DNA from: Mycobacteriaceae bacterium
GTDB taxonomy: Bacteria; Actinomycetota; Actinomycetes; Mycobacteriales; Mycobacteriaceae
Reading direction: 5' to 3'
Assembly: GCA_044222225.1 (NCBI GenBank)
Contig: JBGANR010000020.1
Coordinates: forward strand, 15,768-79,767
Length of the DNA stretch: 64,000 bases
The position numbers and the translations under genes were made by a program. Below, piece after piece: positions 1 to 64,000 of the stretch. The notes beneath the pieces are model-generated. The model was not told the origin of the DNA. It saw only the letters and a list, made by a program, of their open reading frames with translations, and ran no database searches. How positions within the stretch are numbered: position 1 is the stretch's first letter; each line of letters starts with the position of its first letter.

Positions 1-794
1 GCAACGTTCTCGACGAGGTCGACGCGGAGAACATCGTCGTCTTCAACGGCGACGTGCTCGGCGGCACCGACATCGGCGCCGTCGTCGACACGCACGTCAC
101 CTCGGGTGCGGACGTCACGCTGCACCTCGTGCGGGTCGGCGATCCGCGCGCGTTCGGCTGCGTCCCGACGGACGCGGACGGCCGAGTCACGGCCTTCCTC
201 GAGAAGACCCAGGATCCGCCGACGGACCAGATCAACGCCGGTTGCTACGTCTTCCGCCGCGAGATCATCGAGAAGATCCCCACCGGACGGCCGGTGTCGG
301 TGGAACGCGAGGTGTTCCCGGCGCTGCTCACCGAGGGCCGCCACATCCAGGGTTATGTCGACGCCGCGTACTGGCGTGACATGGGCACCCCGGAGGACTT
401 CGTCCGCGGCTCGGCAGACCTCGTCCGGGGCATCGCCCCCTCGCCGGCGCTGCCGGGTGCGCGCGGTGAATCGCTTGTACACGACGGGGCGGGCATCGCG
501 CCGGGTGTGCTGCTCATCGGCGGCACCGTCGTCGGTCGCGGCGCCGAGGTGGGTGCGGGCGCCCGGCTCGACGGTGCGGTCGTCTTCGACGGGGCCAAGA
601 TCGAGGCCGGGGCCGTCATCGAGCGCTCGATCATCGGCTTCGGTGCGCGCATCGGGCCGCGGGCGCTGATCCGTGACGGCGTCATCGGCGACGGCGCCGA
701 CATCGGAGCGCGCTGCGAGCTGCTGCGTGGCGCCAGGGTGTGGCCCGGCGTGATGTTGCCCGACAACGGCGTGCGGTTCTCCTCCGACGTCTGA
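1..794 (+). CDS. 3' part of nucleotidyl-transferase with C-terminal left-handed beta-helix (mannose-1-phosphate guanylyltransferase-like; gene begins upstream of the window)
   Basis: Reading frame is open from the window edge. The translation is a hexapeptide-repeat region (GGTVVGRGAEVGAGARLDGAVVFDGAKIEAGAVIERSIIGFGARIG) preceded by a sugar-nucleotidyl-transferase core (YWRDMGTPEDF), as recalled for GDP-mannose pyrophosphorylase-type enzymes. Confidence 0.7.
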   Translation, partial: NVLDEVDAENIVVFNGDVLGGTDIGAVVDTHVTSGADVTLHLVRVGDPRAFGCVPTDADGRVTAFLEKTQDPPTDQINAGCYVFRREIIEKIPTGRPVSVEREVFPALLTEGRHIQGYVDAAYWRDMGTPEDFVRGSADLVRGIAPSPALPGARGESLVHDGAGIAPGVLLIGGTVVGRGAEVGAGARLDGAVVFDGAKIEAGAVIERSIIGFGARIGPRALIRDGVIGDGADIGARCELLRGARVWPGVMLPDNGVRFSSDV

Positions 795-858
795 ATCCGC
801 TTCCGACGTCTGGTCTGTACGCGGCGGTCGGGCCCGGCTTCCGGCCGGCCGCGGTGGG

Positions 859-1512
859 TCAGGCGTTCGGGTCGGCGGGCGCCTTCGCCGCGACGAGGAG
901 CCCCTTGCCGAGGGGGAGGACGACGGGCAGCAGGGACTCGTCCTCGGCGACGATGCGCGCCGCCTCCCGCGCGGCGAGGCTGCCGGGGTCGCGCCGCTTC
1001 GGGTCGGCCGCGCCGCCGTCGGCGCCTGTGTTGTGGACGATGAGAATGCCGCCGGGGCGCAGCAGGCGCAGCGCGGCGACCACGTAGTCCGGCTGGTCGA
1101 GCGGCCGGGAGTCGATGAAGATGAGGTCGTAGGACGCCTCGGACAGTCGCGGCAACACCTCGCGGGCGCGGCCGTTGATGAGGCGTGCGCGGCGCGCGGG
1201 GATGCCGGCGGCGGTGAACGACTGCCGTGCCGCGGCATGGTGTTCGGCCTCCGCGTCGATGCTGGTGAGCACGCCGTCGGTCATGCCGGAGAGCAGCCAG
1301 AGACCGCTGACGCCGCCGCCGGTGCCGATCTCGACCACGGCGTGCGCGTCGACGGCGCGGGCGAGCATGGCCAGCGTCGCTCCGACGGCGGGGGTGACGG
1401 TCGGGGCGCCGAGGTCCTCGGCCCGCTCACGTGCGGCGAGCAGCGCCTCGTCCTCGACGATCGCCGCCTCGGCGAAGGCCGTCAGGTCGGGATCCGCAGG
1501 TGTTTCAGCCAC
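859..1512 (-). CDS. class I SAM-dependent O-methyltransferase (caffeoyl-CoA OMT-like)
   Basis: 217 aa with GTG start. Contains the SAM-binding motif VVEIGTGGGVSGLWL and IFIDSRP, the typical O-MTase family 3 layout. Sits next to the sigE locus as in mycobacteria. Confidence 0.75.
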   Translation of the reverse strand: MAETPADPDLTAFAEAAIVEDEALLAARERAEDLGAPTVTPAVGATLAMLARAVDAHAVVEIGTGGGVSGLWLLSGMTDGVLTSIDAEAEHHAAARQSFTAAGIPARRARLINGRAREVLPRLSEASYDLIFIDSRPLDQPDYVVAALRLLRPGGILIVHNTGADGGAADPKRRDPGSLAAREAARIVAEDESLLPVVLPLGKGLLVAAKAPADPNA

Positions 1513-1626
1513 GTGGTGACCTTATACGCCACGCAGCCCCGAGCGGGGCCGTCGGCTCTCAGGTAACACTCAGGACACTCAAATGCTCGCCATATCAACA
1601 TGGGGTTGAGTGATGGTTACTCGCGG

Positions 1627-1652
1627 GGAATACCGCCGAGTTCGACGGTGTT
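1627..1652 (+). promoter_or_regulatory. candidate ECF-type (SigH/SigE-like) promoter upstream of sigE: GGAAT-N18-GTT
   Basis: GGAAT at 1627-1631 and GTT at 1650-1652, separated by 18 nt, about 60 nt upstream of the sigE start. Resembles the GGAAC/T-N16-19-GTT consensus of group IV sigma promoters. Confidence 0.3.
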
Positions 1653-1712
1653 GGCTGTCGGTAGGCCGGGCTTGCACCCTGACGGTGCGGCGCGACACGG
1701 AAGGGATCTGGC

Positions 1713-2327
1713 ATGACGAGCATCGAGGGCGGCGGACGAACGGATGCGCAAGCCCTGCAGGGCACCGCGCGATTCGACGCGACCGGGGATGCCACGTTGA
1801 TGCCGTCGTGGGAGGAACTCGTCGCGGAGCACGCCGACCGTGTCTACCGCTTGGCCTACCGGCTCTCGGGCGATCAGCAGGACGCCGAGGACCTCACCCA
1901 GGAGACGTTCATCCGGGTCTTCAAATCTCTGCAGTCCTACCAGCCCGGCACCTTCGAGGGCTGGCTGCACCGCATCACGACGAACCTGTTCCTGGACATG
2001 GTCCGGCGCCGGGCGCGGATCAGGATGGAGGCTCTGCCGGAGGACTACGACCGGGTGCGCAGCGACGACCCCGATCCCGAGCAGATCTACCACGACGCCA
2101 ACCTCGACGCCGACCTGCAGCGGGCACTCGATGCGCTGGCTCCCGAGTTCCGCGCCGCGATCGTGCTCTGTGACATCGAGGGTCTCTCGTACGACGAGAT
2201 CGCGACCACCCTGGGCGTCAAGCTCGGCACGGTGCGCAGTCGAATCCACCGTGGCCGGGCAGCTCTGCGCGAGCAGTTGGCGGCCGCAGGACACCATTCG
2301 ATGCGCTCGGTGACAGCCGCGATCTGA
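1713..2327 (+). CDS. sigE: ECF RNA polymerase sigma factor SigE
   Basis: 204 aa with ATG start and RBS GGAAGGGA. Sigma-70 region 2 ([14 protein letters not shown]) and region 4 HTH ([25 protein letters not shown]). Followed by an anti-sigma factor, a protease and tatB, as in the mycobacterial sigE locus. Confidence 0.9.
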
Positions 2328-2532
2328 CGCGGATCTGCGCCGCCTCGCCGGTGCCGAACAGCCCGGCTCCCCGAATTCCCTTGGGGCCGTTGGTGTCTCC
2401 GCGGGACCGCCGAAAGGATGAAATTCCGCGCTACTGTGGGGAACTGATCGTGGGAGTGGGTCGTTAACTCTTTCGTGAGATCGAGTGGCGCCACGTCGGA
2501 CGGCGTCCCGGAGGCAGGCGGAGGTGGAGTCG

Positions 2533-2940
2533 ATGACGATCGATGAGCGCGGTGATCGCCGCCGGTGGGCTTGGGTGCCCTCATCGATGATCTCGCCGAA
2601 TCCGGACCACCGCCCCCCGGGCAGCGTCGGCGGTCGTCCCTTCCGATCGACGGAGCATCTCTCCACCGAGGCCGTCGCGGCATACGTCGACGGCGAACTG
2701 CCGATGGCGGCGTTTCAGCGCGCGGACGAGCATCTGATCCGCTGTCCGCAGTGCCGCGCCGAGGTCGACGCGCAGCGCGCCGCGAGTACGCGGCTGCGCC
2801 AGTCCGGTGAGATCACGATCCCGGCGTCGTTGCTGGGGCAGCTGTCCCGGATTCCGCAGGAGGCCTCCCGTGGGCACCTCGACGCACCGGGCTTCCCCGT
2901 TCTGCCCGCCGACCAGCGCAACCGCCGACGCGGGCGCTGA
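2533..2940 (+). CDS. rseA: zinc-binding anti-sigma factor RseA-like
   Basis: Anti-sigma motif HLSTEAVAAYVDGEL...HLIRCPQCRAEV (HxxxCxxC). Lies immediately downstream of sigE. The ATG at 2533 has a GGAGGTGGAG RBS; the ORF-track start at 2485 lacks one. Confidence 0.7.
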   Translation: MTIDERGDRRRWAWVPSSMISPNPDHRPPGSVGGRPFRSTEHLSTEAVAAYVDGELPMAAFQRADEHLIRCPQCRAEVDAQRAASTRLRQSGEITIPASLLGQLSRIPQEASRGHLDAPGFPVLPADQRNRRRGR

Positions 2941-3052
2941 CACACGTCTGTCCCGAACGCACTCCGACGTGCTCGGTATCGGGGCGATGCGCGCGGGCCG
3001 GACTCGACGCGTCCGGTACGTTCGATGACGGTTCCCGCGGAACGCGGGGTGG

Positions 3053-4552
3053 GTGAGCGAAGGGACGGGAGTGTCGGACGCCGGTGATCCCAGTGCTGAT
3101 ACCGCAGTAGAAGACGTGACCTCCACCGCCGGTCCCCGCGCCGTGCCACCTGCCGTGGCCGCTGTTTTCGGACGGCCGTCGGGGGTCCGTGGATCGTTCG
3201 AGACGGCGTCGTACACGGCTGCCGGGCGCCGGAGCGGGGGGCTCGAGCCCGTCGTCGCTCCGCCGGATCCGATCCTCGCCGAAGCCTTCGGACGTCCGCC
3301 GGGAACCGCCGAATCGCTGCCGCGTGACCCGCACGCTCGCTTCGGTGAGGAAGCCGAGGCCGAGCCCGAGTCGCCGTGGCGCGATCCCGAGGCGCCGGCG
3401 CTCCTCGGTGCGCCGGCCGTCGTCCGGGCGCTCGAGACGGCCGTTCCGCCGCCCGCGGCCAAGCTGACGGCGGGCGAGGTGTTCTTCGGGCGACGCATCA
3501 CCTGGCAGGCGTACGTGATCCTCGGTGCTGCGGCGCTCGTCGTCGCGCTCGTCGGCGGTCTCATGGGCAGGATGACGGCCGAGGTCGTCGAGCCGCTGCA
3601 CTCCGACAACGTGACTCTGGCGGCCCCCGCGCCTGGCGAAGCGCCGGCCACCGATGTCGAGCGCGTCGCCGCCGAGGCCGCGCGGTCGGTCGTCACGATC
3701 TACGTCGCCACCTCGTCGTCGCTGGAGACCGGCTCGGGCTCGGTCATCGACGAGCGCGGCTACGTCCTCACCAACAACCACGTCGTCGAGCGCGCCGCGA
3801 CGAATCCCGACGCGAAACTGACCCTGCGCTTCGTCGACGGCACCGAGCGGCCGTGGCGGCTCGTCGGGCGGGACCCGACGTCCGACATCGCCGTCGTCAA
3901 GGTCGACGGCGTCGACAATCTCAAGGTCGCGACGTTCGGCGACTCCGACGCGCTCAAGGTCGGGCAGCGGGTGGTCGCCATCGGCGCCCCGCGCGGGCTG
4001 ACGACGACCGTCACCAGCGGCATCGTCAGCGCCGTTCGCCGGGCCGTCATCGGACCGACGGAGAATCCGGGCGACGTCCCGGCGGTACTCGACGCCGTGC
4101 AGACCGACGCGGCCGTCAACCCCGGCAACTCCGGTGGTCCGCTGCTGGATGCCGAGGCGCGGATCATCGGCGTCAACACCCTGGCGAAGACGACGTCCGG
4201 CGGCACCCAGGGACTCAACTTCGCCGTGCCGGCCAACTGGGCGCGGTCCGTCGCCGAGTCGCTCATCCGTGACGGCCGGATCACTCATCCGACGATCGGG
4301 GTGACGGCCCGAGACGTCACGAACGACACGGTCCGCGGCGCCGCGATCGCCGACGTCAAGAAGGATTCGCCGGGGGAGCGCGCCGGGTTGCGCGAGGGCG
4401 ACGTCGTGGTGAAGTTCGGTTCGCGGGACGTCGCCGACGCCGCGGAGCTCATGGTGGCCGTGCGCACGTCGAAGGCGGACGCCGAGAGCGACGTCGAATA
4501 CATCCGCGACGGCCGCCGGCTGACGACGAAGATCACGCCCCGCTCGGAATGA
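3053..4552 (+). CDS. htrA: HtrA/DegP-family serine protease (trypsin-like domain plus PDZ)
   Basis: 499 aa with GTG start. Has a TM segment ([16 protein letters not shown]), the catalytic motifs TNNHVV, DIAVVKV and GNSGGPLL, and a C-terminal PDZ region. The sigE-rseA-htrA-tatB order matches mycobacteria. Confidence 0.85.
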
Positions 4553-4595
4553 CGGCCGACCGACCGGTCGTCGTCGCGCGGGTACCCTGAGTCGC

Positions 4596-5024
4596 GTGTT
4601 CGCGAACATCGGCTGGGGCGAGATGGCCATCCTCGTAGTGGCCGGACTCGTCATTCTCGGACCCGAGCGACTGCCCGGCGCGGTCACGTGGACGATGCGA
4701 TCCATCCGTCAGGCCAAGGACTACGCGACGGGCGCGACCGAGGGACTGCGCAAGGAGATGGGCAGCGACTTCGACGACCTGCGAGAGCCGATCGCCCAGC
4801 TCAACGAGCTGCGGCAGATGACGCCCCGCGCGATCATCACCAAACATGTGTTCGACGGTGACGACCGTCAGATCCGCGATCTGGAGAAGAGCGCGACCTC
4901 GGTCGTCGGTGATGTCAAGGACGCTCTGGATCCGCACAAGCTCGTCGGCGGCGCGGCGGCGCCGAACATCCCGCCGCCGGCGCGGCGGGCGGTCGCGGTG
5001 CGGTTCGACCCGGACGCGACGTAG
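4596..5024 (+). CDS. tatB: Sec-independent protein translocase subunit TatB
   Basis: 142 aa with GTG start. N-terminal TatA/B signature [27 protein letters not shown] followed by an amphipathic helix. Confidence 0.8.
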
Positions 5025-5046
5025 CCGCGATCGCTCGCCCTTGTCG

Positions 5047-6183
5047 TCAGCCGCGGCGCGTCGTGTCGATGCCCAGGCTCATGCCCGCGAGGCCGCGGCG
5101 GCGGACGGCCAGGCGGTCGGCGATCGCTCGCAGGGCGATGGCCGACTCGGATTCGGGATGGCCGATGACGACGGGGGTTCCGGAGTCGCCGCCTTCTCGT
5201 AGGACGGTCTCCAGCGGTACCGAGCCGAGCAGCGGCACGTCGGCGCCGACGGCCCGGCTGAGACGCTCGGAGACCTGCTGGCCGCCGCCCGCGCCGAAGG
5301 GCTCCATGCGGGTGCCGTCGGGCAGCGTCAGCCACGACATGTTCTCGACGACGCCGAGCACGCGCTGGCGCGTCTGCAGCGCGATGGCGCCGGCGCGCTC
5401 GGCGACCTCGGCGGCGGCCTGCTGCGGCGTCGTCACCACGAGGATCTCGGAGCTGGGCAGGTACTGGGCCAGCGAGATCGCGATGTCGCCGGTGCCGGGC
5501 GGCAGGTCGAGGAGCAGGACGTCGAGATCGCCCCAGTAGACGTCGGTGAGGAACTGCCGCAGCGCGCGGTCGAGCATCGGCCCGCGCCACACGACCGGGA
5601 CGTTGCCCTTGGTGAACTGTGCGACGGAGATGAACCGGACGCCGTAGGCGATGGGCGGCATGATCATCGACTCGACGCGCGTCGGCGGTGCGTCGTTGCC
5701 CAGCATGCGCTGGATGGAATGGCCGTAGATGTCGGCGTCGAGCACTCCGACGGACAGGCCCTTCGCGGCGAGCGCGACGGCGAGGTTGACCGTGACGCTC
5801 GACTTGCCGACGCCGCCCTTACCGGACGCGACGGCGTACACCCTGGTCAAGGAACCGGGCTGAGAGAAGGGGATGACGGGCTCGGCGGCGTCGCCGCGCA
5901 GCGTGCGGCGCAGCTCGGCGCGCTGTTCGTCGTTCATGACGTCGAGTTCGACCCGGACCGTGCCCACTCCGGGGACGTCGGCCGCCGCCTTCATCACACG
6001 ATCGGAGATCTGGGTGCGCATCGGGCAGCCGGACGTCGTCAGGTAGACGGCCACGTCGACGCTGCCGTCGGGGTGAGCGGTGATCGACTTGAGCATGCCG
6101 ATCTCGGTGATGGGCTTGCCGATCTCGGGGTCGATGACCCCGGCCATCGCGGCGCGGATCGCGGCTTCGTCGGGTGCGGTCAC
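5047..6183 (-). CDS. mrp: Mrp/ApbC Fe-S cluster carrier ATPase
   Basis: N-terminal DUF59-like segment (VIDPEIGKPITEIGML), P-loop GKGGVGKSS and the CPxC-type motif of Mrp/NBP35. Start placed at the GTG at 6183 (VTAPDEA); the 73 codons further upstream in the ORF track are an Arg/Ser/Pro-rich read-through. Confidence 0.8.
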   Translation of the reverse strand: MTAPDEAAIRAAMAGVIDPEIGKPITEIGMLKSITAHPDGSVDVAVYLTTSGCPMRTQISDRVMKAAADVPGVGTVRVELDVMNDEQRAELRRTLRGDAAEPVIPFSQPGSLTRVYAVASGKGGVGKSSVTVNLAVALAAKGLSVGVLDADIYGHSIQRMLGNDAPPTRVESMIMPPIAYGVRFISVAQFTKGNVPVVWRGPMLDRALRQFLTDVYWGDLDVLLLDLPPGTGDIAISLAQYLPSSEILVVTTPQQAAAEVAERAGAIALQTRQRVLGVVENMSWLTLPDGTRMEPFGAGGGQQVSERLSRAVGADVPLLGSVPLETVLREGGDSGTPVVIGHPESESAIALRAIADRLAVRRRGLAGMSLGIDTTRRG

Positions 6184-6220
6184 TCGTTCGACCCTACCGG
6201 TGGCCTCGCGGCCGCCGGTG

Positions 6221-7168
6221 TCACGGCCACTTCGGGGGCGGCGGCAGGCAGAAGATGACGCAGGGCGGCTTCGGCTTCGCACTCGACGACGGCGGCTGCT
6301 TGGGCTTCGTGCTCGACGGCTTCGACGAGGACGACGACGGCGTCGACTCCGGGGCCGGACGGCGCGTGCGATCGCCGGGCGTCGGGACGACGCCGGTGGC
6401 ATACGCGGCGGCCCAGGTCAGCACGTCGTGCACGTAGTCGGCGGAATGGTTGTAGGTGAAGACGGCCCGGTTCTGCTCGGGCTCCCCGGTGAGGTCGCGG
6501 GCTGCGGCGCAGAGATAGCGCGCGGCGGCGAAGGTCGCGTCGAAGGCGTTCTGCGGATCGGTCCTGCCGTCGCCGTTGGCGTCGACGCCCCACCGGTTCC
6601 AGGTCCCGGGCATGAACTGCATCGGGCCGACGGCGCGGTCGTACTCCTTGTCGTCGTCGAAACGTCCGCCGTCGGTGTCGCGGACGACCTCGTGTCCGGG
6701 CAGATGGCCGTCGAGCCGGGGGCCGCGGATCGGGGTGAGCGTGGTGCCCGAGTCGTCGACGTTGCCGCTCGACGCGTGGCCGGACTCGATGCGGCCGATC
6801 CCCGCCAGCAGATACCAGGGGATGACGCAGCCCTCGCCTTTCGCGCGTTCGGCCGCCAGCTTGTACGCGTTCAGGACGATTCCGGGGATGCCGAGCGGGC
6901 CGTCCGGAATGCCGACGGCGCGCCGCCGTTCGACGGGGACGGGTGCGGGGCGGCTCGGGCGCGGGGCGGGCGGCCGGAGGACCGGTGCACGTCGCGCCGC
7001 CGGAGGGGTGACGACGACGGCGTCGGCGGCTGAGGGAACGGCGACGGCGGCGGCGACCGGTGCTTCGAGGGAGTCGGGTGAGGCGCTTGCGCTGACGGAC
7101 GAGAGGACCGTCGTTCCGACGAGCGCGGCCCCGATGATTCCGATGAGTCCTCGCCCGCCAAGTCTCAT
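6221..7168 (-). CDS. secreted transglycosylase SLT-domain protein
   Basis: Start at the internal ATG (MRLGGRGLIGIIGAAL, a signal/TM segment) with a GGGGAGGA RBS. SLT-like core (YLLAGIGRIESGH ... VGPMQFMPGTW). Pro/Ser/Lys-rich C-terminal tail. Confidence 0.6.
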   Translation of the reverse strand: MRLGGRGLIGIIGAALVGTTVLSSVSASASPDSLEAPVAAAVAVPSAADAVVVTPPAARRAPVLRPPAPRPSRPAPVPVERRRAVGIPDGPLGIPGIVLNAYKLAAERAKGEGCVIPWYLLAGIGRIESGHASSGNVDDSGTTLTPIRGPRLDGHLPGHEVVRDTDGGRFDDDKEYDRAVGPMQFMPGTWNRWGVDANGDGRTDPQNAFDATFAAARYLCAAARDLTGEPEQNRAVFTYNHSADYVHDVLTWAAAYATGVVPTPGDRTRRPAPESTPSSSSSKPSSTKPKQPPSSSAKPKPPCVIFCLPPPPKWP

Positions 7169-7285
7169 CCCGCGCGTCCTCCCCACAGACGACCGATTAA
7201 CGTGACCCAGGGTACAGATATCTTCGGCCATGTCTATAGGCACATGGTGCCGCCGCCGACGTCGCGGCCTCACCGGCCCCGTGCG

Positions 7286-7783
7286 TCACTTGCGTCCCGA
7301 ACGGTCCTCTCGCTGGTCGTACGCGAGCTCGTCGCGCAGTTCCTCCAGCTCGCGACGCAGCCAGTCGCGGGTCGCGACCTCGCCCAGCGCCAGCCGGACG
7401 GCGGCGAGCTCGCGGGCCAGGAACTCGGTGTCGGCCTTCGTCTGCTCGGCGCGCTGCCGGTCCTCTTCGAGCGCGATGCGGTCGCGATTCTCCTGCCGAT
7501 TCTGGGCGAGCAGGATGAGCGGTGCGGCGTAGGCCGCCTGCGTCGAGAAGGCGAGGTTGAGCAGGATGAAGGGGTACGGGTCCCATCGCTGACTCACCCA
7601 GAGGATGTTGAGGGCGATCCAGACGATGACGAAGATCGTCTGCATCGCGAGATATCGTCCGGTACCGAGGAAGCGCGCGACGCTCTCGGCGTACTGACCG
7701 ACGATGTCGGCGTTGAACCGGAAGCGCGGGCCCCGCCGCGAACTCGGTTGATCGAGGTGCCGTCCGCCGCGCTCCTTGGCCAT
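7286..7783 (-). CDS. DUF1003-family membrane protein
   Basis: 165 aa with two TM helices (QTIFVIVWIALNILWV; AAYAAPLILLAQN) followed by a coiled-coil, charged C-terminus. This architecture is recalled for DUF1003. Confidence 0.55.
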   Translation of the reverse strand: MAKERGGRHLDQPSSRRGPRFRFNADIVGQYAESVARFLGTGRYLAMQTIFVIVWIALNILWVSQRWDPYPFILLNLAFSTQAAYAAPLILLAQNRQENRDRIALEEDRQRAEQTKADTEFLARELAAVRLALGEVATRDWLRRELEELRDELAYDQREDRSGRK

Positions 7784-7859
7784 TTAGGCGTCCTCCCGAT
7801 CGTCGTGGCGCGGCTTGGTCCGCTGCATGCGGGAGAGGGCGTCGAAGACTCGGGGCATC

Positions 7860-9146
7860 TCAGGCGTCCTCCCGATCATCACTGTGGAACTCGATCTCGC
7901 GCCAGTCGCGGGGGAGCAGGTGATCGAGGACGTCGTCGACGGTGACGGCGCCCAGCAGGTGTCCGGAGGTGTCGATGACGGGCCCGCAGACGAGGTTGTA
8001 GCGGGCGAAGTAGCGGGTCACCTCCTCGAGGGGGTCGTCGGGAGCGAGCGTCGGCAGATTCGCGTCGATGATGCCGCTGGCGAGCGTCGCCGGCGGTTCG
8101 CGCAGCAGCGCCTGGAGGTGCACGCAGCCGAGGTAGGTGCCGGTCGGCGTCGCCGTGGGCGGCCGGACGACAAACGCCATGCTCGCGATCGCCGGCGTCA
8201 GATCGGGGTGCCGTGCCCGGGCGAGCGCCTCGGCGACGGTCGTCCGCGCGTCGACGATGAGCGGTTCGGGCGTCATCAGGCCGCCCGCGGTGTCCGGCGA
8301 GTGGATGAGCAGGCGGCGGACGGGTTCGGACTCCTGCGGGTCCATCGTCGCGAGCAGGCTCTCCGCCTGCGCGGCGCCGAGGGCGCCGAGCAGATCGGCG
8401 ACGTCATCGGCGTCCATCGCGTCGAGGATGTGGCCGGCGCGGCGGCGGTCGAGCGTCGTGATGAGTTGACGTTGCTCGTCGACGGGCAGCTCCTGGATGA
8501 CGTCGGCGAGCTTCTCGTCCGACAGCGCGGCGACGAGTTCGGCGCGTCCTCGGGCGGGCAGGTCGTGGAGGGTGTGTGCGACGTCGGCGGGGCGCAGGCC
8601 CTCGAGCTGGTCGAGCAGCGATGCGACGGTCGTCGCGGCGCCGGCGATCTGGCCGGCGGCCAGGCCGTCGACGAGACTCCACTCGACGAGCACGATGTCG
8701 CCGCGGCGCAGGCCGACGCGGGCGGCGCGGACGGCCACCGTTCCGATCGTCCAGTCCCGGGTGCGGCCCTGCTCGATCCGGACGTCGACCACGGCGACGG
8801 TCTGCCCGGCGAGCGCCGGCAGCTCCGGGTCGCGGACCCGGACCCTTGTGCCGACCAGCTGAGCGAGGGCGAACGCCTCGCCGGCGCGCAGATGCAGCGG
8901 GCGCAGCGAGACACTGCCCGTGTTGAGGGTCACGGCGTGCGGATCGACGGCCGTCACCCGCAGCATGGGCACGAAGATCCGTCTGCGCGTGGACAGTTCG
9001 ACGGCGAGACCGAGGACCCGGGGAGGCGTTCTCGTCGCGCGGATCGCGACCACGGCGTCCCGGACGCGGCCGATCGACTCGCCGTCCGGACCGAGGACGG
9101 GCAGTCCGGCGAGGCGCGCCACGAACACCTTGTTTTCGGGGGCCAT
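7860..9146 (-). CDS. cytosolic MgtE-N domain plus tandem CBS domain protein (no transporter TM domain)
   Basis: The acidic MgtE_N-like segment (DEKLADVIQELPVDEQRQLITTLDRRRAGHILDAMDADDVADLL) is followed by CBS-like repeats, with no TM helices. Start taken at the ATG at 9146 (MAPENKVFV); the ATG at 9269 is an alternative. Confidence 0.55.
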   Translation of the reverse strand: MAPENKVFVARLAGLPVLGPDGESIGRVRDAVVAIRATRTPPRVLGLAVELSTRRRIFVPMLRVTAVDPHAVTLNTGSVSLRPLHLRAGEAFALAQLVGTRVRVRDPELPALAGQTVAVVDVRIEQGRTRDWTIGTVAVRAARVGLRRGDIVLVEWSLVDGLAAGQIAGAATTVASLLDQLEGLRPADVAHTLHDLPARGRAELVAALSDEKLADVIQELPVDEQRQLITTLDRRRAGHILDAMDADDVADLLGALGAAQAESLLATMDPQESEPVRRLLIHSPDTAGGLMTPEPLIVDARTTVAEALARARHPDLTPAIASMAFVVRPPTATPTGTYLGCVHLQALLREPPATLASGIIDANLPTLAPDDPLEEVTRYFARYNLVCGPVIDTSGHLLGAVTVDDVLDHLLPRDWREIEFHSDDREDA

Positions 9147-9223
9147 ACGATGAAGCGTATTGCGGATCGTCCGCGATGGGACCAGGGGCTCGAAGGTCGC
9201 GATTTCTCGGGAGGGCTTCGGAC

Positions 9224-9718
9224 GTGAGCAACCAGTTCGGTGGAGGACGACGGCAGGAGATGCCGACACCGCCGCGGGGGTGGCCGATCGGCTCCTATGA
9301 GACGTATGCCGAGGCGCAGCGCGCCGTCGACTTCTTGTCGGACGGCCAGTTCCCGGTGGAGGACGTGACGATCGTCGGCGTCGACCTCATGCAGGTCGAG
9401 CGGGTGCTCGGCCGTCTGACCTGGGCGAAGGTGATCGGCGGCGGTGTCATCTCGGGCGCCTGGCTCGGTTCGTTCTTCGCCCTCATCGGCGGGCTCGTCG
9501 TCGGCGAGATCTGGGCGTTCCTCTTCGTCGGCGTGACGGCCGGCATCGCGTTCGGCGTGGTGACGGCGGCCGTTCCGTACGCCGCCAGCCGGGGGCGTCG
9601 GGACTTCGCCTCGACCATGCAGCTCGTGGCGCGTCGCTACGACGTGCTCTGCGAGCCGCGGAACGCCGAACGCGGGCGCGAACTGCTCACGACGCTGCAG
9701 CAGCGGCCGCCGGGCTGA
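9224..9718 (+). CDS. conserved small membrane protein (two TM helices)
   Basis: GTG at 9224 preceded by GGGAGGG. Soluble N-terminal segment (PRGWPIGSYETYAEAQRAVDFL), then two hydrophobic helices (VIGGGVISGAWLGSFFALIGGLVVG; FLFVGVTAGIAFGVVTAAV). Confidence 0.5.
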   Translation: MSNQFGGGRRQEMPTPPRGWPIGSYETYAEAQRAVDFLSDGQFPVEDVTIVGVDLMQVERVLGRLTWAKVIGGGVISGAWLGSFFALIGGLVVGEIWAFLFVGVTAGIAFGVVTAAVPYAASRGRRDFASTMQLVARRYDVLCEPRNAERGRELLTTLQQRPPG

Positions 9719-9721
9719 GCG

Positions 9722-10573
9722 CTACTTCTTGCGGGCGGCGATGTCGCGCAGCTCGGTGAGCACCTCGTCGTCCCAGGTGTGACTGCGGATGAGCCGGAAG
9801 CGCTCGCCCGACAACCACATGTACAGCTCGGCGTCGGTCGCGTCGGGCAGGATGTCGGCGCGGCGCGCCATGCGGACGACGGGCAGGAACTCCTCGCCGA
9901 ACCAGCGGCGCGCGACGGTGGGCCGGCCGAGGAACTCGCCGCAGTCCTGGATGAGCCGGAACCCCCAGGCTTCGACGGCCTCGGCCAGCCGGGCGTAGGC
10001 CCACGGGTCGGTCAGCTCGATCGCGGCGCGCTGCGCGTGGTCGAGCGGCACGCGGCTGAGGAACAGCCGGCGATGATCCTTGAGGACGAGGTCGCTGCGC
10101 GCGGTGATCCCCGTCGGGCTCAGCCGGGTGTGCACCTCCGTGACGTAGGCGTCGATCGTCGGGAAGTGGTGGGCCATCGCGATCGACACGCGGTGGTGGC
10201 CGTCGACGACGAAATGCATGTCGCCGATCCGGTAGAGCTCGACGGGCGGCATCGACTCGCCGCGCCGCTGCGCCGCCGCGAGCCGCTGCCAGCGTGCGCG
10301 GGTGCGCGTCGTCGTCGGGCGGAACTTGCGGTCGAACTCGCGGGTGCGGTCGACGCTGCCGACGATCGACGAGACCGGAACCGTCTGCAGCCCGAGGGAG
10401 GTCTCGCCGGTGCGGCCGAGAGCGGCGACGACCTCGTCGAACGGCAGCACGTCGTTGACGTCCGCCGGGTTGCGGGCGATCCAGTTCCGCAGCCTGGCGA
10501 GCTCGGCGCGGCGCCGCTGCCGGGTGAAGTCCGACTGCGCGTCGGCGTCGGGGAAGCCGGTGTCACCCGCCAT
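9722..10573 (-). CDS. ParB/sulfiredoxin-like nuclease-domain protein (DGHHR motif)
   Basis: 283 aa. Contains YRIGDMHFVVDGHHRVSIAM, the ParB/Srx-fold catalytic signature. Its start overlaps the stop of the upstream phosphoesterase gene by 11 nt. Confidence 0.5.
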   Translation of the reverse strand: MAGDTGFPDADAQSDFTRQRRRAELARLRNWIARNPADVNDVLPFDEVVAALGRTGETSLGLQTVPVSSIVGSVDRTREFDRKFRPTTTRTRARWQRLAAAQRRGESMPPVELYRIGDMHFVVDGHHRVSIAMAHHFPTIDAYVTEVHTRLSPTGITARSDLVLKDHRRLFLSRVPLDHAQRAAIELTDPWAYARLAEAVEAWGFRLIQDCGEFLGRPTVARRWFGEEFLPVVRMARRADILPDATDAELYMWLSGERFRLIRSHTWDDEVLTELRDIAARKK

Positions 10574-11273
10574 GACGGCGCCTCGTGATGGTGATTCCCG
10601 TGCCGCCCGGTTCGATGTCGAACAGGCAGTACCCGACGGTGTTGATCGACACGGTCGCGCCGAGGGCAGCCGCGTCCCGACCCACCGGCAGCGGGATCGT
10701 GCGGTCGGACGGGACCTGCCCGTGCGGGTGGATGTGGCCGTGGACGAGCGCCTGCGGCCGCAGCTTCCGGACGAGCGGGGCGAGGGCGGTGAAGCCGCGA
10801 TGGCAGGGGTCCTCGGCGTCGCCCAGACCGCGGGCGGGGCTGTGGGTGAGCAGGAGGTCGACGCGGGCGCGCCGGCCGTGCCATCGGACGCGGCGCGCCC
10901 GGCCGGCGAACTGGCGATCGGTGTATTGGTTGGGGCCGGCGTTGTGCCGGATCGACCCGCCGAGACCGGCGATCGTCAGGCCGGCGACGGTGACGACGCG
11001 GCCGTCGGCGTTGACGCCGCCGCCGGGGCCGGGGTTCTCGCAGGGCAGGCCGGCGTACGTCCAGCCGGAACGAGTGCGCCGATAGCGGGTGAGATCGCGA
11101 TCGTGATTGCCCGGTACGAAGACCAGGGGGACGTCGCAGGCGTCGACGAGGGATTCGAGGTAGTCGAACGGCAGATCGCCCGCCGACAGCAGCAGGTCCG
11201 GACGCATCTCGGCGGCGCCGCCGCCCGGCAGAGCGGCGACGGTCTCGTCGGCGACCGCCAAGACTGTGACCAC
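10563..11273 (-). CDS. calcineurin-like metallophosphoesterase
   Basis: 236 aa with GTG start. Phosphoesterase motifs DxH...GD (LLLSAGDLPFD), GNHD (VFVPGNHDRD), and the C-terminal motifs in LLLTHSP and VHGHIHPHG. Confidence 0.7.
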   Translation of the reverse strand: MVTVLAVADETVAALPGGGAAEMRPDLLLSAGDLPFDYLESLVDACDVPLVFVPGNHDRDLTRYRRTRSGWTYAGLPCENPGPGGGVNADGRVVTVAGLTIAGLGGSIRHNAGPNQYTDRQFAGRARRVRWHGRRARVDLLLTHSPARGLGDAEDPCHRGFTALAPLVRKLRPQALVHGHIHPHGQVPSDRTIPLPVGRDAAALGATVSINTVGYCLFDIEPGGTGITITRRRHGG

Positions 11274-11353
11274 GGGGCAAGCCTAGACGAACGGATCAGC
11301 GGCCCGCTCGGGTCGGCGTTGCGCCGCGGACCCGTTCATCTAGCCTGACCGGC

Positions 11354-12007
11354 ATGGGTCAGGGCTTGACGGGGGAGGCCGTTCTCGGGCGGGTGCGCGC
11401 TCACCTCGACGCGACGCTGGGAGCAGGGCAGAAGGCGTCGGTGACGTTTCTGGGCGTCGAGCAGATCGACGTGCACCGCTATGCGGCGACCGGCGATGTC
11501 GTCTACGTCACGGTGGGGTGCTCACGGCATCCGATGCAGGACGCGGCGGCGACGCGGGGGGTGTCGATCGTGTCCGAGACGGGGCCGCGGGCCGAGCTCG
11601 TCATGCGGCTGCAGGCGACCCGCCCGTATCCGGGGCTGCATCGGCGGCTCGCGGCGATGGCGGCGGCTCCGGCCGTGGACGGCCTGGTGCTCGCGGCGGA
11701 CGCCGTGCTGCGCGTCGGCGAGCCGTTGTGGGACGGTGCGCCGTTCGACGCCGTTCTGCTCACCGGCGACGAGCTCGGTGACGTGCCGCTGGGCGACTCG
11801 CCGCTCGGTGACGTCCGGCCCGGCGGCCGGACGGAGCCTGCGGAATCGGCTCGGCATGTGGAGCCGGTGCGGCTGCTGCGGGCCGATCCGATCACGGAGA
11901 ACGAGGCCGCGTGGGTTCGGCTGCGCGGCGCCGACGCACTGCGGCAGGCCTGGCGGGAGGCCGGCGTCGACCCGGCCGATCCGGAGCGGCGGCCGGCGAC
12001 GCTGTGA
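11354..12007 (+). CDS. suppressor-of-fused (SUFU)-like domain protein
   Basis: 217 aa soluble protein. Overall resemblance to bacterial Sufu-domain proteins as recalled; no catalytic motifs. Assignment is tentative. Confidence 0.4.
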   Translation: MGQGLTGEAVLGRVRAHLDATLGAGQKASVTFLGVEQIDVHRYAATGDVVYVTVGCSRHPMQDAAATRGVSIVSETGPRAELVMRLQATRPYPGLHRRLAAMAAAPAVDGLVLAADAVLRVGEPLWDGAPFDAVLLTGDELGDVPLGDSPLGDVRPGGRTEPAESARHVEPVRLLRADPITENEAAWVRLRGADALRQAWREAGVDPADPERRPATL

Positions 12008-12035
12008 CGCGACGGTCCTACAAGACGCGGCGGTC

Positions 12036-13115
12036 CTACAACCAGTGGTTGCGGCGGAAGTTGCGGAACAGCAGGATCACGACGACCACCATGGCGCTGA
12101 GCACGACGTAGTAGCCGTACTCCGTCCCCAGCTCGGGCATGTGCTCGAAGTTCATGCCGTAGATGCCGGCCAGCATCGTCGGGAACGACGCCATCGCCAC
12201 CCACGCGGTGATCTTGCGCATGTCGGTGTTCTGCTGCAGGCCGACCTTGGCGAGGGCGGCCGCCAGCAGGGAGGACAGCACGTCGTCGTAGGTGCCGACG
12301 CGTTCGGCGACGACGGTGTGGTGGTCGAGCACGTCGCGGAAGTAGCGCCGGATCTCCTTCGGCACGATGTCGCTGTGCTGGCTCGTGACGCGCTCGAGCG
12401 GCTTGGCCAGCGGGTCGATGGCCCTCCGCAGCTCGACGACCTCGCGCTTGAGCAGGTAGATCGGATCGACCTCGATCTTGCGCTTGGGCGCGAAGACCGT
12501 CGATTCGACGGCGTCGACGTCGTCCTCGATCGCGTCGGCGACCTCGAGGTAGGTGTCGACGACGTGGTCGGCGATCGCGTGCATGACGGCGCACGGGCCG
12601 AGGGCGAGCAGATCCGGGCTCGCTTCGAGCGTGCGGCGGACGCCCGTCAGCTCCGTGTGCTCGCCGTGGCGGACCGCGATGACGAAGTTCTCGCCGACGA
12701 TGATCATGATCTCGCCGCTGTCGACGACCTCGCTGGCGGCCTCGATCGTCTCGTGCTCGACGTAGGTGACCGTCTTGAGGACGAGGAACAAGGTGTCGTC
12801 GTAGCGCTCCAGCTTCGGCCGCTGGTGGGCGTGCACGGCGTCCTCGACCATGAGCGGATGCAGGCCGTAGGTGACGGCCAGCGACGACATCTGTCGCTCG
12901 TCGGGGGCGTGGAGCCCGATCCAGACGAATCCCTCGCCTCGGGCGCGAACCTCCTGTAGGGCCTGGGTGTGGTCGAAGCGGCCGGGCAGGCGTCTGCCGT
13001 CCACGTAGATCCCGATGTCGACGACGGCGCGGGCGACGGGGACCGGCGGCACCACGGGCCGCGGGCGTCCCGGAGTTCCACCGCCGGTGTTTCGGCGCGC
13101 GGACAGCGGCCGCAT
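12036..13115 (-). CDS. corA: CorA-family Mg2+/Co2+ transporter
   Basis: 359 aa with ATG preceded by GAGGAGG. Two C-terminal TM helices flank the YGMNF signature (AGIYGMNFEHMPEL). Confidence 0.85.
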   Translation of the reverse strand: MRPLSARRNTGGGTPGRPRPVVPPVPVARAVVDIGIYVDGRRLPGRFDHTQALQEVRARGEGFVWIGLHAPDERQMSSLAVTYGLHPLMVEDAVHAHQRPKLERYDDTLFLVLKTVTYVEHETIEAASEVVDSGEIMIIVGENFVIAVRHGEHTELTGVRRTLEASPDLLALGPCAVMHAIADHVVDTYLEVADAIEDDVDAVESTVFAPKRKIEVDPIYLLKREVVELRRAIDPLAKPLERVTSQHSDIVPKEIRRYFRDVLDHHTVVAERVGTYDDVLSSLLAAALAKVGLQQNTDMRKITAWVAMASFPTMLAGIYGMNFEHMPELGTEYGYYVVLSAMVVVVILLFRNFRRNHWL

Positions 13116-13270
13116 GGCCCACCTCCTCGTCGGACTTCACGATCCGGGCCCGTTCGCGTCGTGCCTGCGCCCGTGGTGGCCGGACGCGTCGCCGAGCCGA
13201 CCGCAGGTCATGGTAGACCTCCCGGCGCAGCGGCGACCGCCGAAGCACGGGCGACCGCTGCTGGGCTACG

Positions 13271-13867
13271 GTGGCCGAGATGCCCAGGAGACTGTCGTTG
13301 GTGGTCGCCGTCGTGATCGCGGCGGCACCGGTCGCGGGGTGCGCGACGGACTCCGGCGCGCGCCCGGACGCGGTCGTCGTGGGGTACGCCGGTGATCCGG
13401 TGCGCCGGGCGGCCGCGGCCGTCTATGCCGCGGCGATCCCCGGCGCGCGGCTGGCCGACGCTCCCGCCGAGGACGGGGAGCAGCTCGACAGGTTGCTGCG
13501 CGGCGAGACCGACGTCCTGGCGACCTATAGCGGCCCGCTGCTGGCGCGGCTCGAACCGGCCTCGCCCGCGACGACCGAGGACGAGGTGTACGCCGAGCTG
13601 TTCCGGGCCCTGCCGCCCGGGGTCACGGTCGGGGTGGAGGGCACCGTCGGCGCCGATCCGGGCGCCCCGGAGGCGACGCCGGTCCGTGCGCTGCTGCCCG
13701 TCGTGCGCACCGCGCGGCTGGACAAGGCGCTGTTCCAGCGGCTCAGCGCCGTCTCGTCCGTGCTGACGCGGACGGCCCTCGCCGAGTTGGCGAGGGCCGT
13801 CGAAGCGGGTTCCGACGTGCGGGAGGCGGCCCGCAGCTGGGTCGAGGAGAACGTCAGAACTTCGTGA
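13271..13867 (+). CDS. lipoprotein (solute-binding-protein-like)
   Basis: Signal peptide with lipobox (VIAAAPVAGC). By position (after corA, before the SDR and kgd) it corresponds to the mycobacterial lipoprotein I recall there as LpqZ. Confidence 0.55.
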   Translation: MAEMPRRLSLVVAVVIAAAPVAGCATDSGARPDAVVVGYAGDPVRRAAAAVYAAAIPGARLADAPAEDGEQLDRLLRGETDVLATYSGPLLARLEPASPATTEDEVYAELFRALPPGVTVGVEGTVGADPGAPEATPVRALLPVVRTARLDKALFQRLSAVSSVLTRTALAELARAVEAGSDVREAARSWVEENVRTS

Positions 13868-14705
13868 AGCGTCCGGCGATCCGGGCGTTGACCTGGCGAT
13901 AGAGCGCCGGGAACAGCCGGACGAGGGCGTCGAGCAGCTTGGCGTCGGCACCGATGAGCACGCGGCTGCGGTCGCGTTCGACGCCGCGGATGATCGTCGC
14001 CGCGGCCTGTTCGGCGGTCGTCCGTGCGAGGTGCTTGTCGAAGAAGGCGGCGGCGTCCTTCGCGCTCATGCCTTCGGCGGCCGTCGCGTTGCGCGCGATG
14101 GCGGTCTTGACGCCGCCGGGGTGCACGCACGTCACGCGGACGGGGCGTCGGTCGGCGATCATCTCCTGCTGCAGAGCCTCGGTGAAGCCGCGGACGGCGA
14201 ACTTCGCGGCGTTGTATGCGGCCTGCCCGGGCATCGAGAGGAGGCCGAAGAGCGACGAGACGTTGACGACGTGGCCGTCGCCCGACTCGATGAGGTGGGG
14301 CAGGAACGCCTTGGTGCCGTTGACGACGCCCCAGAAGTCGACGTCCATGATGCGCTCGACGTCCTTGAACTCGGTCTGCTCGACCGGGCCGTTGAACGCG
14401 ATGCCCGCGTTGTTGACGATGATGTGCACGGCGCCGAAGTGGTTCTTCACCGTCTCGGCGTATTCGAGCACCGCCTCGCGCTCGGCGACGTCGAGGCGCT
14501 GGACGTGCACGGCGGTGTCGTCCGTCTCGCCGGCGGTGAGGCCGGCCTGCGTCGCGAGCAGCGCGCGGGTCTGTTCGAGCCCGGCGAGGTCGACGTCCGA
14601 GACGGCGACCCGCGCTCCCTTGGCCGCCAGCTGAAGTGCCAGCTCGCGGCCGATTCCGGACCCCGCGCCCGTGACGACGGCGACTTTTCCCTGGATCTTC
14701 GTCAT
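13854..14705 (-). CDS. short-chain dehydrogenase/reductase (SDR)
   Basis: 283 aa; ATG at 14705 with an AG-rich RBS. TGAGSGIGR cofactor motif, NNAG, and the catalytic YNAAK. The track's 827-aa ORF (13854..16337) is a read-through of this frame. Confidence 0.85.
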   Translation of the reverse strand: MTKIQGKVAVVTGAGSGIGRELALQLAAKGARVAVSDVDLAGLEQTRALLATQAGLTAGETDDTAVHVQRLDVAEREAVLEYAETVKNHFGAVHIIVNNAGIAFNGPVEQTEFKDVERIMDVDFWGVVNGTKAFLPHLIESGDGHVVNVSSLFGLLSMPGQAAYNAAKFAVRGFTEALQQEMIADRRPVRVTCVHPGGVKTAIARNATAAEGMSAKDAAAFFDKHLARTTAEQAAATIIRGVERDRSRVLIGADAKLLDALVRLFPALYRQVNARIAGRFTKF

Positions 14706-14725
14706 GATTTTCGCTTTCTTCGTCG

Positions 14726-16255
14726 TCAGGATGCGGCCCGGACGGGCACGCGGGTGTGGGCGGGAACGGCGTCGTAGGCCGGCAGGTCGAAGGTGCGGGT
14801 GGCGCGGCGGAAGACGAAGGTGAAGCCCGGCCACAGCGTCGTGATGTTGCCGAAGCGGTCCTTGTACCAGCTGGAACAGCCGCCGGTCTCCCACACCGAG
14901 TCGGCCAGCGTCTTCTGCAGCCCCTCGTTGTAGTCGCGCTGCACGCCGGCCCGGACGTCGACGGCCGCGAGCCCGCGCTCGCGCATCGTCGACAGCTGGC
15001 CGATCAGGTAGTTCAGCTGCGATTCGATCATGAAGATCATCGACGTGTGGCCGAGGCCGGTCGACGGGCCGACCATGAGGAACAGGTTGGGGAAGCCGTG
15101 GACCGCCGAGCCCTTGTAGGCCGTCATGCCGCCCTCCGCCCAGACGTCGGCGAGGCTGCGGCCGTCGGCGCCGTGGATGGTGGCGAAGGCGGGCGAGTCG
15201 GTGACGTGGAAGCCGGTGGCGACGACGAGCGCGTCGATCTCGCGGACGGTGCCGTCCTTCGTGACGACGGCCGTCGGGGTGATCTTCGCGATGGGATCGG
15301 TGACGACGTCGACGTTCTCCCGCGCCAGCGCCGGGTAGTACGTGTTGGACAGCAGCATCCGCTTGCAGCCGACCTTCCAGCGCGGGGTGACCTTGGCGCG
15401 CAGCTCCGGGTCGGAGATCGCGCGGGCGATGTTGGCGCGGCCGAGCCACTCGAGCGGCTTGAGGATGTTCGGCCGGTACGTGAGGCCGAACGAGACGAGT
15501 TCGTGGCCCGCGTAGATCGCGGTGCGCGAGGTCTTCTGCACGATCGGCGTGCGCCGGAACAACGTGCGTTCGGCGTCGAGATAAGGCCGGTCGGTGCGCG
15601 GCAGCACCCACGGGGCCGTCCGCTGATAGACGTCCAGCCGGCCGACCGTGCCGGCGAGCTCGGGGATGATCTGGACGGCCGACGCGCCGGTGCCGATGAC
15701 CGCGACGCGCTTGCCGGTGAGGTCGTAGTCGTGATTCCAGCGGGCCGAATGGAACACCTCGCCGCCGAAGTCCTCGATGCCGTCGATCTCCGGGAGCTTC
15801 GGCTCGCACAGCGGGCCGACGGCGCCGACGAGGAATGAGGCGACGACGGGCCCGGTGCTCGTCGCCAGCCGCCACGCCTGCTCGGCGTCGTCCCAGTGCG
15901 CCTCGGTGACCTCGGTGGAGAAGCGGGTTCGGGAGGCGATGTCGTACTTGGCCGCCACGCGTTCGATGTACGCGTGGATCTCCGGCCCGCGACCGTAAGA
16001 GCGGCTCCAGCCGGGATTCGGCTCGAAGGAGTACGAGTACAGGTGGCTGGGGACGTCGCAGGCGGCGCCGGGGTAGGTGTTGTCGCGCCAGGTGCCGCCG
16101 AACGTCGTCCCCCGGTCGAGCAGGAGGACGTCCTCGAAACCGTGCTGCGTCAGCTTGATGGCCGCGCCGAGGCCGGAGAACCCGGCGCCGATGATCGCGA
16201 CGCCGACCCGGACAGGAGCGTCCGCGGCGCCGGAGGTGTCTGTTACTGCTGTCAT
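14726..16255 (-). CDS. flavin-containing / Baeyer-Villiger-type monooxygenase (EthA-like class B)
   Basis: FAD motif VAIIGAGFSGLGAA, the FMO fingerprint (DxxGTWxxNxYPG, here FGGTWRDNTYPG), and a second Rossmann motif VAVIGTGASAVQ. Start at the ATG at 16255 (MTAVTDT); the TTG at 16294 would add 13 aa. Confidence 0.8.
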   Translation of the reverse strand: MTAVTDTSGAADAPVRVGVAIIGAGFSGLGAAIKLTQHGFEDVLLLDRGTTFGGTWRDNTYPGAACDVPSHLYSYSFEPNPGWSRSYGRGPEIHAYIERVAAKYDIASRTRFSTEVTEAHWDDAEQAWRLATSTGPVVASFLVGAVGPLCEPKLPEIDGIEDFGGEVFHSARWNHDYDLTGKRVAVIGTGASAVQIIPELAGTVGRLDVYQRTAPWVLPRTDRPYLDAERTLFRRTPIVQKTSRTAIYAGHELVSFGLTYRPNILKPLEWLGRANIARAISDPELRAKVTPRWKVGCKRMLLSNTYYPALARENVDVVTDPIAKITPTAVVTKDGTVREIDALVVATGFHVTDSPAFATIHGADGRSLADVWAEGGMTAYKGSAVHGFPNLFLMVGPSTGLGHTSMIFMIESQLNYLIGQLSTMRERGLAAVDVRAGVQRDYNEGLQKTLADSVWETGGCSSWYKDRFGNITTLWPGFTFVFRRATRTFDLPAYDAVPAHTRVPVRAAS

Positions 16256-16276
16256 AGATATCAATGTAGGGCCCTG

Positions 16277-16313
16277 TTGACCGATAGTCAACAACTAATT
16301 GACCGCGAGTCAG
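16277..16313. promoter_or_regulatory. two TTGAC-N5-GTCA(A/G) inverted repeats in the TetR / monooxygenase divergent intergenic region (candidate TetR operators)
   Basis: TTGACCGATAGTCAA at 16277-16291 and TTGACCGCGAGTCAG at 16299-16313, within the 71-nt gap between the divergently transcribed TetR gene and the EthA-like monooxygenase gene. Confidence 0.45.
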
Positions 16314-16326
16314 TAGAATCGCCGGC

Positions 16327-16935
16327 ATGACCGCCATCGCACCCCGCCGCCGCTTGAGTAAAGAGGAGCGGCGCCGTCAGCTGCTGGAGGCCGGACGCGA
16401 CCTGCTCGCCGAGCGCGGCCTCGAACAGGTGACCGTCGACGCCGTGACGTCGCGCGCCGGCGCGTCGAAGGCGTTGCTGTTCCACTACTTCGGGTCGTTT
16501 CCCGACTACCAGCTCGAGCTGCTGCGGGATCAGGGCGAGCGGCTGCTGGAGGCCACCGCACCCGACCCGGCGCTCGCCGACGATCCGTTCGCCATGCTGC
16601 GGGCCTCGCTCGCGGCGTACGTCGACTTCATCGAGCAGGAGCCGTCCGTCTACGTCTCGCTGCTGCGCGGTACGGCCAGCACCGATCCGGCGATGCGCGA
16701 GCTCGTCGACGACGTTCGCGGGCGGATGGCGGCGCGGCCGCTGGCGCTGGCGCCCATGTTGGGGATCGAGCCGACGCGGCAGCTGGAGCTCGCGGTGACC
16801 GGGTGGATCGCCTTCGTCGAAGAGGTGACGATCCGCTGGCTGCAGGGCGGCACGGACGTCGATCGGGAGGGGCTGCTCGACCTCACGGCGGGGGCGCTCA
16901 TCGGCGTCGTGGGAATGGCGATCGGCGACGGGTAG
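16327..16935 (+). CDS. TetR-family transcriptional regulator
   Basis: N-terminal TetR HTH (RQLLEAGRDLLAERGLEQVTVDAVTSRAGASKALLFHYF). Divergent to the monooxygenase-SDR operon. Confidence 0.85.
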   Translation: MTAIAPRRRLSKEERRRQLLEAGRDLLAERGLEQVTVDAVTSRAGASKALLFHYFGSFPDYQLELLRDQGERLLEATAPDPALADDPFAMLRASLAAYVDFIEQEPSVYVSLLRGTASTDPAMRELVDDVRGRMAARPLALAPMLGIEPTRQLELAVTGWIAFVEEVTIRWLQGGTDVDREGLLDLTAGALIGVVGMAIGDG

Positions 16936-17024
16936 AGACGCCGCCGGCCGGCCACCGCGTCGAAAGCGGGGCCGGCCGGCGGAGTGATCGGGTCAAGCTG
17001 CGACCGGGTCAGGCTGCGATCGGA

Positions 17025-20000
17025 TCAGGAGAAGGCGTCGTCGACGATCTTCGCCTGCTCGACGGCGTGGACCTTGCTCGAGCCCGAGGACGGGGCCGAC
17101 ATCGGGCGTCGGGAGACGCGCTTGATACCGGTGAGCAGGTCGGGCAGGTACTCCGGCAGCGCGAGGCCGAACTGCGGCCACGCACCCTGGTTCGCCGGCT
17201 CCTCCTGCACCCACCGGAAGTCCGTCGCGTTCGGGTACTGCTCGAGCATCGCCCGCAGCCGGCGATGGGGGATCGGGTAGAGCTGCTCCATGCGCAGGAT
17301 GGCGACGTCGTCGCGGCCGTCCTTCGTCTTGCGCGCGGCCAGCTCGTAGTAGAGCTTGCCGGAGACGAGCAGGACCCGGGTGACCTTCGAGCGGTCGCCG
17401 CCGGCGAGCATGGCCGGGTCGTCGAGCACCGAGTGGAACTTGCCGTGGACGATGTCCTCGACGGGGCTGACGGCGGCCTTGTTGCGCAGCATCGACTTCG
17501 GGGTGAAGACGATGAGCGGACGCTCGATGCCGTCGAGGGCGTGCCGGCGCAACAGGTGGAAGTAGCTCGCCGGCGTCGACGGCAGGGCGACGGTCATCGA
17601 GCCCTCGGCGCACAGCTGGAGGAAGCGCTCGATGCGGCCGGACGTGTGGTCCGGGCCCTGGCCCTCATGGCCGTGCGGCAGCAGCAGGACGACGCCGGAC
17701 GTCTGGCCCCACTTCGCCTCGCCCGAGCTGATGAACTCGTCGATGATCGACTGCGCACCGTTGACGAAGTCGCCGAACTGCGCCTCCCAGAGCACGAGCG
17801 CCTCGGGGTTGCCCACCGAGTAGCCGTACTCGAAGCCGAGCACGGCGTACTCCGAGAGCGCCGAATCGTGGACGAGATAGACGCCGCGGCCGTCGTCGTC
17901 CTGGGCGCGGAGGTTCTGCAGCGGGGTGTACTCGGCACCGGTGCGGCGGTCGATGAGCACCGACTGACGCTGCGTGAAGGTGCCGCGCCGGCTGTCCTGA
18001 CCGGACAGTCGCACCATGCGGCCCTCGTAGACGAGGGAGCCGAAGGCGAGCAGCTCACCGAAGGCCCAGTCGATGTCGCCCTTGCGAGACATCTCCTGCC
18101 GGCGCTTGATGACGGGCGCGACCCGCGAGTGGACGGCGAAGCCCTCGGGGACGTTGACGAAGGCGTCGCCGATGAGCTCGACGAGCTCGCGCGAGATGGC
18201 CGTGTGGAGCTTGACCGGCAGCTGCTGGTCGCCCTCCACCGACGGGCTCGGTGCGGCCTGGTACTTCTCCAGATCGCGGATCTCGTTGAACACCCGCTCC
18301 AGCTGGCCCTGGTAGTCGCGCAGCGCGTCCTCGGCCTCCTTGGTCGAGATGTCGCCGCGGCCGATGAGGGCTTCGGTGTACGACTTCCGGACGCCCCGCT
18401 TGGTGTCGATGATGTCGTACATCGCGGGCTGCGTCATCGACGGATCGTCGCCCTCGTTGTGGCCGCGCCGGCGGTAGCAGACGAGGTCGATGACGACGTC
18501 GTTGTGGAACCGCTCGCGGTAGTCGACGGCGAGCTGGGCGACCCACACGCACGCCTCGGGGTCGTCGCCGTTGACGTGCAGGATCGGGGCGCCGATCATC
18601 TTCGCGACGTCTGTGCAGTACTGCGACGTCCGCGACGACTCGGGCGCCGTCGTGAAGCCGATCTGGTTGTTGACGACGATGTGGACGGTGCCGCCCGTGC
18701 GGTAGCCGCGCAGACCCGCGAGGTTGAGGGTCTCGGCGACGACGCCCTGGCCGGCGAACGCCGCGTCGCCGTGGAGCATGAGCGGCAGCACGGTGAAATC
18801 GCGGTCCAGCAGGTCCTGCTTGGCGCGGACGAGCCCTTCCAGGACGGGGTCGACGGCCTCCAGATGCGACGGGTTGGCCGTCAGCGAGACCTTGATCTCG
18901 TTGTCGCCGAACATCTGGTAGTACTTGCCCTCGGCGCCGAGGTGGTACTTGACGTCACCGGAGCCGTGCGCCTCCGACGGGTTGAGGTTGCCCTCGAACT
19001 CGGTGAAGATCTGCGAGTACGGCTTGCCGACGATGTTGGCGAGCACGTTGAGCCGGCCGCGGTGCGGCATGCCGATGACGACCTCGTCGAGGTGGTACTC
19101 GGCGGCACGGTCGATGACGGAGTCCATCATCGGGATCACCGACTCGGCGCCCTCCAGCGAGAAGCGCTTCTGGCCGACGTACTTCGTCTGGAGGAAGGTC
19201 TCGAACGCCTCGGCCGCGTTGAGCTTGCTGAGGATGTACTTCTGCTCGCCGACCGACGGCTTGACGTGCTTGACCTCGACGCGCTCGCGGATCCACGCCA
19301 GCTGCTCGGGGTCGACGATGTGGGTGTAGTCGACGCCGACGTGCCGGCAGTACGAGTCGCGCAACACCGACAGGACGTCGCGGAGCTTCATCCGCTCCTC
19401 GCCGTGGAAGCCGCCGACCTTGAACTCGCGGTCGAGGTCCCACAGCGTGAGGTCGTAGGTGAGGACGTCGAGGTCGGGATGCGTGCCGCGGCGCGAGTTG
19501 AGACGCAGCGGGTCGATGTCCGACATGAGGTGGCCGCGAGCGCGGTAGGCGGCGATGAGCTCGAGGACGCGGGTCGACTTGTCGACCGTGCCGCCCGAGA
19601 TGTCGCGCCGCCACCGGATCGGCTCGTAGGGGATCGCGAACGACGCGAAGAGCTCGTCCCAGAAATCGTCGGAGAGCAGCAGCGTGTGGATCGTCCGCAG
19701 GAAGTCGCCGGACTCGGCGCCCTGGATGATGCGGTGGTCGTACGTCGAGGTCAGCGTCTGCAGCTTGCCGACGCCCATCTCGGCGATCGTGCGCTCGCTC
19801 GCGCCCTGGAACTCGGCCGGGTACTCCATGGCGCCCGCGCCGACGATGGCGCCCTGGCCCTTCATCAAGCGCGGCACCGAATGGACCGTGCCGATGGTGC
19901 CGGGGTTGGTCAGCGAGATCGTGACGCCGGCGAAGTCCTCGGCCGTCAGCTTGCCCTGGCGGGCGCGCCGCACGATGTCCTCGTAGGCGGCGTGGAACTC

Positions 20001-20903
20001 GCCGAACGACATCGTCTCGGTGCCCTTGATGGCGGCGACGACGAGGGAACGGCTGCCGTCCCGGCCGGGCAGGTCGATGGCGAGGCCGAGGTTCGTGTGC
20101 TCCGGCGTGACGACGTTCGGCTTGCCGTCGATGACGTCGAAGTGCCGGTTCATCGCCGGGAACGCCTTGACCGCCTGGACGATCGCGTAGCCGAGGATGT
20201 GCGTGAAGCTGATCTTGCCGCCGCGGGTGCGGGTCAGGTGGTTGTTGATGACGACGCGGTTGTCGATCATGAGCTTCGCCGGGACCGCGCGGACGCTCGT
20301 GGCCGTCGGGATGTCGAGCGAGGCCGTCATGTTGCGCACGACCGCCGCCGACGCGCCGCGCAGCACCCGGGCGCCGCCCTCTGTGGTCGCCGCGGGCTTG
20401 ACGGCGGGTGCCGGCGCGACGTTGGCGCGGCCGCCGGCGTTGTTGGACGTCGCGGGGGCCGCGACGGGCGTCGGGCGGGCCGCCGGAGCGGCCTGGGATG
20501 CGGCGGGGGCCGGCTTGGCGGGTGCCGCCGCCTTGGCCGGGGCCGCCTTCGCCGGAGCAGGGGGCTTGGCCGGAGCAGAGGGCTTGGCCGGCGCGGGGGC
20601 TGCCGCGGCGGCGGGCTCGGCGGGTGCCGACGCGGCGGCCGGCTTCGGGGATGCGGGCGGGGGCGTCGCCGCAGCCGCGGCTCGGTTCGCCGTCGACGGC
20701 GCGGTGTTCGTCGCGGCGCCGTCCGAGTTCGGCGAGTAGTTCGCGAGGAACTCTCGCCAGCTGGGGTCGACCGACGCCGGATCTGCCTTGAAGCGCTCGT
20801 ACATCTCCTCGACGAGCCACTCGTTCTGCCCGAACTCCGACTGTCCGTATTCTGAAGTAGAAGTGCTACTCACCGCAGGATCTCGCCTCACTTGTCTCGA
20901 CAT
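17025..20903 (-). CDS. kgd: multifunctional 2-oxoglutarate decarboxylase / dehydrogenase E1 (Kgd/SucA with N-terminal E2-like segment)
   Basis: Near full-length similarity to mycobacterial Kgd as recalled: [12 protein letters not shown], an Ala/Pro-rich linker, a succinyltransferase-like segment ([19 protein letters not shown]...[14 protein letters not shown]) and the ThDP-dependent E1. The ATG at 20903 (MSRQVRR) is preferred; the ORF-track start is 20918. Confidence 0.9.
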
Positions 20904-21101
20904 CGACCACGGGCCCACGTCTGGATGTCTATTCGTGTCCGTTTCGGAGCATGGACGCCACCGGAGTCACGTTCCGGACTCCGTCCGGATCGTGTCATCC
21001 CGACCCTGACCGACGGGATCGGGCCGGTCGGCGCCACATGTGATGCTACGCATCTGCCGGACCGGTTTCCGGCGAACCGCACGACCTCTGACGTGCCGTG
21101 T

Positions 21102-24100
21102 TCACCGGCGGCCTCCGGCCGAGGCGCCGCGGGTCGTGCGATCGCCCGGCCGTCGCCCGGTGTCCGCGATGCGAATCGGTCGGAGCTCGGCCACCACGGC
21201 ATCCGGCTCGACGGACGTGCGCGATTCGCCCGCGTCCCACAGCCGTTGGTAGAGGCCGCCCGCGCGCGCGAGATCGGCGTGCGAGCCGTACTCGACGATG
21301 CCGCCGCCCGCGACGACCGCGATCCGGTCGGCGCGGGCCGCCGTCGCCAACCGGTGCGCGACGATGACGGCCGTGCGGGTCCGCGCGAGCCGGGCGCCGG
21401 CGGCCAGGACGCGACTCTCGGTCGCCTCGTCGAGTGTCGCCGTCGCCTCGTCGAGCAGCAGGACGTCGGGGTCGGCCAATTCGGCGCGGGCGAGCGCGAT
21501 GAGCTGACTCTGTCCGGCCGAGAGCCCGCGGCCGCGTTCGCCGATGGGGTGCAGCATGCCGCCGGGCAGACGCGCGATGACATCGGTGGCGCCGACGGCC
21601 GCCGCGGCGGCGGTGATCTCGGTGCGGGTGGCGTCGGGGCGTCCGAACGCGATGTTGTCGGCGACGGTGCCGGTGAACAGGTGGGGCTCCTGGGGCACGA
21701 TGCCGATGCGGGCGCGCAGGTCCGGCGTCCGATACCCGCGGGCGTCTACGCCGTCGAGTAGGACGGCGCCGGAGGTCGGATCGTAGAACCTGGCGATGAG
21801 TTTGACGATCGTCGACTTGCCCGCGCCGGTGGGCCCGACGAGGGCGAGCGATCCGCCGGCCGGAATACGCAGGTCGACGCCGTGCAGCGCCTCCTGACGT
21901 GCGCCCGTGTATCGGAAGCCGACGCCGGCGAGCCGCACCTCACCCGTCTGTGGCGCGGGTTCGAGGCCCGGAGTCCGGTGGCCGTCGGCGGCGACACGAG
22001 GCCGGGGACGTGCCGGGGCGTCGGGGTCGTCGCGAAGTGAGGACTCCGTCCGCAGCAGCTCGCCGATGCGACGCAGACCGACGGCCGCCTGCTGATAGCC
22101 GTCGAAGACCTGGGTGAGCTGCTGGACGGGGCCGAAGAGCATGCCGAGGTAGAGCACGAAGGCGACGAGCGCGCCCGCCGACAGCGACCCCGCGGCGAGG
22201 TGTGCCGCACCGATGCCGACCACGGCGGCCGTCGCGAGGTCGGCGGCGAACGTGATGAACGGGAAGTAGAGCGAGATCGCGCGCTGCGCACGCATCCGCT
22301 CGGCGACGTACTCGGCCGAACGCGCGGCGAGCACGGCGTTGCGCGCCGGCTCGGCCCGGTAGGCCTGGACCGTGCGCAGTCCGGTGAGCGCCTCCGTGAA
22401 GTCCGCGTTGACCGCGCTGACGACCTCTCGGGATCGGGTGTACGCGCGTCCGGACACCCGGGCGAACCAGATGGTCGCGACCACGAGTACCGGGAGCACG
22501 GCGAGCAGGATGAGGGAGAGCGAGGGGTCGGTCGCGACGAGCGCGACCGCGACGCCGCCGACCGTGAGCGTCGCGACGACGGCCCCGGCGAGTCCCGTCT
22601 GCAGGAAGGTCGAGAGGGCGTCGACGTCCGTCGTCATCCGCGTCAGGATCCGGCCGGTGAGTTCGCGCTCGAAGAAGTCGAGGCCGAGTCGTTGCAGATG
22701 GGCGTAGCTGCGAACGCGGAGGCCGTAGAGCACGCCCTCGCCCGCGCGGGCGGCGGTGATCGTCTGGACGCTGCTCGCGACGAGCCCGATCGCGACCAGC
22801 ACCACGCCGACGAGCGCAGCCGCGAGGACGGGGCCCGAGCGGTCGTCCGCCGCGGCGTCGGCGGTGACGCGCAGCAGTGACGGATAGCCGAGTGAGACGA
22901 CGGCGTCGATTCCGATGAGCGCGATCGTGAGCAGGAGCAGAGCCCGGACGGGCCGGAGCACCTGACGCAGCGAGAATCCGCCGGTTCCGCGGCGGGCCTC
23001 GGCGTCGTCGATCGTCGGCGTCGCGACGGCCGGCGGCAGTGCGTCGACGTGTCGCCGCAGCTCCGGCAGCAGATCGTCGTCGACGGGCCGGAGCGGCGGG
23101 TCCGCGGGCCAGAGGGCGGCGTCGGTCATGGTGCTCGCGGTGTCGTCACGGTCCGTGGTGAGAGCGCGGAACTCCGGCGAGGAGACGGCCAGCTCGGCAG
23201 GTGTCCCCACGGCCGCGATGCGGCCTTCGGCCAGTACCGCGACACGATCGGCGTGCGCGAGCGTCGACGCCCGATGCGCGAGGACGAGCAGGGTGCGGCC
23301 GTCGGCGGTGAGCGAGCGGTGGACGGCGGCCTCGGTCTCCGCGTCGACGGCGGACGTCGCGTCGTCGAGGACGAGGACGCGCGCATCGGACAGGAGGGCG
23401 CGGGCGAGGGCGATGCGTTGACGCTGGCCGCCCGAGAGCGTCAGGCCGCGCTCGCCGACCCGTGTCTCGTAGCCGTCGTCGAGATCGCGGATGAAGCCGT
23501 CGGCGGCGGCGCGACGAGCGGCGTCGACGATGTCGTCCCGGCTCGCGCCCGGACGTCCGAGCGCGATGTTGGCCGCGACCGTGTCGGAGAAGAGGAAGGG
23601 CTCGTCGAACACCGCGCCGACCGCGCCGCGCAGCTCGTCGCGCCCGAGTCCGGTGGTGTCCGTCTCGCGGCCGTCGGCGGTGGTCAGGGCGATGGCGCCC
23701 GCGTCGGGAGCGTAGAGACCGACGGCGAGACTCGCCAGGAGTGATTTGCCGCTGCCGGGTGGGCCGACGACGGCGACCGTCTCGCCGGGCGCGACGTCGA
23801 GGGTGACGCCGCGCAGCACATCGGCGTCGGGGAACGAGAGCGCGACGTCGCGCAGCCGCAGGCCGATCGGTCCCTCGGGGACGCGCCCCGCGGTGTGCGG
23901 ACGAGGGTCCGCGGGCAGGTCGACGATCTCGTAGACCCGTTCGGCGGAGGCTCGGGCGAGCTGGGCGGTGACGATCGTCATGGTGAGATGACGGGCGAGG
24001 GACGTCATGGCGAGGACGTACGTCGCGAACGCGAGCAGGGTGCCGGCCGTGATCCGGCCGTCGAGCGCGAGGACGCCGCCGACGCCGATGACCCCCACCA

Positions 24101-24863
24101 GCCCGAGCTGCGGGATGGCGCTCATCGTCGCCGTGAACGGACCGTTGATCGCCGCGACCCGCAGCCGGCGGGCGTAGAGCCGTCGGCCGTGGTCGGCGAG
24201 CTCGTCGACCATCCGGCCCTCCTGGCCGAATCCCTTGACGACGCGGACGCCGGAGATCGTCTCCTCGACGTGCTGGGTGAGGTCCGAGCCGGCCTGCTGG
24301 GCTGTCCACGTCGCGGCGAGCATCCGGTTGCGCGTGCGCACCACCGTGACGGCGACCGCCGGCACGATGAGCAGGGCGACGAGCGTCAGCGGCGGCGACA
24401 GCCACGCCATGACGACGAGCGAGAGCACGACCTGCACCGCTGCGCCGAGCGCGAGCGGTGCCATCGCCAGAATCCCCTGGATGAGTTGGAGATCGGTGAT
24501 CGAGCGGGAGACGAGTTGTCCCGTGCTGAGACCGTCGGCCGTCCGCCCGCCGACGGCGAGCACCGAGCCGAGCAGATCCGTCCGCAGATCGTGCTGGACC
24601 GTGAGGGCGAGGCGGCCCGCCGTGACCCGGCGGACGAACTGGCCGAGGTAACGCAGCACCGCGAGCACCACCAGGGCGGCGACGACGGCGCCCAGCGCGA
24701 CCCCGGGGTCGACGCCGGTCGCGCCGTCGACGGCCGCTCGGACGACGAGCGGCATCGCGAGGTCGACCGCGACCGCCGCCGTCGTCCCCGTCAGCGCCGC
24801 CGCGAGCAGGCCGCCGTGCCGGGTGCACTGCCGCCACGTCCGGCGGATCCAGCAGCCGCTCAC
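21102..24863 (-). CDS. fused full-length ABC exporter (TMD-NBD-TMD-NBD in a single 1253-aa polypeptide)
   Basis: Two type-I exporter TM domains. Two NBDs with Walker A (GPPGSGKS; GPTGAGKS), ABC signature (LSGGQRQR; LSAGQSQL) and Walker B (LVLDDATSAVD; LLLDEATATLD). One continuous ORF with no internal stop. Start ATG overlaps the stop of the upstream gene (ATGA). Confidence 0.75.
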   Translation of the reverse strand: MSGCWIRRTWRQCTRHGGLLAAALTGTTAAVAVDLAMPLVVRAAVDGATGVDPGVALGAVVAALVVLAVLRYLGQFVRRVTAGRLALTVQHDLRTDLLGSVLAVGGRTADGLSTGQLVSRSITDLQLIQGILAMAPLALGAAVQVVLSLVVMAWLSPPLTLVALLIVPAVAVTVVRTRNRMLAATWTAQQAGSDLTQHVEETISGVRVVKGFGQEGRMVDELADHGRRLYARRLRVAAINGPFTATMSAIPQLGLVGVIGVGGVLALDGRITAGTLLAFATYVLAMTSLARHLTMTIVTAQLARASAERVYEIVDLPADPRPHTAGRVPEGPIGLRLRDVALSFPDADVLRGVTLDVAPGETVAVVGPPGSGKSLLASLAVGLYAPDAGAIALTTADGRETDTTGLGRDELRGAVGAVFDEPFLFSDTVAANIALGRPGASRDDIVDAARRAAADGFIRDLDDGYETRVGERGLTLSGGQRQRIALARALLSDARVLVLDDATSAVDAETEAAVHRSLTADGRTLLVLAHRASTLAHADRVAVLAEGRIAAVGTPAELAVSSPEFRALTTDRDDTASTMTDAALWPADPPLRPVDDDLLPELRRHVDALPPAVATPTIDDAEARRGTGGFSLRQVLRPVRALLLLTIALIGIDAVVSLGYPSLLRVTADAAADDRSGPVLAAALVGVVLVAIGLVASSVQTITAARAGEGVLYGLRVRSYAHLQRLGLDFFERELTGRILTRMTTDVDALSTFLQTGLAGAVVATLTVGGVAVALVATDPSLSLILLAVLPVLVVATIWFARVSGRAYTRSREVVSAVNADFTEALTGLRTVQAYRAEPARNAVLAARSAEYVAERMRAQRAISLYFPFITFAADLATAAVVGIGAAHLAAGSLSAGALVAFVLYLGMLFGPVQQLTQVFDGYQQAAVGLRRIGELLRTESSLRDDPDAPARPRPRVAADGHRTPGLEPAPQTGEVRLAGVGFRYTGARQEALHGVDLRIPAGGSLALVGPTGAGKSTIVKLIARFYDPTSGAVLLDGVDARGYRTPDLRARIGIVPQEPHLFTGTVADNIAFGRPDATRTEITAAAAAVGATDVIARLPGGMLHPIGERGRGLSAGQSQLIALARAELADPDVLLLDEATATLDEATESRVLAAGARLARTRTAVIVAHRLATAARADRIAVVAGGGIVEYGSHADLARAGGLYQRLWDAGESRTSVEPDAVVAELRPIRIADTGRRPGDRTTRGASAGGRR

Positions 24864-25642
24864 GTCCAGGCCGAGCCGGGGTCGATCGTCCCGTCGACCA
24901 CGGTGAGGTGGGCCCAGCTCCGCGGCGGCGGACCGTACGCGGAGCGGGCGTTGTCGACGATGACGCGGCCGAGTGCACGGTTGCCGATGCCGCCGACGAC
25001 GGCGCCGATCCCGGCCGGGAGCAGCTTGCCGAAGACGAGCGGCGCCCGGTTGCGCAGCAGCCGCTTGACGAACTGCTGCATCAGGCGCTTGTTGAGCCCG
25101 TTCAGCGAGGGAAGAGACACCGGCCCCTTGGCGATGCCCCGCAGCGAGGCGGCCTTGGCGCCGATCGCCGCGCCGGCCGTCTCCAGCCCGGCCTCGCCGA
25201 GGCAGACGGTGAGGATCAGCGCACTGCGCCGCGCGTCCTCACGCGGCGTGATGCCGTAGACCTCGGCGAGCGCGAGGGCGAAGAACGCCGCCGCGTCGAA
25301 GAAGACGGCCGTCTCGCCCGCGAGTGCGGCCATCGCGGCGATGGTTCCGACGCCCGGCAACGCCGCGGCGGCACCGGTGCCCGCGCCCGTCGCGGTCACG
25401 GTGTGCAGGAAGTGCTTCTCGATGCGGGCGACGAGCTGTGCGGGGGACTCGCCGGGATGGTCGGCGCGCAGCTTGGCGACGTACCGCTGCGCGAGCCCGG
25501 CCTGGCTGCGTTGCGCGGCGTCGAACGCCTTGCCGACGGTGCGTGCCGTCAGACCGTTGCGATCCCGGCCTGCGGCCGGAACGACGGGTCCGCCGACTCC
25601 TTGAGCTCCGCCGGTGGGTCCGAACGGGGGTGTTGCGTTCAT
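24860..25642 (-). CDS. hypothetical protein (Gly/Ala-rich, possibly membrane-associated)
   Basis: Start placed at the ATG at 25642 (MNATPPF), preceded by a strong AGGAGGAGAGGG RBS. The 199 upstream codons in the track are an Arg-rich read-through. Stop overlaps the ABC exporter start; start overlaps the GST-like gene stop. Confidence 0.5.
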   Translation of the reverse strand: MNATPPFGPTGGAQGVGGPVVPAAGRDRNGLTARTVGKAFDAAQRSQAGLAQRYVAKLRADHPGESPAQLVARIEKHFLHTVTATGAGTGAAAALPGVGTIAAMAALAGETAVFFDAAAFFALALAEVYGITPREDARRSALILTVCLGEAGLETAGAAIGAKAASLRGIAKGPVSLPSLNGLNKRLMQQFVKRLLRNRAPLVFGKLLPAGIGAVVGGIGNRALGRVIVDNARSAYGPPPRSWAHLTVVDGTIDPGSAWT

Positions 25643-26679
25643 GCTGCTCCCTCTCCTCCTGGTCGGCTGGGCACCGACTCTCCCAACGGTGGCGGTCCCG
25701 GCGGTGTTCCCGTTCCGAACGCCGAGCCGCCGAGGCGTTCCCGACCGTGCGGTTCGAGCCAGCCCGAGAGGTCGGGGCCCGCGGGCACGATCCCGGTCGG
25801 GTTCAGGTCCCGGTGGACGACGTAGTAATGCCGCTTGATCTGGGCGAAATCGACGGTGTCGCCGAACCCCGGCGTCTGGAACAGGTCCCGCGCATAGGCC
25901 CAGAGCACATCGAGCTCGGTGAGCTTCTGCCGGTTGCACTTGAAGTGCCCGTGATAGACGGGATCGAAACGTACCAGCGTCGTGAACAGCCTGACGTCGG
26001 CCTCGGTGACGTGGTCGCCGACGAGGTAGCGGCGAGTGGCGAGCCGCTCGGTGAGAATGTCGAGCGCGTCGAAGAGCCGGTGGTAGGCGGCGTCGTACGC
26101 GTCCTGCGTCGCCGCGAAGCCGCAGCGGTAGACGCCGTTGTTGACCTCGGTGTAGACGTGCCGGTCGATGGCGTCGATCTCGGCGCGCCACTCCTGCAGG
26201 TAGAGCTCCGGAGCACCCTCGCGACGGAAGGACCGCCATTCGGTGGAGAAGTCCAGCGTCATCTGCGCGAAGTCGTTGGTGACGACGGCACCGGTCCGCT
26301 CGTCGACGATCGCCGGCACGGTGATGCCGCGCGGATAGTCCGGATCACGCGCGAGATAGGCGTCCTTGAGCCGCGGGATGCGGAGCACCGGGTCGACACC
26401 GCCCGGGTCGAGGTCGAAGGTCCAGCTGTCGGCGTCGTGCGTCGGCCCGCACAGGCCGAGCGAGATCGCCTGCTCCAGACCGAGCAGACGCCGGACGATG
26501 AGCGCCCGGTTCGCCCACGGGCAGGCGCGTGCGGCGACGAGGCGATACCGGCCGGCCTCGACGGGGAATCCGTCGCGGCCGTCGGCGGTGATGCGCGTGG
26601 TGATGTACCTGGTGTCACGGACGAAGTCACGGCCGGTCTTCGACACGTAGACACCCTGCTCGGTCTGTTCCTCCTGCAT
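25639..26679 (-). CDS. Xi-class glutathione-transferase-like / glutathionyl-hydroquinone-reductase-like protein (CPWA motif)
   Basis: 346 aa. N-terminal CPWANRALIVRRL (the Cys-Pro-Trp-Ala motif of Xi-class GSTs of the YqjG/ECM4 type), followed by a GST C-terminal helical domain. Confidence 0.7.
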   Translation of the reverse strand: MQEEQTEQGVYVSKTGRDFVRDTRYITTRITADGRDGFPVEAGRYRLVAARACPWANRALIVRRLLGLEQAISLGLCGPTHDADSWTFDLDPGGVDPVLRIPRLKDAYLARDPDYPRGITVPAIVDERTGAVVTNDFAQMTLDFSTEWRSFRREGAPELYLQEWRAEIDAIDRHVYTEVNNGVYRCGFAATQDAYDAAYHRLFDALDILTERLATRRYLVGDHVTEADVRLFTTLVRFDPVYHGHFKCNRQKLTELDVLWAYARDLFQTPGFGDTVDFAQIKRHYYVVHRDLNPTGIVPAGPDLSGWLEPHGRERLGGSAFGTGTPPGPPPLGESVPSRPGGEGAA

Positions 26680-26900
26680 GGTCAGTGACCGTACGCCGGG
26701 GGTCCGACAGAATGCGGTGGCGACGATGTGCGTCCGCGACCGTGTGACGCGGTCGCGGACGACGGTGGGCGGTGCGCCCGACGATTCTGTCGGTGGCCTT
26801 TCGTAGGGTGGTCATGAGCTTTCCGGCGGGCCGCGCGACGGCCGGATCCGGATACGGGGGCCCGCTTCATCGAGGCGGCGGAGAGGGTGAGGGGTGGATC

Positions 26901-28169
26901 GTGAGTCGACGGCGTGACGGCGGGTCTTCGCGACCGGACGTCGATCAGCCCGGCCTGTTCGATCAGCCGGGTCTGTTCGACATCCCGGGAACCGTCGAAT
27001 CGCCCGCGGTCGACGACGCGCCGTCGGCCGGTGTGGCCGACTCCGTGCGCTTCGTCCACATCGCCGACGCGCAACTCGGCATGACGCGGCGGTTCCTCGG
27101 TGCCGAAGCACAGGCGCGATTCGCCGACGCGAGGCTGTCGGCGTTGGCGCGGGTGGGCGCGCTGGCGGCGTCGGCCGGGGCGGAGTTCGTCGTCGCCGCG
27201 GGCGACGTCTTCGACGCCAATCTCCTGCCGGGCACGGTCGTGCGCCGCGCGCTGGACGTGCTCGCCGGTTTCGACGTGCCGGTGTTCGTGCTGCCGGGCA
27301 ACCACGATCCGTACGACGGTGCGAGCGTCTATCGCTCCGAGGTGTTCCGCGAGGCCTGCCCACCGGGAGTCCGGGTGCTCGCCGACGGCGAGCCGGTCGT
27401 GGTGCGTCCCGGCGTCGAGGTCGTCGGTGCGCCGTGGCACTCCAAGGTCCCGTCGGCGGAGCCGACCGGTGCCACGCTGTCGGCGTTGGAGCCCACGGAC
27501 GGGGTGCGTGTCCTCGTCGCGCACGGCGCCGTCGACGTGCTCGAGCCGGGGGCGTCGTCCTCGGCCGTCGTCGTCGCGGACGTGGAGGCGGCGCTGGCCG
27601 CCGGCGTCGTGCAGTACGCCGCGCTCGGCGACCGTCATTCCGTGACGTCGGTCGGCGATACGGGCCGGATCTGGTATTCGGGTGCACCCGAGGTGACGGC
27701 CTTCGACGACAGGGAGAGCGATTCGGGGCACGCGCTGCTGGTGGACCTCTCGCGGGAACGGGTGCGCGTCGAACGGCATCGGGTCGGCCGGTGGCGGTTC
27801 CGCCGCGTGCGGGCGGACGTCGCCGACAGCGCGGGGTTGCGTCGCGTCGTCGCCGAGCTGGAGGCGATGGCGGACAAGCCCGAGACGGTCGTCTCGCTTG
27901 CCGTGCGGGGCGTCGTCACCGTGGCCGAGCAGGCCGAGTTCGACGCCGCGATCGAGGCGTTCGGCGAGCGGTTCGCGGCGATCCACGTCTGGCGCCGGCA
28001 TCACGATCTTCGGGCCATGCCGGACTTATCGGAGTTCGCCGACCTGGGGTTGCGTGGCTTCGCGGCGGCCGCCGTCGCCGATCTCGTCGCGCGTGGCACG
28101 GACGGCGACGACGCTGCGACCGATGCGCTCGGTCTGCTCTACCGGCTGCGGGCGGAGGTCGCGCGATGA
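26901..28169 (+). CDS. SbcD/Mre11-like metallophosphoesterase (DNA-repair-exonuclease family)
   Basis: Motifs VRFVHIADAQLG, AAGDVFD, VLPGNHD and LVAHG. GTG at 26901 has the best RBS (GAGGGTGAGGGG); the GTG at 27045 would give the canonical N-terminus MRFVH. Stop overlaps the ATG of the downstream ATPase gene (ATGA). Confidence 0.7.
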   Translation: MSRRRDGGSSRPDVDQPGLFDQPGLFDIPGTVESPAVDDAPSAGVADSVRFVHIADAQLGMTRRFLGAEAQARFADARLSALARVGALAASAGAEFVVAAGDVFDANLLPGTVVRRALDVLAGFDVPVFVLPGNHDPYDGASVYRSEVFREACPPGVRVLADGEPVVVRPGVEVVGAPWHSKVPSAEPTGATLSALEPTDGVRVLVAHGAVDVLEPGASSSAVVVADVEAALAAGVVQYAALGDRHSVTSVGDTGRIWYSGAPEVTAFDDRESDSGHALLVDLSRERVRVERHRVGRWRFRRVRADVADSAGLRRVVAELEAMADKPETVVSLAVRGVVTVAEQAEFDAAIEAFGERFAAIHVWRRHHDLRAMPDLSEFADLGLRGFAAAAVADLVARGTDGDDAATDALGLLYRLRAEVAR

Positions 28170-30805
28170 AACTGCATCGATTGGCGGTCCGCGATTTCCG
28201 CGGGGTGGCGACGCGGTCCGTCGATTTTCCGGATGACGGCGTCGTCGTCTTGCAGGGACGCAACGAGGTGGGCAAGTCGTCGCTGGTGGAGGCCCTCGAT
28301 CTGCTGCTGCACACCCGATCGGACTCGACCGCCAAGCGTGTCCGGGACGTCGCACCGCGTGGTCGCGACGTCGGCACGCGCGTCGAGGCGGAGATCACCT
28401 GCGGGCCGCACCGGTTCCACTACGCCAAGCAGTTCAACCGGGGGATGGCGACGGAGCTCGCCGTGTTGCGACCGCAGCCGCGGCAGCTCACCGGGCGGGA
28501 GGCGCACGACTGGGTCGCCGACGTGCTGTCGACGCATGCGGATCCGGATCTGCTGCGGGCTCTGCAGTTCCTCCAGGCCGACGCGCCGACGGCCGACGGC
28601 CTGGGAGGTTCGGCGGCGCTGTCGCGGGCGCTCGACGTCGCCGCGGGCCGGATGGGTGACGACGGCGAGGGCGGCGACCTGCTGGCGGGCGTCGAGGAGG
28701 AGTACCTGCGCTACTACACGCCGACGGGGCGTGAGGCGCGGGAGTTGGCTGAGGCCCGTTCCGCGGTGGTGGCGGCGCGGGCCGAGGTCGCCGCAGCGGA
28801 CGCGGCGGTCCAGGAGGTCGCCCAACTGCTGTCCGACCTCGCGGCGGCGCAGGAGCGGGTGCGGCGGCTCGGGGAGCGGGCCCACGACGTCAAGGGCAGG
28901 CGTGGCGTCGCGGGCCAGGCGCGCGAGGACGTCGAAGGCGGTCGCAGGCGCGCAGAGCACGCCGCCGGTGATGCCAGACTGCGGCACGCCGAACTGACGA
29001 CGGCGGCCGAGCGGGTCCGCCGGCGCGACGAGCTGATGGCCGCGCGGGAGCGAGCCGCAGCGGATCTCGACGCCGCTCGCGGCGAGGCGGAGCGTCTCGA
29101 TCGGGACATCGAGGCGGCCACCGAGGCGCGCGGCGAGGCCGAGCGCCTGGCCGGCGCCGCCGCGCGGGCGGAGATCGCGGCACGCGCCGACCTGACGCGT
29201 GCGCGCGCGGACGTCCGGATGCTCGGGCTCGCGGCCGAGGCGGACGCCGCACGTGCGCAGATCGCCGAGGTCTCGGCGCTCGTCGCCAGGCTGTCGACGC
29301 TCGATGGCCGCCTGGCGGCGGACCGTGCGACGGATGCCCGGCTGCGCCGGCTGCGGGAGGCGGATCGGGAGTGCGACATGCTCGCCGCCCAGCTTCAGGT
29401 GGCGAGCGTCGGCGTCGTCGTGACGGCCGCCGACGGGGGCGAGGTCGTCATCGGCGGCGAGCGGGTCGAACTCGACGGCTCGGCCGGCGCGGAGCGACGC
29501 GTCGCTCGACCGACGGAGATCGAACTGCCCGGCGGCTTCGTCGTCACCGTACGTCCCGCCGAACAGACGGAACGGCTGGCCGAGCGCCTCGCCGACGCCG
29601 ACGCGCGCCGGGCCGAACTGGTCGCCGATGCGGGCGCCGAGAGCGCCGCGGCGGCCGAGGCCGCGAATTCGCGGCGTCGAGCGCTTGTCGCGGATCGCAA
29701 CGAGGTGAGCCGACGGCTCGCGGCGTTCGGTGGAAACGCGGCGATCATGCGGCTGCGGTCGGCGGCCGCAACGGCGGACAAGGCGCTGGAGAACGCGCGC
29801 CTCGTCCGCGACACGTCCGCGGCGCTGCCGGCGGACGCCGACGAGGCGGAGGCGGTGGAGGCGGCCGCCGGCGCCGTGTTCGCAGACGAGCGGGAGACGC
29901 TGGGTTCCGCTCGGTCGGCGGCGTCCGCGGCGCGCGAGCGGGTGTCCGATCTGGTCGAACGGCGAGAGGAACTGCGGCGACGACTCGCCGAACTCGAACG
30001 ACGGGCCGCCGGTGAGGCGTCCGTGGAGGGGAAGGCCGAGCCCGGCGATGACCGGTCCGATGCCGGCCTCGACGCCGCGTTGGCGGAGGCCCGAGCGGCC
30101 CACGAAGCCGCCGCGGCGGCGGCCGAGACGGCCCGCGCCGCCCTGGCCGCGCGCGATCCGGAGGCGGTCGAGCGCGAGTTCGCGGCGGCTGACGCGGCGC
30201 TGGAGGAATGGCGTGTCGAGTGCGAGATCGCCGAGCGCCGAGTCGCCGGCCTGCGGGCCACGATCGCCTTCGCCGGCAATGAGGGACGTCAGGAGCACGC
30301 CGGACTCGCGGCCGCGACGGCTTTCGCGGCGGAGGAGCGGCTGACTGGCGTCGAGCGCCGCGCGCGGGCCGTCACCGCGCTGCGCGAGACGTTGCTGCGG
30401 CACCGCGACGAGGTACGCGCGTCGTACGTCACTCCGTTCGCACGGCAGATCGAGGAGCTCGGCCGTCCGGTTTTCGGCGAGGACTTCCAGGTCGAGGTGG
30501 ACGACGACCTCACCATCCGGTCCCGGACGCTCGGCGGCGTCACCGTCGAGTTCGACCAGCTCTCGGGCGGCGCGCAGGAGCAGCTGGGCATTCTCGCCAG
30601 GCTGGCGTGCGCCGTGCTGGTCGATGCGGACGAGGGCGCGCCGGTCGTCATCGACGACGCTCTCGGTTACAGCGACCCGGACCGGCTCGCGTCGATGGGC
30701 CGCGTCCTGTCGACGGCCGCCGGACGCGCACAGGTCATCGTGCTGACCTGCGATCCGACCCGTTACGCGTCCGTGACGTCGGCGAAGGTCGTTCAGCTCG
30801 CCTGA
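28166..30805 (+). CDS. SbcC/SMC-like AAA ATPase with long coiled coil (nuclease SbcCD subunit C family)
   Basis: 879 aa. N-terminal Walker A (LQGRNEVGKSSLVEAL), about 600 aa of Ala/Arg/Glu-rich predicted coiled coil, then C-terminal ABC signature and Walker B (LSGGAQEQLGILARLA...VVIDDALGYSD). Confidence 0.75.
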   Translation: MKLHRLAVRDFRGVATRSVDFPDDGVVVLQGRNEVGKSSLVEALDLLLHTRSDSTAKRVRDVAPRGRDVGTRVEAEITCGPHRFHYAKQFNRGMATELAVLRPQPRQLTGREAHDWVADVLSTHADPDLLRALQFLQADAPTADGLGGSAALSRALDVAAGRMGDDGEGGDLLAGVEEEYLRYYTPTGREARELAEARSAVVAARAEVAAADAAVQEVAQLLSDLAAAQERVRRLGERAHDVKGRRGVAGQAREDVEGGRRRAEHAAGDARLRHAELTTAAERVRRRDELMAARERAAADLDAARGEAERLDRDIEAATEARGEAERLAGAAARAEIAARADLTRARADVRMLGLAAEADAARAQIAEVSALVARLSTLDGRLAADRATDARLRRLREADRECDMLAAQLQVASVGVVVTAADGGEVVIGGERVELDGSAGAERRVARPTEIELPGGFVVTVRPAEQTERLAERLADADARRAELVADAGAESAAAAEAANSRRRALVADRNEVSRRLAAFGGNAAIMRLRSAAATADKALENARLVRDTSAALPADADEAEAVEAAAGAVFADERETLGSARSAASAARERVSDLVERREELRRRLAELERRAAGEASVEGKAEPGDDRSDAGLDAALAEARAAHEAAAAAAETARAALAARDPEAVEREFAAADAALEEWRVECEIAERRVAGLRATIAFAGNEGRQEHAGLAAATAFAAEERLTGVERRARAVTALRETLLRHRDEVRASYVTPFARQIEELGRPVFGEDFQVEVDDDLTIRSRTLGGVTVEFDQLSGGAQEQLGILARLACAVLVDADEGAPVVIDDALGYSDPDRLASMGRVLSTAAGRAQVIVLTCDPTRYASVTSAKVVQLA

Positions 30806-30834
30806 CCGGCGCGGCCTGAGACGGGGAGTCGACG

Positions 30835-31611
30835 ATGATCGTGGAGCTGAAGACGGCCGGCGAGATCGAGGCGATGGCGGCGGCCGGTGCCGTCGTCGCC
30901 GAATGCCTGGCGGCGGCGCGGGCGGCCGCCGTCCCGGGGGCGTCGACAGCCGATCTCGACGCCGCCGCTGCGGCCGTCATGGCCGCTCGGGGCGCCACGC
31001 CCGCGTTCCGCGGTTATCACCCGGGATGGGCGCCGACGCCGTTCCCCGGCGTCGTCTGCGTATCGGTCGACGACGCCGTCGTCCACGGCATTCCGCGGGT
31101 CGACGCGGTGCTGCGCGACGGTGATCTCGTCAGCATCGACTGCGGCGCGTTCGTCGACGGTTGGTGCGGTGACGCCGCCGTCAGTGTCATCGTCGGCACG
31201 CCCGCGCCTGCAGACGTGGCCCTTGTCGCCGCGACCGAACGTGCGTTGGCCGCGGGCATCGAGGCCGCACGGCCGGGCGGCAGGATGGGTGACATCGGCG
31301 CCGCGATCGACGCCGTCGCCCGCGCCGCGGGCGTCGGCAATCTCGACGACCACGGTGGTCACGGCATCGGACGCGCGATGCACGAGGCGCCGTCGGTGCC
31401 GAACGTCGGCCGACGCGGCGAAGGCCTACGCCTCGTGCCCGGACTCGTCATCGCGATCGAGCCGATGTTCCTGGCCGGGGGATCGGGCGCCTACCGGCAC
31501 GACGCGGACGGCTGGACGATCCGCTCCCGGGACGGCTCACGTGCCGCGCACGCCGAGCACACGGTGGCGATCACGCCGACCGGCCCGCGAGTGCTGACCG
31601 AACGAGGCTAG
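30835..31611 (+). CDS. map: type I methionine aminopeptidase
   Basis: 258 aa. Metal-binding residues in a conserved layout (DCGAFVDGWCGD; HGGHGIG; IAIEPM). Confidence 0.85.
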   Translation: MIVELKTAGEIEAMAAAGAVVAECLAAARAAAVPGASTADLDAAAAAVMAARGATPAFRGYHPGWAPTPFPGVVCVSVDDAVVHGIPRVDAVLRDGDLVSIDCGAFVDGWCGDAAVSVIVGTPAPADVALVAATERALAAGIEAARPGGRMGDIGAAIDAVARAAGVGNLDDHGGHGIGRAMHEAPSVPNVGRRGEGLRLVPGLVIAIEPMFLAGGSGAYRHDADGWTIRSRDGSRAAHAEHTVAITPTGPRVLTERG

Positions 31612-32393
31612 GCCCGCTCGACGTCACCGGAGCGCCGGTCTACGTTCGTGCGTTCGAGGAATCGCAGCAGCTCCACCGGGAACGGCAGCACGAGCGTCGA
31701 GTTCTTCTCCGAGGCCACTTGCACGACGGTCTCCAGCAACCGCAGCTGCATCGCGCCCGGCGCGTCCTCCATCACCTTGGCGGCCTCCGCGAGTTTCTGC
31801 GACGCCTGGAACTCGCCGTCCGCGGAGATCACCCGGGCGCGACGGTCCCGTTCGGCCTCCGCCTGCCGGGACATCGACCGCTTCATGGTCTCGGGCAGCG
31901 CCACGTCCTTGATCTCGACGCGATCGATGTGCACACCCCAGCCCAGCGCGGGGGAGTCGATCATGATCTCCAGGCCCTGGTTCAGCCGTTCCCGGTCGGA
32001 GAGCAGGTCGTCGAGGTCGCTCTTGCCGATGATGGAGCGCAGCGACGTCTGCGCCACCTGCCCGACGGCGAACCGGTAGTCCTCGACCGTCACGACGGCG
32101 GCCACCGGATCGACCACCTGGAAGTAGACGACGGCGTCGACCCGGACGGTCACGTTGTCGCGGGTGATGCCGTCCTGCGCGGGCACCGGCATGGTGACGA
32201 TCTGCATGTTGACCTTCTCCATGTGGTCGGCGATCGGCAACATGAGCTGTAGTCCCGGGGCGCGCACTCCATCGCGGACCTTGCCGAAGCGGAACACGAG
32301 CCCGCGCTCGTATTGCCGCACCACGCGCATGCTCGACGAGGCCGAGATCGCGGTGATGAGCAGAATCGTCAGCAGTACATAGATCGCGATCAT
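31608..32393 (-). CDS. SPFH/band-7 (stomatin/prohibitin-like) membrane protein
   Basis: N-terminal TM helix (IAIYVLLTILLITAIS) followed by a band-7 domain (VVRQYERGLVFRFGK...). Confidence 0.8.
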   Translation of the reverse strand: MIAIYVLLTILLITAISASSSMRVVRQYERGLVFRFGKVRDGVRAPGLQLMLPIADHMEKVNMQIVTMPVPAQDGITRDNVTVRVDAVVYFQVVDPVAAVVTVEDYRFAVGQVAQTSLRSIIGKSDLDDLLSDRERLNQGLEIMIDSPALGWGVHIDRVEIKDVALPETMKRSMSRQAEAERDRRARVISADGEFQASQKLAEAAKVMEDAPGAMQLRLLETVVQVASEKNSTLVLPFPVELLRFLERTNVDRRSGDVERA

Positions 32394-33220
32394 GGCGCGC
32401 CTCCAGCCGAACTCACGATCGATGCTACGCCCGCCGACATCTCTGACGGAGGTCTGAATGAGGCCGTGGAGCGCCGTTCAGACCGGCGAGTTCGAGCCGG
32501 GATCGGTCGGGCGAGGACGGCGAGATATGCATTCAGGGAACCGGCGGCGTCGAGCATCGCGATCCCCTGTTCGGTGTGTCTGCATCGCCAATCGTCCAGC
32601 GTTCGCGACAGTTCTTCGGTGCCGCCGGCCGTACGGATCTGCTGGATCACCATGGCGATCTGGTCCAGCAGACGGCCCCCGCGCCTGAGCAGATGAGCGA
32701 GTTCGGCGTCGCGGACGTCGTCCTCGCCGTAGACGCGGTAACCCGTGCTCGGGTCGCGTCGGGGGACCAAGATCCCGTTCCGCTCCCAAACTCGCAGCGT
32801 CGCCGGGTCGAGGCCGAGCCGGTGGGCCAGGTCGCCGATGGTGAGGACGCGGGGGCCGGCTCTCGTACGACGAGGATCGGCCGGGGCGTTCGCCGTCAGG
32901 TGCTCGACCGCCCGCCGTGCCGCGTCGAGGGTCTTCCGGTCACGGTGCATCTGTTCGTGGCCGGCGTCGATGACGGCGAGGGCTTCGCCGATGTCACCTC
33001 CGTGCACCGCCCTCATGATCTGGCCGCCCGCGGCGTGGCCGTAACCCCGGACGAGTGCGAGATAGGTGCGGAGGGCCGTGGCGTGGACCCGCGTGTAGAC
33101 CCGGTACCCGGATGCCGTCCGCTCTGTCGGTGGGAGGCACCCGGCGTGCTGGTAGTTGCGGACAGCCTGGGTCGAGATACCGTGTTCCCGAGCGAGGTCG
33201 ACCGGTCGCAGGCCACTCAT
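32390..33220 (-). CDS. MerR-family transcriptional regulator with two tandem MerR-type HTH domains
   Basis: Two HTH_MerR-like segments: residues 5-50 (VDLAREHGISTQAVRNYQHAG...YRVY) and residues 128-180 (LTIGDLAHRLGLDPATLRVWERNGILVP...YRVY). Overlaps the band-7 gene start by 4 nt. Confidence 0.7.
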   Translation of the reverse strand: MSGLRPVDLAREHGISTQAVRNYQHAGCLPPTERTASGYRVYTRVHATALRTYLALVRGYGHAAGGQIMRAVHGGDIGEALAVIDAGHEQMHRDRKTLDAARRAVEHLTANAPADPRRTRAGPRVLTIGDLAHRLGLDPATLRVWERNGILVPRRDPSTGYRVYGEDDVRDAELAHLLRRGGRLLDQIAMVIQQIRTAGGTEELSRTLDDWRCRHTEQGIAMLDAAGSLNAYLAVLARPIPARTRRSERRSTASFRPPSEMSAGVASIVSSAGGAP

Positions 33221-33301
33221 GACTTTGAGACTTTACCGGTGCCGGTCGCGATGAAACGACGTCAAGTATCAATCGGTCGTTCAGCGATACGATTCAGTCA
33301 C

Positions 33302-34549
33302 ATGAGTGATCATGTCAGCGGCGCGTGGCGCCGGAACGTCATCCTGTTCCTGGCCGGGCAGACGGTCTCCCTGTTCGGTTCGATGATCGTGCAGTACGTC
33401 GTCATGTGGCACATCGCGCTCGAAACCCGTTCCGGCATGACTCTCGGGCTCTTCATGCTCGCGGCCTTCGCGCCCCAGGGAGTGATGTCGATCCTCGGGG
33501 GAGTACTGGCCGACAGGATGGATCGCAAACGGCTCATCATCGCCGCCGACACCACGATCGCGGCTGTCACCATCGCTCTCGCCATCCTGATGACGGCGGG
33601 GATCACCGACCTGTGGCTCATCCTCGGCGCCGTCGCGATCCGCTCACTCGGCGCCGGTGTCCAGACCCCGACCGTGCAGGCGCTGATTCCGCAGCTCGCA
33701 CCGACCGAGCAGTTGATGCGGGTCAACGGCGTGTTCATGACCATCAACTCGGCCACGGCCCTGCTGGCGCCCGCCGCGGGCGCGGCGGTCTATGCATGGG
33801 CCGGCCTCGTCTCCGCGTTCTATCTCGACGCTGTGACGGCCGTCATCGGCATCGGATTCCTGCTGCTCGTCACGGTGCCGTCGTCGATCCGGGATCTTGG
33901 CGACGCGCCGACCTATCGCAGGGACCTTGCGGACGGGATGCGCTACATCGCCACGAACGTCGTCGTCCGCTGGCTCATCGTCGTCCTTGCACTGCTCTTC
34001 GTCCTGACACAGGCGCCGGCGTGGGTGGTCTCGCCGCTGTTGATCGCCGAGAATTTCGGACCCGAGGCCTGGATGCTCGCCGTCGTGCAGACCGCGTCCA
34101 GTGTCGGAACGATGCTCGGCGGCGTCCTCGTCTCGACCGCCCTTGTGAACCGGAGTCGCGCCGGCCTGCTCATCGGCGCGGCCTACGGCATCGCCGTCTG
34201 CACGGCCGCTCTCGGACTGAGCCCCGCCCTCTGGCTGTTCTGCCTCGTCACCTTTCTGTTCGGCCTCGCGATCCCGGTCTTCTCGGCACCGTTCATGACC
34301 CTCATCCAGCAGAATGTCGAACCGGGCATGCTCGGCCGCGTCTTCAGTTACGTCAGCATCGCGATGACGCTGTCGACGCCGACCGGGGTCATCGTCTTCG
34401 GCCCACTCGCCGATGCCGCCGGCCTGCGCGGGATCCTCATCGGTTCCGGCATGCTTTTCGCCGCCGTCCTCTCGGTCGCCGTCGCACTACCGTCCGGTCG
34501 GGCGACGCTGGCGGCGGCGAAGGACACAGGACTCCGTGATCGGAGATGA
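33302..34549 (+). CDS. MFS transporter (12 TM; enterobactin-exporter/DHA3-like)
   Basis: 415 aa from the ATG at 33302; about 12 hydrophobic helices and the MFS loop motif GVLADRMDRKR. The track's ORF start at 32576 is an antisense read-through over the merR gene. Confidence 0.75.
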   Translation: MSDHVSGAWRRNVILFLAGQTVSLFGSMIVQYVVMWHIALETRSGMTLGLFMLAAFAPQGVMSILGGVLADRMDRKRLIIAADTTIAAVTIALAILMTAGITDLWLILGAVAIRSLGAGVQTPTVQALIPQLAPTEQLMRVNGVFMTINSATALLAPAAGAAVYAWAGLVSAFYLDAVTAVIGIGFLLLVTVPSSIRDLGDAPTYRRDLADGMRYIATNVVVRWLIVVLALLFVLTQAPAWVVSPLLIAENFGPEAWMLAVVQTASSVGTMLGGVLVSTALVNRSRAGLLIGAAYGIAVCTAALGLSPALWLFCLVTFLFGLAIPVFSAPFMTLIQQNVEPGMLGRVFSYVSIAMTLSTPTGVIVFGPLADAAGLRGILIGSGMLFAAVLSVAVALPSGRATLAAAKDTGLRDRR

Positions 34550-34550
34550 C

Positions 34551-34585
34551 AAAAACCCCTGACCCGTATGAATACGGGTCAGGGG
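34551..34585 (-). terminator. intrinsic terminator for tRNA-Arg (14-bp perfect stem followed by U-run on the minus strand); also closes the MFS gene
   Basis: CCCCTGACCCGTAT-GA-ATACGGGTCAGGGG at 34556-34585, with AAAAA at 34551-34555 on the plus strand (a T-run after the hairpin on the minus strand). Confidence 0.7.
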
Positions 34586-34591
34586 TATGTG

Positions 34592-34664
34592 TGCCCTCGG
34601 CAGGATTCGAACCTGCGACCTTCTGCTCCGGAGGCAGACGCTCTATCCCCTGAGCTACGAAGGC
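34592..34664 (-). tRNA. tRNA-Arg (anticodon CCG)
   Basis: 73-nt cloverleaf read on the minus strand: acceptor GCCTTCG/CGAGGGC, D-arm GCTC-AGGGGATA-GAGC, anticodon arm TCTGC-CTCCGGA-GCAGA (anticodon CCG), T-arm GCAGG-TTCGAAT-CCTGC, discriminator A. CCA is not encoded. Confidence 0.85.
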
Positions 34665-34849
34665 GGGGGGCCGTTGGCCGGAAGTCAGCCTATCTGACAC
34701 CTCGCGGCGGCGCAAAACACCTGGTCGGAGCCGAATCGGCGGCGCGGACCGAGGGCGGCGGCGGGCGGCATCGCTCGCGCGCACGCCCCGACGATGACGG
34801 CCACGGCGATCCAAAGCGTCGCCACCGGGCCACCCAAGAACATCATCTG

Positions 34850-35632
34850 TCAGTTCATCGGCAGTTCGGGGGCGCGACGATCGGCGAGCAGACCGCGCAT
34901 GAGCGTCGACTCCTGGCCCTGGACGCTGATGATCGACGTCGCGAGGTTCCGGACGGCGTCGACCTTGGCGTTGGCGGCCGCATATTCGGCCATCGGCACA
35001 CCGCCGAGGTGGTGCCGCAGCATGAGTTGCAGGAAGAGGACATCCGCCTCGGCTCCCCGCAACCCCCGCAGTCGGGCGATGTCCGACGGCGTCGCCATGC
35101 CCGGCATCTCCGGGGTCTCCGCGCCGGGCGCGGCGGGTGTCGACGGCATGGCGTGGTCGTGGTGGTGCCCGTCGCCCTCGGCGCCGGTCATCCACGCCAT
35201 GTACGTGCCGCCGACGCCGGTCCCCGACAGCCCCCACAGCGCGAGCCAGCCCTGCATCCGGCCGATCTGCTCCTGCTGCGTGGTGAGGATGTCGTAGGCG
35301 ATGGCCTTGATCCGGGCGTCGGCGCCGTTGGTCAGCTCGATCGCCGCCATCTCGACGGCCTGCTTGTGATGCACGGTCATGTCGCGGTTGAAGCCCACGT
35401 CGACGCTGTCGCCGGCCGGCACGGCGGCGACGGGAGGGGAGTCGTCCCTGCTCAGCGCGACGCCGACGGCCGCTCCGATCCCCATGCCGATGACAAGCAG
35501 CGCGATGGCCGCCAGCACCGCCAGCGCGGGGAGTTGCCGACGCGCCGACGACGGCCCGGCAGCCTCGGTCGCCACCCCGGCGTCGGCGTCCGAAGCACCG
35601 GTATCCGAAACCGCTCCGTCCCCGTCACTCAC
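34850..35632 (-). CDS. DUF305-family membrane-anchored protein (His-rich; copper-resistance-associated family)
   Basis: 260 aa with GTG start. One TM helix, then the DUF305 motif repeated (FNRDMTVHHKQAVEMA ... FLQLMLRHHLGGVPMA) and a His-rich loop (GDGHHHDHAMP). Confidence 0.6.
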   Translation of the reverse strand: MSDGDGAVSDTGASDADAGVATEAAGPSSARRQLPALAVLAAIALLVIGMGIGAAVGVALSRDDSPPVAAVPAGDSVDVGFNRDMTVHHKQAVEMAAIELTNGADARIKAIAYDILTTQQEQIGRMQGWLALWGLSGTGVGGTYMAWMTGAEGDGHHHDHAMPSTPAAPGAETPEMPGMATPSDIARLRGLRGAEADVLFLQLMLRHHLGGVPMAEYAAANAKVDAVRNLATSIISVQGQESTLMRGLLADRRAPELPMN

Positions 35633-35633
35633 G

Positions 35634-36530
35634 TCAGTTCGTCTCCGGTGCCGTGCTCGTCGACTGCGGTGCCGCTGTCGACGGCGCCGATTCCGTGCCC
35701 TCGGGCGCCTTGTTCATCGGCACCGCGTTCGCCGGCGCCGGGCTCGGATCGAACGGCGGCGGGTTCGCGACGTCGAAAGCGCCCGGGTAGGCGTCGCAGG
35801 ACGCGCCGACCTCGGGGTACGTCGCCTGCGACGGATCCTCCTCGTACGCGCCGACCTGACCGTTGAGGCGCAGCGCGGAGATGAACTGGTCGATCCGCGG
35901 GTCGTCGGCGCTCGACAGCTTGAGCTGGTGGCCCCACGACTGCAGCGAGATCGGCTGGTCGAGCCCGGGGTACGGCGACATGAGCATCGCCTGACGCCCC
36001 TTGGCGCGGCGCGAGAGCTTGGTCACGTCACCGGGCGACAGCTTCTCCGGGTTGTAGGCGATCCACACGGCACCGTGCTCGAGGCTGTGCACGGCGTTCT
36101 CGGTGCGGATGGCGACCGGGTAGACGATGCCGGTGCAGCCGGCCCAGATGCTGTCGTGCGGACCACCGAACGGCGGCGTCCTGTCGTACGCGACGCGCTC
36201 GGTCGGCGCGACGTGCACGGCGGCCTTGTAGTGCACCTTGACGACGCCGTCGATCTTGTCGGACGGATCGGGATTCGTCCGGGACGGCAGCCAGTCCTGC
36301 AGATCCTGCTGATACTGCGCCAGCTCGTCGCGTTCCCGCTGCTCAGCGACCTTGATCTCGTTCTTGTCCGACCAGATGCCGTAGAAGTAATAGCCGAGCG
36401 AGGCGACCAGGGCGATGACGACCACCACACCGACCACCGTCATCCACGGCAGGCCGCCGCCGCCGGCGCCTTTGATGTTCGGGACGGTTCCGGGCTTCTT
36501 CTTCTGCGCTGACAAGGGACGTGCGCTCAC
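35634..36530 (-). CDS. DUF3105-family membrane protein
   Basis: GTG at 36530 preceded by AAGAGGAAA. N-terminal TM helix (MTVVGVVVVIALVASLGYYFY) followed by a conserved extracytoplasmic domain with HSLEHGAVWIAY. Stop is 1 nt from the DUF305 gene start. The rest of the 875-aa track ORF is antisense to argS and was rejected. Confidence 0.55.
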   Translation of the reverse strand: MSARPLSAQKKKPGTVPNIKGAGGGGLPWMTVVGVVVVIALVASLGYYFYGIWSDKNEIKVAEQRERDELAQYQQDLQDWLPSRTNPDPSDKIDGVVKVHYKAAVHVAPTERVAYDRTPPFGGPHDSIWAGCTGIVYPVAIRTENAVHSLEHGAVWIAYNPEKLSPGDVTKLSRRAKGRQAMLMSPYPGLDQPISLQSWGHQLKLSSADDPRIDQFISALRLNGQVGAYEEDPSQATYPEVGASCDAYPGAFDVANPPPFDPSPAPANAVPMNKAPEGTESAPSTAAPQSTSTAPETN

Positions 36531-36698
36531 TTTCCTCTTGCGGCCGCCGGGCCTCGCCGTCGGGCGGACACGCACATGACCATGGCGCGGACCGCGCATC
36601 GCGGGCCGTGCCGGGCTCTCAGGTTTCCGGGCGAGTGTACCGGCCGGGGCTCGGCCACCTCGTCGAGCGAGGAGGTCAGCCGCATAGGATGAAGCCCC

Positions 36699-38351
36699 GT
36701 GACCCCCGCCGAACTCGCCGCGCTCGTCCGCGCCGCCACAATCTTCGTCGTCGACGCGCAAGGACTGGATTCGTCCCTCGTTCCCGACCAGGTCACGGTC
36801 GAGCGTCCGCGCAACCCCGAGCACGGCGACTACGCCACGAACATCGCGCTGCAGCTGGCCAAGAAGCTCGGCACGGCCCCCCGGGACCTCGCCGTTCGGC
36901 TCGCGACGGCGCTGGCCGCAGACCCCGCGATCGAGACGGCCGAGATCGCCGGGCCGGGCTTCGTCAACATCCGGCTCGCGGCGGTCGCGCAGAACGCCGC
37001 CGTCGGCGTGATCCTCGCCGCCGGTTCCGCCTACGGCCGGTCCGATGTGCTGGCGGGGACGACCATCAACCTCGAGTTCGTCTCGGCGAACCCCACCGGT
37101 CCGATCCACCTCGGCGGCACGCGTTGGGCGGCCGTCGGCGACGCGCTCGGCCGGGTGCTCGCTGCGGCCGGCGCCACGGTGGTGCGCGAGTACTACTTCA
37201 ACGACCACGGTTCGCAGATCGACAGGTTCGCGCGGTCGCTGGTCGCCGCGGCGCTCGGTGAACCGGCGCCCGAGGACGGCTATGCGGGCGAGTACATCGC
37301 CGACATCGCCGCGCGGATCGTCGCCGATGTGCCCGGCGTCCTCGAGCTGCCGGCCGACGACCGGCAGGAGGCGTTCCGCAGCCGCGGCGTCGAGCTGATG
37401 TTCGACCACATCAAGCGGACGCTGCACGAGTTCGGCACGGATTTCGACGTCTACACCCACGAGAACTCGATGTTCGACAAGGGCCTGGTCGACGAGGCCG
37501 TCGCCGAACTCAAGGCCAACGGCAACCTCTACGAACTCGACGGCGCGTGGTGGCTGCGCTCGACGGCCTTCGGCGACGACAAGGACCGCGTCGTCATCAA
37601 GTCCGACGGCAGCGCCGCCTATATCGCGGGTGACCTCGCGTACTTCCGCGACAAGCGCAAGCGCGGCGCCGACCTCGCCATCTACATGCTCGGCGCCGAC
37701 CATCACGGCTATGTGGTGCGGCTCAAGGCCGGCGCCGCGGCGCTCGGCGACGACCCCGACCGGCTCGAAGTGCTCATCGGGCAGATGGTCAACCTGGTCA
37801 AGGACGGCACGCCGGTGCGGATGAGCAAGCGGGCGGGCACCGTCATCACGCTCGACGACCTCGTCGACGCGATCGGCGTCGACGCCGCGCGGTACTCCCT
37901 CATCCGCTCGTCGGTGGATTCGACGATCGACATCGACCTCGACCTCATGACGCGGCAGTCGAGCGAGAACCCCGTCTACTACGTGCAGTACGCGCACGCG
38001 CGGCTGTGTGCGATCGGCCGTGCGGCCGACGATCTGGGCCTCGTCGCGGACGCCGGCGCGGCCGACCTGCTGACGACGCCGTGGGAGGGCGACCTCATCC
38101 GGACGCTCGGCGACTTCCCGGGCGTCGTCGAGACGGCCGCCGAGCTGCGTGAACCGCATCGCGTCGCCCGCTATCTGGAGACGCTGGCCGGCTCGTACCA
38201 CAAGTTCTACGACCACTGCCGGGTGCTGCCGCAGGGCGACGAGGAGCCGAGCGACCTGCATCGCGCCCGGCTCGCGCTGTGCGCGGCCACCCGCGTCGTG
38301 TTCGCCGCCGGGCTCGCGCTCGTCGGCGTCAGCGCTCCGGAGCGGATGTGA
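36699..38351 (+). CDS. argS: arginine--tRNA ligase
   Basis: 550 aa. Class I aaRS HIGH-type motif ([17 protein letters not shown]), a KMSK-like MSKRAG, and a C-terminal anticodon-binding domain. Confidence 0.9.
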
Positions 38352-39769
38352 ACGCGCATCCCGCGGGCCCGCGGCACGCGGCGATCCCGGTCGCGCCGAC
38401 GCTGCCGCCGCGTCCCGAATCGCCCGCCGAGCTCGCCGCGCTCGCGCCGAACGTCTGGCCCCGGACGGCCGAGCGGGACTCAGGCGGCGTGCTGTGCATC
38501 GGCGGAGTCTCGGCGACGACGCTCGCCGCGGAGTTCGGCACGCCGCTGTTCGTGGTCGACGAGGCCGACTTCCGGTCTCGCTGCCGGGAGATCGCCGAGG
38601 CGTTCGGCGCGCCGGATCGCGTCCACTACGCGTCGAAGGCGTTCCTCTCGGGACAGATCGCCCGCTGGGTCGACGACGAGGGGCTCTCGCTCGACGTCTG
38701 CTCGGGCGGTGAGCTGGCGCTCGCGCTCCACGTCGGATTTCCGGCCGCCCGGATCACGATGCACGGCAACAACAAGTCGGTCGCCGAACTCACGGCGGCC
38801 GTCGAGGCGGGGGTCGGGCACGTCGTCGTCGACTCGCTGACCGAGATCGACAGGCTCGACGCCGTCGCTCGCGAGGCCGGTGTGGTGCAGGACGTGCTCG
38901 TCCGCGTCACGGTCGGCGTCGAGGCGCACACCCACGAGTTCATCGCGACGGCGCACGAGGACCAGAAGTTCGGCTTCTCGCTGTCCGGCGGCGCCGCGCT
39001 GACGGCCGTCCGCGCCGTCTTCGCCACCGGCAACCTGCGGCTGATCGGGCTGCACAGTCATATCGGCAGCCAGATCTTCGAGGTCGACGGCTTCGAGCTG
39101 GCCGCGCACCGCGTGCTGGGCCTGCTGCGCGCGATCGTCGACGAATACGGTGTCGACAAGACCGCGCAGGTCTCGTTGCTCGACCTCGGCGGCGGTCTCG
39201 GCATCTCCTACCTGCCGTCCGACGATCCGCCCGCCGTCGGCGATCTCGCCGCGAAGCTGCGCACGATCGTCGAACGCGAGGCGGCGGCGCTCGGTCTGCC
39301 GACGCCGACGATCGCCGTCGAGCCGGGCCGGGCGATCGCGGGACCGTCGGGCGTGACGCTGTACGAGGTCGGCACCGTCAAGGACGTCGGTCTCGATCAG
39401 GGCGCCGTCCGTCGCTACGTGTCCGTGGACGGCGGGATGAGCGACAACATCCGCACGGCGCTGTATCAGGCCGAGTACGATGTGCGGGTCGCCGACGGCG
39501 TCAGCGATGCGCCGCCGCGAGTGGTGCGCGTCGTCGGCAAGCACTGCGAAAGCGGCGACATCGTCATCCGTGACGCGTGGCTGCCCGAAGACACCGGGCC
39601 GGGGGACCTGCTGGCCGTCGCCGCGACGGGGGCCTACTGCTACTCGATGTCGAGTCGCTACAACATGGTGACGCGGCCGGCCGTGGTCGCGTGCCGTGAC
39701 GGCCGGGCGCGGCTCATCCTGCGCCGCGAGACCATCGAGGATCTGTTGAATCTGGAGGTTGAACTGTGA
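38348..39769 (+). CDS. lysA: diaminopimelate decarboxylase
   Basis: PLP-dependent fold-III decarboxylase motifs (YASKAF; GGGLGISY; CESGD). GTG at 38348 overlaps the argS stop. The ORF-track start at 38279 lies inside argS. Confidence 0.85.
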
Positions 39770-41067
39770 CTGTGAGGCCGATCGGCGTCGCCGTGCTCGG
39801 CATGGGCAACGTCGGGGCGGAGGTCGTGCGGATCATCCGCGACTCCGCCGGCGATCTCGCCCAGCGCATCGGGGCCCCGCTGGAACTGCGCGGCGTCGCG
39901 GTCCGCGACGGCTCGCGTGACCGGGGGATCGAGCGGGAGCTGGTGACGACCGACGCCATGTCGCTCGTCCTGCGCGACGACGTCGACATCGTCGTCGAGC
40001 TCGTCGGCGGCATCGACCTGCCGCGCGAGCTCATCCGCTCGGCGTTGAAGTCCGGGAAGTCGGTGGTCACCGCGAACAAGGCGCTGCTCGCCGAGTACAC
40101 GGGAGAGCTGGCGCAGGCCGCCGCCGATTCGCGCGTCGACCTCTACTTCGAGGCGTCGGTGGCGGGGGCGATCCCGGTCATCCGGCCGCTCATGCAGTCG
40201 CTCGCCGGCGACCACGTGGTGCGCGTGGCGGGCATCGTCAACGGCACGACCAACTTCATCCTCTCCAAGATGGACTCCGAGGGGCAGGGCTACGCCGAGG
40301 CTCTCGCCGAAGCCGGCCGGCTCGGCTACGCCGAGGCCGATCCCACGGCCGATGTCGAGGGCTACGACGCCGCATCGAAGGCCGCGATCCTCGCCTCGCT
40401 CGCGTTCCACAGCCGGGTGACGGCGTCGGACGTCTACCGCGAGGGCATCAGCGCGATCACCGCCGAGGATCTCGTGGCGGCGAAGGCGCTGGGCTGCACG
40501 GTCAAGCTGCTCAGCATCTGCGAGCGGTTCACCGACACCGAAGGCGTCGAGCGGATCTCCGCGCGCGTCTACCCGGCGCTCGTGCCGCTCGATCACCCGC
40601 TGGCGAGCGTCAACGACGCCTTCAACGCCGTCGTCGTCGAGGCTGAGAACGCGGGCCGGCTCATGTTCTACGGCCAGGGTGCGGGCGGTGCGCCGACGGC
40701 GTCGGCCGTCATGGGCGACCTGGTCATGGCCGCGCGCAACAAGGTCTACGGCGGCCGCGGCCCACTCGAGTCGACGTACGCCCAGCTCCCCGCCGCTCCG
40801 ATCGGCGAGGTGCCCACCCGCTACTTCGTGTCGATGCGCGTGCACGACAAGCCGGGGGTGCTCTCGACGGTCGCCGGCGAGTTCACCAAGCGCAACGTCT
40901 CGATCTCGACGGTTCGCCAGGAGGGCCTCGGCGACAGCGCCACGCTTGTCGTCGTCACCCACCGGGCGCCCGACTCCGCGCTGTCGGAGACCGTCGCCGC
41001 CCTGGAGAAGCTCGACGTCGTCGAGGCCGTGTCCCGTGTCCTGCGTCTGGAGGGAACCGATGAATAG
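39766..41067 (+). CDS. hom: homoserine dehydrogenase
   Basis: 433 aa. NAD-binding [15 protein letters not shown], a catalytic domain, and a C-terminal ACT domain. GTG overlaps the lysA stop (GTGA). RBS GGAGG. Confidence 0.9.
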
Positions 41068-42133
41068 CCCCGTGCACTCCCGTTGGCCGGGAATCATCGA
41101 GGCGTACCGCGATCGCCTGCCCGTCACCGCGGGCTGGCGCACCGTCACCCTCTACGAGGGCGGCACGCCGCTGGTGCCCGCGCCGTATCTCTCGGAGCTC
41201 ACCGGCTGCGAGGTCTACCTCAAGGTCGAGGGCCTCAATCCGACGGGATCGTTCAAGGACCGCGGCATGACGATGGCGGTCTCCGAGGCGGCCTCCACGG
41301 GCAAGCAGGCCGTGCTCTGCGCGTCGACGGGCAACACGTCCGCCTCGGCCGCGGCCTACGCGACGCGCGCCGGCATCGGCTGCGCCGTGCTCATCCCGCA
41401 GGGCAAGATCGCGATGGGCAAGTTGGCCCAGGCCGTCATGCACGGCGCCAAGATCATCCAGGTCCAGGGCAATTTCGACGACTGTCTCGAGCTCGCCCGC
41501 AAGGCGACGGCGGAGTTCGACACGCTGGCACTGGTCAACTCGGTCAACCCCGTGCGGATCGAGGGTCAGAAGACCGCCGCATTCGAGATCTGCGACGTGC
41601 TGGGCCGCGCGCCCGACATCCACGCGCTGCCGGTGGGCAACGCGGGCAACATCACCGCCTACTGGCGGGGCTACAGCGAGTACCACGCCGACGGCATCAC
41701 CGGCTCGCGGCCGCGGATGCTCGGCGTCCAGGCGGCCGGCGCCGCGCCGCTCGTGCACGGTGCACCGGTGAAGAACCCGGAGACGATCGCCACCGCGATC
41801 CGCATCGGCGATCCGGCCAGCTGGACCCAGGCCGTCGCCGCGCGCGACGAGTCCGACGGGCAGTTCCTCGCCGCCACCGACGCCAAGCTCCTCGAGGCGT
41901 ACGCGATCGTGGCCGGCAAAGAAGGCGTCTTCGTCGAGCCGGCGTCCGCCGCCAGCGTCGCGGGCCTGCTCGCGGCGAGCGCCGACGGCTGGATCGAGCG
42001 CGGCCAGACGGTGGTCTGCACCGTCACCGGCAACGGGCTCAAGGACCCGGACACCGCGCTGCGCGAGGTCGGCGAGGTCGCGGCGATCCCCGTCGACCCC
42101 GCGGCCGTCGCCGACGCGCTGGGCCTGCGGTGA
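41060..42133 (+). CDS. thrC: threonine synthase
   Basis: PLP motif [17 protein letters not shown] at 41060 with a GGAGGG RBS, overlapping the hom 3' end by 8 nt. The track ORF from 40679 is an in-frame read-through. Confidence 0.9.
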
Positions 42134-43098
42134 CGATGGTGGCAGACCTCGACGTCGACGGGACGCCCGCTGCGCTGCGAACGCCGCTGCCGATCGGCGC
42201 ATCGGCGTCCGTGCGGGTGCCGGCGTCGACGGCGAACCTCGGTGCCGGTTTCGACTGCCTCGGCCTGGCTCTGGGCCTCTATGACCATGTCTCGGTCGAG
42301 GTCGCGGCCGCGGACGTCGTCGTCGAGGCCTCCGGCTGCGGCGCCGATCAGGTACCGAGGGACGGTCGCCACCTCGTGGCGCGGGCCGTCGCGGCGGGGC
42401 TGGCGGCGTCGGGGGCGGCGGCCCCCGGGCTGCGACTGACGTGCCGCAACTCCATCCCGCATTCGCGGGGACTGGGCTCGTCGGCCTCGGCGGCCGTCGC
42501 CGGCGTCATCGCGTCCCAGCGGCTCGTCGCCGTAACGGGTGTCGGCACGCCGTTGACGACGGACGAGATCGTGCAGCTCGCGGGGGAGTTCGAGGGGCAC
42601 CCGGACAACTCGTCCGCGTCGGTGCTCGGCGGGGCGATCGTCTCGTGGACCGAGGGCGGTCGCTACTTCGCGCGCCGGATCGACGTCCACCCGGCGGTGC
42701 GGGCCACGGCCTTCGTGCCCGACCACGAGTCGTCCACCGAGCACACCCGCGGCCTGCTGCCGGACGTCGTGCCGCGGTGCGACGCCGTCTTCAACCTCTC
42801 GCGGGCGGCGCTGGCCGTGCACGCGGTCTGCAACGAGCCGGAGCTGCTCTTCGCCGCGACGGAGGACCGGCTGCACCAGTCCTATCGCGCCGAGGCGCTG
42901 CCCGAGACGACCGCGCTGGTGGCCGCGCTGCGGTCGCGCGGCGTCGCGGCCGCGGTATCGGGTGCGGGGCCGACGGTCCTCGCGCTCACCGTCGACCGGA
43001 CGGGAGCCGGGCTCGACCCGGCTTTCGGGTCGCTCGCGGCCGAGCACGGTTTCGACGTGCTGCCGCTCGACGTCGCGGGGCCGGCGTCGGCGTACTGA
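42130..43098 (+). CDS. thrB: homoserine kinase
   Basis: GHMP-kinase motif [19 protein letters not shown] at 42130 overlaps the thrC stop (GTGA); an ATG at 42136 is an alternative. Confidence 0.85.
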
Positions 43099-43458
43099 AG
43101 AACGCTCCCGACGTGTCGTTGTTGCCGTGACGTCGTCGGGTGGATAGTATCGGTTCTACCTCGTGACAGGTCTGCGCCGACTCTCGGTGCGCGGCGGTCA
43201 ACGACTCTCGACATCATCAGCCGTCGATCGACGATTCACCTTTCTCGGTTCGATCGCCGACGGCGTCATCGACTCACCGGACGCGATCGGCTCGAAGCCG
43301 ACCCTCGTCTACGGGGACGTCGACGGGAACGGTCGCCGCAGGGCCACACGAGGATGCAGAACATCGCCACAGCGCCGCGCGTACGGCGCGTCATCGGCCG
43401 GTAGTCATCGGCCGCCGGGCCGCGGTCCCTTCACGGGTGGCGGCAGGAAAGGAAATCC

Positions 43459-45771
43459 GTGACGGAAACGGGTGTCATCGATAAGCAGGAGGCGTCGCGG
43501 CCTCGTCGGGGAAGCGGCCTCTCGGGCATGGTGCTCGCCGAGCTCAGGGCCATAGCCGGCGAACTGGGCATCCGCGGTACCTCCGGGATGCGAAAGGGCG
43601 ATCTGATCGCCGCGATCGCCGAGCGGGCGGACGGCGGGCCGGCAGCGCCGCCGCGCACTCGTGCCCCGCGCAAGACCGCAGACGCCGCGGCGCCCGCGGC
43701 CGCCGAGCCGGCGGTCGCCGCTGCTCCGGCAGCCGCCGAGGCCGCGGCCCCTCGCGACCGTGTGACCAGCGACGTCGCGGCTCCCGTGACGTCCGCCCCG
43801 GTCCGGACGCCGGAGGCCGTCAAGGCCGAAGCGCCGGCCGAGAAGGTCGCGACGCCGGACAAGGGTGCCGCGGTGGAGAAGGCTTCGGCTGTCGAGAAGG
43901 CCCCGGCCGTCGAGAAGGCTCCGGCTGCTGAGAAGAGCACGGTGGCCGACAAGGCCCCGAAGGCTGAGAAGTCCCCGGTGGCAGAGAAGGCGCCCGTGGC
44001 GGAGAAGGCCGCGGTCGTCGACAAGACGCCGGCGTCGGTCGAGACGCCGGCCGAGGGCTCTCGCGACAAGGGCGCGGACCGAGGTGACGAGCGCCAGGAC
44101 GAGTCCGGCAAGGACGGTGACCGTCGAGTGGACACGAACAAGGACGACGCGACGAAGAGCACGGACCGCCGCGACAACGCGCGCCGGGACGACGCCGGCG
44201 ACGACCAGCAGGGTGACGATCAGCAGGGCGGCGGACGCCGTCGCCGGCGCGACCGTGGCCAGAACGCGGGCGATGCCAAGGGCGATCGCCCGAACACCCA
44301 GCAGGGCGGCCAGAACGCGGGCCAGGGCAATCAGTCCCAGGCCAGGGACGGCCAGGGCGGTCAGACGCGGGACAATCAGGCCCGCGACAACCAGGCGCGC
44401 GACGGCCAGAACCGCGACAACCAGGCCAGGGACAACCAGAATCCTCGCGGCCAGGGCGGCGAGAATCAGGGCGGCCCGCAGAACCGGCAGCGCAACAGCA
44501 ACAACGATGACGACGACGAGAACGGCAGGGGCCGGCGCGGCCGGCGCTTCCGGGAGCGGCGTCGGGGACGCGACCGCGTCGAGGTCGGCTCGGATCCGCA
44601 GCTCGCCGAAGACGATGTCGTGCAGCCCGTCGCGGGCATCCTCGACGTGCTCGACAACTACGCGTTCGTCCGGACCTCCGGCTACCTCGCCGGCCCCAAC
44701 GACGTCTACGTGTCGATGAACCTCGTGCGTCGCAACGGTCTGCGCCGCGGTGACGCGATCACCGGCGCCGTGCGCATCGGCAAGGAGGGCGAGAACGTCG
44801 GCACCGGCAACAACCGGCAGAAGTTCAACCCGCTGGTGCGGCTGGACACCGTCAACGGCACCGATCCGGAGACGGCCAAGAAGCGTCCGGAGTTCAACAA
44901 GCTGACACCGCTGTACCCGAATCAGCGGCTGCGGCTGGAGACGACCCCGGATCGCATCTCGACTCGCGTCATCGACCTCATCATGCCGATCGGCAAGGGG
45001 CAGCGCGCCCTCATCGTCAGCCCCCCGAAGGCGGGCAAGACGACGATCATGCAGAACATCGCCCACGCGATCACCACCAACAATCCGGAATGCCACCTCA
45101 TGGTGGTGCTCGTCGACGAGCGTCCGGAGGAGGTGACCGACATGCAGCGGTCGGTGCGCGGCGAGGTCATCGCCTCCACCTTCGACCGTCCGCCGTCAGA
45201 TCACACGTCGGTCGCCGAGCTCGCCATCGAGCGGGCCAAGCGGCTCGTCGAGAACGGCAAGGACGTCGTCGTCCTGCTCGACTCGATCACGCGGCTGGGG
45301 CGTGCGTACAACAACTCCTCGCCGGCGTCGGGCCGCATCCTGTCCGGCGGCGTCGATTCGACGGCCCTCTACCCGCCGAAGCGGTTCCTCGGTGCGGCGC
45401 GCAACATCGAGAACGGCGGCTCGCTGACCATCATCGCGACGACGATGGTCGAGACCGGCTCGACAGGCGACACGGTGATCTTCGAGGAGTTCAAGGGCAC
45501 CGGCAACGCCGAGCTCAAGCTCGATCGCAAGATCGCCGAGCGGCGCGTCTTCCCGGCCGTCGACGTCAACCCGTCGAGCACCCGTAAGGACGAGCTGCTG
45601 CTCTCGCCGGAGGAGTTCGGCGTCGTCTACAAGCTGCGCCGGGTGCTCTCGGGCCTCGACAGCCAGCAGGCGATCGACCTGCTGATCAGTCAGCTGAAGA
45701 AGACCAAGACGAACTACGAGTTCCTGCTGCAGGTGCAGCAGAACACCCCGGGTTCGATGTCCGACAACTGA
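43459..45771 (+). CDS. rho: transcription termination factor Rho with long actinobacterial-type N-terminal insertion
   Basis: 770 aa. Has an N-terminal domain and a roughly 250-aa Arg/Asp/Gln/Asn/Gly-rich insertion. Also has an OB-fold RNA-binding region (YAFVRTSGY) and RecA-like ATPase motifs (Walker A GKTT; Walker [10 protein letters not shown]). GTG start with an AGGAAAGGAAA RBS. Confidence 0.9.
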
Positions 45772-45779
45772 TCGCCTTC

Positions 45780-45825
45780 GAATGAGAACGCCCGCACCGG
45801 GAGATCGGTGCGGGCGTTCTCATTC
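45780..45825. terminator. bidirectional terminator hairpin (perfect 20-bp stem, 6-nt loop) between convergent rho and Ser/Thr kinase 1
   Basis: GAATGAGAACGCCCGCACCG-GGAGAT-CGGTGCGGGCGTTCTCATTC. Lies 9 nt after the rho stop and 23 nt after the kinase-1 stop. Confidence 0.65.
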
Positions 45826-45847
45826 GCCGGAGAACCGGCGGGAAAGG

Positions 45848-47518
45848 CTACTCCGGCAGGTAGTCGTCGACGGCCCGGGCGATGTCGGCGAGCCGGCCGC
45901 AGTTCGCCGTGCTGGACTGCTGCAGGCCGATCCACAGCGTGCCGTTGGACGCCGACTTGTAGGCGAGGACGCAGAAACCGGCGGCCGTCGAGTTGGTGTT
46001 CGTCGCGTTGAACTGGCGCCACTTGTCGTTGACGACGCTGGCGGTGCCGCTGTCCCAGTCGGTCGAGTTCTGGAAGGTGGCGAACTTGACGTCGACGTTC
46101 CCGTTCTTGCTGTCGACGCCCTTGCAGGCCCACTTGACGCCGCTGGTGTTGCGCTGTCCGGGGTCGTCGAGGAGCGCCGAGATGCCGAGATTCGTGATGA
46201 CGTCGCTCGGGATCTTGCAGGGATCGATGTAGTTCTCCCGCAGGACGGCGACCTTGTCGATCGACGGCTTCGTCGAGGTGGACGTCGTGGGAGCAGTGGG
46301 CCCCGGGTCGTCCGAGCCGCTGGACATGATGATGACGACGGCGGCGATGACGGCCGCGATGGTGACGACGACCGCGCAGGCGATGAGGACGTTCTTGTTT
46401 CCGGACTTCGCCGGGGGCGTCGGCGACGCCGGCCGCACCGGTTGCGGCTGCTGCCACGACTGCTGCGGGGGGCCGTTCCACGACTGCTGCGGGCCGGACT
46501 GTCCGGTGTATCCCTGATGCGGACCGGCCTGCGTGGGAGGTGACTGGTAATTCGGATGCGGGACCGACGGCTGCGAGCCCGGAGTGATCGGCATCACCGG
46601 CATGGACGGCATCGACGGTCGGCTGATCGGTCCGCGGCCGATGGTGGTGCTGTCCGGAACCGCGCTGGCCGGCAGCGCGGCGTGCGTGCCGGCGGCGGCG
46701 GAGAGGGCCTGGGCGAACGCGCGGCAACTGCCGAAACGCTGCGTCGCGTGCTTGGCCATTCCGCGGGCGATGACGCCGTCGACGGCGGGCGGCAGACCCG
46801 GCCGGTTGTGCGACGGGACGGGCGGAGGGGCCGTCAGATGCTTGCCGATGACGGTGGCGCTGGACGCCGAGCCGAACGGCTTCTGTCCGGTGAGCAGGTG
46901 GACCGCGGTGCACGCGAGGCTGTACTGGTCGGTGCGGCCGTCGAGATGATCGCCGGAGAGCTGCTCGGGCGAGCAGTAGTCGACGGTGCCGACGGTGGTG
47001 CCGATCGCCGTCAGCTCGCTGGGCTCGTCGGCGCGGGCGATGCCGAAGTCGCCGAGCATGATCCGGGGTGTCGATCCGCTGGAATCGATGAGGATGTTGC
47101 CGGGTTTGACGTCGCGGTGCAGCAGCCCCTTGCTGTGCGCGTAGTCGAGGGCGTCCGCGACGGCGTTGATGATGGCGATGACCTGCCCGAGCGGCAGACC
47201 GGCCGGATTCTGCAGGAGCATCGCCGACGCGTCGGGCCCGGGCACGAGCTTCATGCTCATCCAGAGGCGGCCCTCGTCCTCGCCGCGGTCGTAGACGGGC
47301 ACGATGTTCGGGTGGTCGAGCGCACCCGCGAGGTCGGCTTCACGTTCGAAACGGCCGCGATAGGTGTTGTCGTCCGAGAAGCGGTCGGCGAGTACCTTGA
47401 GGGCGTCCGTCCGGGGTAGGCGGGGGTGCCGGGCGGCGTAGACGGCGCCCATGCCGCCGGTGCCGAGGACGCGTTCGATCGTGTATCCGCCGATGACGGC
47501 GCCGGCCGGTTCGGTCAC
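45848..47518 (-). CDS. Ser/Thr protein kinase (PknF/I/J-like) with TM helix and C-terminal four-Cys extracellular domain
   Basis: 556 aa; GTG with a GAGGAGG RBS. Gly-loop LGTGGMGAVY, catalytic HRDVKPGNILI, DFG, and an activation segment TVDYCSPEQ. Pro/Gln-rich linker, a TM helix (VLIACAVVVTIAAVIAAVVIIM), and a roughly 170-aa ectodomain with 4 Cys that ends in DDYLPE. Confidence 0.85.
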   Translation of the reverse strand: MTEPAGAVIGGYTIERVLGTGGMGAVYAARHPRLPRTDALKVLADRFSDDNTYRGRFEREADLAGALDHPNIVPVYDRGEDEGRLWMSMKLVPGPDASAMLLQNPAGLPLGQVIAIINAVADALDYAHSKGLLHRDVKPGNILIDSSGSTPRIMLGDFGIARADEPSELTAIGTTVGTVDYCSPEQLSGDHLDGRTDQYSLACTAVHLLTGQKPFGSASSATVIGKHLTAPPPVPSHNRPGLPPAVDGVIARGMAKHATQRFGSCRAFAQALSAAAGTHAALPASAVPDSTTIGRGPISRPSMPSMPVMPITPGSQPSVPHPNYQSPPTQAGPHQGYTGQSGPQQSWNGPPQQSWQQPQPVRPASPTPPAKSGNKNVLIACAVVVTIAAVIAAVVIIMSSGSDDPGPTAPTTSTSTKPSIDKVAVLRENYIDPCKIPSDVITNLGISALLDDPGQRNTSGVKWACKGVDSKNGNVDVKFATFQNSTDWDSGTASVVNDKWRQFNATNTNSTAAGFCVLAYKSASNGTLWIGLQQSSTANCGRLADIARAVDDYLPE

Positions 47519-47650
47519 CTGAGCCTCCTCGTGTGCTCGACGTCCGCGCTGGCGGACGGGATCTCGGTCCGCGCGCGCGGACGCGAATGGTCGACGTTCA
47601 TGAGCACAGTAGCACTATCTAGTGATCCTTAAACGTCAGGTGATGATCTG

Positions 47651-49603
47651 CTAGTGAGGGAGCACGGTGTCGACCTCGTAGGCGATCGAACTCAGGTCGT
47701 CGCACACGCCTCCGGTGGTGCCTTCGCGCGGCTCGATCGAGATCTCCAGCAGCCCGTCCTCGCCCGGGCCGTCGTAGCCGACGTAGCAGCGGGTCTCCGT
47801 CTTGTAGAGGCGCCAGCCCTGACGGCCCGGCAGCGGTGTCCGGTCCGGCGAGGACCGGCGCTTCGCCGCCTCCGCCGCGCCGTCCGTGCCGCTCCGATGG
47901 ACGACGAAGGACACGGTGTGGTTGCGCAGCTGCGCCACGCACCCCACCTCGGCGGTCGTGAGCGGACCGACGCCGGCCCTGGCCAGCGTGCTGTCCGGGA
48001 TGCGGCACGGGTCCATGACGCCGTCCACGACGATCGTGCCGTTGATCAACGTCCCGCTGGGCTTCGTCCCGGTGGGTGACGTGGGCGTCCCGGTCCCGCT
48101 GGTCGCTCCGGACGTCGTGCTGACGGACGACGTGCCGGGCGGCGCGGCATCGTTCGTCTTGCGCTTCTCGAGGTACACGAACACCCCGGCCACCACGAGT
48201 GCGACGACGAGCACGCCGATGCCGGCGACGAGGCCGCGCCGACGCGTGCTCCGCCGCCCCGGGGCCGGCCGTGCGGCCGGAGTGTGCGGGGCCGGACCGG
48301 CATGGTCACCGGAACCGGACCGGGTCGGCGGAGCCGGCGTCCGGGGTGCCGCGGCGCCGGAGGCATGACGACCGGTGGGCGCCGGCGCCGGGGTCTGTCG
48401 GCGCTGGGTGGGGAACTGCTGCGGCGTCGGATGCCGCGGGGGCGCGGGCGGAGTCATGGCGCCGGCGGTCCGGTGCCGCGGCGGGTGCGCGCCCGACGGC
48501 GTCTTCGTCGTCCGCTGATCCGGCCCGAGCATCGTGGGCTGCGCCTGCGAGGCCGGCGGTGTGCGCGGGCGTCGCGCATCGGCTGCGGGGTTGCCGGGCG
48601 GCGTTCCCGGACCGGGCGCCGGCAGGCGACGTGAGACCGGGGTGCCGGGTCGCGGGAGACCGGGGTGCGGCGACGTCGGGGCGGTCGGCTCGTCCGGCGG
48701 CGACGTCTCGGCCTCGAGGCGTGACGTCGTCCGGTCCGGCAGGCTCGTGCCCGGCACGAACTTGACGGTCGACGGGTCGTCGAGCGCCTCGGCCAGCGCG
48801 GTCGCGAACGCCGCGCACGTCCGGTAGCGGGCCTCGGGCGCCTTGGCCATGGCGCGGCCGATGACGACGTCCGCCGCGGCCGGGGTGTCGCGCCGGAAAC
48901 GGGAGAGCGGTGGCGGCACCGACACCATGTGCTGGCCGATGACCCCCGCCGTGCTCGACGAGTCGAACGGCGGCGCGCCGGTGAGCAGAGTGAAGGCCGT
49001 GCAGGCGAGGCTGTACTGGTCCGACCGGCCGTCGATGTCGCCCCCCGCGAGCTGTTCGGGGGAGCAGTAGTCGACCGTGCCGAGCACCATGCCGGTCGCC
49101 GTCAGTCGCGAGCGGCCGAGCGGTCGCGCGATGCCGAAATCCGAGAGCAGGACGAGCTTGCGCGTTTCGTCGATGAGGATGTTCGCCGGTTTGACGTCCC
49201 GGTGCAGGAGCCCGCGGGCGTGGGCGAAGTCGAGCGCGTCGGCGACGGCGGAGACGATCGAGACCGCGACGGCCGTCGGCAGGCCGTGGGGAGAATCGAC
49301 GAGCATCGCGTCGGCGTCCGTGCCGCGGATGAGTTTCATGCTCATCCAGAGCCGACCGCGGTCGGCGCCGCGGTCGAAGACCTGCAGGATGTGCGGGTGG
49401 TCGAGGTCGGCGGCGATGTCCGCCTCCCGCTCGAACCGCCGCTGGAACTCCGGATCATCCGAGTACTCCGCTGCGAGCACTTTGAGTGCGTCGACCCGCG
49501 GCACGCGGGGATGCCGCGCGGCGTAGACGGTGCCCATCCCCCCGGATCCCAGCACCGATTCGATGCGGTATCCGGAGATGAGGCTCCCGATCGGCTCCGG
49601 CAT
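47651..49603 (-). CDS. Ser/Thr protein kinase (PknF/I/J-like) with TM helix and C-terminal four-Cys extracellular domain
   Basis: Start at the ATG at 49603 (MPEPIGSLISGY) with a GGAGGAA RBS; the 152 codons upstream in the track are a read-through. Same kinase motifs as kinase 1. Long Pro/Arg/Thr-rich linker, a TM helix (LVAGIGVLVVALVVAGVFVYL), and an ectodomain ending in VDTVLPH. Confidence 0.8.
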   Translation of the reverse strand: MPEPIGSLISGYRIESVLGSGGMGTVYAARHPRVPRVDALKVLAAEYSDDPEFQRRFEREADIAADLDHPHILQVFDRGADRGRLWMSMKLIRGTDADAMLVDSPHGLPTAVAVSIVSAVADALDFAHARGLLHRDVKPANILIDETRKLVLLSDFGIARPLGRSRLTATGMVLGTVDYCSPEQLAGGDIDGRSDQYSLACTAFTLLTGAPPFDSSSTAGVIGQHMVSVPPPLSRFRRDTPAAADVVIGRAMAKAPEARYRTCAAFATALAEALDDPSTVKFVPGTSLPDRTTSRLEAETSPPDEPTAPTSPHPGLPRPGTPVSRRLPAPGPGTPPGNPAADARRPRTPPASQAQPTMLGPDQRTTKTPSGAHPPRHRTAGAMTPPAPPRHPTPQQFPTQRRQTPAPAPTGRHASGAAAPRTPAPPTRSGSGDHAGPAPHTPAARPAPGRRSTRRRGLVAGIGVLVVALVVAGVFVYLEKRKTNDAAPPGTSSVSTTSGATSGTGTPTSPTGTKPSGTLINGTIVVDGVMDPCRIPDSTLARAGVGPLTTAEVGCVAQLRNHTVSFVVHRSGTDGAAEAAKRRSSPDRTPLPGRQGWRLYKTETRCYVGYDGPGEDGLLEISIEPREGTTGGVCDDLSSIAYEVDTVLPH

Positions 49604-49749
49604 CGATTCCTCCATCACGAACGGCGTGGCTGGATAGACGCTAGCGCGAGCTCCCGCTGCCGCGCCGCCGCCGTCCAGGGCGGTCGCTGCGCGGCGCCGA
49701 CCACCGTGTGTCGTTTCGCGTATCGGTTCGCCGCCGCCGAACCGGGCTC

Positions 49750-50370
49750 TCATGGCAACGCGGGCGCGAGCGCACGCGCGAGGTCGGGGAGCCGGTCGCA
49801 GATCGGTGTCACTCCGGGCTTCGCGGGAATGAGATAGGTCGAGTCGACCGATTGCAGGACCACGAGGCCGTCGTCGTCGGGCGTCTTGTACATGGCCACG
49901 CACTCGTGCGAGTTCGGGTCGGCGGACAGCCGCCAGGCGGGCATGCCCGGAATCGTCTCCGACGCCCCGGCGTAGCGGGTCCAGTACGACGGATTGCCGT
50001 CGACGGCCCAGGCGCCGATGAAGATCGAGTCGTTCGACGCGGCGTCCGGCGTCCAGCATGAGTTCCCGCCCACCTGTGCGGGCCCGAAGCCGGCGCCGCT
50101 GAGCAGGTCGGCGGGCACCTTGGCGCAGTCGACGACGCCCGCCGTGACGAACGACGGCCGCTGCGCGACCGAGGAGGACGGCGCGGTGGAGGCCGGCGTC
50201 GTCGCGGCCGTCCCGCCGCCGGGCGGCGTGGTGGTCGTCGCGATTCCCGGCGTGCTCGACGACGACGACGCGGCGGCGCCGTCGTTCCCGGTGCCCGTGC
50301 AGGCGGCGGAAAGGGTGGCGACGGTGAGCAGACCGGCAGCGGCGGCGGCGCGGGTGCGGAAGACGGACAT
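49750..50370 (-). CDS. lipoprotein that is a free-standing paralogue of the kinase four-Cys ectodomain
   Basis: 206 aa; ATG with a GAGGAG RBS. Signal peptide plus lipobox (LLTVATLSAAC), a Ser/Thr/Pro-rich spacer, then a domain sharing the motifs DC.K.P ... C ... GMPAWRL ... C.A.Y ... ICD ... LA.ALP with the kinase ectodomains. Confidence 0.75.
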   Translation of the reverse strand: MSVFRTRAAAAAGLLTVATLSAACTGTGNDGAAASSSSSTPGIATTTTPPGGGTAATTPASTAPSSSVAQRPSFVTAGVVDCAKVPADLLSGAGFGPAQVGGNSCWTPDAASNDSIFIGAWAVDGNPSYWTRYAGASETIPGMPAWRLSADPNSHECVAMYKTPDDDGLVVLQSVDSTYLIPAKPGVTPICDRLPDLARALAPALP

Positions 50371-50424
50371 GGCGGGCTCCTCGGGTTCTGGTGGTCGTGT
50401 GGGCGCTTCGTCGGGCGGGTGAGG

Positions 50425-51057
50425 TCAGGGCAGGACGGTGTCGACGGCGTGTGCGATGTCGGCGCGGCGATCGCAGAGCGAGACGAGCTCGCCGGGGAGG
50501 GGATCGGTCTGGACGCCGAACTCGATGTAGTAGAAGGCGCTTCCGTCCGGGGCGTCGTACCCGGCGAAGCAGCTCAGCTCGTCTCCGTAGAGGCGCCAGC
50601 CGGCGAGCCCGGGCACGATGTCGGCGCCGGTCGCCGCGAATGCGGCGCGGGCTTCCGGTCCCTTGCCCGGCGCGACGATGTTGATGTGCCCGTAGTTCGG
50701 GCGCACGCCGGCCTGATTGAGTGCCGGATCGCTGATCTCGCAGGTGTCGTCACCGCCGCTCTGCTGATGCAGCCCGATGCGGGCCAGCGGCTCTTCGAGG
50801 AGCTCGCAGTTGGGGCCCGTGCCGTCGCGGAGCACGAGGTTGGCGCCGGCGTGTCGAGCGGGGGCGCTCGTCGGGGTCGTCGTCCCGGATGTCGTGGACG
50901 TCTGCGGGGCGCCGCCCGGCGCGCTGGACGTGGGCGTGCCGGAGCTGCTGGCGGCCGTATCGGATCCACCGGCGTCGCACGCCGAGAGCGACAGTGCCGA
51001 GAGCGCGGCCGCAATCGTCAGTCCGGCGGCGAGACGGCGGGATGCGGTGATGGCCAT
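50425..51057 (-). CDS. lipoprotein, second free-standing paralogue of the kinase four-Cys ectodomain
   Basis: Start at the ATG at 51057 (MAITASRRLAAGLTIAAALSALSLSAC, a lipobox) with a GGAGG RBS. Domain motifs NCELL ... TCEIS ... GLAGWRLYGD ... CFAGYDAPDGSAFYYIEF ... LCDRRADIAHAVDTVLP align with kinases 2 and 3 and with lipoprotein A. Confidence 0.75.
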   Translation of the reverse strand: MAITASRRLAAGLTIAAALSALSLSACDAGGSDTAASSSGTPTSSAPGGAPQTSTTSGTTTPTSAPARHAGANLVLRDGTGPNCELLEEPLARIGLHQQSGGDDTCEISDPALNQAGVRPNYGHINIVAPGKGPEARAAFAATGADIVPGLAGWRLYGDELSCFAGYDAPDGSAFYYIEFGVQTDPLPGELVSLCDRRADIAHAVDTVLP

Positions 51058-51118
51058 GGCGGACCTCCAGATCGAACGTGTGATGTACCAAGGAAATCGT
51101 CTGCCGACTGCCTCGTGA

Positions 51119-51141
51119 GGGCATCGGTAGTCGACTACTCG
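51119..51141. promoter_or_regulatory. conserved 23-nt motif GGGCATCGGTAGTCGACTACTCG (perfect palindrome GTAGTCGACTAC at 51127-51138) upstream of lipoprotein B
   Basis: Matches 22 of 23 nt of a second copy at 53380-53402. Lies 62-84 nt upstream of the lipoprotein B start codon. Confidence 0.5.
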
Positions 51142-51259
51142 AACGACGCGCGCCGGATCGGACGGGCCAAACGTGAGGCCCCACAACGGACCGCAGACGC
51201 ACATCGCGCCGGCCGCGGACTGCGGCCGGCGCGATGCGTCGGATCGGGTCGGAGCCCGC

Positions 51260-53311
51260 TCAGTGGGTCGGCTGGGGCGTCTGGGTCTGGTTCGCCGTCG
51301 TCTGGTGAGGCGTCGTCTGAGTGGTCGTGGGTTCCCAGGTCGTCGTCGGCGGCGTCGTGTGGGTCGTGGTCGGCTTCCACGTCGTCGTCGGGCAGTCGTG
51401 GGTGCAGCCGTAGGTGGTCGTCGGCGGCGGCGTCCACGTCGGCTCCGGCGTGTACGTCGGCTGTGGCGCCGCGGTGGTGGTGGCAGCGGCCGCGACGGCC
51501 GGCGGCAGTACGCCGCTCACGGCACGGGCGACGTTCGTCAGGGCGTCGCAGATGCTCTCGGAGCTGGAGGCGTAGTGCATGGAGAGTTCCAGCAGACCGG
51601 TGTCCTTCGCTCCGGCGTAGCCGACGAAGCAGTCCGTCGCATCCTTGAAGTGCCGCCAGCCGGGCACGCCGGACAGCGGTTCACCGCCGGTGAAGCGTGC
51701 CCACGCCTCCTCGTCCTTCCCGGCCGGATGAACGTCGAACGAGACGGCGTGGCCGCCGTCGACGGTCGTCGCGATGCACCCGGTGTCGGTCGTCTTGAAC
51801 TCCTGCAGCCCGGCCGCGGTGAGCACCGACTGCGGGATCTTGCAGGCGTTCATGACGCCTTCGTCGACGATCGTCTCGCCGTCGGGCGCCGGTGCCGGGA
51901 GCGGACGCGTCGACGTCGACTCGGTGGCCGACGACGGGGTCGTCTCGGCCGACGTCGTGGCTGTCGTAGCCGTGTCGGTGCCTTCGTTGTTCTTCGACAC
52001 GAGGATGTAGCCGCCGGCCCCGAACGCGACGAGGGCCGCGACCGCGAGCGACAGCAACAACAGCGGCCCCCGGCGCGACCGGGGCTCGCCCGGACGCGGC
52101 CCTCCGCCGCCCGGCGGTGGCGGCGGGAACGGCGGCGGAGCGGCCGTCGGCGGCATCGTCTGCCGTCGGGTGGCACCGTCGGCCGGGCCTGAACGCCCGA
52201 CGAGAGCCGGGCCGCGTATCTCGGTGGCCGAATCGTCGAATCCGCCGGGCACATCGGTCGTGCGCCGCCGCATCTGCTGGTGCATCGGCGGCCGGGTGGG
52301 CGTCCGGGGCGGCATCGCGGCCGTCGGATCGTCGAGGTACTCGGTCGCGGGGTCGAGCACCGGCAGGGGCTGCGACGGCGGCGGCGCGTCGAACGCGGCG
52401 CGCAGGGCGTCGGCGAAATCGCTGCAGCGCGCGAACCGGTCGTCCGGCTCCTTGGCCATCGCGCGCGCCAGCACGGCGTCGACGGCCGCCGGGGTGTCCG
52501 GACGGAACTGCGAGATCCGCGGCGGCTCGGACACCATGTGCTGGCCGATGACGCCGGCGTTGCTCGGCGCGTCGAACGGCGCCCGGCCGGTGAACAGCGC
52601 GAACGCCGTGCACGTGAGGCTGTACTGGTCGGCGCGGCCGTCGAGCGGCGAGCCGGTGAGCTGCTCCGGCGAGCAGTAGTCGACGGTGCCGATCGTCATT
52701 CCCGTGGCCGTCAGCCGCGTCCGCCCCATCGGGCGGGCGATGCCGAAGTCCGCCAGCAGCACCTGACGTCCCTGGTCGGCGATGAGGATGTTCGCGGGCT
52801 TGACGTCGCGGTGCAGCAGATTACGCCGATGCGCGTAGTCGAGGGCGCGGGCGACGGCGTCGATGATCGTCAGCGCGGAGGTGACGTCGAGGCCCTGGGG
52901 CGAGCGGTGGAGCAGCGCCTCGGCGTCCGTGCCGCGGACGAGCTTCATGCTCATCCACAGTCGGCCGTGGTCCTCGCCGCGGTCGAAGACCTGCAGGATG
53001 TGCGGGTGGTCGAGGTCGGCGGCGATGTCGGCCTCGCGTTCGAACCGGGCGCGGAACTCGGGATCGGCCGAGTACTGCTCGGCGAGCACCTTGAGCGCGT
53101 CGATGCGCGGCACCCGAGGATGGCGCGCGGCGTAGACGGTGCCCATGCCGCCCGCCCCGAGCGTCGAGAGCACGCGGTATCCGGAGATCGTCATGGCCGC
53201 CGGCCCGAGCGCGGTGCCGGGCCCCGTGGTGAGGTCGGCTCCGTAGGTCTCGTCCGGCGACGGACCGCGCCCCTGTCCGGGGCCCGCGGGGGGACTGCTC
53301 GGCATGATCAC
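51260..53311 (-). CDS. Ser/Thr protein kinase (PknF/I/J-like) with TM helix, four-Cys extracellular domain and Thr/Pro/Trp-rich C-terminal tail
   Basis: 683 aa (GTG at 53311; an ATG at 53305 has a GGAG RBS). Kinase motifs as in kinases 1 and 2. TM helix (LLLLSLAVAALVAFGAGGYILV). Ectodomain ending in ARAVSGVLP. Followed by an approximately 80-aa tail rich in PTTTW repeats with a CTHDC motif. Confidence 0.85.
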   Translation of the reverse strand: MIMPSSPPAGPGQGRGPSPDETYGADLTTGPGTALGPAAMTISGYRVLSTLGAGGMGTVYAARHPRVPRIDALKVLAEQYSADPEFRARFEREADIAADLDHPHILQVFDRGEDHGRLWMSMKLVRGTDAEALLHRSPQGLDVTSALTIIDAVARALDYAHRRNLLHRDVKPANILIADQGRQVLLADFGIARPMGRTRLTATGMTIGTVDYCSPEQLTGSPLDGRADQYSLTCTAFALFTGRAPFDAPSNAGVIGQHMVSEPPRISQFRPDTPAAVDAVLARAMAKEPDDRFARCSDFADALRAAFDAPPPSQPLPVLDPATEYLDDPTAAMPPRTPTRPPMHQQMRRRTTDVPGGFDDSATEIRGPALVGRSGPADGATRRQTMPPTAAPPPFPPPPPGGGGPRPGEPRSRRGPLLLLSLAVAALVAFGAGGYILVSKNNEGTDTATTATTSAETTPSSATESTSTRPLPAPAPDGETIVDEGVMNACKIPQSVLTAAGLQEFKTTDTGCIATTVDGGHAVSFDVHPAGKDEEAWARFTGGEPLSGVPGWRHFKDATDCFVGYAGAKDTGLLELSMHYASSSESICDALTNVARAVSGVLPPAVAAAATTTAAPQPTYTPEPTWTPPPTTTYGCTHDCPTTTWKPTTTHTTPPTTTWEPTTTQTTPHQTTANQTQTPQPTH

Positions 53312-53379
53312 TCCATCAGGTCGCTGGGACGGACGCGGGCCGCGCCTGTCGATCCAATCGTCAGACGTTCGCCCCGGGT

Positions 53380-53402
53380 GGGCATCAGTAGTCGACTACT
53401 CG
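53380..53402. promoter_or_regulatory. conserved 23-nt motif GGGCATCAGTAGTCGACTACTCG (perfect 14-bp palindrome AGTAGTCGACTACT at 53387-53400) upstream of kinase 3, within the kinase-3 / rpmE divergent region
   Basis: Second copy of the motif found at 51119-51141. Lies 69-91 nt upstream of the kinase-3 start. Confidence 0.5.
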
Positions 53403-53678
53403 TCTCGATCATCCGCTCGAGACGCGCCGGCGGTGCAACGGGAATGCGACCGGCCCGAGCGGTGTTCAACCGGTGGCCGACGATTGGAGACGTCGGTGCC
53501 CGTCTGGCATGATCGACGGGTCAATCGCTCCAACAGCACATCTTCAGTCCGGTTCCGGTTCACACCGTGCCGCCACGTCCGTGAGCAGGTTCTCGATTGC
53601 GCCGACCATACGGTGCGACGGGGGCCGATGCGCAACGGAATCGGCGGGCGGTGACCCGGAGCCATGAAAGGGACACCA

Positions 53679-53906
53679 ATGAAGCAGGGAATCCATCCCG
53701 AGTATGTCGAGACCACGGTGCTCTGTGGCTGCGGCAACACGTTCACCACGCACAGCACCAAGACCAGCGGCCGGATCACGGTCGAGGTCTGCTCGCAGTG
53801 CCATCCGTTCTACACCGGCAAGCAGAAGATCCTCGACACCGGCGGCCGCGTGGCCCGGTTCGAGGCCCGCTACGGCAAGCGCAAGCGCGTCGGCGCCGAA
53901 GACTAG
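53679..53906 (+). CDS. rpmE: 50S ribosomal protein L31 (zinc-ribbon type)
   Basis: 75 aa from the ATG at 53679 (MKQGIHPEY). Cys pairs CGCG ... [10 protein letters not shown] are typical of L31 type A. Confidence 0.85.
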
Positions 53907-53914
53907 CCGCCTCA

Positions 53915-53950
53915 CACGCGCCCGACTCGATGTTTCGAGTCGGGCGCGTG
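53915..53950 (+). terminator. hairpin after rpmE (16-bp perfect stem, 4-nt loop) followed by a T-rich stretch
   Basis: CACGCGCCCGACTCGA-TGTT-TCGAGTCGGGCGCGTG, then TTGCGTTC. Confidence 0.5.
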
Positions 53951-53993
53951 TTGCGTTCACCCGGATCAGTTCACCCCGGATCAGAGGAGTCTC

Positions 53994-55075
<1,082 letters not shown>

Positions 55076-55079
<4 letters not shown>

Positions 55080-55966
55080 GCGCGCCGGTCGAGCCCGGGG
55101 GATCGCCCGTGCGGCCCGCGCAGCTCCTCGCCCCGGCGGTGCGACGGCTCGCCGCCGCGGGCGTCGACGCCCCGGCGGTCGACGCCCGCGATCTGCTGGC
55201 GCACGTGCTCGGCGTCGGCAGGGGAGCGCTCGTGCTCGTCGACGACGTGCCGACCGAGTCCCGCACCCGGTTCGAGGAGCTGATCGGCGAGCGGGAGCGG
55301 CGCGTCCCGCTGCAGCATCTGCTCGGCACCGCGGCGTTCGGCCCGGTGACCCTTCAGGTCGGACCGGGGGTCTTCGTGCCGCGACCCGAGACCGAGGCGC
55401 TGCTCGAATGGGCGGTCGCGGCGGCGCGGACGTCCGGCGCCCGCACCGCGGTCGACCTCTGCTCGGGGTCCGGCGCACTCGCCATCGGGTTGGCGACCCT
55501 CGCCCCCGCCCTGTCAGTGACGGCCGTCGAGATCGATCCGGCCGCCGCGCGCTACCTCCTGCGCAACGTGGCCGCGCAGCCGGCGGACGTCCGGGCGCGG
55601 CTGCGGGTGGTCGTCGCCGACGCCTGCGGAGACCCGGCTGCGCTCGGCGGCCCGTACGACCTCGTCGTCTCCAATCCGCCGTATGTGCCGGCCGGCACCG
55701 ACGTCCCCCCGGAGGTGCATGCCGACCCGGCCCGCGCCGTCTTCGCGGGCGCCGACGGGATGAGCGTCATCCGGCCGTTGCTCGGAGGTATCCGCGTGAT
55801 CGCTCCCGGCGCTCCCGTCGGCGTCGAACACGACGACGCCACCGCGGCCGAGGTGGTCGCCGCCTGCCGGGCGATCGGCTTCTCCGACGTCACCGAGCGG
55901 CGTGATCTCGCCGGGCGGCCGCGGTTCGTCACGGCGCTCGTGCCGAATGGGATGATCGTGCCGTGA
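55076..55966 (+). CDS. prmC: release factor glutamine N5-methyltransferase (PrmC/HemK)
   Basis: NPPY motif (VVSNPPYVP) and SAM-binding motif [15 protein letters not shown] overlaps the prfA stop (GTGA). Confidence 0.85.
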
Positions 55967-56622
55967 GCGTTCTCTATGACTGCACGGATCCAGGATCGCG
56001 TTCGGCCGGTCTGACGGCCGCCGTCGGCGCCGTCAAGGCGGGCAGGCTCGTGGTGCTCCCCACCGACACGCTGTACGGAATCGGTTGCGACGCCTTCGAT
56101 TCCGAGGCCGTCGCCGCGCTCCTCGCGGCGAAGGGCCGCGGCCGGGACATGCCCGTGCCCGTGCTCGTCGGCTCCTGGTCGACGATCGACGGCCTGACGC
56201 TGTCGGTGTCGAAGACGGCGCGCGATCTCATCTCGGCGTTCTGGCCCGGCGGGTTGTCGCTCGTCGTCGAGCAGGCGCCGTCGCTGGCCTGGGACCTCGG
56301 TGACACCGCCGGCTCGGTGCTGCTCCGGATGCCGCTGCATCCCGTCGCGATCGAGCTCCTCACCGCGGTCGGTCCGATGGCGGTGTCGAGCGCGAACGTC
56401 TCCGGACGTCCACCGGCCGCCACCGTCGGCGACGCCCGCGCCCAGCTGGGGGAGTCCGTCTCCGTCTACCTCGACGGCGGCCCCGCGGACGCCGCCGTCG
56501 CGTCGACCATCGTCGACGTCACCGGCCCGGTGCCGCGCATCCTGCGGGAGGGCGCCGTGCCGACGGCCGACGTCGCCGAGGTGACGGGCGTCGATCCGGC
56601 CGATCTGCTCGGCGGGCCGTGA
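55963..56622 (+). CDS. L-threonylcarbamoyladenylate synthase-like protein (YrdC/Sua5 domain)
   Basis: YrdC-fold motifs (VVLPTDTLYGIGCDAF ... SANVSGRPPA). GTG overlaps the prmC stop. Confidence 0.8.
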   Translation: MSVLYDCTDPGSRSAGLTAAVGAVKAGRLVVLPTDTLYGIGCDAFDSEAVAALLAAKGRGRDMPVPVLVGSWSTIDGLTLSVSKTARDLISAFWPGGLSLVVEQAPSLAWDLGDTAGSVLLRMPLHPVAIELLTAVGPMAVSSANVSGRPPAATVGDARAQLGESVSVYLDGGPADAAVASTIVDVTGPVPRILREGAVPTADVAEVTGVDPADLLGGP

Positions 56623-57773
56623 CCGGCGCGTTCTCCGGCAGTGTCGGGGTCCCGCTCCGGGAGCTGGCCCTCGTCTTCCTGACGGCCGCCGTCGTCACGT
56701 TCTTCGCGACGGGCCCGGTCCGCGCCTTTGCGACGCGGTTCGGTGCGGTCGCCGTCCCACGCAGCCGCGACGTCCATTCGGTGCCGACGCCTCGGCTCGG
56801 CGGCGTCGCGATGTACGCGGGCATCCTCGCGGCGGTCGGCATCGCCTCGCAGATGCCGGCCCTGACGCGGGGTTTCGACTACACCGACACCCGTGAGCTG
56901 CCCGCGGTACTGCTCGCCGGGGGGGTCATCATGCTCGTCGGCGCCGTCGACGACCGGTGGGGGATCGACGCGCTGACCAAGTTCGTCGGCCAGGTGACCG
57001 CCGGCTGCGTCCTCGTCCTCATGGGGGTGAGCTGGTACGTCCTCTACGTGCCGGTGACGGGCATCGGCACGGTCGTGCTCGACCCGTTGCAGTCGGGCCT
57101 GCTCACGGTTCTCATCGTCGCGGCGACGGCCAATGCGATGAACTTCGTCGACGGTCTCGACGGCCTGCTCGCCGGCCTCGGCTTCATCGCGGCGGCGGCG
57201 ATCTGCGTCTTCTCCCTCGGTCTGCTCGCCGACCAGGGCGGTGACACGAGCTACTACCCGCCGGCACTCATCTCGGCCGCGCTCGCGGGTGCCTGCCTGG
57301 GTTTCCTGCCGCACAATTTCCAGCCGGCGCGCATCTTCATGGGCGACTCGGGTTCGATGCTCATCGGCCTCATGCTCGCTGCGGCGTCGACGAGCGCGTC
57401 GGGACGCGTCGCCGTCAACCTCTACGGTCCCGCCGACCTCTTCGCGCTGCTCTCGCCGCTCGTCCTGGTCATCGCCGTCATGTTCATCCCGTTCCTGGAC
57501 ATGACGCTGGCCGTCATCCGCCGCCGTCGCGCGGGCCGCAGCCCCTTCAGCCCCGACAAGATGCACCTGCACCACCGCCTGCTGGCGCTCGGCCACAGCC
57601 ACCGTCGGGTGGTGCTCATCGTCTATCTCTGGGTGGCGCTGCTGGCCTTCTCGGTCGCGCTCTCGACGATCGTCGGCCCGTGGCGGATCGCCCCGGTCTT
57701 CGTCGTCGGTGTCGTCGTGGCGACGCTCGTCACCGTGGTGCCCCGCATCCGCCGTCGCCGGCGCACCAGATGA
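56619..57773 (+). CDS. wecA: UDP-GlcNAc:undecaprenyl-phosphate GlcNAc-1-phosphate transferase (WecA/Rfe family)
   Basis: Polytopic membrane protein with the MraY/WecA motifs NAMNFVDGLDGL and FMGDSGS. GTG overlaps the upstream stop. Sits immediately before the ATP synthase operon, as in mycobacteria. Confidence 0.85.
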   Translation: MTGAFSGSVGVPLRELALVFLTAAVVTFFATGPVRAFATRFGAVAVPRSRDVHSVPTPRLGGVAMYAGILAAVGIASQMPALTRGFDYTDTRELPAVLLAGGVIMLVGAVDDRWGIDALTKFVGQVTAGCVLVLMGVSWYVLYVPVTGIGTVVLDPLQSGLLTVLIVAATANAMNFVDGLDGLLAGLGFIAAAAICVFSLGLLADQGGDTSYYPPALISAALAGACLGFLPHNFQPARIFMGDSGSMLIGLMLAAASTSASGRVAVNLYGPADLFALLSPLVLVIAVMFIPFLDMTLAVIRRRRAGRSPFSPDKMHLHHRLLALGHSHRRVVLIVYLWVALLAFSVALSTIVGPWRIAPVFVVGVVVATLVTVVPRIRRRRRTR

Positions 57774-57843
57774 TTCCGATTCCCGGGGCCGGTGACCCAG
57801 GCGCGTCGGCTCCGGCCATCCGGCGACTGGTTAGGCTCGTCGC

Positions 57844-58278
57844 GTGACGATCATCCCCAACGACCCGACCGACTCGAACGCCGCCCTCAAGATCGCCATC
57901 CGTTTCGGACTGCTCGGCCTCGCCGTACTCACCGTCGTCGGAATCGCCGGCTGGGGTCTCGCCGACGGCTCCCGGGGGAGCTGGGGAGCGATCATCGGCT
58001 CCGCCGTCGGCGGCGGCTTCATCCTCATCACCGTCGTGCTCGTACTCGTCACGTCCTCGATGTCGCCCACGGCGTCGATGTCGGTCATCCTCGGTGGCTG
58101 GTTCGTCAAGACGGTCGTGGCGATCGTCGTTCTCGCGGTGCTCAAGAACTACGACTTCTACAACAAGTGGGCGCTGGCGATCCAGGTGATCGCGGCCATC
58201 GTCATCGTCCTGGGCGCCGAGCTGTTCGGCCTGCTCCGCACCCGTGTGCCCTACGTCGACGATGCGCCGGGAGGGTGA
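57844..58278 (+). CDS. small hydrophobic protein preceding atpB (AtpI-like / ATP synthase protein I-like)
   Basis: 144 aa with 4 predicted TM helices, positioned directly upstream of atpB. Confidence 0.5.
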   Translation: MTIIPNDPTDSNAALKIAIRFGLLGLAVLTVVGIAGWGLADGSRGSWGAIIGSAVGGGFILITVVLVLVTSSMSPTASMSVILGGWFVKTVVAIVVLAVLKNYDFYNKWALAIQVIAAIVIVLGAELFGLLRTRVPYVDDAPGG

Positions 58279-58763
58279 TTCACCCGGCTCTCGTCCTTTG
58301 AGGAGGAGGGCGTTTCGGGCTTACCGAGCCCCTGACCAGCTACTACAGCCTGTCGTAGACGAGGCCGCTTGCCCGGATTTCCTCACGTCAGAGGCACTTG
58401 ATAGGCTAACCGCAGCCCGGACGCCGAGATCCGAACGCGACATCGCTCGTCGTGAAAGGATGGACGCGTCGCGGATGTGTTGACGGCGGACCCGACGGGG
58501 GCGTGTCGTCGACCGGCTCGACGATGTCGCCGACGCCGGCAGAGGCAAGTCCAGGGGTGGACGCGTCGCTGACGAGATCGAAGAACGACCTCGCCGAGAG
58601 CGGATGTACGTGTCCATGTTGTGTCGCACTTGTCGCGGCCTGAGCACTGGAGAGACTCCTGAGCGTCACAGATGTCGCGGCCGAGTTCCACGCGCCGAGT
58701 CTGGCCGACTTCTTCCCACCGGCGATCCTGTTCGAGGGCACCCCGTTTCAGCTGGACCGGATC

Positions 58764-59447
58764 ATGCTCATCCGGCTCATCATCACCGCGCTGATCGTCG
58801 CCCTGTTCGTCGTCGCGTTCCGGCGCCCCCAGTTGATCCCGCGCGGCGTCCAGAACGTGGGGGAGAGCGCGATCGACTTCGTCCGCGTGAACATCGCGGA
58901 GGAGATCCTCGGTAAGCGGGACGGCCGCAAGTACCTGCCGTTGCTGGCGGCGATCTTCTTCGCCACCCTCTTCCTCAATCTGACGTCGATCATCCCGGTG
59001 CTGAACATCAGCTCGAACGCGCGGATCGGCATGCCGCTCGTCATGGCGATCGTCGTCTACCTGACGTTCGTCGGCGCCGGCGTCGCGAAGTTCGGCTTCT
59101 TCCGGTTCATCCGGCTGTCGATCGTGCTGCCCAACGTCCCGCTCCCGGTGCATTTCCTGCTCGTGCCGATCGAGCTCGTGTCGACGTTCATCCTGCGGCC
59201 GTTCACGCTGACCGTCCGTCTCATGGCCAACATGCTCTCGGGCCACATCATGCTCGTGCTGTTCTTCGCGGCGACGCACTACTTCTTCACCAACTTCGAC
59301 GCGATGACGGTCTTCGGTGTCCCCGCACTGCTCATGGGTGTCGTGTTCAGCTTCTTCGAGCTCATGGTCATCGTCCTGCAGGCGTACATCTTCGCCCTGC
59401 TCGCCGCCGTCTACATCGAACTCTCGCTGCACGCCGACTCGCACTGA
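58764..59447 (+). CDS. atpB: ATP synthase F0 subunit a
   Basis: Polytopic protein with the conserved Arg motif (LTVRLMANMLSGHIMLVLF). The coordinates use the first canonical ATG, but the conserved N-terminal motif EFHAPSLADFFPP is encoded in frame just upstream of it; see findings. Confidence 0.85.
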   Translation: MLIRLIITALIVALFVVAFRRPQLIPRGVQNVGESAIDFVRVNIAEEILGKRDGRKYLPLLAAIFFATLFLNLTSIIPVLNISSNARIGMPLVMAIVVYLTFVGAGVAKFGFFRFIRLSIVLPNVPLPVHFLLVPIELVSTFILRPFTLTVRLMANMLSGHIMLVLFFAATHYFFTNFDAMTVFGVPALLMGVVFSFFELMVIVLQAYIFALLAAVYIELSLHADSH

Positions 59448-59840
<393 letters not shown>

Positions 59841-59849
59841 GAGACGCGC

Positions 59850-60392
59850 ATGTCTGCCACGACCCAGTTGGCGGCCGAGTCGCAGAACCCACTCGTCCCG
59901 CAGCTGTACGACATCATCTGGTCGACGGTGGCGTTCCTTGTCATCCTGTTCGTCTTCTGGAAGTTCGTCATCCCGAGGTACAACAAGATCCTCGACGAGC
60001 GCACCGAGAAGATCGAAGGCGGCATCGAGCGCGCCGAGGCCGTTCAGGCCGAGGCGGAGGAGACCCGCGCGAAGTACCGCGCACAGCTCTCCGAGGCTCG
60101 CACCGAGGCCGGCCAGATCCGCGAAGCGGCCCGTGCCCAGGGCCAGCAGATCATCCGGGACATGAAGTCCCAGGCGCAGGAGGAGAGCGATCGCATCGTC
60201 TCCGCCGGCAACAGCCAGCTGCACGCCCAGCGTCAGCAGCTCGTCGCCGAGCTCCAGGGTGACGTCCGCCGCAACTCCGTCGTGCTGGCCGAGAAGATCG
60301 TCGGGCGTTCGCTCGCCGGTGACGTCGCCAAGGCCGGCTCGATCGACCAGTTCCTCTCCGAGCTCGACGGCCCGGTCCAGTCTGGAAAGTGA
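59850..60392 (+). CDS. atpF: ATP synthase F0 subunit b
   Basis: 180 aa; a single N-terminal TM helix followed by a long charged coiled coil. Confidence 0.85.
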
Positions 60393-61213
60393 GATCCATG
60401 TACGCATCCAGTCGCGAGGCCTTCGGCCGCGCGCAGGAGGTGCTGACGGCCGAGCTGGCCGCGGCGCCGGCAGCGGCGGAGACCGTCGGTCGCGCCCTGC
60501 TCGACGTCGTCGGCCTGCTCGGTGAGAACCGCGCCCTGCGCACGGCGTTGACAGACCGTTCGGCCGAGCCGGCCGAACGTCGCGGGCTCGCGCAGCGACT
60601 CTTCGGCGGCAAGATCGACGACGCCGCGGTGACAGTGCTCACCACGACCGTCGAGCAGGACTGGTCGCGTCCCGAGGACCTCGTCGACGGACTCGAGCGG
60701 CTGGGTCGTTCGGCCCTGCTGCGGTCGGCCGCGAACGCCGGTGAGCTCGAGACGGTGGAGGACGAGCTGTTCCGGCTCGGCCGCGTCCTCGCGGCGAACC
60801 CGGTGCTCGAACAGGCGGCCGGAACCCGCTCGCGTTCGGCCGAGGATCGCGCCGGCCTGATCGCCGGGCTGCTCGCGGGCAAGGCGCATCCGGTGACGAT
60901 CGCGCTCGCCACGCAGGCCGTTCGCGGTGACGGTCGTCGTGCGGCGGCCGCCGATGCGATCGACGGGCTCGCCGATCTGGCGGCCGCTCAGCGGGATCAG
61001 GCGGTGGCCCATGTGCAGACGCCGACCGATCTGTCCGACGCCCAGCGCGACGACCTCGTGCGACGGCTGTCGGAACTCTACGACCGGCCGGTCACGCTCC
61101 ACGTCGAGGTGGATCGGGCCGTCGTCGGCGGCCTGGCGATCCGCGTCGGCGGAGAGGTGATCGACGGCAGTATCGCGGGCCAGTTCGCCACGCTCAAGCG
61201 AGCCGCGCACTGA
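60389..61213 (+). CDS. atpH: ATP synthase F1 subunit delta
   Basis: OSCP/delta-like sequence. An ATG at 60398 with a GGAAAGTGAG RBS is more likely than the GTG at 60389. Encoded separately from subunit b here. Confidence 0.8.
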
Positions 61214-61302
61214 TGTCGCGGGCCGTCATCGACGCATAACCACTCCCGAGACCCCATGCGAGCCGGACGTCGGCTCCCACGAAGAAAGAAGAGCAGGCAA
61301 TC

Positions 61303-62949
61303 ATGGCCGAGTTGACGATCTCCGCGGAAGAGATTCGCAGCGCACTGGACTCCTACACGTCCAGCTACACTCCCGAAGCCTCCCGCGAGGAGGTCGGCAC
61401 CGTCGTCGATACCAGTGATGGCATCGCCCACGTCAGCGGCCTGCCGTCGTGCATGACCAACGAGCTCCTCGAGTTCCCGGGCGGCGTGCTGGGCGTCGCC
61501 CTGAACCTCGACGAGGACGAGATCGGCGCGGTCATCCTCGGCGACTACGAGAAGCTCGCCGAGGGCCAGCAGGTCACGCGGACCGGCGACGTCCTCTCGG
61601 TGCCCGTCGGCGACGGCTTCCTCGGCCGTGTCGTCAACCCGCTCGGCAAGCCGATCGACGGCCTCGGTGACGTCGTCTCGAACGAGACCCGCGTCCTCGA
61701 GCTCCAGGCCGCCTCCGTGCTGGAGCGGCAGCCGGTCGAGGAGTCCCTCGCCACCGGCATCACGGCCATCGACGCGATGACGGCGATCGGCCGCGGCCAG
61801 CGTCAGCTCGTCATCGGCGACCGCAAGACGGGCAAGACCGCCGTCTGCGTCGACGCGATCCTCAACCAGAAGGCGAACTGGGAGAGCGGCGACCCGAAGA
61901 AGCAGGTGCTCTGCATCTACGTCGCCATCGGCCAGAAGGGTTCGACGATCGCGGGCATCAAGACCGCGCTCGAGGACGCCGGTGCCATGGCGTACACGAC
62001 GATCGTCGCGGCCCCCGCGTCCGACTCGGCCGGTTTCAAGTGGCTGGCCCCGTACACCGGCTCGGCCATCGGCCAGCACTGGATGTACCAGGGCAAGCAC
62101 GTCCTCATCGTGTTCGACGACCTCACCAAGCAGGCCGAGGCCTACCGCGCCATCTCGCTGCTGCTGCGTCGCCCGCCGGGCCGTGAGGCGTACCCGGGTG
62201 ACGTCTTCTACCTGCACTCGCGGCTGCTGGAGCGTTGCGCGAAGCTCTCCGACGAGCTCGGCGGCGGCTCGATGACCGGACTGCCGATCATCGAGACCAA
62301 GGCCAACGACGTCTCGGCGTTCATCCCGACCAACGTCATCTCCATCACCGACGGCCAGGTCTTCCTGGAGTCGGACCTGTTCAACAACGGCGTCCGGCCG
62401 GCCATCAACGTCGGCATCTCGGTCTCCCGCGTCGGCGGCGCCGCGCAGACGAAGGGCCTCAAGAAGGTCTCCGGTTCGCTGCGTCTGGAACTGGCCCAGT
62501 TCCGCGAGCTCGAGGCGTTCTCGGCGTTCGCCTCCGATCTCGACGACGTCTCCAAGCGGCAGCTGGCGCGTGGCGCCCGCTGGGTCGAGCTGCTCAAGCA
62601 GGACCAGTACACGCCGATGGCCGTCGAGGACCAGATCGTCTCGATCTACCTCTGCGGCACGGGCAACTTCGACGACGTCCCGGTGAGCGACGTCCGGCGC
62701 TTCAAGACCGAGCTGCTCGAGGAGCTGCACCGCACGGCCGCCGACGTCTACGAGTACATCGCGGGTGGCGCCAAGGCGCTGAACGAGGAGAACACGGACA
62801 AGCTCGTCAAGGCGACCGACCAGTTCAAGCTCTCCTACGTGGCGAGCGACGGCAGCCGCATCATCAACGAGGCCGACGTCGAGCCGCTGGACGCCTCGGA
62901 GGTCCACCACGAGAAGATCACCGTCAAGAAGAAGTCGGCGGGCAAGTGA
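61303..62949 (+). CDS. atpA: ATP synthase F1 subunit alpha
   Basis: 548 aa; Walker A GDRKTGKT and diagnostic alpha-subunit motifs. Confidence 0.95.
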
Positions 62950-62996
62950 GTCGGCCCGACCAGACCATCGACGCGAAGGGACGGTGACGCGCAAGC

Positions 62997-63950
62997 ATGG
63001 CAAGCATTCGTGAGCTGCGATCGCGCATCAAGTCGGTGCAGTCGACCAAGAAGATCACCAAGGCGCAGGAGATGATCGCCACGTCGCGGATCGCCAAGGC
63101 GCAGACCCGCGTCGAGGCGGCCAAGCCGTACGCCCAGGAGATCACCCGCGTCGTCGCCGGCCTCGGCAGCGTGACCCCGAAGCTCGACCATCCGCTCCTC
63201 ACGGAGCGCGACGACCCCGAGCGCGCCGGGATCCTGCTCATCACGAGCGACCGCGGCCAGTGCGGCGGCTACAACGCGAACGTGCTGCGTGAGGCCGAAG
63301 AGCTGATCGCGCTGCTGCGTTCGGAGGGCAAGACGCCGGTCGTCTTCGTCATGGGACGCAAGGGCCTCGGCTACTACACGTTCCGCGGCCGCGAGGTGGC
63401 GGCGGCGTGGACCGGATTCTCCGAGTCGCCGACCTTCGAGCACGCAGGTCCGGCGACGAAGCACCTGGTGGATCTGTTCGTGGCCGGCTCCGGCTCGTCG
63501 ATCCCGGCGTTCAACGGGGACGGCGACATCGAGGGTGTCGACGAGTTGCACATCGTGTACACCCGGTTCGTCTCGATGCTGAGCCAGACGCCCGAGGTAC
63601 GGCGGATGGCGCCCGTCGAGGTCGAGGTGGAGCTCGAGGAACTCGACAACTCCGAGGGGATCGTCGGCGGCGGCGACCAGGAGGTCGTGCCCGGGTTCGA
63701 GTTCGAGCCCGAGGCCGAGCGGCTGCTCGGCGCGCTGCTGCCGAAGTACGTCGGCACCCGCATCTTCGCCGCGCTGCTGGAGGCGGCGGCGTCCGAGAAC
63801 GCCGCGCGCCGCACCGCCATGAAGAACGCGACCGACAACGCGACCGAGCTGGAGCGAGTGCTGTCCCGTGAGGCCAATCAGCTCCGGCAGGCGCAGATCA
63901 CCCAGGAAATCAGCGAGATCGTCGGCGGCGTGGCCGCCCTGTCGGGCTAG
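62997..63950 (+). CDS. atpG: ATP synthase F1 subunit gamma
   Basis: 317 aa; N- and C-terminal coiled-coil helices ([28 protein letters not shown] ... [14 protein letters not shown]). Confidence 0.9.
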
Positions 63951-63984
63951 CACCCGCACCGAATGAGGAAGTGACAGAAACCAC

Positions 63985-64000
63985 ATGACTGCTGTAAGCA
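63985..64000 (+). CDS. atpD: 5' end of ATP synthase F1 subunit beta (continues beyond the window)
   Basis: ATG at 63985 (MTAVS...) preceded by GAGGAAG. Follows atpG in the expected operon position. Confidence 0.5.

Follow-up and report, generated by a model that had tools for sequence, protein, structure and literature searches.

Three PknF-like kinases and two lipoproteins between rho and rpmE share a domain that appears to be a divergent form of DUF3558

Introduction

What might three receptor kinases and two lipoproteins that carry the same extracytoplasmic domain be doing side by side between rho and rpmE? The question arose from a 64-kb stretch of DNA (64,000 nucleotides, hereafter the window) from a Gordonia/Williamsia-like member of the Mycobacteriaceae, in which an earlier note had described such a cluster as an insertion. 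The locus connects two puzzles: what the ectodomains of actinobacterial receptor kinases sense, and what DUF3558 proteins do. DUF3558 (Pfam PF12079) comprises actinobacterial secreted proteins and lipoproteins. The PknH-like extracellular domain, to which the domain in the cluster had been likened, occurs in PknH (sensor structure PDB 4ESQ) and in LpqQ, LprH, LppH and LpqA, which are lipoproteins.

Results

The ORF list of the window confirmed the reported layout, in which five co-oriented minus-strand genes are separated by gaps of 54-202 nt. K1 (45848-47518, 556 aa) is convergent with rho (43459-45771) across a gap of 76 nt. Next come K2 (47651-49603, 650 aa), LA (49750-50370, 206 aa), LB (50425-51057, 210 aa) and K3 (51260-53311, 683 aa as given), with intergenic gaps of 132, 146, 54 and 202 nt, and then rpmE (53664-53906). 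The products of rho, rpmE and prfA, the other flanking gene, pass their NCBIfam cut-offs. A start at ATG 53305, giving a predicted protein of 681 aa, is more likely for K3 because GGAG lies 7 nt upstream of it; GGAGG lies 6 nt ahead of the LB ATG. All five frames are intact with high GC3, and the GC content of the cluster equals that of its flanks.

A repeat search identified two 47-nt elements (family D8, minus strand) that are 81% identical, one upstream of K3 (53356-53402) and one upstream of LB (51095-51141). The K3 copy contains the perfect palindrome GTAGTCGACTAC, of which the 64-kb window has two occurrences and no more. Only K3 and LB share the upstream element, so co-regulation of all five genes does not have to be assumed. 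A scan for sigma-70 promoters and terminators returned no more than chance, and inspection by eye recognised no SigM-type promoter upstream of K3 or LB.

K1, K2 and K3 score 135-136 bits with Pkinase (PF00069), for which the cut-off is 31.7, and have E-values near 1e-39 (1.7e-39 for K1). The catalytic Lys, HRD and DFG are intact and the activation-loop Thr is conserved in all three, as are the signatures noted earlier: WMSMKL, HRDVKPxNILI and an activation segment with Cys (GTVDYCSPE). Hydropathy, with one cluster of hydrophobic 19-mers per kinase, predicts a single transmembrane (TM) segment in each protein between the kinase and the C-terminal domain. In K1 the kinase domain (about aa 12-280) is followed by a Pro/Gln-rich linker and a TM segment at about aa 373-403; K2 has a long Pro/Arg-rich linker and a TM segment at about aa 455-480, and that of K3 lies at about aa 414-439. 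The best PDB match of each kinase is 7NAA, the kinase domain of M. tuberculosis PknF (cPknF, PMC8339232), with E-values of 1e-82 to 1e-85 (K3, 1.5e-85). Weaker matches follow to PknI (1e-61), PknE (1e-57) and PknB (1e-47). On this basis K1-K3 are predicted to belong to the PknF/PknI/PknJ clade of Hanks-type Ser/Thr kinases, as single-pass receptors.

K2 is identical to a protein (P0001) in a set of 1.84 billion representative proteins. Scanning GTDB genomes with K3 retrieved 80 loci in species-representative genomes, all through kinase-domain matches of at most 50% identity. The P+1-loop Cys (DYCSPEQ) was present in 0 of the 79 kinase ORFs in these loci, and 0 of the 80 loci encoded the ectodomain or a DUF3558-like ORF.

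PADLOC models for PD-T4-6 and mad6 match all three kinases with E-values down to 1e-96, and the genes between rho and rpmE differ in each relative (see below). Both observations would fit anti-phage defence kinases of the PD-T4-6/Stk2 type in a variable, defence-island-like spot. The PADLOC matches, however, are limited to the generic Hanks kinase domain, and PknB and PknF match the same regions equally well. The receptor topology, with its TM helix and extracytoplasmic Cys-rich domain, also speaks against defence, as do the lack of PADLOC matches to LA and LB, a GC content equal to that of the flanks, and the absence of other defence genes, integrases or marks of mobile elements among the features seen. 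We consider a defence role extremely unlikely.

LA and LB have canonical signal peptides and lipoboxes (LSAAC in LA, where a Ser/Thr/Pro/Ala linker follows; LSAC in LB, with SRRLAAG in the signal peptide and a linker), and neither matches a Pfam or NCBIfam family. The mature part of each carries the domain that also ends the kinases. All on the minus strand, the copies lie at 45851-46252 in K1 (aa 423-556), 47654-48037 in K2 (aa 523-650), 49753-50154 in LA (aa 73-206), 50428-50841 in LB (aa 73-210) and 51497-51874 in K3 (aa 480-605). Each spans about 130 aa with four Cys. In K3 the domain precedes a Thr/Pro-rich tail of about 80 aa (51260-51496, minus strand; DNA repeat family D6), which the earlier note does not mention. 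The tail has two further Cys; its sequence includes TTTW-x-PTTT repeats and a YGCTHDC motif.

The five domains are homologous well beyond chance. By BLAST, the K2 and K3 ectodomains (K2e and K3e) are 42% identical (E 1e-25), and LA and LB match the K2 and K3 domains with E-values of 1e-6 to 1e-11 (LA to K3e, 1e-8; LA to K2e, 1e-6; LB to K2e, 1.7e-11). The K1 ectodomain (K1e) is the most divergent copy and is marginal in pairwise comparison (E 1e-3). Profile alignment of the K1 group with the other four domains with hhalign gave a probability of 95.8% and an E-value of 6.6e-9. In LA and LB the first of the four Cys is displaced by a single residue; the consensus motif string proposed for the domain fits K2 and K3 best, and K1 is a clear outlier. 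The four Cys, a WR pair and a C-terminal LP are kept although the copies share only 20-30% identity. The Cys may form disulfides. K2 and K3 are closest to one another, by kinase domain (66% identical) as well as by ectodomain, and a neighbour-joining tree groups LB with K2e and K3e (67% bootstrap). No sixth copy was found in the 64-kb window. Together with the match to 7NAA, the BLAST and hhalign results uphold the description of a local paralogue set with three copies on PknF-type kinases and two in lipoproteins.

We examined the relationship of this domain to known families. Pfam and NCBIfam scans of the five domains gave zero matches even at E<=10, a word-indexed search for homologues of the K3 ectodomain came back empty, and PDB sequence searches with two domain profiles (A1 and A6) found no meaningful match and no PknH sequence. 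A profile built from window sequences only retrieved an Amycolatopsis DUF3558 lipoprotein (P0012) with an E-value of 2.2e-4 among 1.84e9 proteins. P0012 and a second protein, P0017, pass the Pfam DUF3558 gathering score of 34.1 bits; no window domain reaches this threshold or matches PF12079 at E<=10. In hhalign, window profile A1 and DUF3558 profile A3 align over 118 columns with a probability of 94.9% and an E-value of 4.4e-8. The four Cys and the C-terminal LP are in register, as they are in alignments A2 and A5. These results argue that the window domain is a very divergent branch of DUF3558. The proposed kinship with the PknH-like extracellular domain did not hold: that family gave no Pfam match at E<=10, and the sequence link leads to DUF3558 instead. 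The subfamily is extremely rare, with about 10 clusters at 50% identity among 1.84 billion representative proteins.

On a rival reading, the domain would recognise proteins in connection with type VII (ESX) secretion. The lipoproteins would be immunity- or chaperone-like binders, and the kinases would sense ESX/WXG100-type effectors, secreted or incoming, instead of a small molecule of the envelope. The parts of the window that were examined hold no ESX, WXG100 or PE/PPE gene, the window domains are very far from canonical DUF3558 with no direct Pfam match, and a SigM-type promoter was not recognised upstream. We regard this reading as rather unlikely.

K3e and K1e were modelled confidently by AF2, and their models have the same order of elements. 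Structure comparison identified an alpha-beta-alpha sandwich with an antiparallel sheet, and the predicted fold class is Mog1/PsbP-like. A Foldseek search of the PDB gave nothing significant. In the structural ranking, the PknH sensor 4ESQ fell below LpqN, Mog1, PsbP and Tsi3. Membership in the PknH-like family PF14032 was rejected: there was no match at E<=10, and 4ESQ is not the nearest structural neighbour. LpqN of M. tuberculosis (PDB 6E5D) is a lipid-binding lipoprotein with a Mog1/PsbP-like fold; it shares 7-10% sequence identity with the window domain, and the likeness is one of fold, with no sign of common ancestry beyond it.

The earlier note had held that nothing lies between rho and rpmE and that the cluster is an insertion. 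Emptiness at this site is no rule in Gordoniaceae. In the five relatives compared it contains unrelated cargo or next to nothing; the junction varies in content and is a hot spot of lineage-specific genes in this family. The five genes are likewise lineage-specific cargo, not conserved across the order. They are not the product of a single recent insertion, because a metagenomic relative (L091) more distant than Gordonia (Rho core 84% identical to that of the window, against 88-90% for Gordonia) carries only a K1 orthologue (P0024, 53% identical overall) between rho and rpmE. From this lone orthologue, K1 seems older, and K2-LA-LB-K3 seem to have been added or expanded. Recent horizontal transfer is unlikely given the GC content shared with the flanks, the lack of a tRNA or integrase at the junction, and the K1 orthologue that occupies this position in a distant relative.

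Other relatives carry parts of the set. One locus (L081) encodes an LA orthologue (88% identical) with a tandem paralogue (P0004, 57%), and another (L082) encodes a pseudokinase bearing the same domain. A metagenome contig scan with alignment A4 patterns found no relatives. Two distant kinase relatives on unrelated contigs (P0007 and P0008) are each followed by GDSL/SGNH hydrolases, and one also by an Acyl_transf_3 gene. This GDSL linkage is limited to the distant relatives and is absent from the window.

The variation in copy number (K1 only in L091, an LA-LA' tandem in L081), the L082 pseudokinase, the grouping of LB with K2e/K3e and the upstream element that LB shares with K3 could point to a redundant, partly decaying paralogue array that has no collective function, its lipoproteins being kinase genes minus the cytoplasmic part. 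Decay sits poorly with five intact frames of high GC3, catalytic motifs intact in three kinases, a signal peptide and lipobox of canonical form in each lipoprotein, an LA orthologue kept at 88% elsewhere, and residues retained across copies of 20-30% identity. We judge such an array very unlikely.

Discussion

We lean towards a model in which the kinases are receptors for an envelope ligand and are activated by dimerisation, and the lipoproteins serve as accessory binding modules; we give it slightly better than even chances. On all five proteins the domain would be exposed outside the cytoplasmic membrane, where it may bind a ligand derived from the envelope, with a lipid, glycolipid or acylated glycan as the likeliest kind. 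Binding would change the oligomeric state of the kinase, the cytoplasmic kinase domains would dimerise, with trans-autophosphorylation of the threonines conserved in the activation loop (LTATG), and the activated kinases would phosphorylate cytoplasmic targets. LA and LB might tune the signal by binding the same ligand class or by pairing with kinase ectodomains. The ligand, activation by dimerisation, disulfide formation and any kinase-lipoprotein interplay are inferred.

Points in favour of this model include the GDSL/SGNH hydrolases after P0007 and P0008, and the dimerisation and autophosphorylation model proposed for PknF (PMC8339232). Other points count against it. No substrate gene, for instance one for an FHA protein or for an ABC transporter of the Rv1747 kind, adjoins the kinases, whose neighbours are rho, rpmE and paralogues. 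In addition, the Mog1/PsbP fold is also a protein-binding module, as in Tsi3, Eag-type chaperones and Mog1.

In evolution, a K1-type kinase would have come first to the variable rho-rpmE junction, K2 and K3 may have arisen when an entire kinase gene was duplicated, and LB probably derives from a K2/K3-type ectodomain.

A bolder proposal is that the ectodomains pair the kinases directly with the free lipoproteins, in a combinatorial system of receptors with co-receptors (or decoys) that would be the bacterial equivalent of the receptor-kinase/receptor-like-protein pairs of plants. Because of the link between DUF3558 and ESX-4, such a system might detect ESX/T7SS-secreted proteins. We find this distinctly unlikely; if true, it would give the DUF3558 superfamily its first function. 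The sequence relationships suggest that PknF-type kinases can have a DUF3558-type fold as their sensor. Three kinase-linked and two free copies make a compact natural set for binding, pairing and phosphoproteomic work, and the rarity of the subfamily limits its value.

We compared the locus to known systems and conclude that it is an interesting local form of an established design and does not amount to a new type of system. Like members of the PknF/PknI/PknJ clade, the window kinases consist of a kinase, a linker, a single TM helix and an extracellular domain, and they keep the activation-loop TxT, HRD and DFG. Their ectodomain shows, as far as tested, no sequence relationship to those of PknF, PknI or PknJ. 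They differ from PknF in having LWMSMKL in place of LWIDMDF and DYCSPEQ in place of SYAAPEQ in the P+1 loop, and in lacking the adjoining Rv1747-like FHA-ABC transporter of PknF (Rv1746). The window domain is similar in size to DUF3558 (about 130-170 aa), and LA and LB share its stand-alone lipoprotein architecture, which runs to about 180 aa, whereas the three copies in K1-K3 are kinase fusions. The parts of the window that were examined also lack the ESX context of the M. abscessus DUF3558 members (PMC13491425). Finally, the domain is shorter than the PknH-like extracellular domain PF14032 (about 130 against about 190 aa), and, in a further departure from the PknH system, its kinase and lipoprotein copies are clustered at one locus.

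A kinase and lipoprotein cluster between rho and rpmE

Five intact ORFs, all on the minus strand, occupy positions 45848-53311 between rho and rpmE, in agreement with the coordinates of the earlier note. They code for three PknF-like receptor Ser/Thr kinases, K1 (556 aa), K2 (650 aa), and K3 (683 aa), and two lipoproteins, LA (206 aa) and LB (210 aa). The gaps inside the cluster measure 132, 146, 54, and 202 nt. The flanking genes rho (43459-45771, plus strand), rpmE (53664-53906, plus strand), and prfA scored above their NCBIfam cut-offs. K1 and rho are convergent across a 76-nt gap, and K3 and rpmE are divergent across 352 nt. Elsewhere in the window, the core gene order is of the M. tuberculosis Rv1223-Rv1310 type (htrA, mrp, mgtE, corA, kgd, and argS-lysA-hom-thrC-thrB-rho, then rpmE-prfA-hemK-sua5-rfe-atp). 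The GC content of the cluster (0.70-0.77) is like that of its flanks, and GC3 is at least 0.90 in K1 and K3. Rho itself is 770 aa long in the window and shorter in Gordonia and Williamsia relatives (620-711 aa); a long insertion of low complexity, rich in Asp, Asn, Arg, Gly, and Gln, precedes the RNA-binding domain in its N-terminal half (43459-44600).

Pfam identified a Pkinase domain in each kinase (E about 1e-39). K1-K3 look catalytically competent because the G-loop, catalytic Lys, HRDVKPxN, DFG, and LTA(T/I)G activation-loop motifs are all present. The alternative that the five genes represent a decaying paralogue array is disfavored by the intact motifs and by conservation. PADLOC matches raise the further alternative that K1-K3 are defense kinases, but these matches are confined to the generic kinase domain. 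The kinase domains are followed by a Pro-rich linker and a single hydrophobic TM segment. ATG 53305, with GGAG 7 nt upstream, is a more probable start for K3 than GTG 53311. K1 and K2 lack any counterpart of the roughly 40 residues with which K3 begins ahead of its kinase domain. After its ectodomain, K3 carries a Thr/Pro-rich tail of 80 aa (aa 606-683, 51260-51496) with TTTW-x-PTTT repeats and a CxxxC motif (YGCTHDC), and this tail might serve as a spacer that is O-glycosylated or spans the wall.

A rare four-Cys domain related to DUF3558

The C-terminal regions of all five proteins align over about 130 residues, in which a WR motif and four Cys are conserved, along with an aromatic position after the third of these Cys and a terminal (V/A/Y)LP. 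We compared the domain copies (K1e, K2e, K3e, LAe, and LBe) by pairwise BLAST at a fixed database size of 1e6. K2e and K3e are 42% identical (E 1e-25), and the lipoproteins matched kinase ectodomains (LB to K2e, E 1.7e-11; LA to K3e, E 1.4e-8) and each other (E about 5e-5). K1e matched K3e at only E 1e-3. Despite this weak pairwise score, the profile comparison indicates that K1e belongs to the family, since hhalign aligned K1e and its orthologue with the other four copies over 115 columns (probability 95.8%, E 6.6e-9). A family HMM found exactly five copies in the window. The earlier note's proposal of a local paralogue expansion of one domain across kinases and lipoproteins is borne out.

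Neither the ectodomains nor the lipoproteins matched anything in Pfam or NCBIfam, even at E≤10. The earlier note had likened the domain to the PknH-like extracellular domain, and this assignment falls with the lack of any PknH_C match in Pfam at that threshold. We then searched 1.84 billion representative proteins exhaustively with a HMMER profile built from the five window copies only, which returned 14 matches at E≤1e-3. Four of these, at E 1e-30 or better, were the window's own K2, LB, and K1 and an LA paralogue (P0004). Genuine relatives among the rest comprised a K1 orthologue (P0006/P0024), the kinases P0005, P0007, and P0008, and an Amycolatopsis lipoprotein (P0012, E 2.2e-4). Five matches were clearly repeat-protein noise.

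P0012 and its paralogue P0017 pass the Pfam gathering score for DUF3558 (PF12079, full model), and more Amycolatopsis DUF3558 proteins came up when the search was repeated with a larger alignment. As an independent test of this link, we compared an alignment of the window copies alone with one of six Amycolatopsis DUF3558 proteins. hhalign matched the two alignments over 118 columns (probability 94.9%, E 4.4e-8), and both the C-terminal LP and each of the four Cys were in register. These results place the domain in the DUF3558 superfamily, as a branch that is both very rare and very divergent and lies beyond the reach of the Pfam model.

AlphaFold2 models of K3e (11-sequence alignment; pLDDT 91.6, pTM 0.86) and K1e (pLDDT 83.0, pTM 0.80) have the same order of elements, alpha-beta-beta-alpha-beta-beta-beta-alpha. 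The fold is LpqN-like. Tsi3/Eag-type proteins are also fold neighbors, and DcrB, Mtc28, Apa, TiME, an Rv0999 orthologue, PA0094, and Dip2269 were found at lower Z.

Lipoproteins and candidate regulatory elements

LA and LB each have a signal peptide and a lipobox (LSAAC and LSAC, respectively), followed by a Ser/Thr/Pro/Ala linker of about 50 aa that leads into the four-Cys domain. A GGAGG located 6 nt ahead of the LB start codon lends support to that start. The LB signal peptide (50977-51057) contains a twin-arginine-like SRRLAAG, so that LB could be a lipoprotein exported by the Tat pathway; no RR pair occurs in LA.

A 47-nt element occurs twice, upstream of LB (51095-51141) and of K3 (53356-53402). 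The copies are 81% identical, lie 45-90 nt upstream of the start codons, and enclose a perfect 12-bp palindrome, GTAGTCGACTAC. The 64-kb window contains exactly two copies of this palindrome, and the 93 fetched loci contain none. The element is a candidate operator for the co-regulation of K3 and LB. The gap between the K2 stop and the K1 start holds, in the stretch 47540-47600, a GC-rich 16-bp palindrome, GTCCGCGCGCGCGGAC, that could form a stem-loop or attenuator. It lacks a following T-run and for this reason went unflagged in a terminator scan.

A layered history at the rho-rpmE junction

The Rho protein of the window is closest to those of Gordonia, Williamsia, and Rhodococcus, with 88-90% core identity to G. 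sinesedis and G. insulae. We compared the junctions of five relatives (loci L086, L087, L088, L092, and L093). G. insulae and Gordonia sp. CPCC 205515 carry three genes of unrelated type on the minus strand (for a HemS-like protein, a flavodoxin/FAD reductase, and a GltB-like protein of about 1870 aa), Williamsia limnetica carries a single DUF3105 gene, and G. sinesedis carries five small plus-strand genes without Pfam matches. By eye, the first two of these five appear WXG100-like. The junction of the metagenomic relative L093 is essentially empty. Because the cargo differs and none of these five junctions contains the four-Cys domain, the comparison indicates that the junction is a variable spot and that the five genes are lineage-specific rather than ancestral to the order.

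In three metagenome contigs (L089, L090, and L091), a K1 orthologue is convergent with rho (53% overall identity to K1, 64% in the kinase domain). In L091, the rpmE N-terminus (MKQGIHPDY...) lies directly upstream of this gene in divergent orientation, which indicates the arrangement rho-[K1 only]-rpmE. The L091 Rho core is 84% identical to that of the window, more distant than Gordonia. The reading of the five genes as lineage-specific cargo holds, but a single recent insertion does not fit K1 standing alone in a more distant organism. Another contig, L081, has yet another composition, with an LA orthologue (88%) followed by the LA paralogue P0004 (57% identity). Among the window copies, K2 and K3 are mutual nearest relatives in both kinase domain (66%) and ectodomain (42%), which points to whole-gene duplication. 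The domain tree placed LB with K2e/K3e (67% bootstrap) and LA with P0004 (100%), and deeper nodes were not resolved. We conclude that the history of this insertion has more layers than first proposed.

Proposed function of the shared domain

Distant ectodomain-bearing kinases have GDSL/SGNH hydrolase genes downstream on the same strand: three follow P0007 (contig L082, 4672-9289), together with an Acyl_transf_3 gene, and P0008 is followed by genes of the GDSL/SGNH hydrolase type in L084 (3236-4123). These neighbors hint at a tie between the domain and envelope acylation. The P0007 contig also codes for a 541-aa protein (12762-14387, minus strand) with the same four-Cys ectodomain and a degenerate kinase domain (HGSVSPGH for HRDxKPxN, GFG for DFG), probably a pseudokinase member of the family.

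The best-supported reading of the cluster is that of three envelope-facing receptor kinases with two accessory lipoproteins, a function that we infer. Ligand-dependent oligomerization would activate the kinases, and autophosphorylation of the activation loop would follow, as proposed for PknF and PknB (PMC8339232). LA and LB, which have the same binding module, would serve as accessory factors. The LpqN-like fold and the GDSL/acyltransferase neighbors of distant relatives suggest, only indirectly, that the ligand may be a lipid, glycolipid, or acyl-glycan. A rival explanation is that the domain recognizes proteins in an ESX secretion-linked role, in line with the enrichment of DUF3558 in the M. 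abscessus SigM/ESX-4 regulon (PMC13491425) and with the Tsi3/Eag-type fold neighbors.

Comparison with PknF

The earlier label of PknF/I/J-like kinases was correct, since the closest solved homologue is 7NAA, M. tuberculosis cPknF (PMC8339232; E 1e-82 to 1e-85), and PknI is second (1e-57 to 1e-61), followed by PknE and PknB. We describe a new, Pfam-invisible, and very rare DUF3558-like subfamily on PknF-type kinases, with an inferred role as a sensor.

The unusual signatures reported for these kinases are real. Their P+1-loop Cys (codons at 46975-46977 in K1, 49066-49068 in K2, and 52675-52677 in K3) was found in 0 of 79 kinase ORFs from 80 loci of GTDB species-representative genomes retrieved with K3, where the position is occupied by Met (44), Leu (9), Val (7), Ala (7), Ile (7), or Ser (5). 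The other ectodomain-bearing kinases P0005, P0007, and P0008 share the Cys, and the K1 orthologue P0024 has Ala. This residue could be a redox-sensitive site. Where the window kinases have LWMSMKL and GTVDYCSPE, PknF has LWIDMDF and GTVSYAAPE.

Follow-up and report, generated by a model that had tools for sequence, protein, structure and literature searches.

A recurrent promoter module with a conserved palindrome, predicted upstream of a Ser/Thr kinase gene and a lipoprotein gene pair in a Mycobacteriaceae genome

A repeated palindrome in a kinase and lipoprotein gene cluster

The window analyzed here, a 64-kb stretch of a Mycobacteriaceae contig, contains a cluster of kinase and lipoprotein genes in which two minus-strand units are each preceded by a copy of the same 23-nt motif. 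The downstream genes and the hairpin that parts them are the following:

51260..53305, minus strand: kinase 3, a Ser/Thr kinase (Pfam Pkinase, 1.5e-39), the first putatively regulated unit
51201..51237, minus strand: strong, terminator-like GC hairpin past the kinase 3 stop (folds with z of -4.6 and -2.75)
50425..51057, minus strand: lipoprotein B, with signal peptide and LSAC lipobox, opening the second putatively regulated unit
49750..50370, minus strand: lipoprotein A, 54 nt downstream of lipoprotein B and preceded by GAGGAG

Kinase 3 also has a transmembrane segment and an extracytoplasmic Cys-containing domain. The three kinase domains of the cluster share 70-83% DNA identity, and the extracytoplasmic domain is common to the paralogues. 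The terminator-like hairpin lies between kinase 3 and the second promoter. The lipoprotein B gene call is identical in four public assemblies, and lipoprotein A is probably co-transcribed with it, since the 54-nt gap between the two genes contains GAGGAG and no hairpin. Pfam assignments agreed with the initial annotation in finding three Pkinase genes and no DNA-binding protein in the cluster, which it had described as lacking a regulator gene, and in placing rpmE and prfA on the other side of copy 1. A search of the entire 64-kb window for a plausible cognate regulator returned none, and no GerE or AAA_16 protein. A word-based search identified no lipoprotein B orthologues, and the nearest PrfA relatives are merely 83% identical, so that no close genome is available for footprinting.

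The two motif copies and their palindromic cores are located as follows:

53380..53402, minus strand: motif copy 1, 23 nt, CGAGTAGTCGACTACTGATGCCC in gene orientation, upstream of kinase 3
51119..51141, minus strand: motif copy 2, 23 nt, CGAGTAGTCGACTACCGATGCCC in gene orientation, upstream of lipoprotein B
53388..53399, unstranded: palindrome GTAGTCGACTAC of copy 1, 12 bp, perfect, the putative site of a regulator dimer
51127..51138, unstranded: palindrome GTAGTCGACTAC of copy 2, 12 bp, perfect

The plus-strand letters are GGGCATCGGTAGTCGACTACTCG at 51119-51141 and GGGCATCAGTAGTCGACTACTCG at 53380-53402, and the motif reads CGAGTAGTCGACTACYGATGCCC in gene orientation, both downstream genes being on the minus strand. 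Comparison of the copies reproduced the coordinates and the identity at 22 of 23 positions reported for the pair, together with the perfect palindromes, which span 12 bp in both copies and 14 bp (AGTAGTCGACTACT, 53387-53400) in copy 1. The flanks, previously noted as similar, were found in a repeat comparison across the window to extend the likeness from the 23-mer toward the genes, over 47 nt in all and with 81% identity (51095-51141 against 53356-53402). The 47-nt unit points at the minus-strand genes as GTAGTCGACTAC-N-GATGCC-N18-GACGAT, with the same orientation and geometry in both copies. Scanning the window with up to three mismatches yielded no 23-mer match beyond the pair, for an expected 0.00 matches in 100 dinucleotide-preserving shuffles. 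In a strain variant with 98.9% identity, copy 2 and its module are free of SNPs, and three SNPs fall farther upstream within that intergenic region. A reading of the repeat as coding sequence was rejected, as one copy can be read through and the other meets a stop.

The distance of 62-84 nt between copy 2 and the lipoprotein B start is correct for the ATG at 51057. Copy 1 does lie upstream of kinase 3, but the 69-91 nt originally given assumes a GTG start at 53311; the ATG at 53305, with a well-spaced GGAG, is the likelier start and brings the distance to 75-97 nt. The suggestion that copy 1 might also act on rpmE-prfA finds no support: the module faces away from rpmE and is about 150 nt from the start of the L31 leader RNA (53549-53663), the sole Rfam match in the region.

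Predicted promoter architecture and recurrence in other genomes

An exact-pattern scan located the palindrome core and the adjoining hexamer in a Mycobacterium MAG (L005) and in four high-GC metagenome contigs (L007, L009, L010 and L011). All five sites are intergenic and each faces a downstream gene, as the module does in nearly all loci. A collection of 185,579 species genomes, which does not include the source genome, contributed one real match and one chance match, and further mycobacterial loci were reached through a neighbouring gene. Two matches within coding sequence, in L006 (Gammaproteobacteria) and in a Rieske-type gene (L008), were discarded as chance. Three loci (L012, L013 and L020) encode large ATP-binding LuxR-type (LAL) proteins 59-65% identical to the LAL protein of L009, and in these the palindrome and its flanks are kept, adjoining a glycine-rich PGRS-like gene, while the remaining intergenic DNA has diverged around the palindrome. 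Conservation of the kind expected of an operator was found in this way in L009, L012 and L020, all LAL and PGRS-like loci, and in L007 with L010. Both copies in L013 are inverted with respect to the PGRS-like genes, making a simple one-direction promoter model insufficient. The longest palindrome, of 16 bp (CAGTAG-N4-CTACTG), occurs in L007.

Alignment of 14 sites revealed GTAG and CTAC as conserved columns, with the dyad GTAG-N4-CTAC, upstream of the -35 region, as the most information-rich element. The module takes the consensus form GTAGNNNNCTAC-N-GAYGMC-N18-[GT]ANNNT, and its predicted promoter elements in the window are:

53381..53386, minus strand: -35-like hexamer GATGCC, copy 1 (GAYGMC consensus of the 14 aligned sites)
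51120..51125, minus strand: -35-like hexamer GATGCC, copy 2 (same 14-site alignment)
53357..53362, minus strand: -10-like hexamer GACGAT, copy 1, 18 nt past GATGCC
51096..51101, minus strand: -10-like hexamer GACGAT, copy 2, after an identical 18-nt spacer
53350, minus strand: predicted transcription start G, copy 1, from the 30-nt spacing in leaderless relatives
51089, minus strand: predicted transcription start G, copy 2, from the same 30-nt spacing

The +1 was assigned from the distance between hexamer and start codon, which is exactly 30 nt in three independent promoters, the geometry of leaderless mRNAs. This count leaves out L011, where an ATG at the predicted +1 was rejected, frame analysis placing the gene start 49 nt further on. 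Relative to the assigned +1, the palindrome would occupy -49..-38 (centre -43.5), GAYGMC -36..-31 and [G/T]AnnnT -12..-7. In L007 and L010 a second, degenerate palindrome (GTAGCGAGCTAC and GTAGCCCGCTAC) lies on the opposite strand, each followed by t-GACGAC, and the ATG of the divergent gene is found exactly 30 nt after GACGAC, a spacing shared with the forward side and with L009. The predicted leaders in the window are 45 nt for kinase 3, with GGAG ahead of the ATG at 53305, and 32 nt for lipoprotein B, with GGAGG ahead of the ATG at 51057. These leaders of 32-45 nt count against the +1 positions, which derive from leaderless relatives.

In 9 of 12 sites the first base of [G/T]AnnnT falls exactly 26 nt past the palindrome, and at any other offset on either side the element never reaches three sites (mean 0.23 per offset). 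Most sites were retrieved with patterns demanding the palindrome and GATG(CC), and the coupling of these two parts is partly a product of the search; the [G/T]AnnnT offset and the divergent second palindromes formed no part of the search pattern. Scoring of the window with a site matrix built from other loci only, the window sites being left out, gave 41.3 bits for copy 1 and 36.9 bits for copy 2, against 7.0 bits for the next-best site in the window and a maximum of 18.1 bits over 20 simulated windows. The same matrix detected no weaker copies in the window upstream of lipoprotein A, kinase 2, kinase 1 or the sigE-like gene. Together, these results indicate that the two 23-mers are part of a complete, previously undescribed putative promoter module that recurs in mycobacteria-like bacteria.

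The housekeeping sigma factor recognizes a -10 element of the form TAnnnT. The first position of the -10-like box in the module is mostly G, which is unusual for this factor and would be compatible with an alternative one.

Operator interpretation and alternative explanations

The original proposal of an operator for a dimeric protein in a shared promoter, with the regulator encoded elsewhere, draws support from the fixed spacing, the orientation and the recurrence of the module. The palindrome is a perfect dyad of 12-14 bp whose half-sites are separated by about a helical turn, and the module keeps a fixed geometry across independent sites, both in the 18-nt spacer to [G/T]AnnnT (9 of 12 sites) and relative to the predicted start sites. 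Each copy would constitute the upstream half of a complete promoter module, in which a palindrome of AGTAG-N4-CTACT geometry, with half-site centres about 9 bp apart and centred near -43.5, directly abuts a poor -35-like GATGCC that is followed, after the 18-nt spacer, by a non-canonical -10-like GACGAT. A dimeric helix-turn-helix regulator from outside the window would bind the palindrome and control RNA polymerase at both promoters, and kinase 3 and the lipoB-lipoA unit, possibly into kinase 2, would be co-regulated. Judging from the sequence, we consider it likely that the module is an operator and promoter for a dimeric regulator co-regulating kinase 3 and lipoB-lipoA, and that kinase 3 and the two lipoproteins are probably expressed together. 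The probable joint expression of a sensor kinase with two lipoproteins sharing its extracytoplasmic domain would offer a clue to a signalling module.

The regulator appears more likely to be an activator than a repressor, because the -35 bears little resemblance to TTGACA and is bordered on its upstream side by the site, as in class II activation. As a repressor operator, the palindrome would hold a dimer at -49..-38 that blocks polymerase at the -35/UP region, with induction upon its release. Perfect dyad symmetry is consistent with such an operator, and the inverted palindrome of L013 lies on the gene side between TCGACA-like and CATTTT boxes, a classical position for a repressor. On purely positional arguments, however, repression is rather improbable: at most sites the core promoter begins downstream of the palindrome and is not covered by it, and its weak elements suggest dependence on an activator.

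A promoter for an alternative (e.g. ECF-type) sigma factor would provide co-regulation through the sigma factor itself, with GAYGMC and GAYGNT as its own -35 and -10 elements and the palindrome as an accessory or coincidental feature. The strict 18-nt spacer between conserved boxes (GAYGMC-N18-GAYGNT), a -10-like box that mostly starts with G and not T, and a -35-like box unrelated to TTGACA are all in keeping with this explanation, but the richest information resides in a dyad upstream of the -35, where sigma factors read no dyads. ECF promoters typically carry AAC (-35) and CGT (-10) signatures, which the boxes of the module lack. Furthermore, no such site precedes the sigE-like gene of the window (1683-2324), and no sigma gene adjoins the motif in any locus. 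We regard this explanation as unlikely.

Given that the cluster is made of paralogues, with three kinase domains and a shared extracytoplasmic domain, the pair could also be a non-functional remnant of local duplication or gene conversion. The adjoining coding 5' ends, however, are not homologous (a kinase N-terminus and a signal peptide), the likeness ends sharply at the module edges, and the other three paralogues lack the motif. The recurrence of the module in unrelated taxa upstream of unrelated genes already contradicts a remnant, which we consider very improbable.

A widespread REP/MITE-like repeat family, which the initial annotation had weighed against its own proposal, is borne out by neither copy number nor positional bias. 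A short palindrome in intergenic DNA may suggest a dispersed repeat or a mobile-element terminus, but there are just two copies in 64 kb and one real match, besides a chance one, among the 185,579 species genomes; the sites show a strict bias in orientation and distance toward genes, and the hairpins are no more stable than those of shuffles. Repeat analysis of the window reported no flanking inverted repeats around either copy, and searches of viral contigs and phages returned no matches, with chance-level matches only in plasmids. One Streptomyces plasmid match (H7) was dismissed as an unrelated hairpin. A dispersed repeat is in our estimation exceedingly improbable. We give almost no credence to an element acting as RNA, such as a leader hairpin or a small RNA. 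The palindrome could fold into a 5-bp stem closed by a 4-nt loop, but neither the two leaders nor their antisense strands differ from shuffles in fold energy, the kinase 3 terminator hairpin apart, Rfam matches neither copy, and the palindrome lies upstream of the predicted transcript in leaderless relatives.

Candidate regulators and comparison with known systems

Under the preferred reading of an operator for a dimeric regulator, gene neighbourhood hints at a large ATP-binding LuxR-type (LAL, MalT-like) protein as a weakly supported candidate. A LAL gene adjoins the motif in L005, L009, L012, L013, L020 and L021. In L009 the LAL gene stops 20 nt short of the motif, in L005 a homologous LAL gene (32% identity, 2e-61) follows the motif, and in Mycolicibacter heraklionensis (L021) a degenerate copy lies beside a LAL gene. 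The site in M. heraklionensis CP080997 is about 70 nt upstream of a gene for a 1976-aa protein, which adjoins the LAL gene at 537.7-540.4 kb. LAL homologues at 51-55% identity are mostly without the motif (L016, L017 and L023 lack a convincing site), and the 64-kb window contains no LAL gene. LAL/LuxR regulators bind palindromes or MalT boxes of the form GGA[TG]GA (PMC9628970), and a LAL-dependent promoter of Rhodococcus carries repeats at -79..-37, overlapping the -35 (PMC6099782).

We tentatively raise the possibility, on balance a doubtful one, of a cross-genus class of activator-dependent promoters that would be read by STAND-type LAL proteins via the GTAG-N4-CTAC dyad at -43.5 and would drive cell-surface and exported proteins. 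If so, the Mycobacteriales and other high-GC actinobacteria would carry a previously unrecognised promoter class, with receptor Ser/Thr kinases, lipoproteins, PGRS-like glycine-rich proteins and a secreted protease among its targets, and the whole sensor-kinase/lipoprotein island of this genome would be under one ATP-dependent switch. In mycobacteria and related bacteria, operators have been poorly mapped except for those of the well-studied global regulators, and the many LAL-type regulators of these bacteria mostly have no known binding site. The analysis yields a precise sequence model with exact spacings, predicted starts at G 53350 and G 51089 and a candidate regulator family, and the independent loci in cultivable mycobacteria, such as M. 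heraklionensis, allow binding tests.

A literature string search for the exact 12-mer GTAGTCGACTAC found no paper, and the only sequence-level palindrome match was the operator of AesR (NCgl0019) from Corynebacterium glutamicum, also a member of the Mycobacteriales, whose footprint contains CATAGTCGACTAC (PMC13413800). The AesR operator consists of tandem 15-bp palindromes (ACTATG-N3-CATAGT, CG, ACTAC-N5-ATAGT), lies between -35 and -10 and is an autorepressor site beside its own gene (PMC13413800). The string common to both systems is merely the junction of the two AesR palindromes. An AesR double operator, with CGACTA-N7-TAGTYG as second repeat, was rejected for the module, the outer half-sites being absent in all 14 aligned sites. 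A match in an NtcA paper was irrelevant, the string being written 3'-5'. Operators of the FadR subfamily of GntR regulators follow a TnGT-N(0-3)-ACnA skeleton, into which TAGT-CG-ACTA of the module fits, but no GntR gene lies near any motif copy.

The -35-like box and the base preceding it recall the MalT box (PMC9628970) in reading GGATGC, GGATGA or GGACGA; GGATGA occurs in L013a and GGATGC or GGACGA elsewhere, and the window copies read TGATGC and CGATGC. The module also resembles the TpdR/PTTMP promoter of Rhodococcus jostii, in which the TpdR repeats likewise reach into the -35 region (PMC6099782). MalT and TpdR sites are direct repeats, whereas the main feature of the module is an inverted repeat, and the module is linked to LAL proteins by gene neighbourhood only.

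The lux box and the tra box are class II activator sites centred near -42.5. At 12-16 bp the palindrome of the module is shorter than the 18-20 bp of the lux box and contains no CTG-N10-CAG, and, unlike in LuxR class II systems, there is no acyl-homoserine-lactone-type LuxR here and binding is a prediction. The predicted architecture is nevertheless like that of LuxR class II sites, where the dyad bound by a helix-turn-helix dimer borders or overlaps a weak -35 and is centred about 42-44 nt upstream of the start.

The kinase/lipoprotein island and its shared module

The window (GC ~71%) carries a conserved Mycobacteriales block (hom, thrB, rho, rpmE, prfA, prmC, sua5, a family-4 glycosyltransferase gene and the atp operon), its other genes including sigE, htrA and kgd. 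No close relative of the organism has been sequenced; identity of the encoded PrfA to its counterparts in Rhodococcus, Williamsia and Gordonia reaches 83-84% at best. In M. tuberculosis, rpmE lies immediately after rho; here, five minus-strand genes are inserted between them, forming an island at 45848-53305 (-).

Genes of the island
53305-51260, minus strand, kinase 3
51057-50425, minus strand, lipoprotein B
50370-49750, minus strand, lipoprotein A
remaining two island genes between rho and rpmE, minus strand, kinase 2 and kinase 1

Common to all five products is an extracytoplasmic, Cys-containing domain (~130 residues) without a Pfam match; it has conserved Cys, GWR and C..GY motifs plus, at its C-terminus, ..IA.AV..LP. 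A word-based search detected no homologue of lipoprotein B. Also lacking a Pfam domain is a 945-codon open reading frame with coding-like GC3 elsewhere in the window (28142-30976, minus strand). The kinase 2-kinase 1 intergenic region (47519-47650, minus strand) is partly unusually AT-rich (CTGACGTTTAAGGATCACTAGATAGTGCTACTGTGCTCATGAACGTCGAC), and its fold is more stable than those of shuffles (z -2.8); a terminator and a separate kinase 1 promoter might lie here. Where rho and kinase 1 converge, a 28-nt inverted repeat (45772-45833, 89% complementary, 6-nt loop) is probably a bidirectional terminator.

The 23-mers described in the initial annotation upstream of kinase 3 (copy 1, 53380-53402) and lipoprotein B (copy 2, 51119-51141) were both recovered, differing at a single position and sharing the core GTAGTCGACTAC, a perfect palindrome that reaches 14 bp in copy 1. 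With up to three mismatches allowed, no further match occurs in the window, and shuffled sequence yielded none. Repeat analysis revealed that their similarity spans 47 nt (51095-51141 versus 53356-53402; 81% identity), extending on the gene side and ending abruptly on the opposite side. A scoring matrix derived exclusively from sites outside the window assigned the two copies 41.3 and 36.9 bits, against 7.0 for the runner-up in the window and a maximum of 18.1 in simulated windows, and therefore establishes exactly two sites in 64 kb, with none before lipoprotein A, kinase 2, kinase 1 or the sigma gene. In a strain variant (98.9% identical), three SNPs fall in the kinase 3-lipoprotein B intergenic region, none of them inside the module. 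A strong hairpin 3' of kinase 3 indicates that lipoprotein B needs its own promoter, and copy 2 sits there; the 54-nt gap between lipoproteins B and A is hairpin-free.

Searches of viral contigs, phages and plasmids returned no matches above chance, the copies matched no RNA family, folding at the motif was no better than in shuffles, and a literature string search found no published occurrence of the 12-mer. The proposal of a shared promoter element, with co-regulation by a regulator encoded elsewhere, stands, sharpened to the whole module: judged from sequence, each repeat forms the upstream part of one copy of a conserved module that joins a predicted operator to a promoter, and kinase 3 and lipoprotein B-lipoprotein A are very probably under a single putative regulator encoded elsewhere.

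Recurrence of the module and predicted promoter geometry

Scanning one genome per species for the exact pattern, a search that did not return the source genome, produced a single real match, in a Mycobacterium MAG (L005). This intergenic site is directed at a large AAA+ regulator gene and shares 24 identical nt with copy 1, 5 of them at bases outside the pattern specification. A second match, located within a gene, was attributed to chance. A scan of metagenome sequences gave five matches; one falls within a Rieske-type gene and was discarded, while the other four are intergenic, on contigs of 71-76% GC, and directed at the downstream gene.

On the orthologous metagenome contigs L007 and L010, the GATGCC hexamer precedes the ATG of a 378-aa protein by exactly 30 nt, and on contig L009 it precedes by the same distance the GTG of a PGRS-like protein rich in glycine. 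Both L007 and L010 have a second, degenerate palindrome on the opposite strand, 49 nt upstream (GTAGCGAGCTAC and GTAGCCCGCTAC), outside every search pattern used. In each case t-GACGAC follows, and exactly 30 nt past this hexamer comes the ATG of the divergent gene, which encodes a membrane protein. This constant distance implies leaderless transcripts and, therefore, that the start codon is +1. Such spacing would place the palindrome at -49..-38 (center -43.5), the hexamer at -36..-31 and a further box at -12..-7. A [G/T]AnnnT hexamer starts exactly 26 nt past the palindrome in 9 of 12 non-redundant sites, and at any other offset, on either side, in fewer than 3 of 12; both window copies have GACGAT at this -10-like position.

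Predicted transcription starts in the window
Copy 1: G 53350; 45-nt leader, GGAG, ATG 53305
Copy 2: G 51089; 32-nt leader, GGAGG, ATG 51057

On contig L011, an ATG at +1 was rejected as a leaderless start because its reading frame differs from that of the real gene, which begins 49 nt downstream of +1 and encodes a large secreted protease-like protein. In L005, a 34-codon ORF (MEGFAAIPETCRWAWIYSECRNACGRANWPVG; 6084-6188, plus strand) between the motif and the regulator gene begins 10 nt past the predicted +1 and might represent an upstream ORF.

Orientation of the module and the rpmE side

The suggestion that copy 1 also affects rpmE found no evidence: the module faces the opposite way, and the L31 leader starts ~150 nt farther. 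This leader, an L31-Actinobacteria ribosomal protein leader match (RF03158; 34.1 bits, below the gathering score of 35; E 4e-4), occupies 53549-53663 (+) directly upstream of rpmE, whose transcript therefore begins at or before ~53549. The 9-mer GACGATTGG, which contains the copy 1 -10-like box (53354-53362), recurs inverted at 53479-53487, 117 nt away toward rpmE, and this second occurrence may be coincidental or belong to the rpmE promoter.

Orientation is not uniform among related loci. The motif is forward in the orthologous loci L009, L012 and L020, whereas in L013 both copies (8458-8469 and 10201-10212) are inverted with respect to the tandem pair of PGRS-like genes that follow them. The L013 forward promoters therefore aim back into the preceding gene's 3' end. 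These promoters are well formed, with GACGAT and GATCAT correctly spaced, and would fire antisense into the gene for a large ATP-binding LuxR-family (LAL) regulator and the first PGRS-like gene. On the L013 gene side, the palindrome is flanked by a TCGACA-like box and a CATTTT box. The site may work bidirectionally, or L013 may make antisense transcripts.

A candidate regulator of the LuxR/LAL type

Regulatory genes in the window are limited to those for a sigE-like ECF sigma factor and its anti-sigma factor, plus one for a TetR protein. In L009, the gene of an 869-aa AAA_16 and GerE (LuxR-type) protein ends 20 nt before the motif, and the gene downstream of the L005 motif encodes a homologue of this LAL protein (32% identity over 585 residues, 2e-61). 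Further loci were retrieved by homology to the L009 protein, independently of the motif. The palindrome, exact or with one mismatch and with the same flanks, is present in every locus whose homologue is 59-65% identical (L012, L013 and L020), adjoining PGRS-like genes in otherwise diverged intergenic DNA. In Mycolicibacter heraklionensis (L021), a 1976-aa gene beside a LAL gene has a degenerate copy 32 nt upstream, with GACGCT correctly spaced; three loci with homologues at 51-55% identity had no convincing site. With a chance expectation of ~0.1 palindromes in the LAL-fetched DNA, estimated from base composition, the association of LAL loci with the motif is real, although it could reflect linkage to the PGRS-like gene instead of the LAL gene. 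Directly upstream of the LAL gene, three mycobacterial loci encode a 70-72 aa protein without a Pfam match (L017 5754-5966, L021 9744-9962 and L023 7756-7968), with DUF4189 genes clustered close by in L017 and L023.

Our best guess, drawn from position logic and gene neighborhood, is that the putative regulator is an activator of the LuxR/LAL type. The AesR footprint of C. glutamicum also contains CATAGTCGACTAC, but there it is a mere junction between two different palindromes, and an AesR-type operator was rejected. Known targets of LAL and LuxR regulators are palindromes or MalT boxes, GGA[TG]GA (PMC9628970), and a Rhodococcus LAL activator uses repeats overlapping the -35 region (PMC6099782). 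Compared with the MalT box, the hexamer of the module and its preceding base read GGATGC, GGATGA or GGACGA in many sites.
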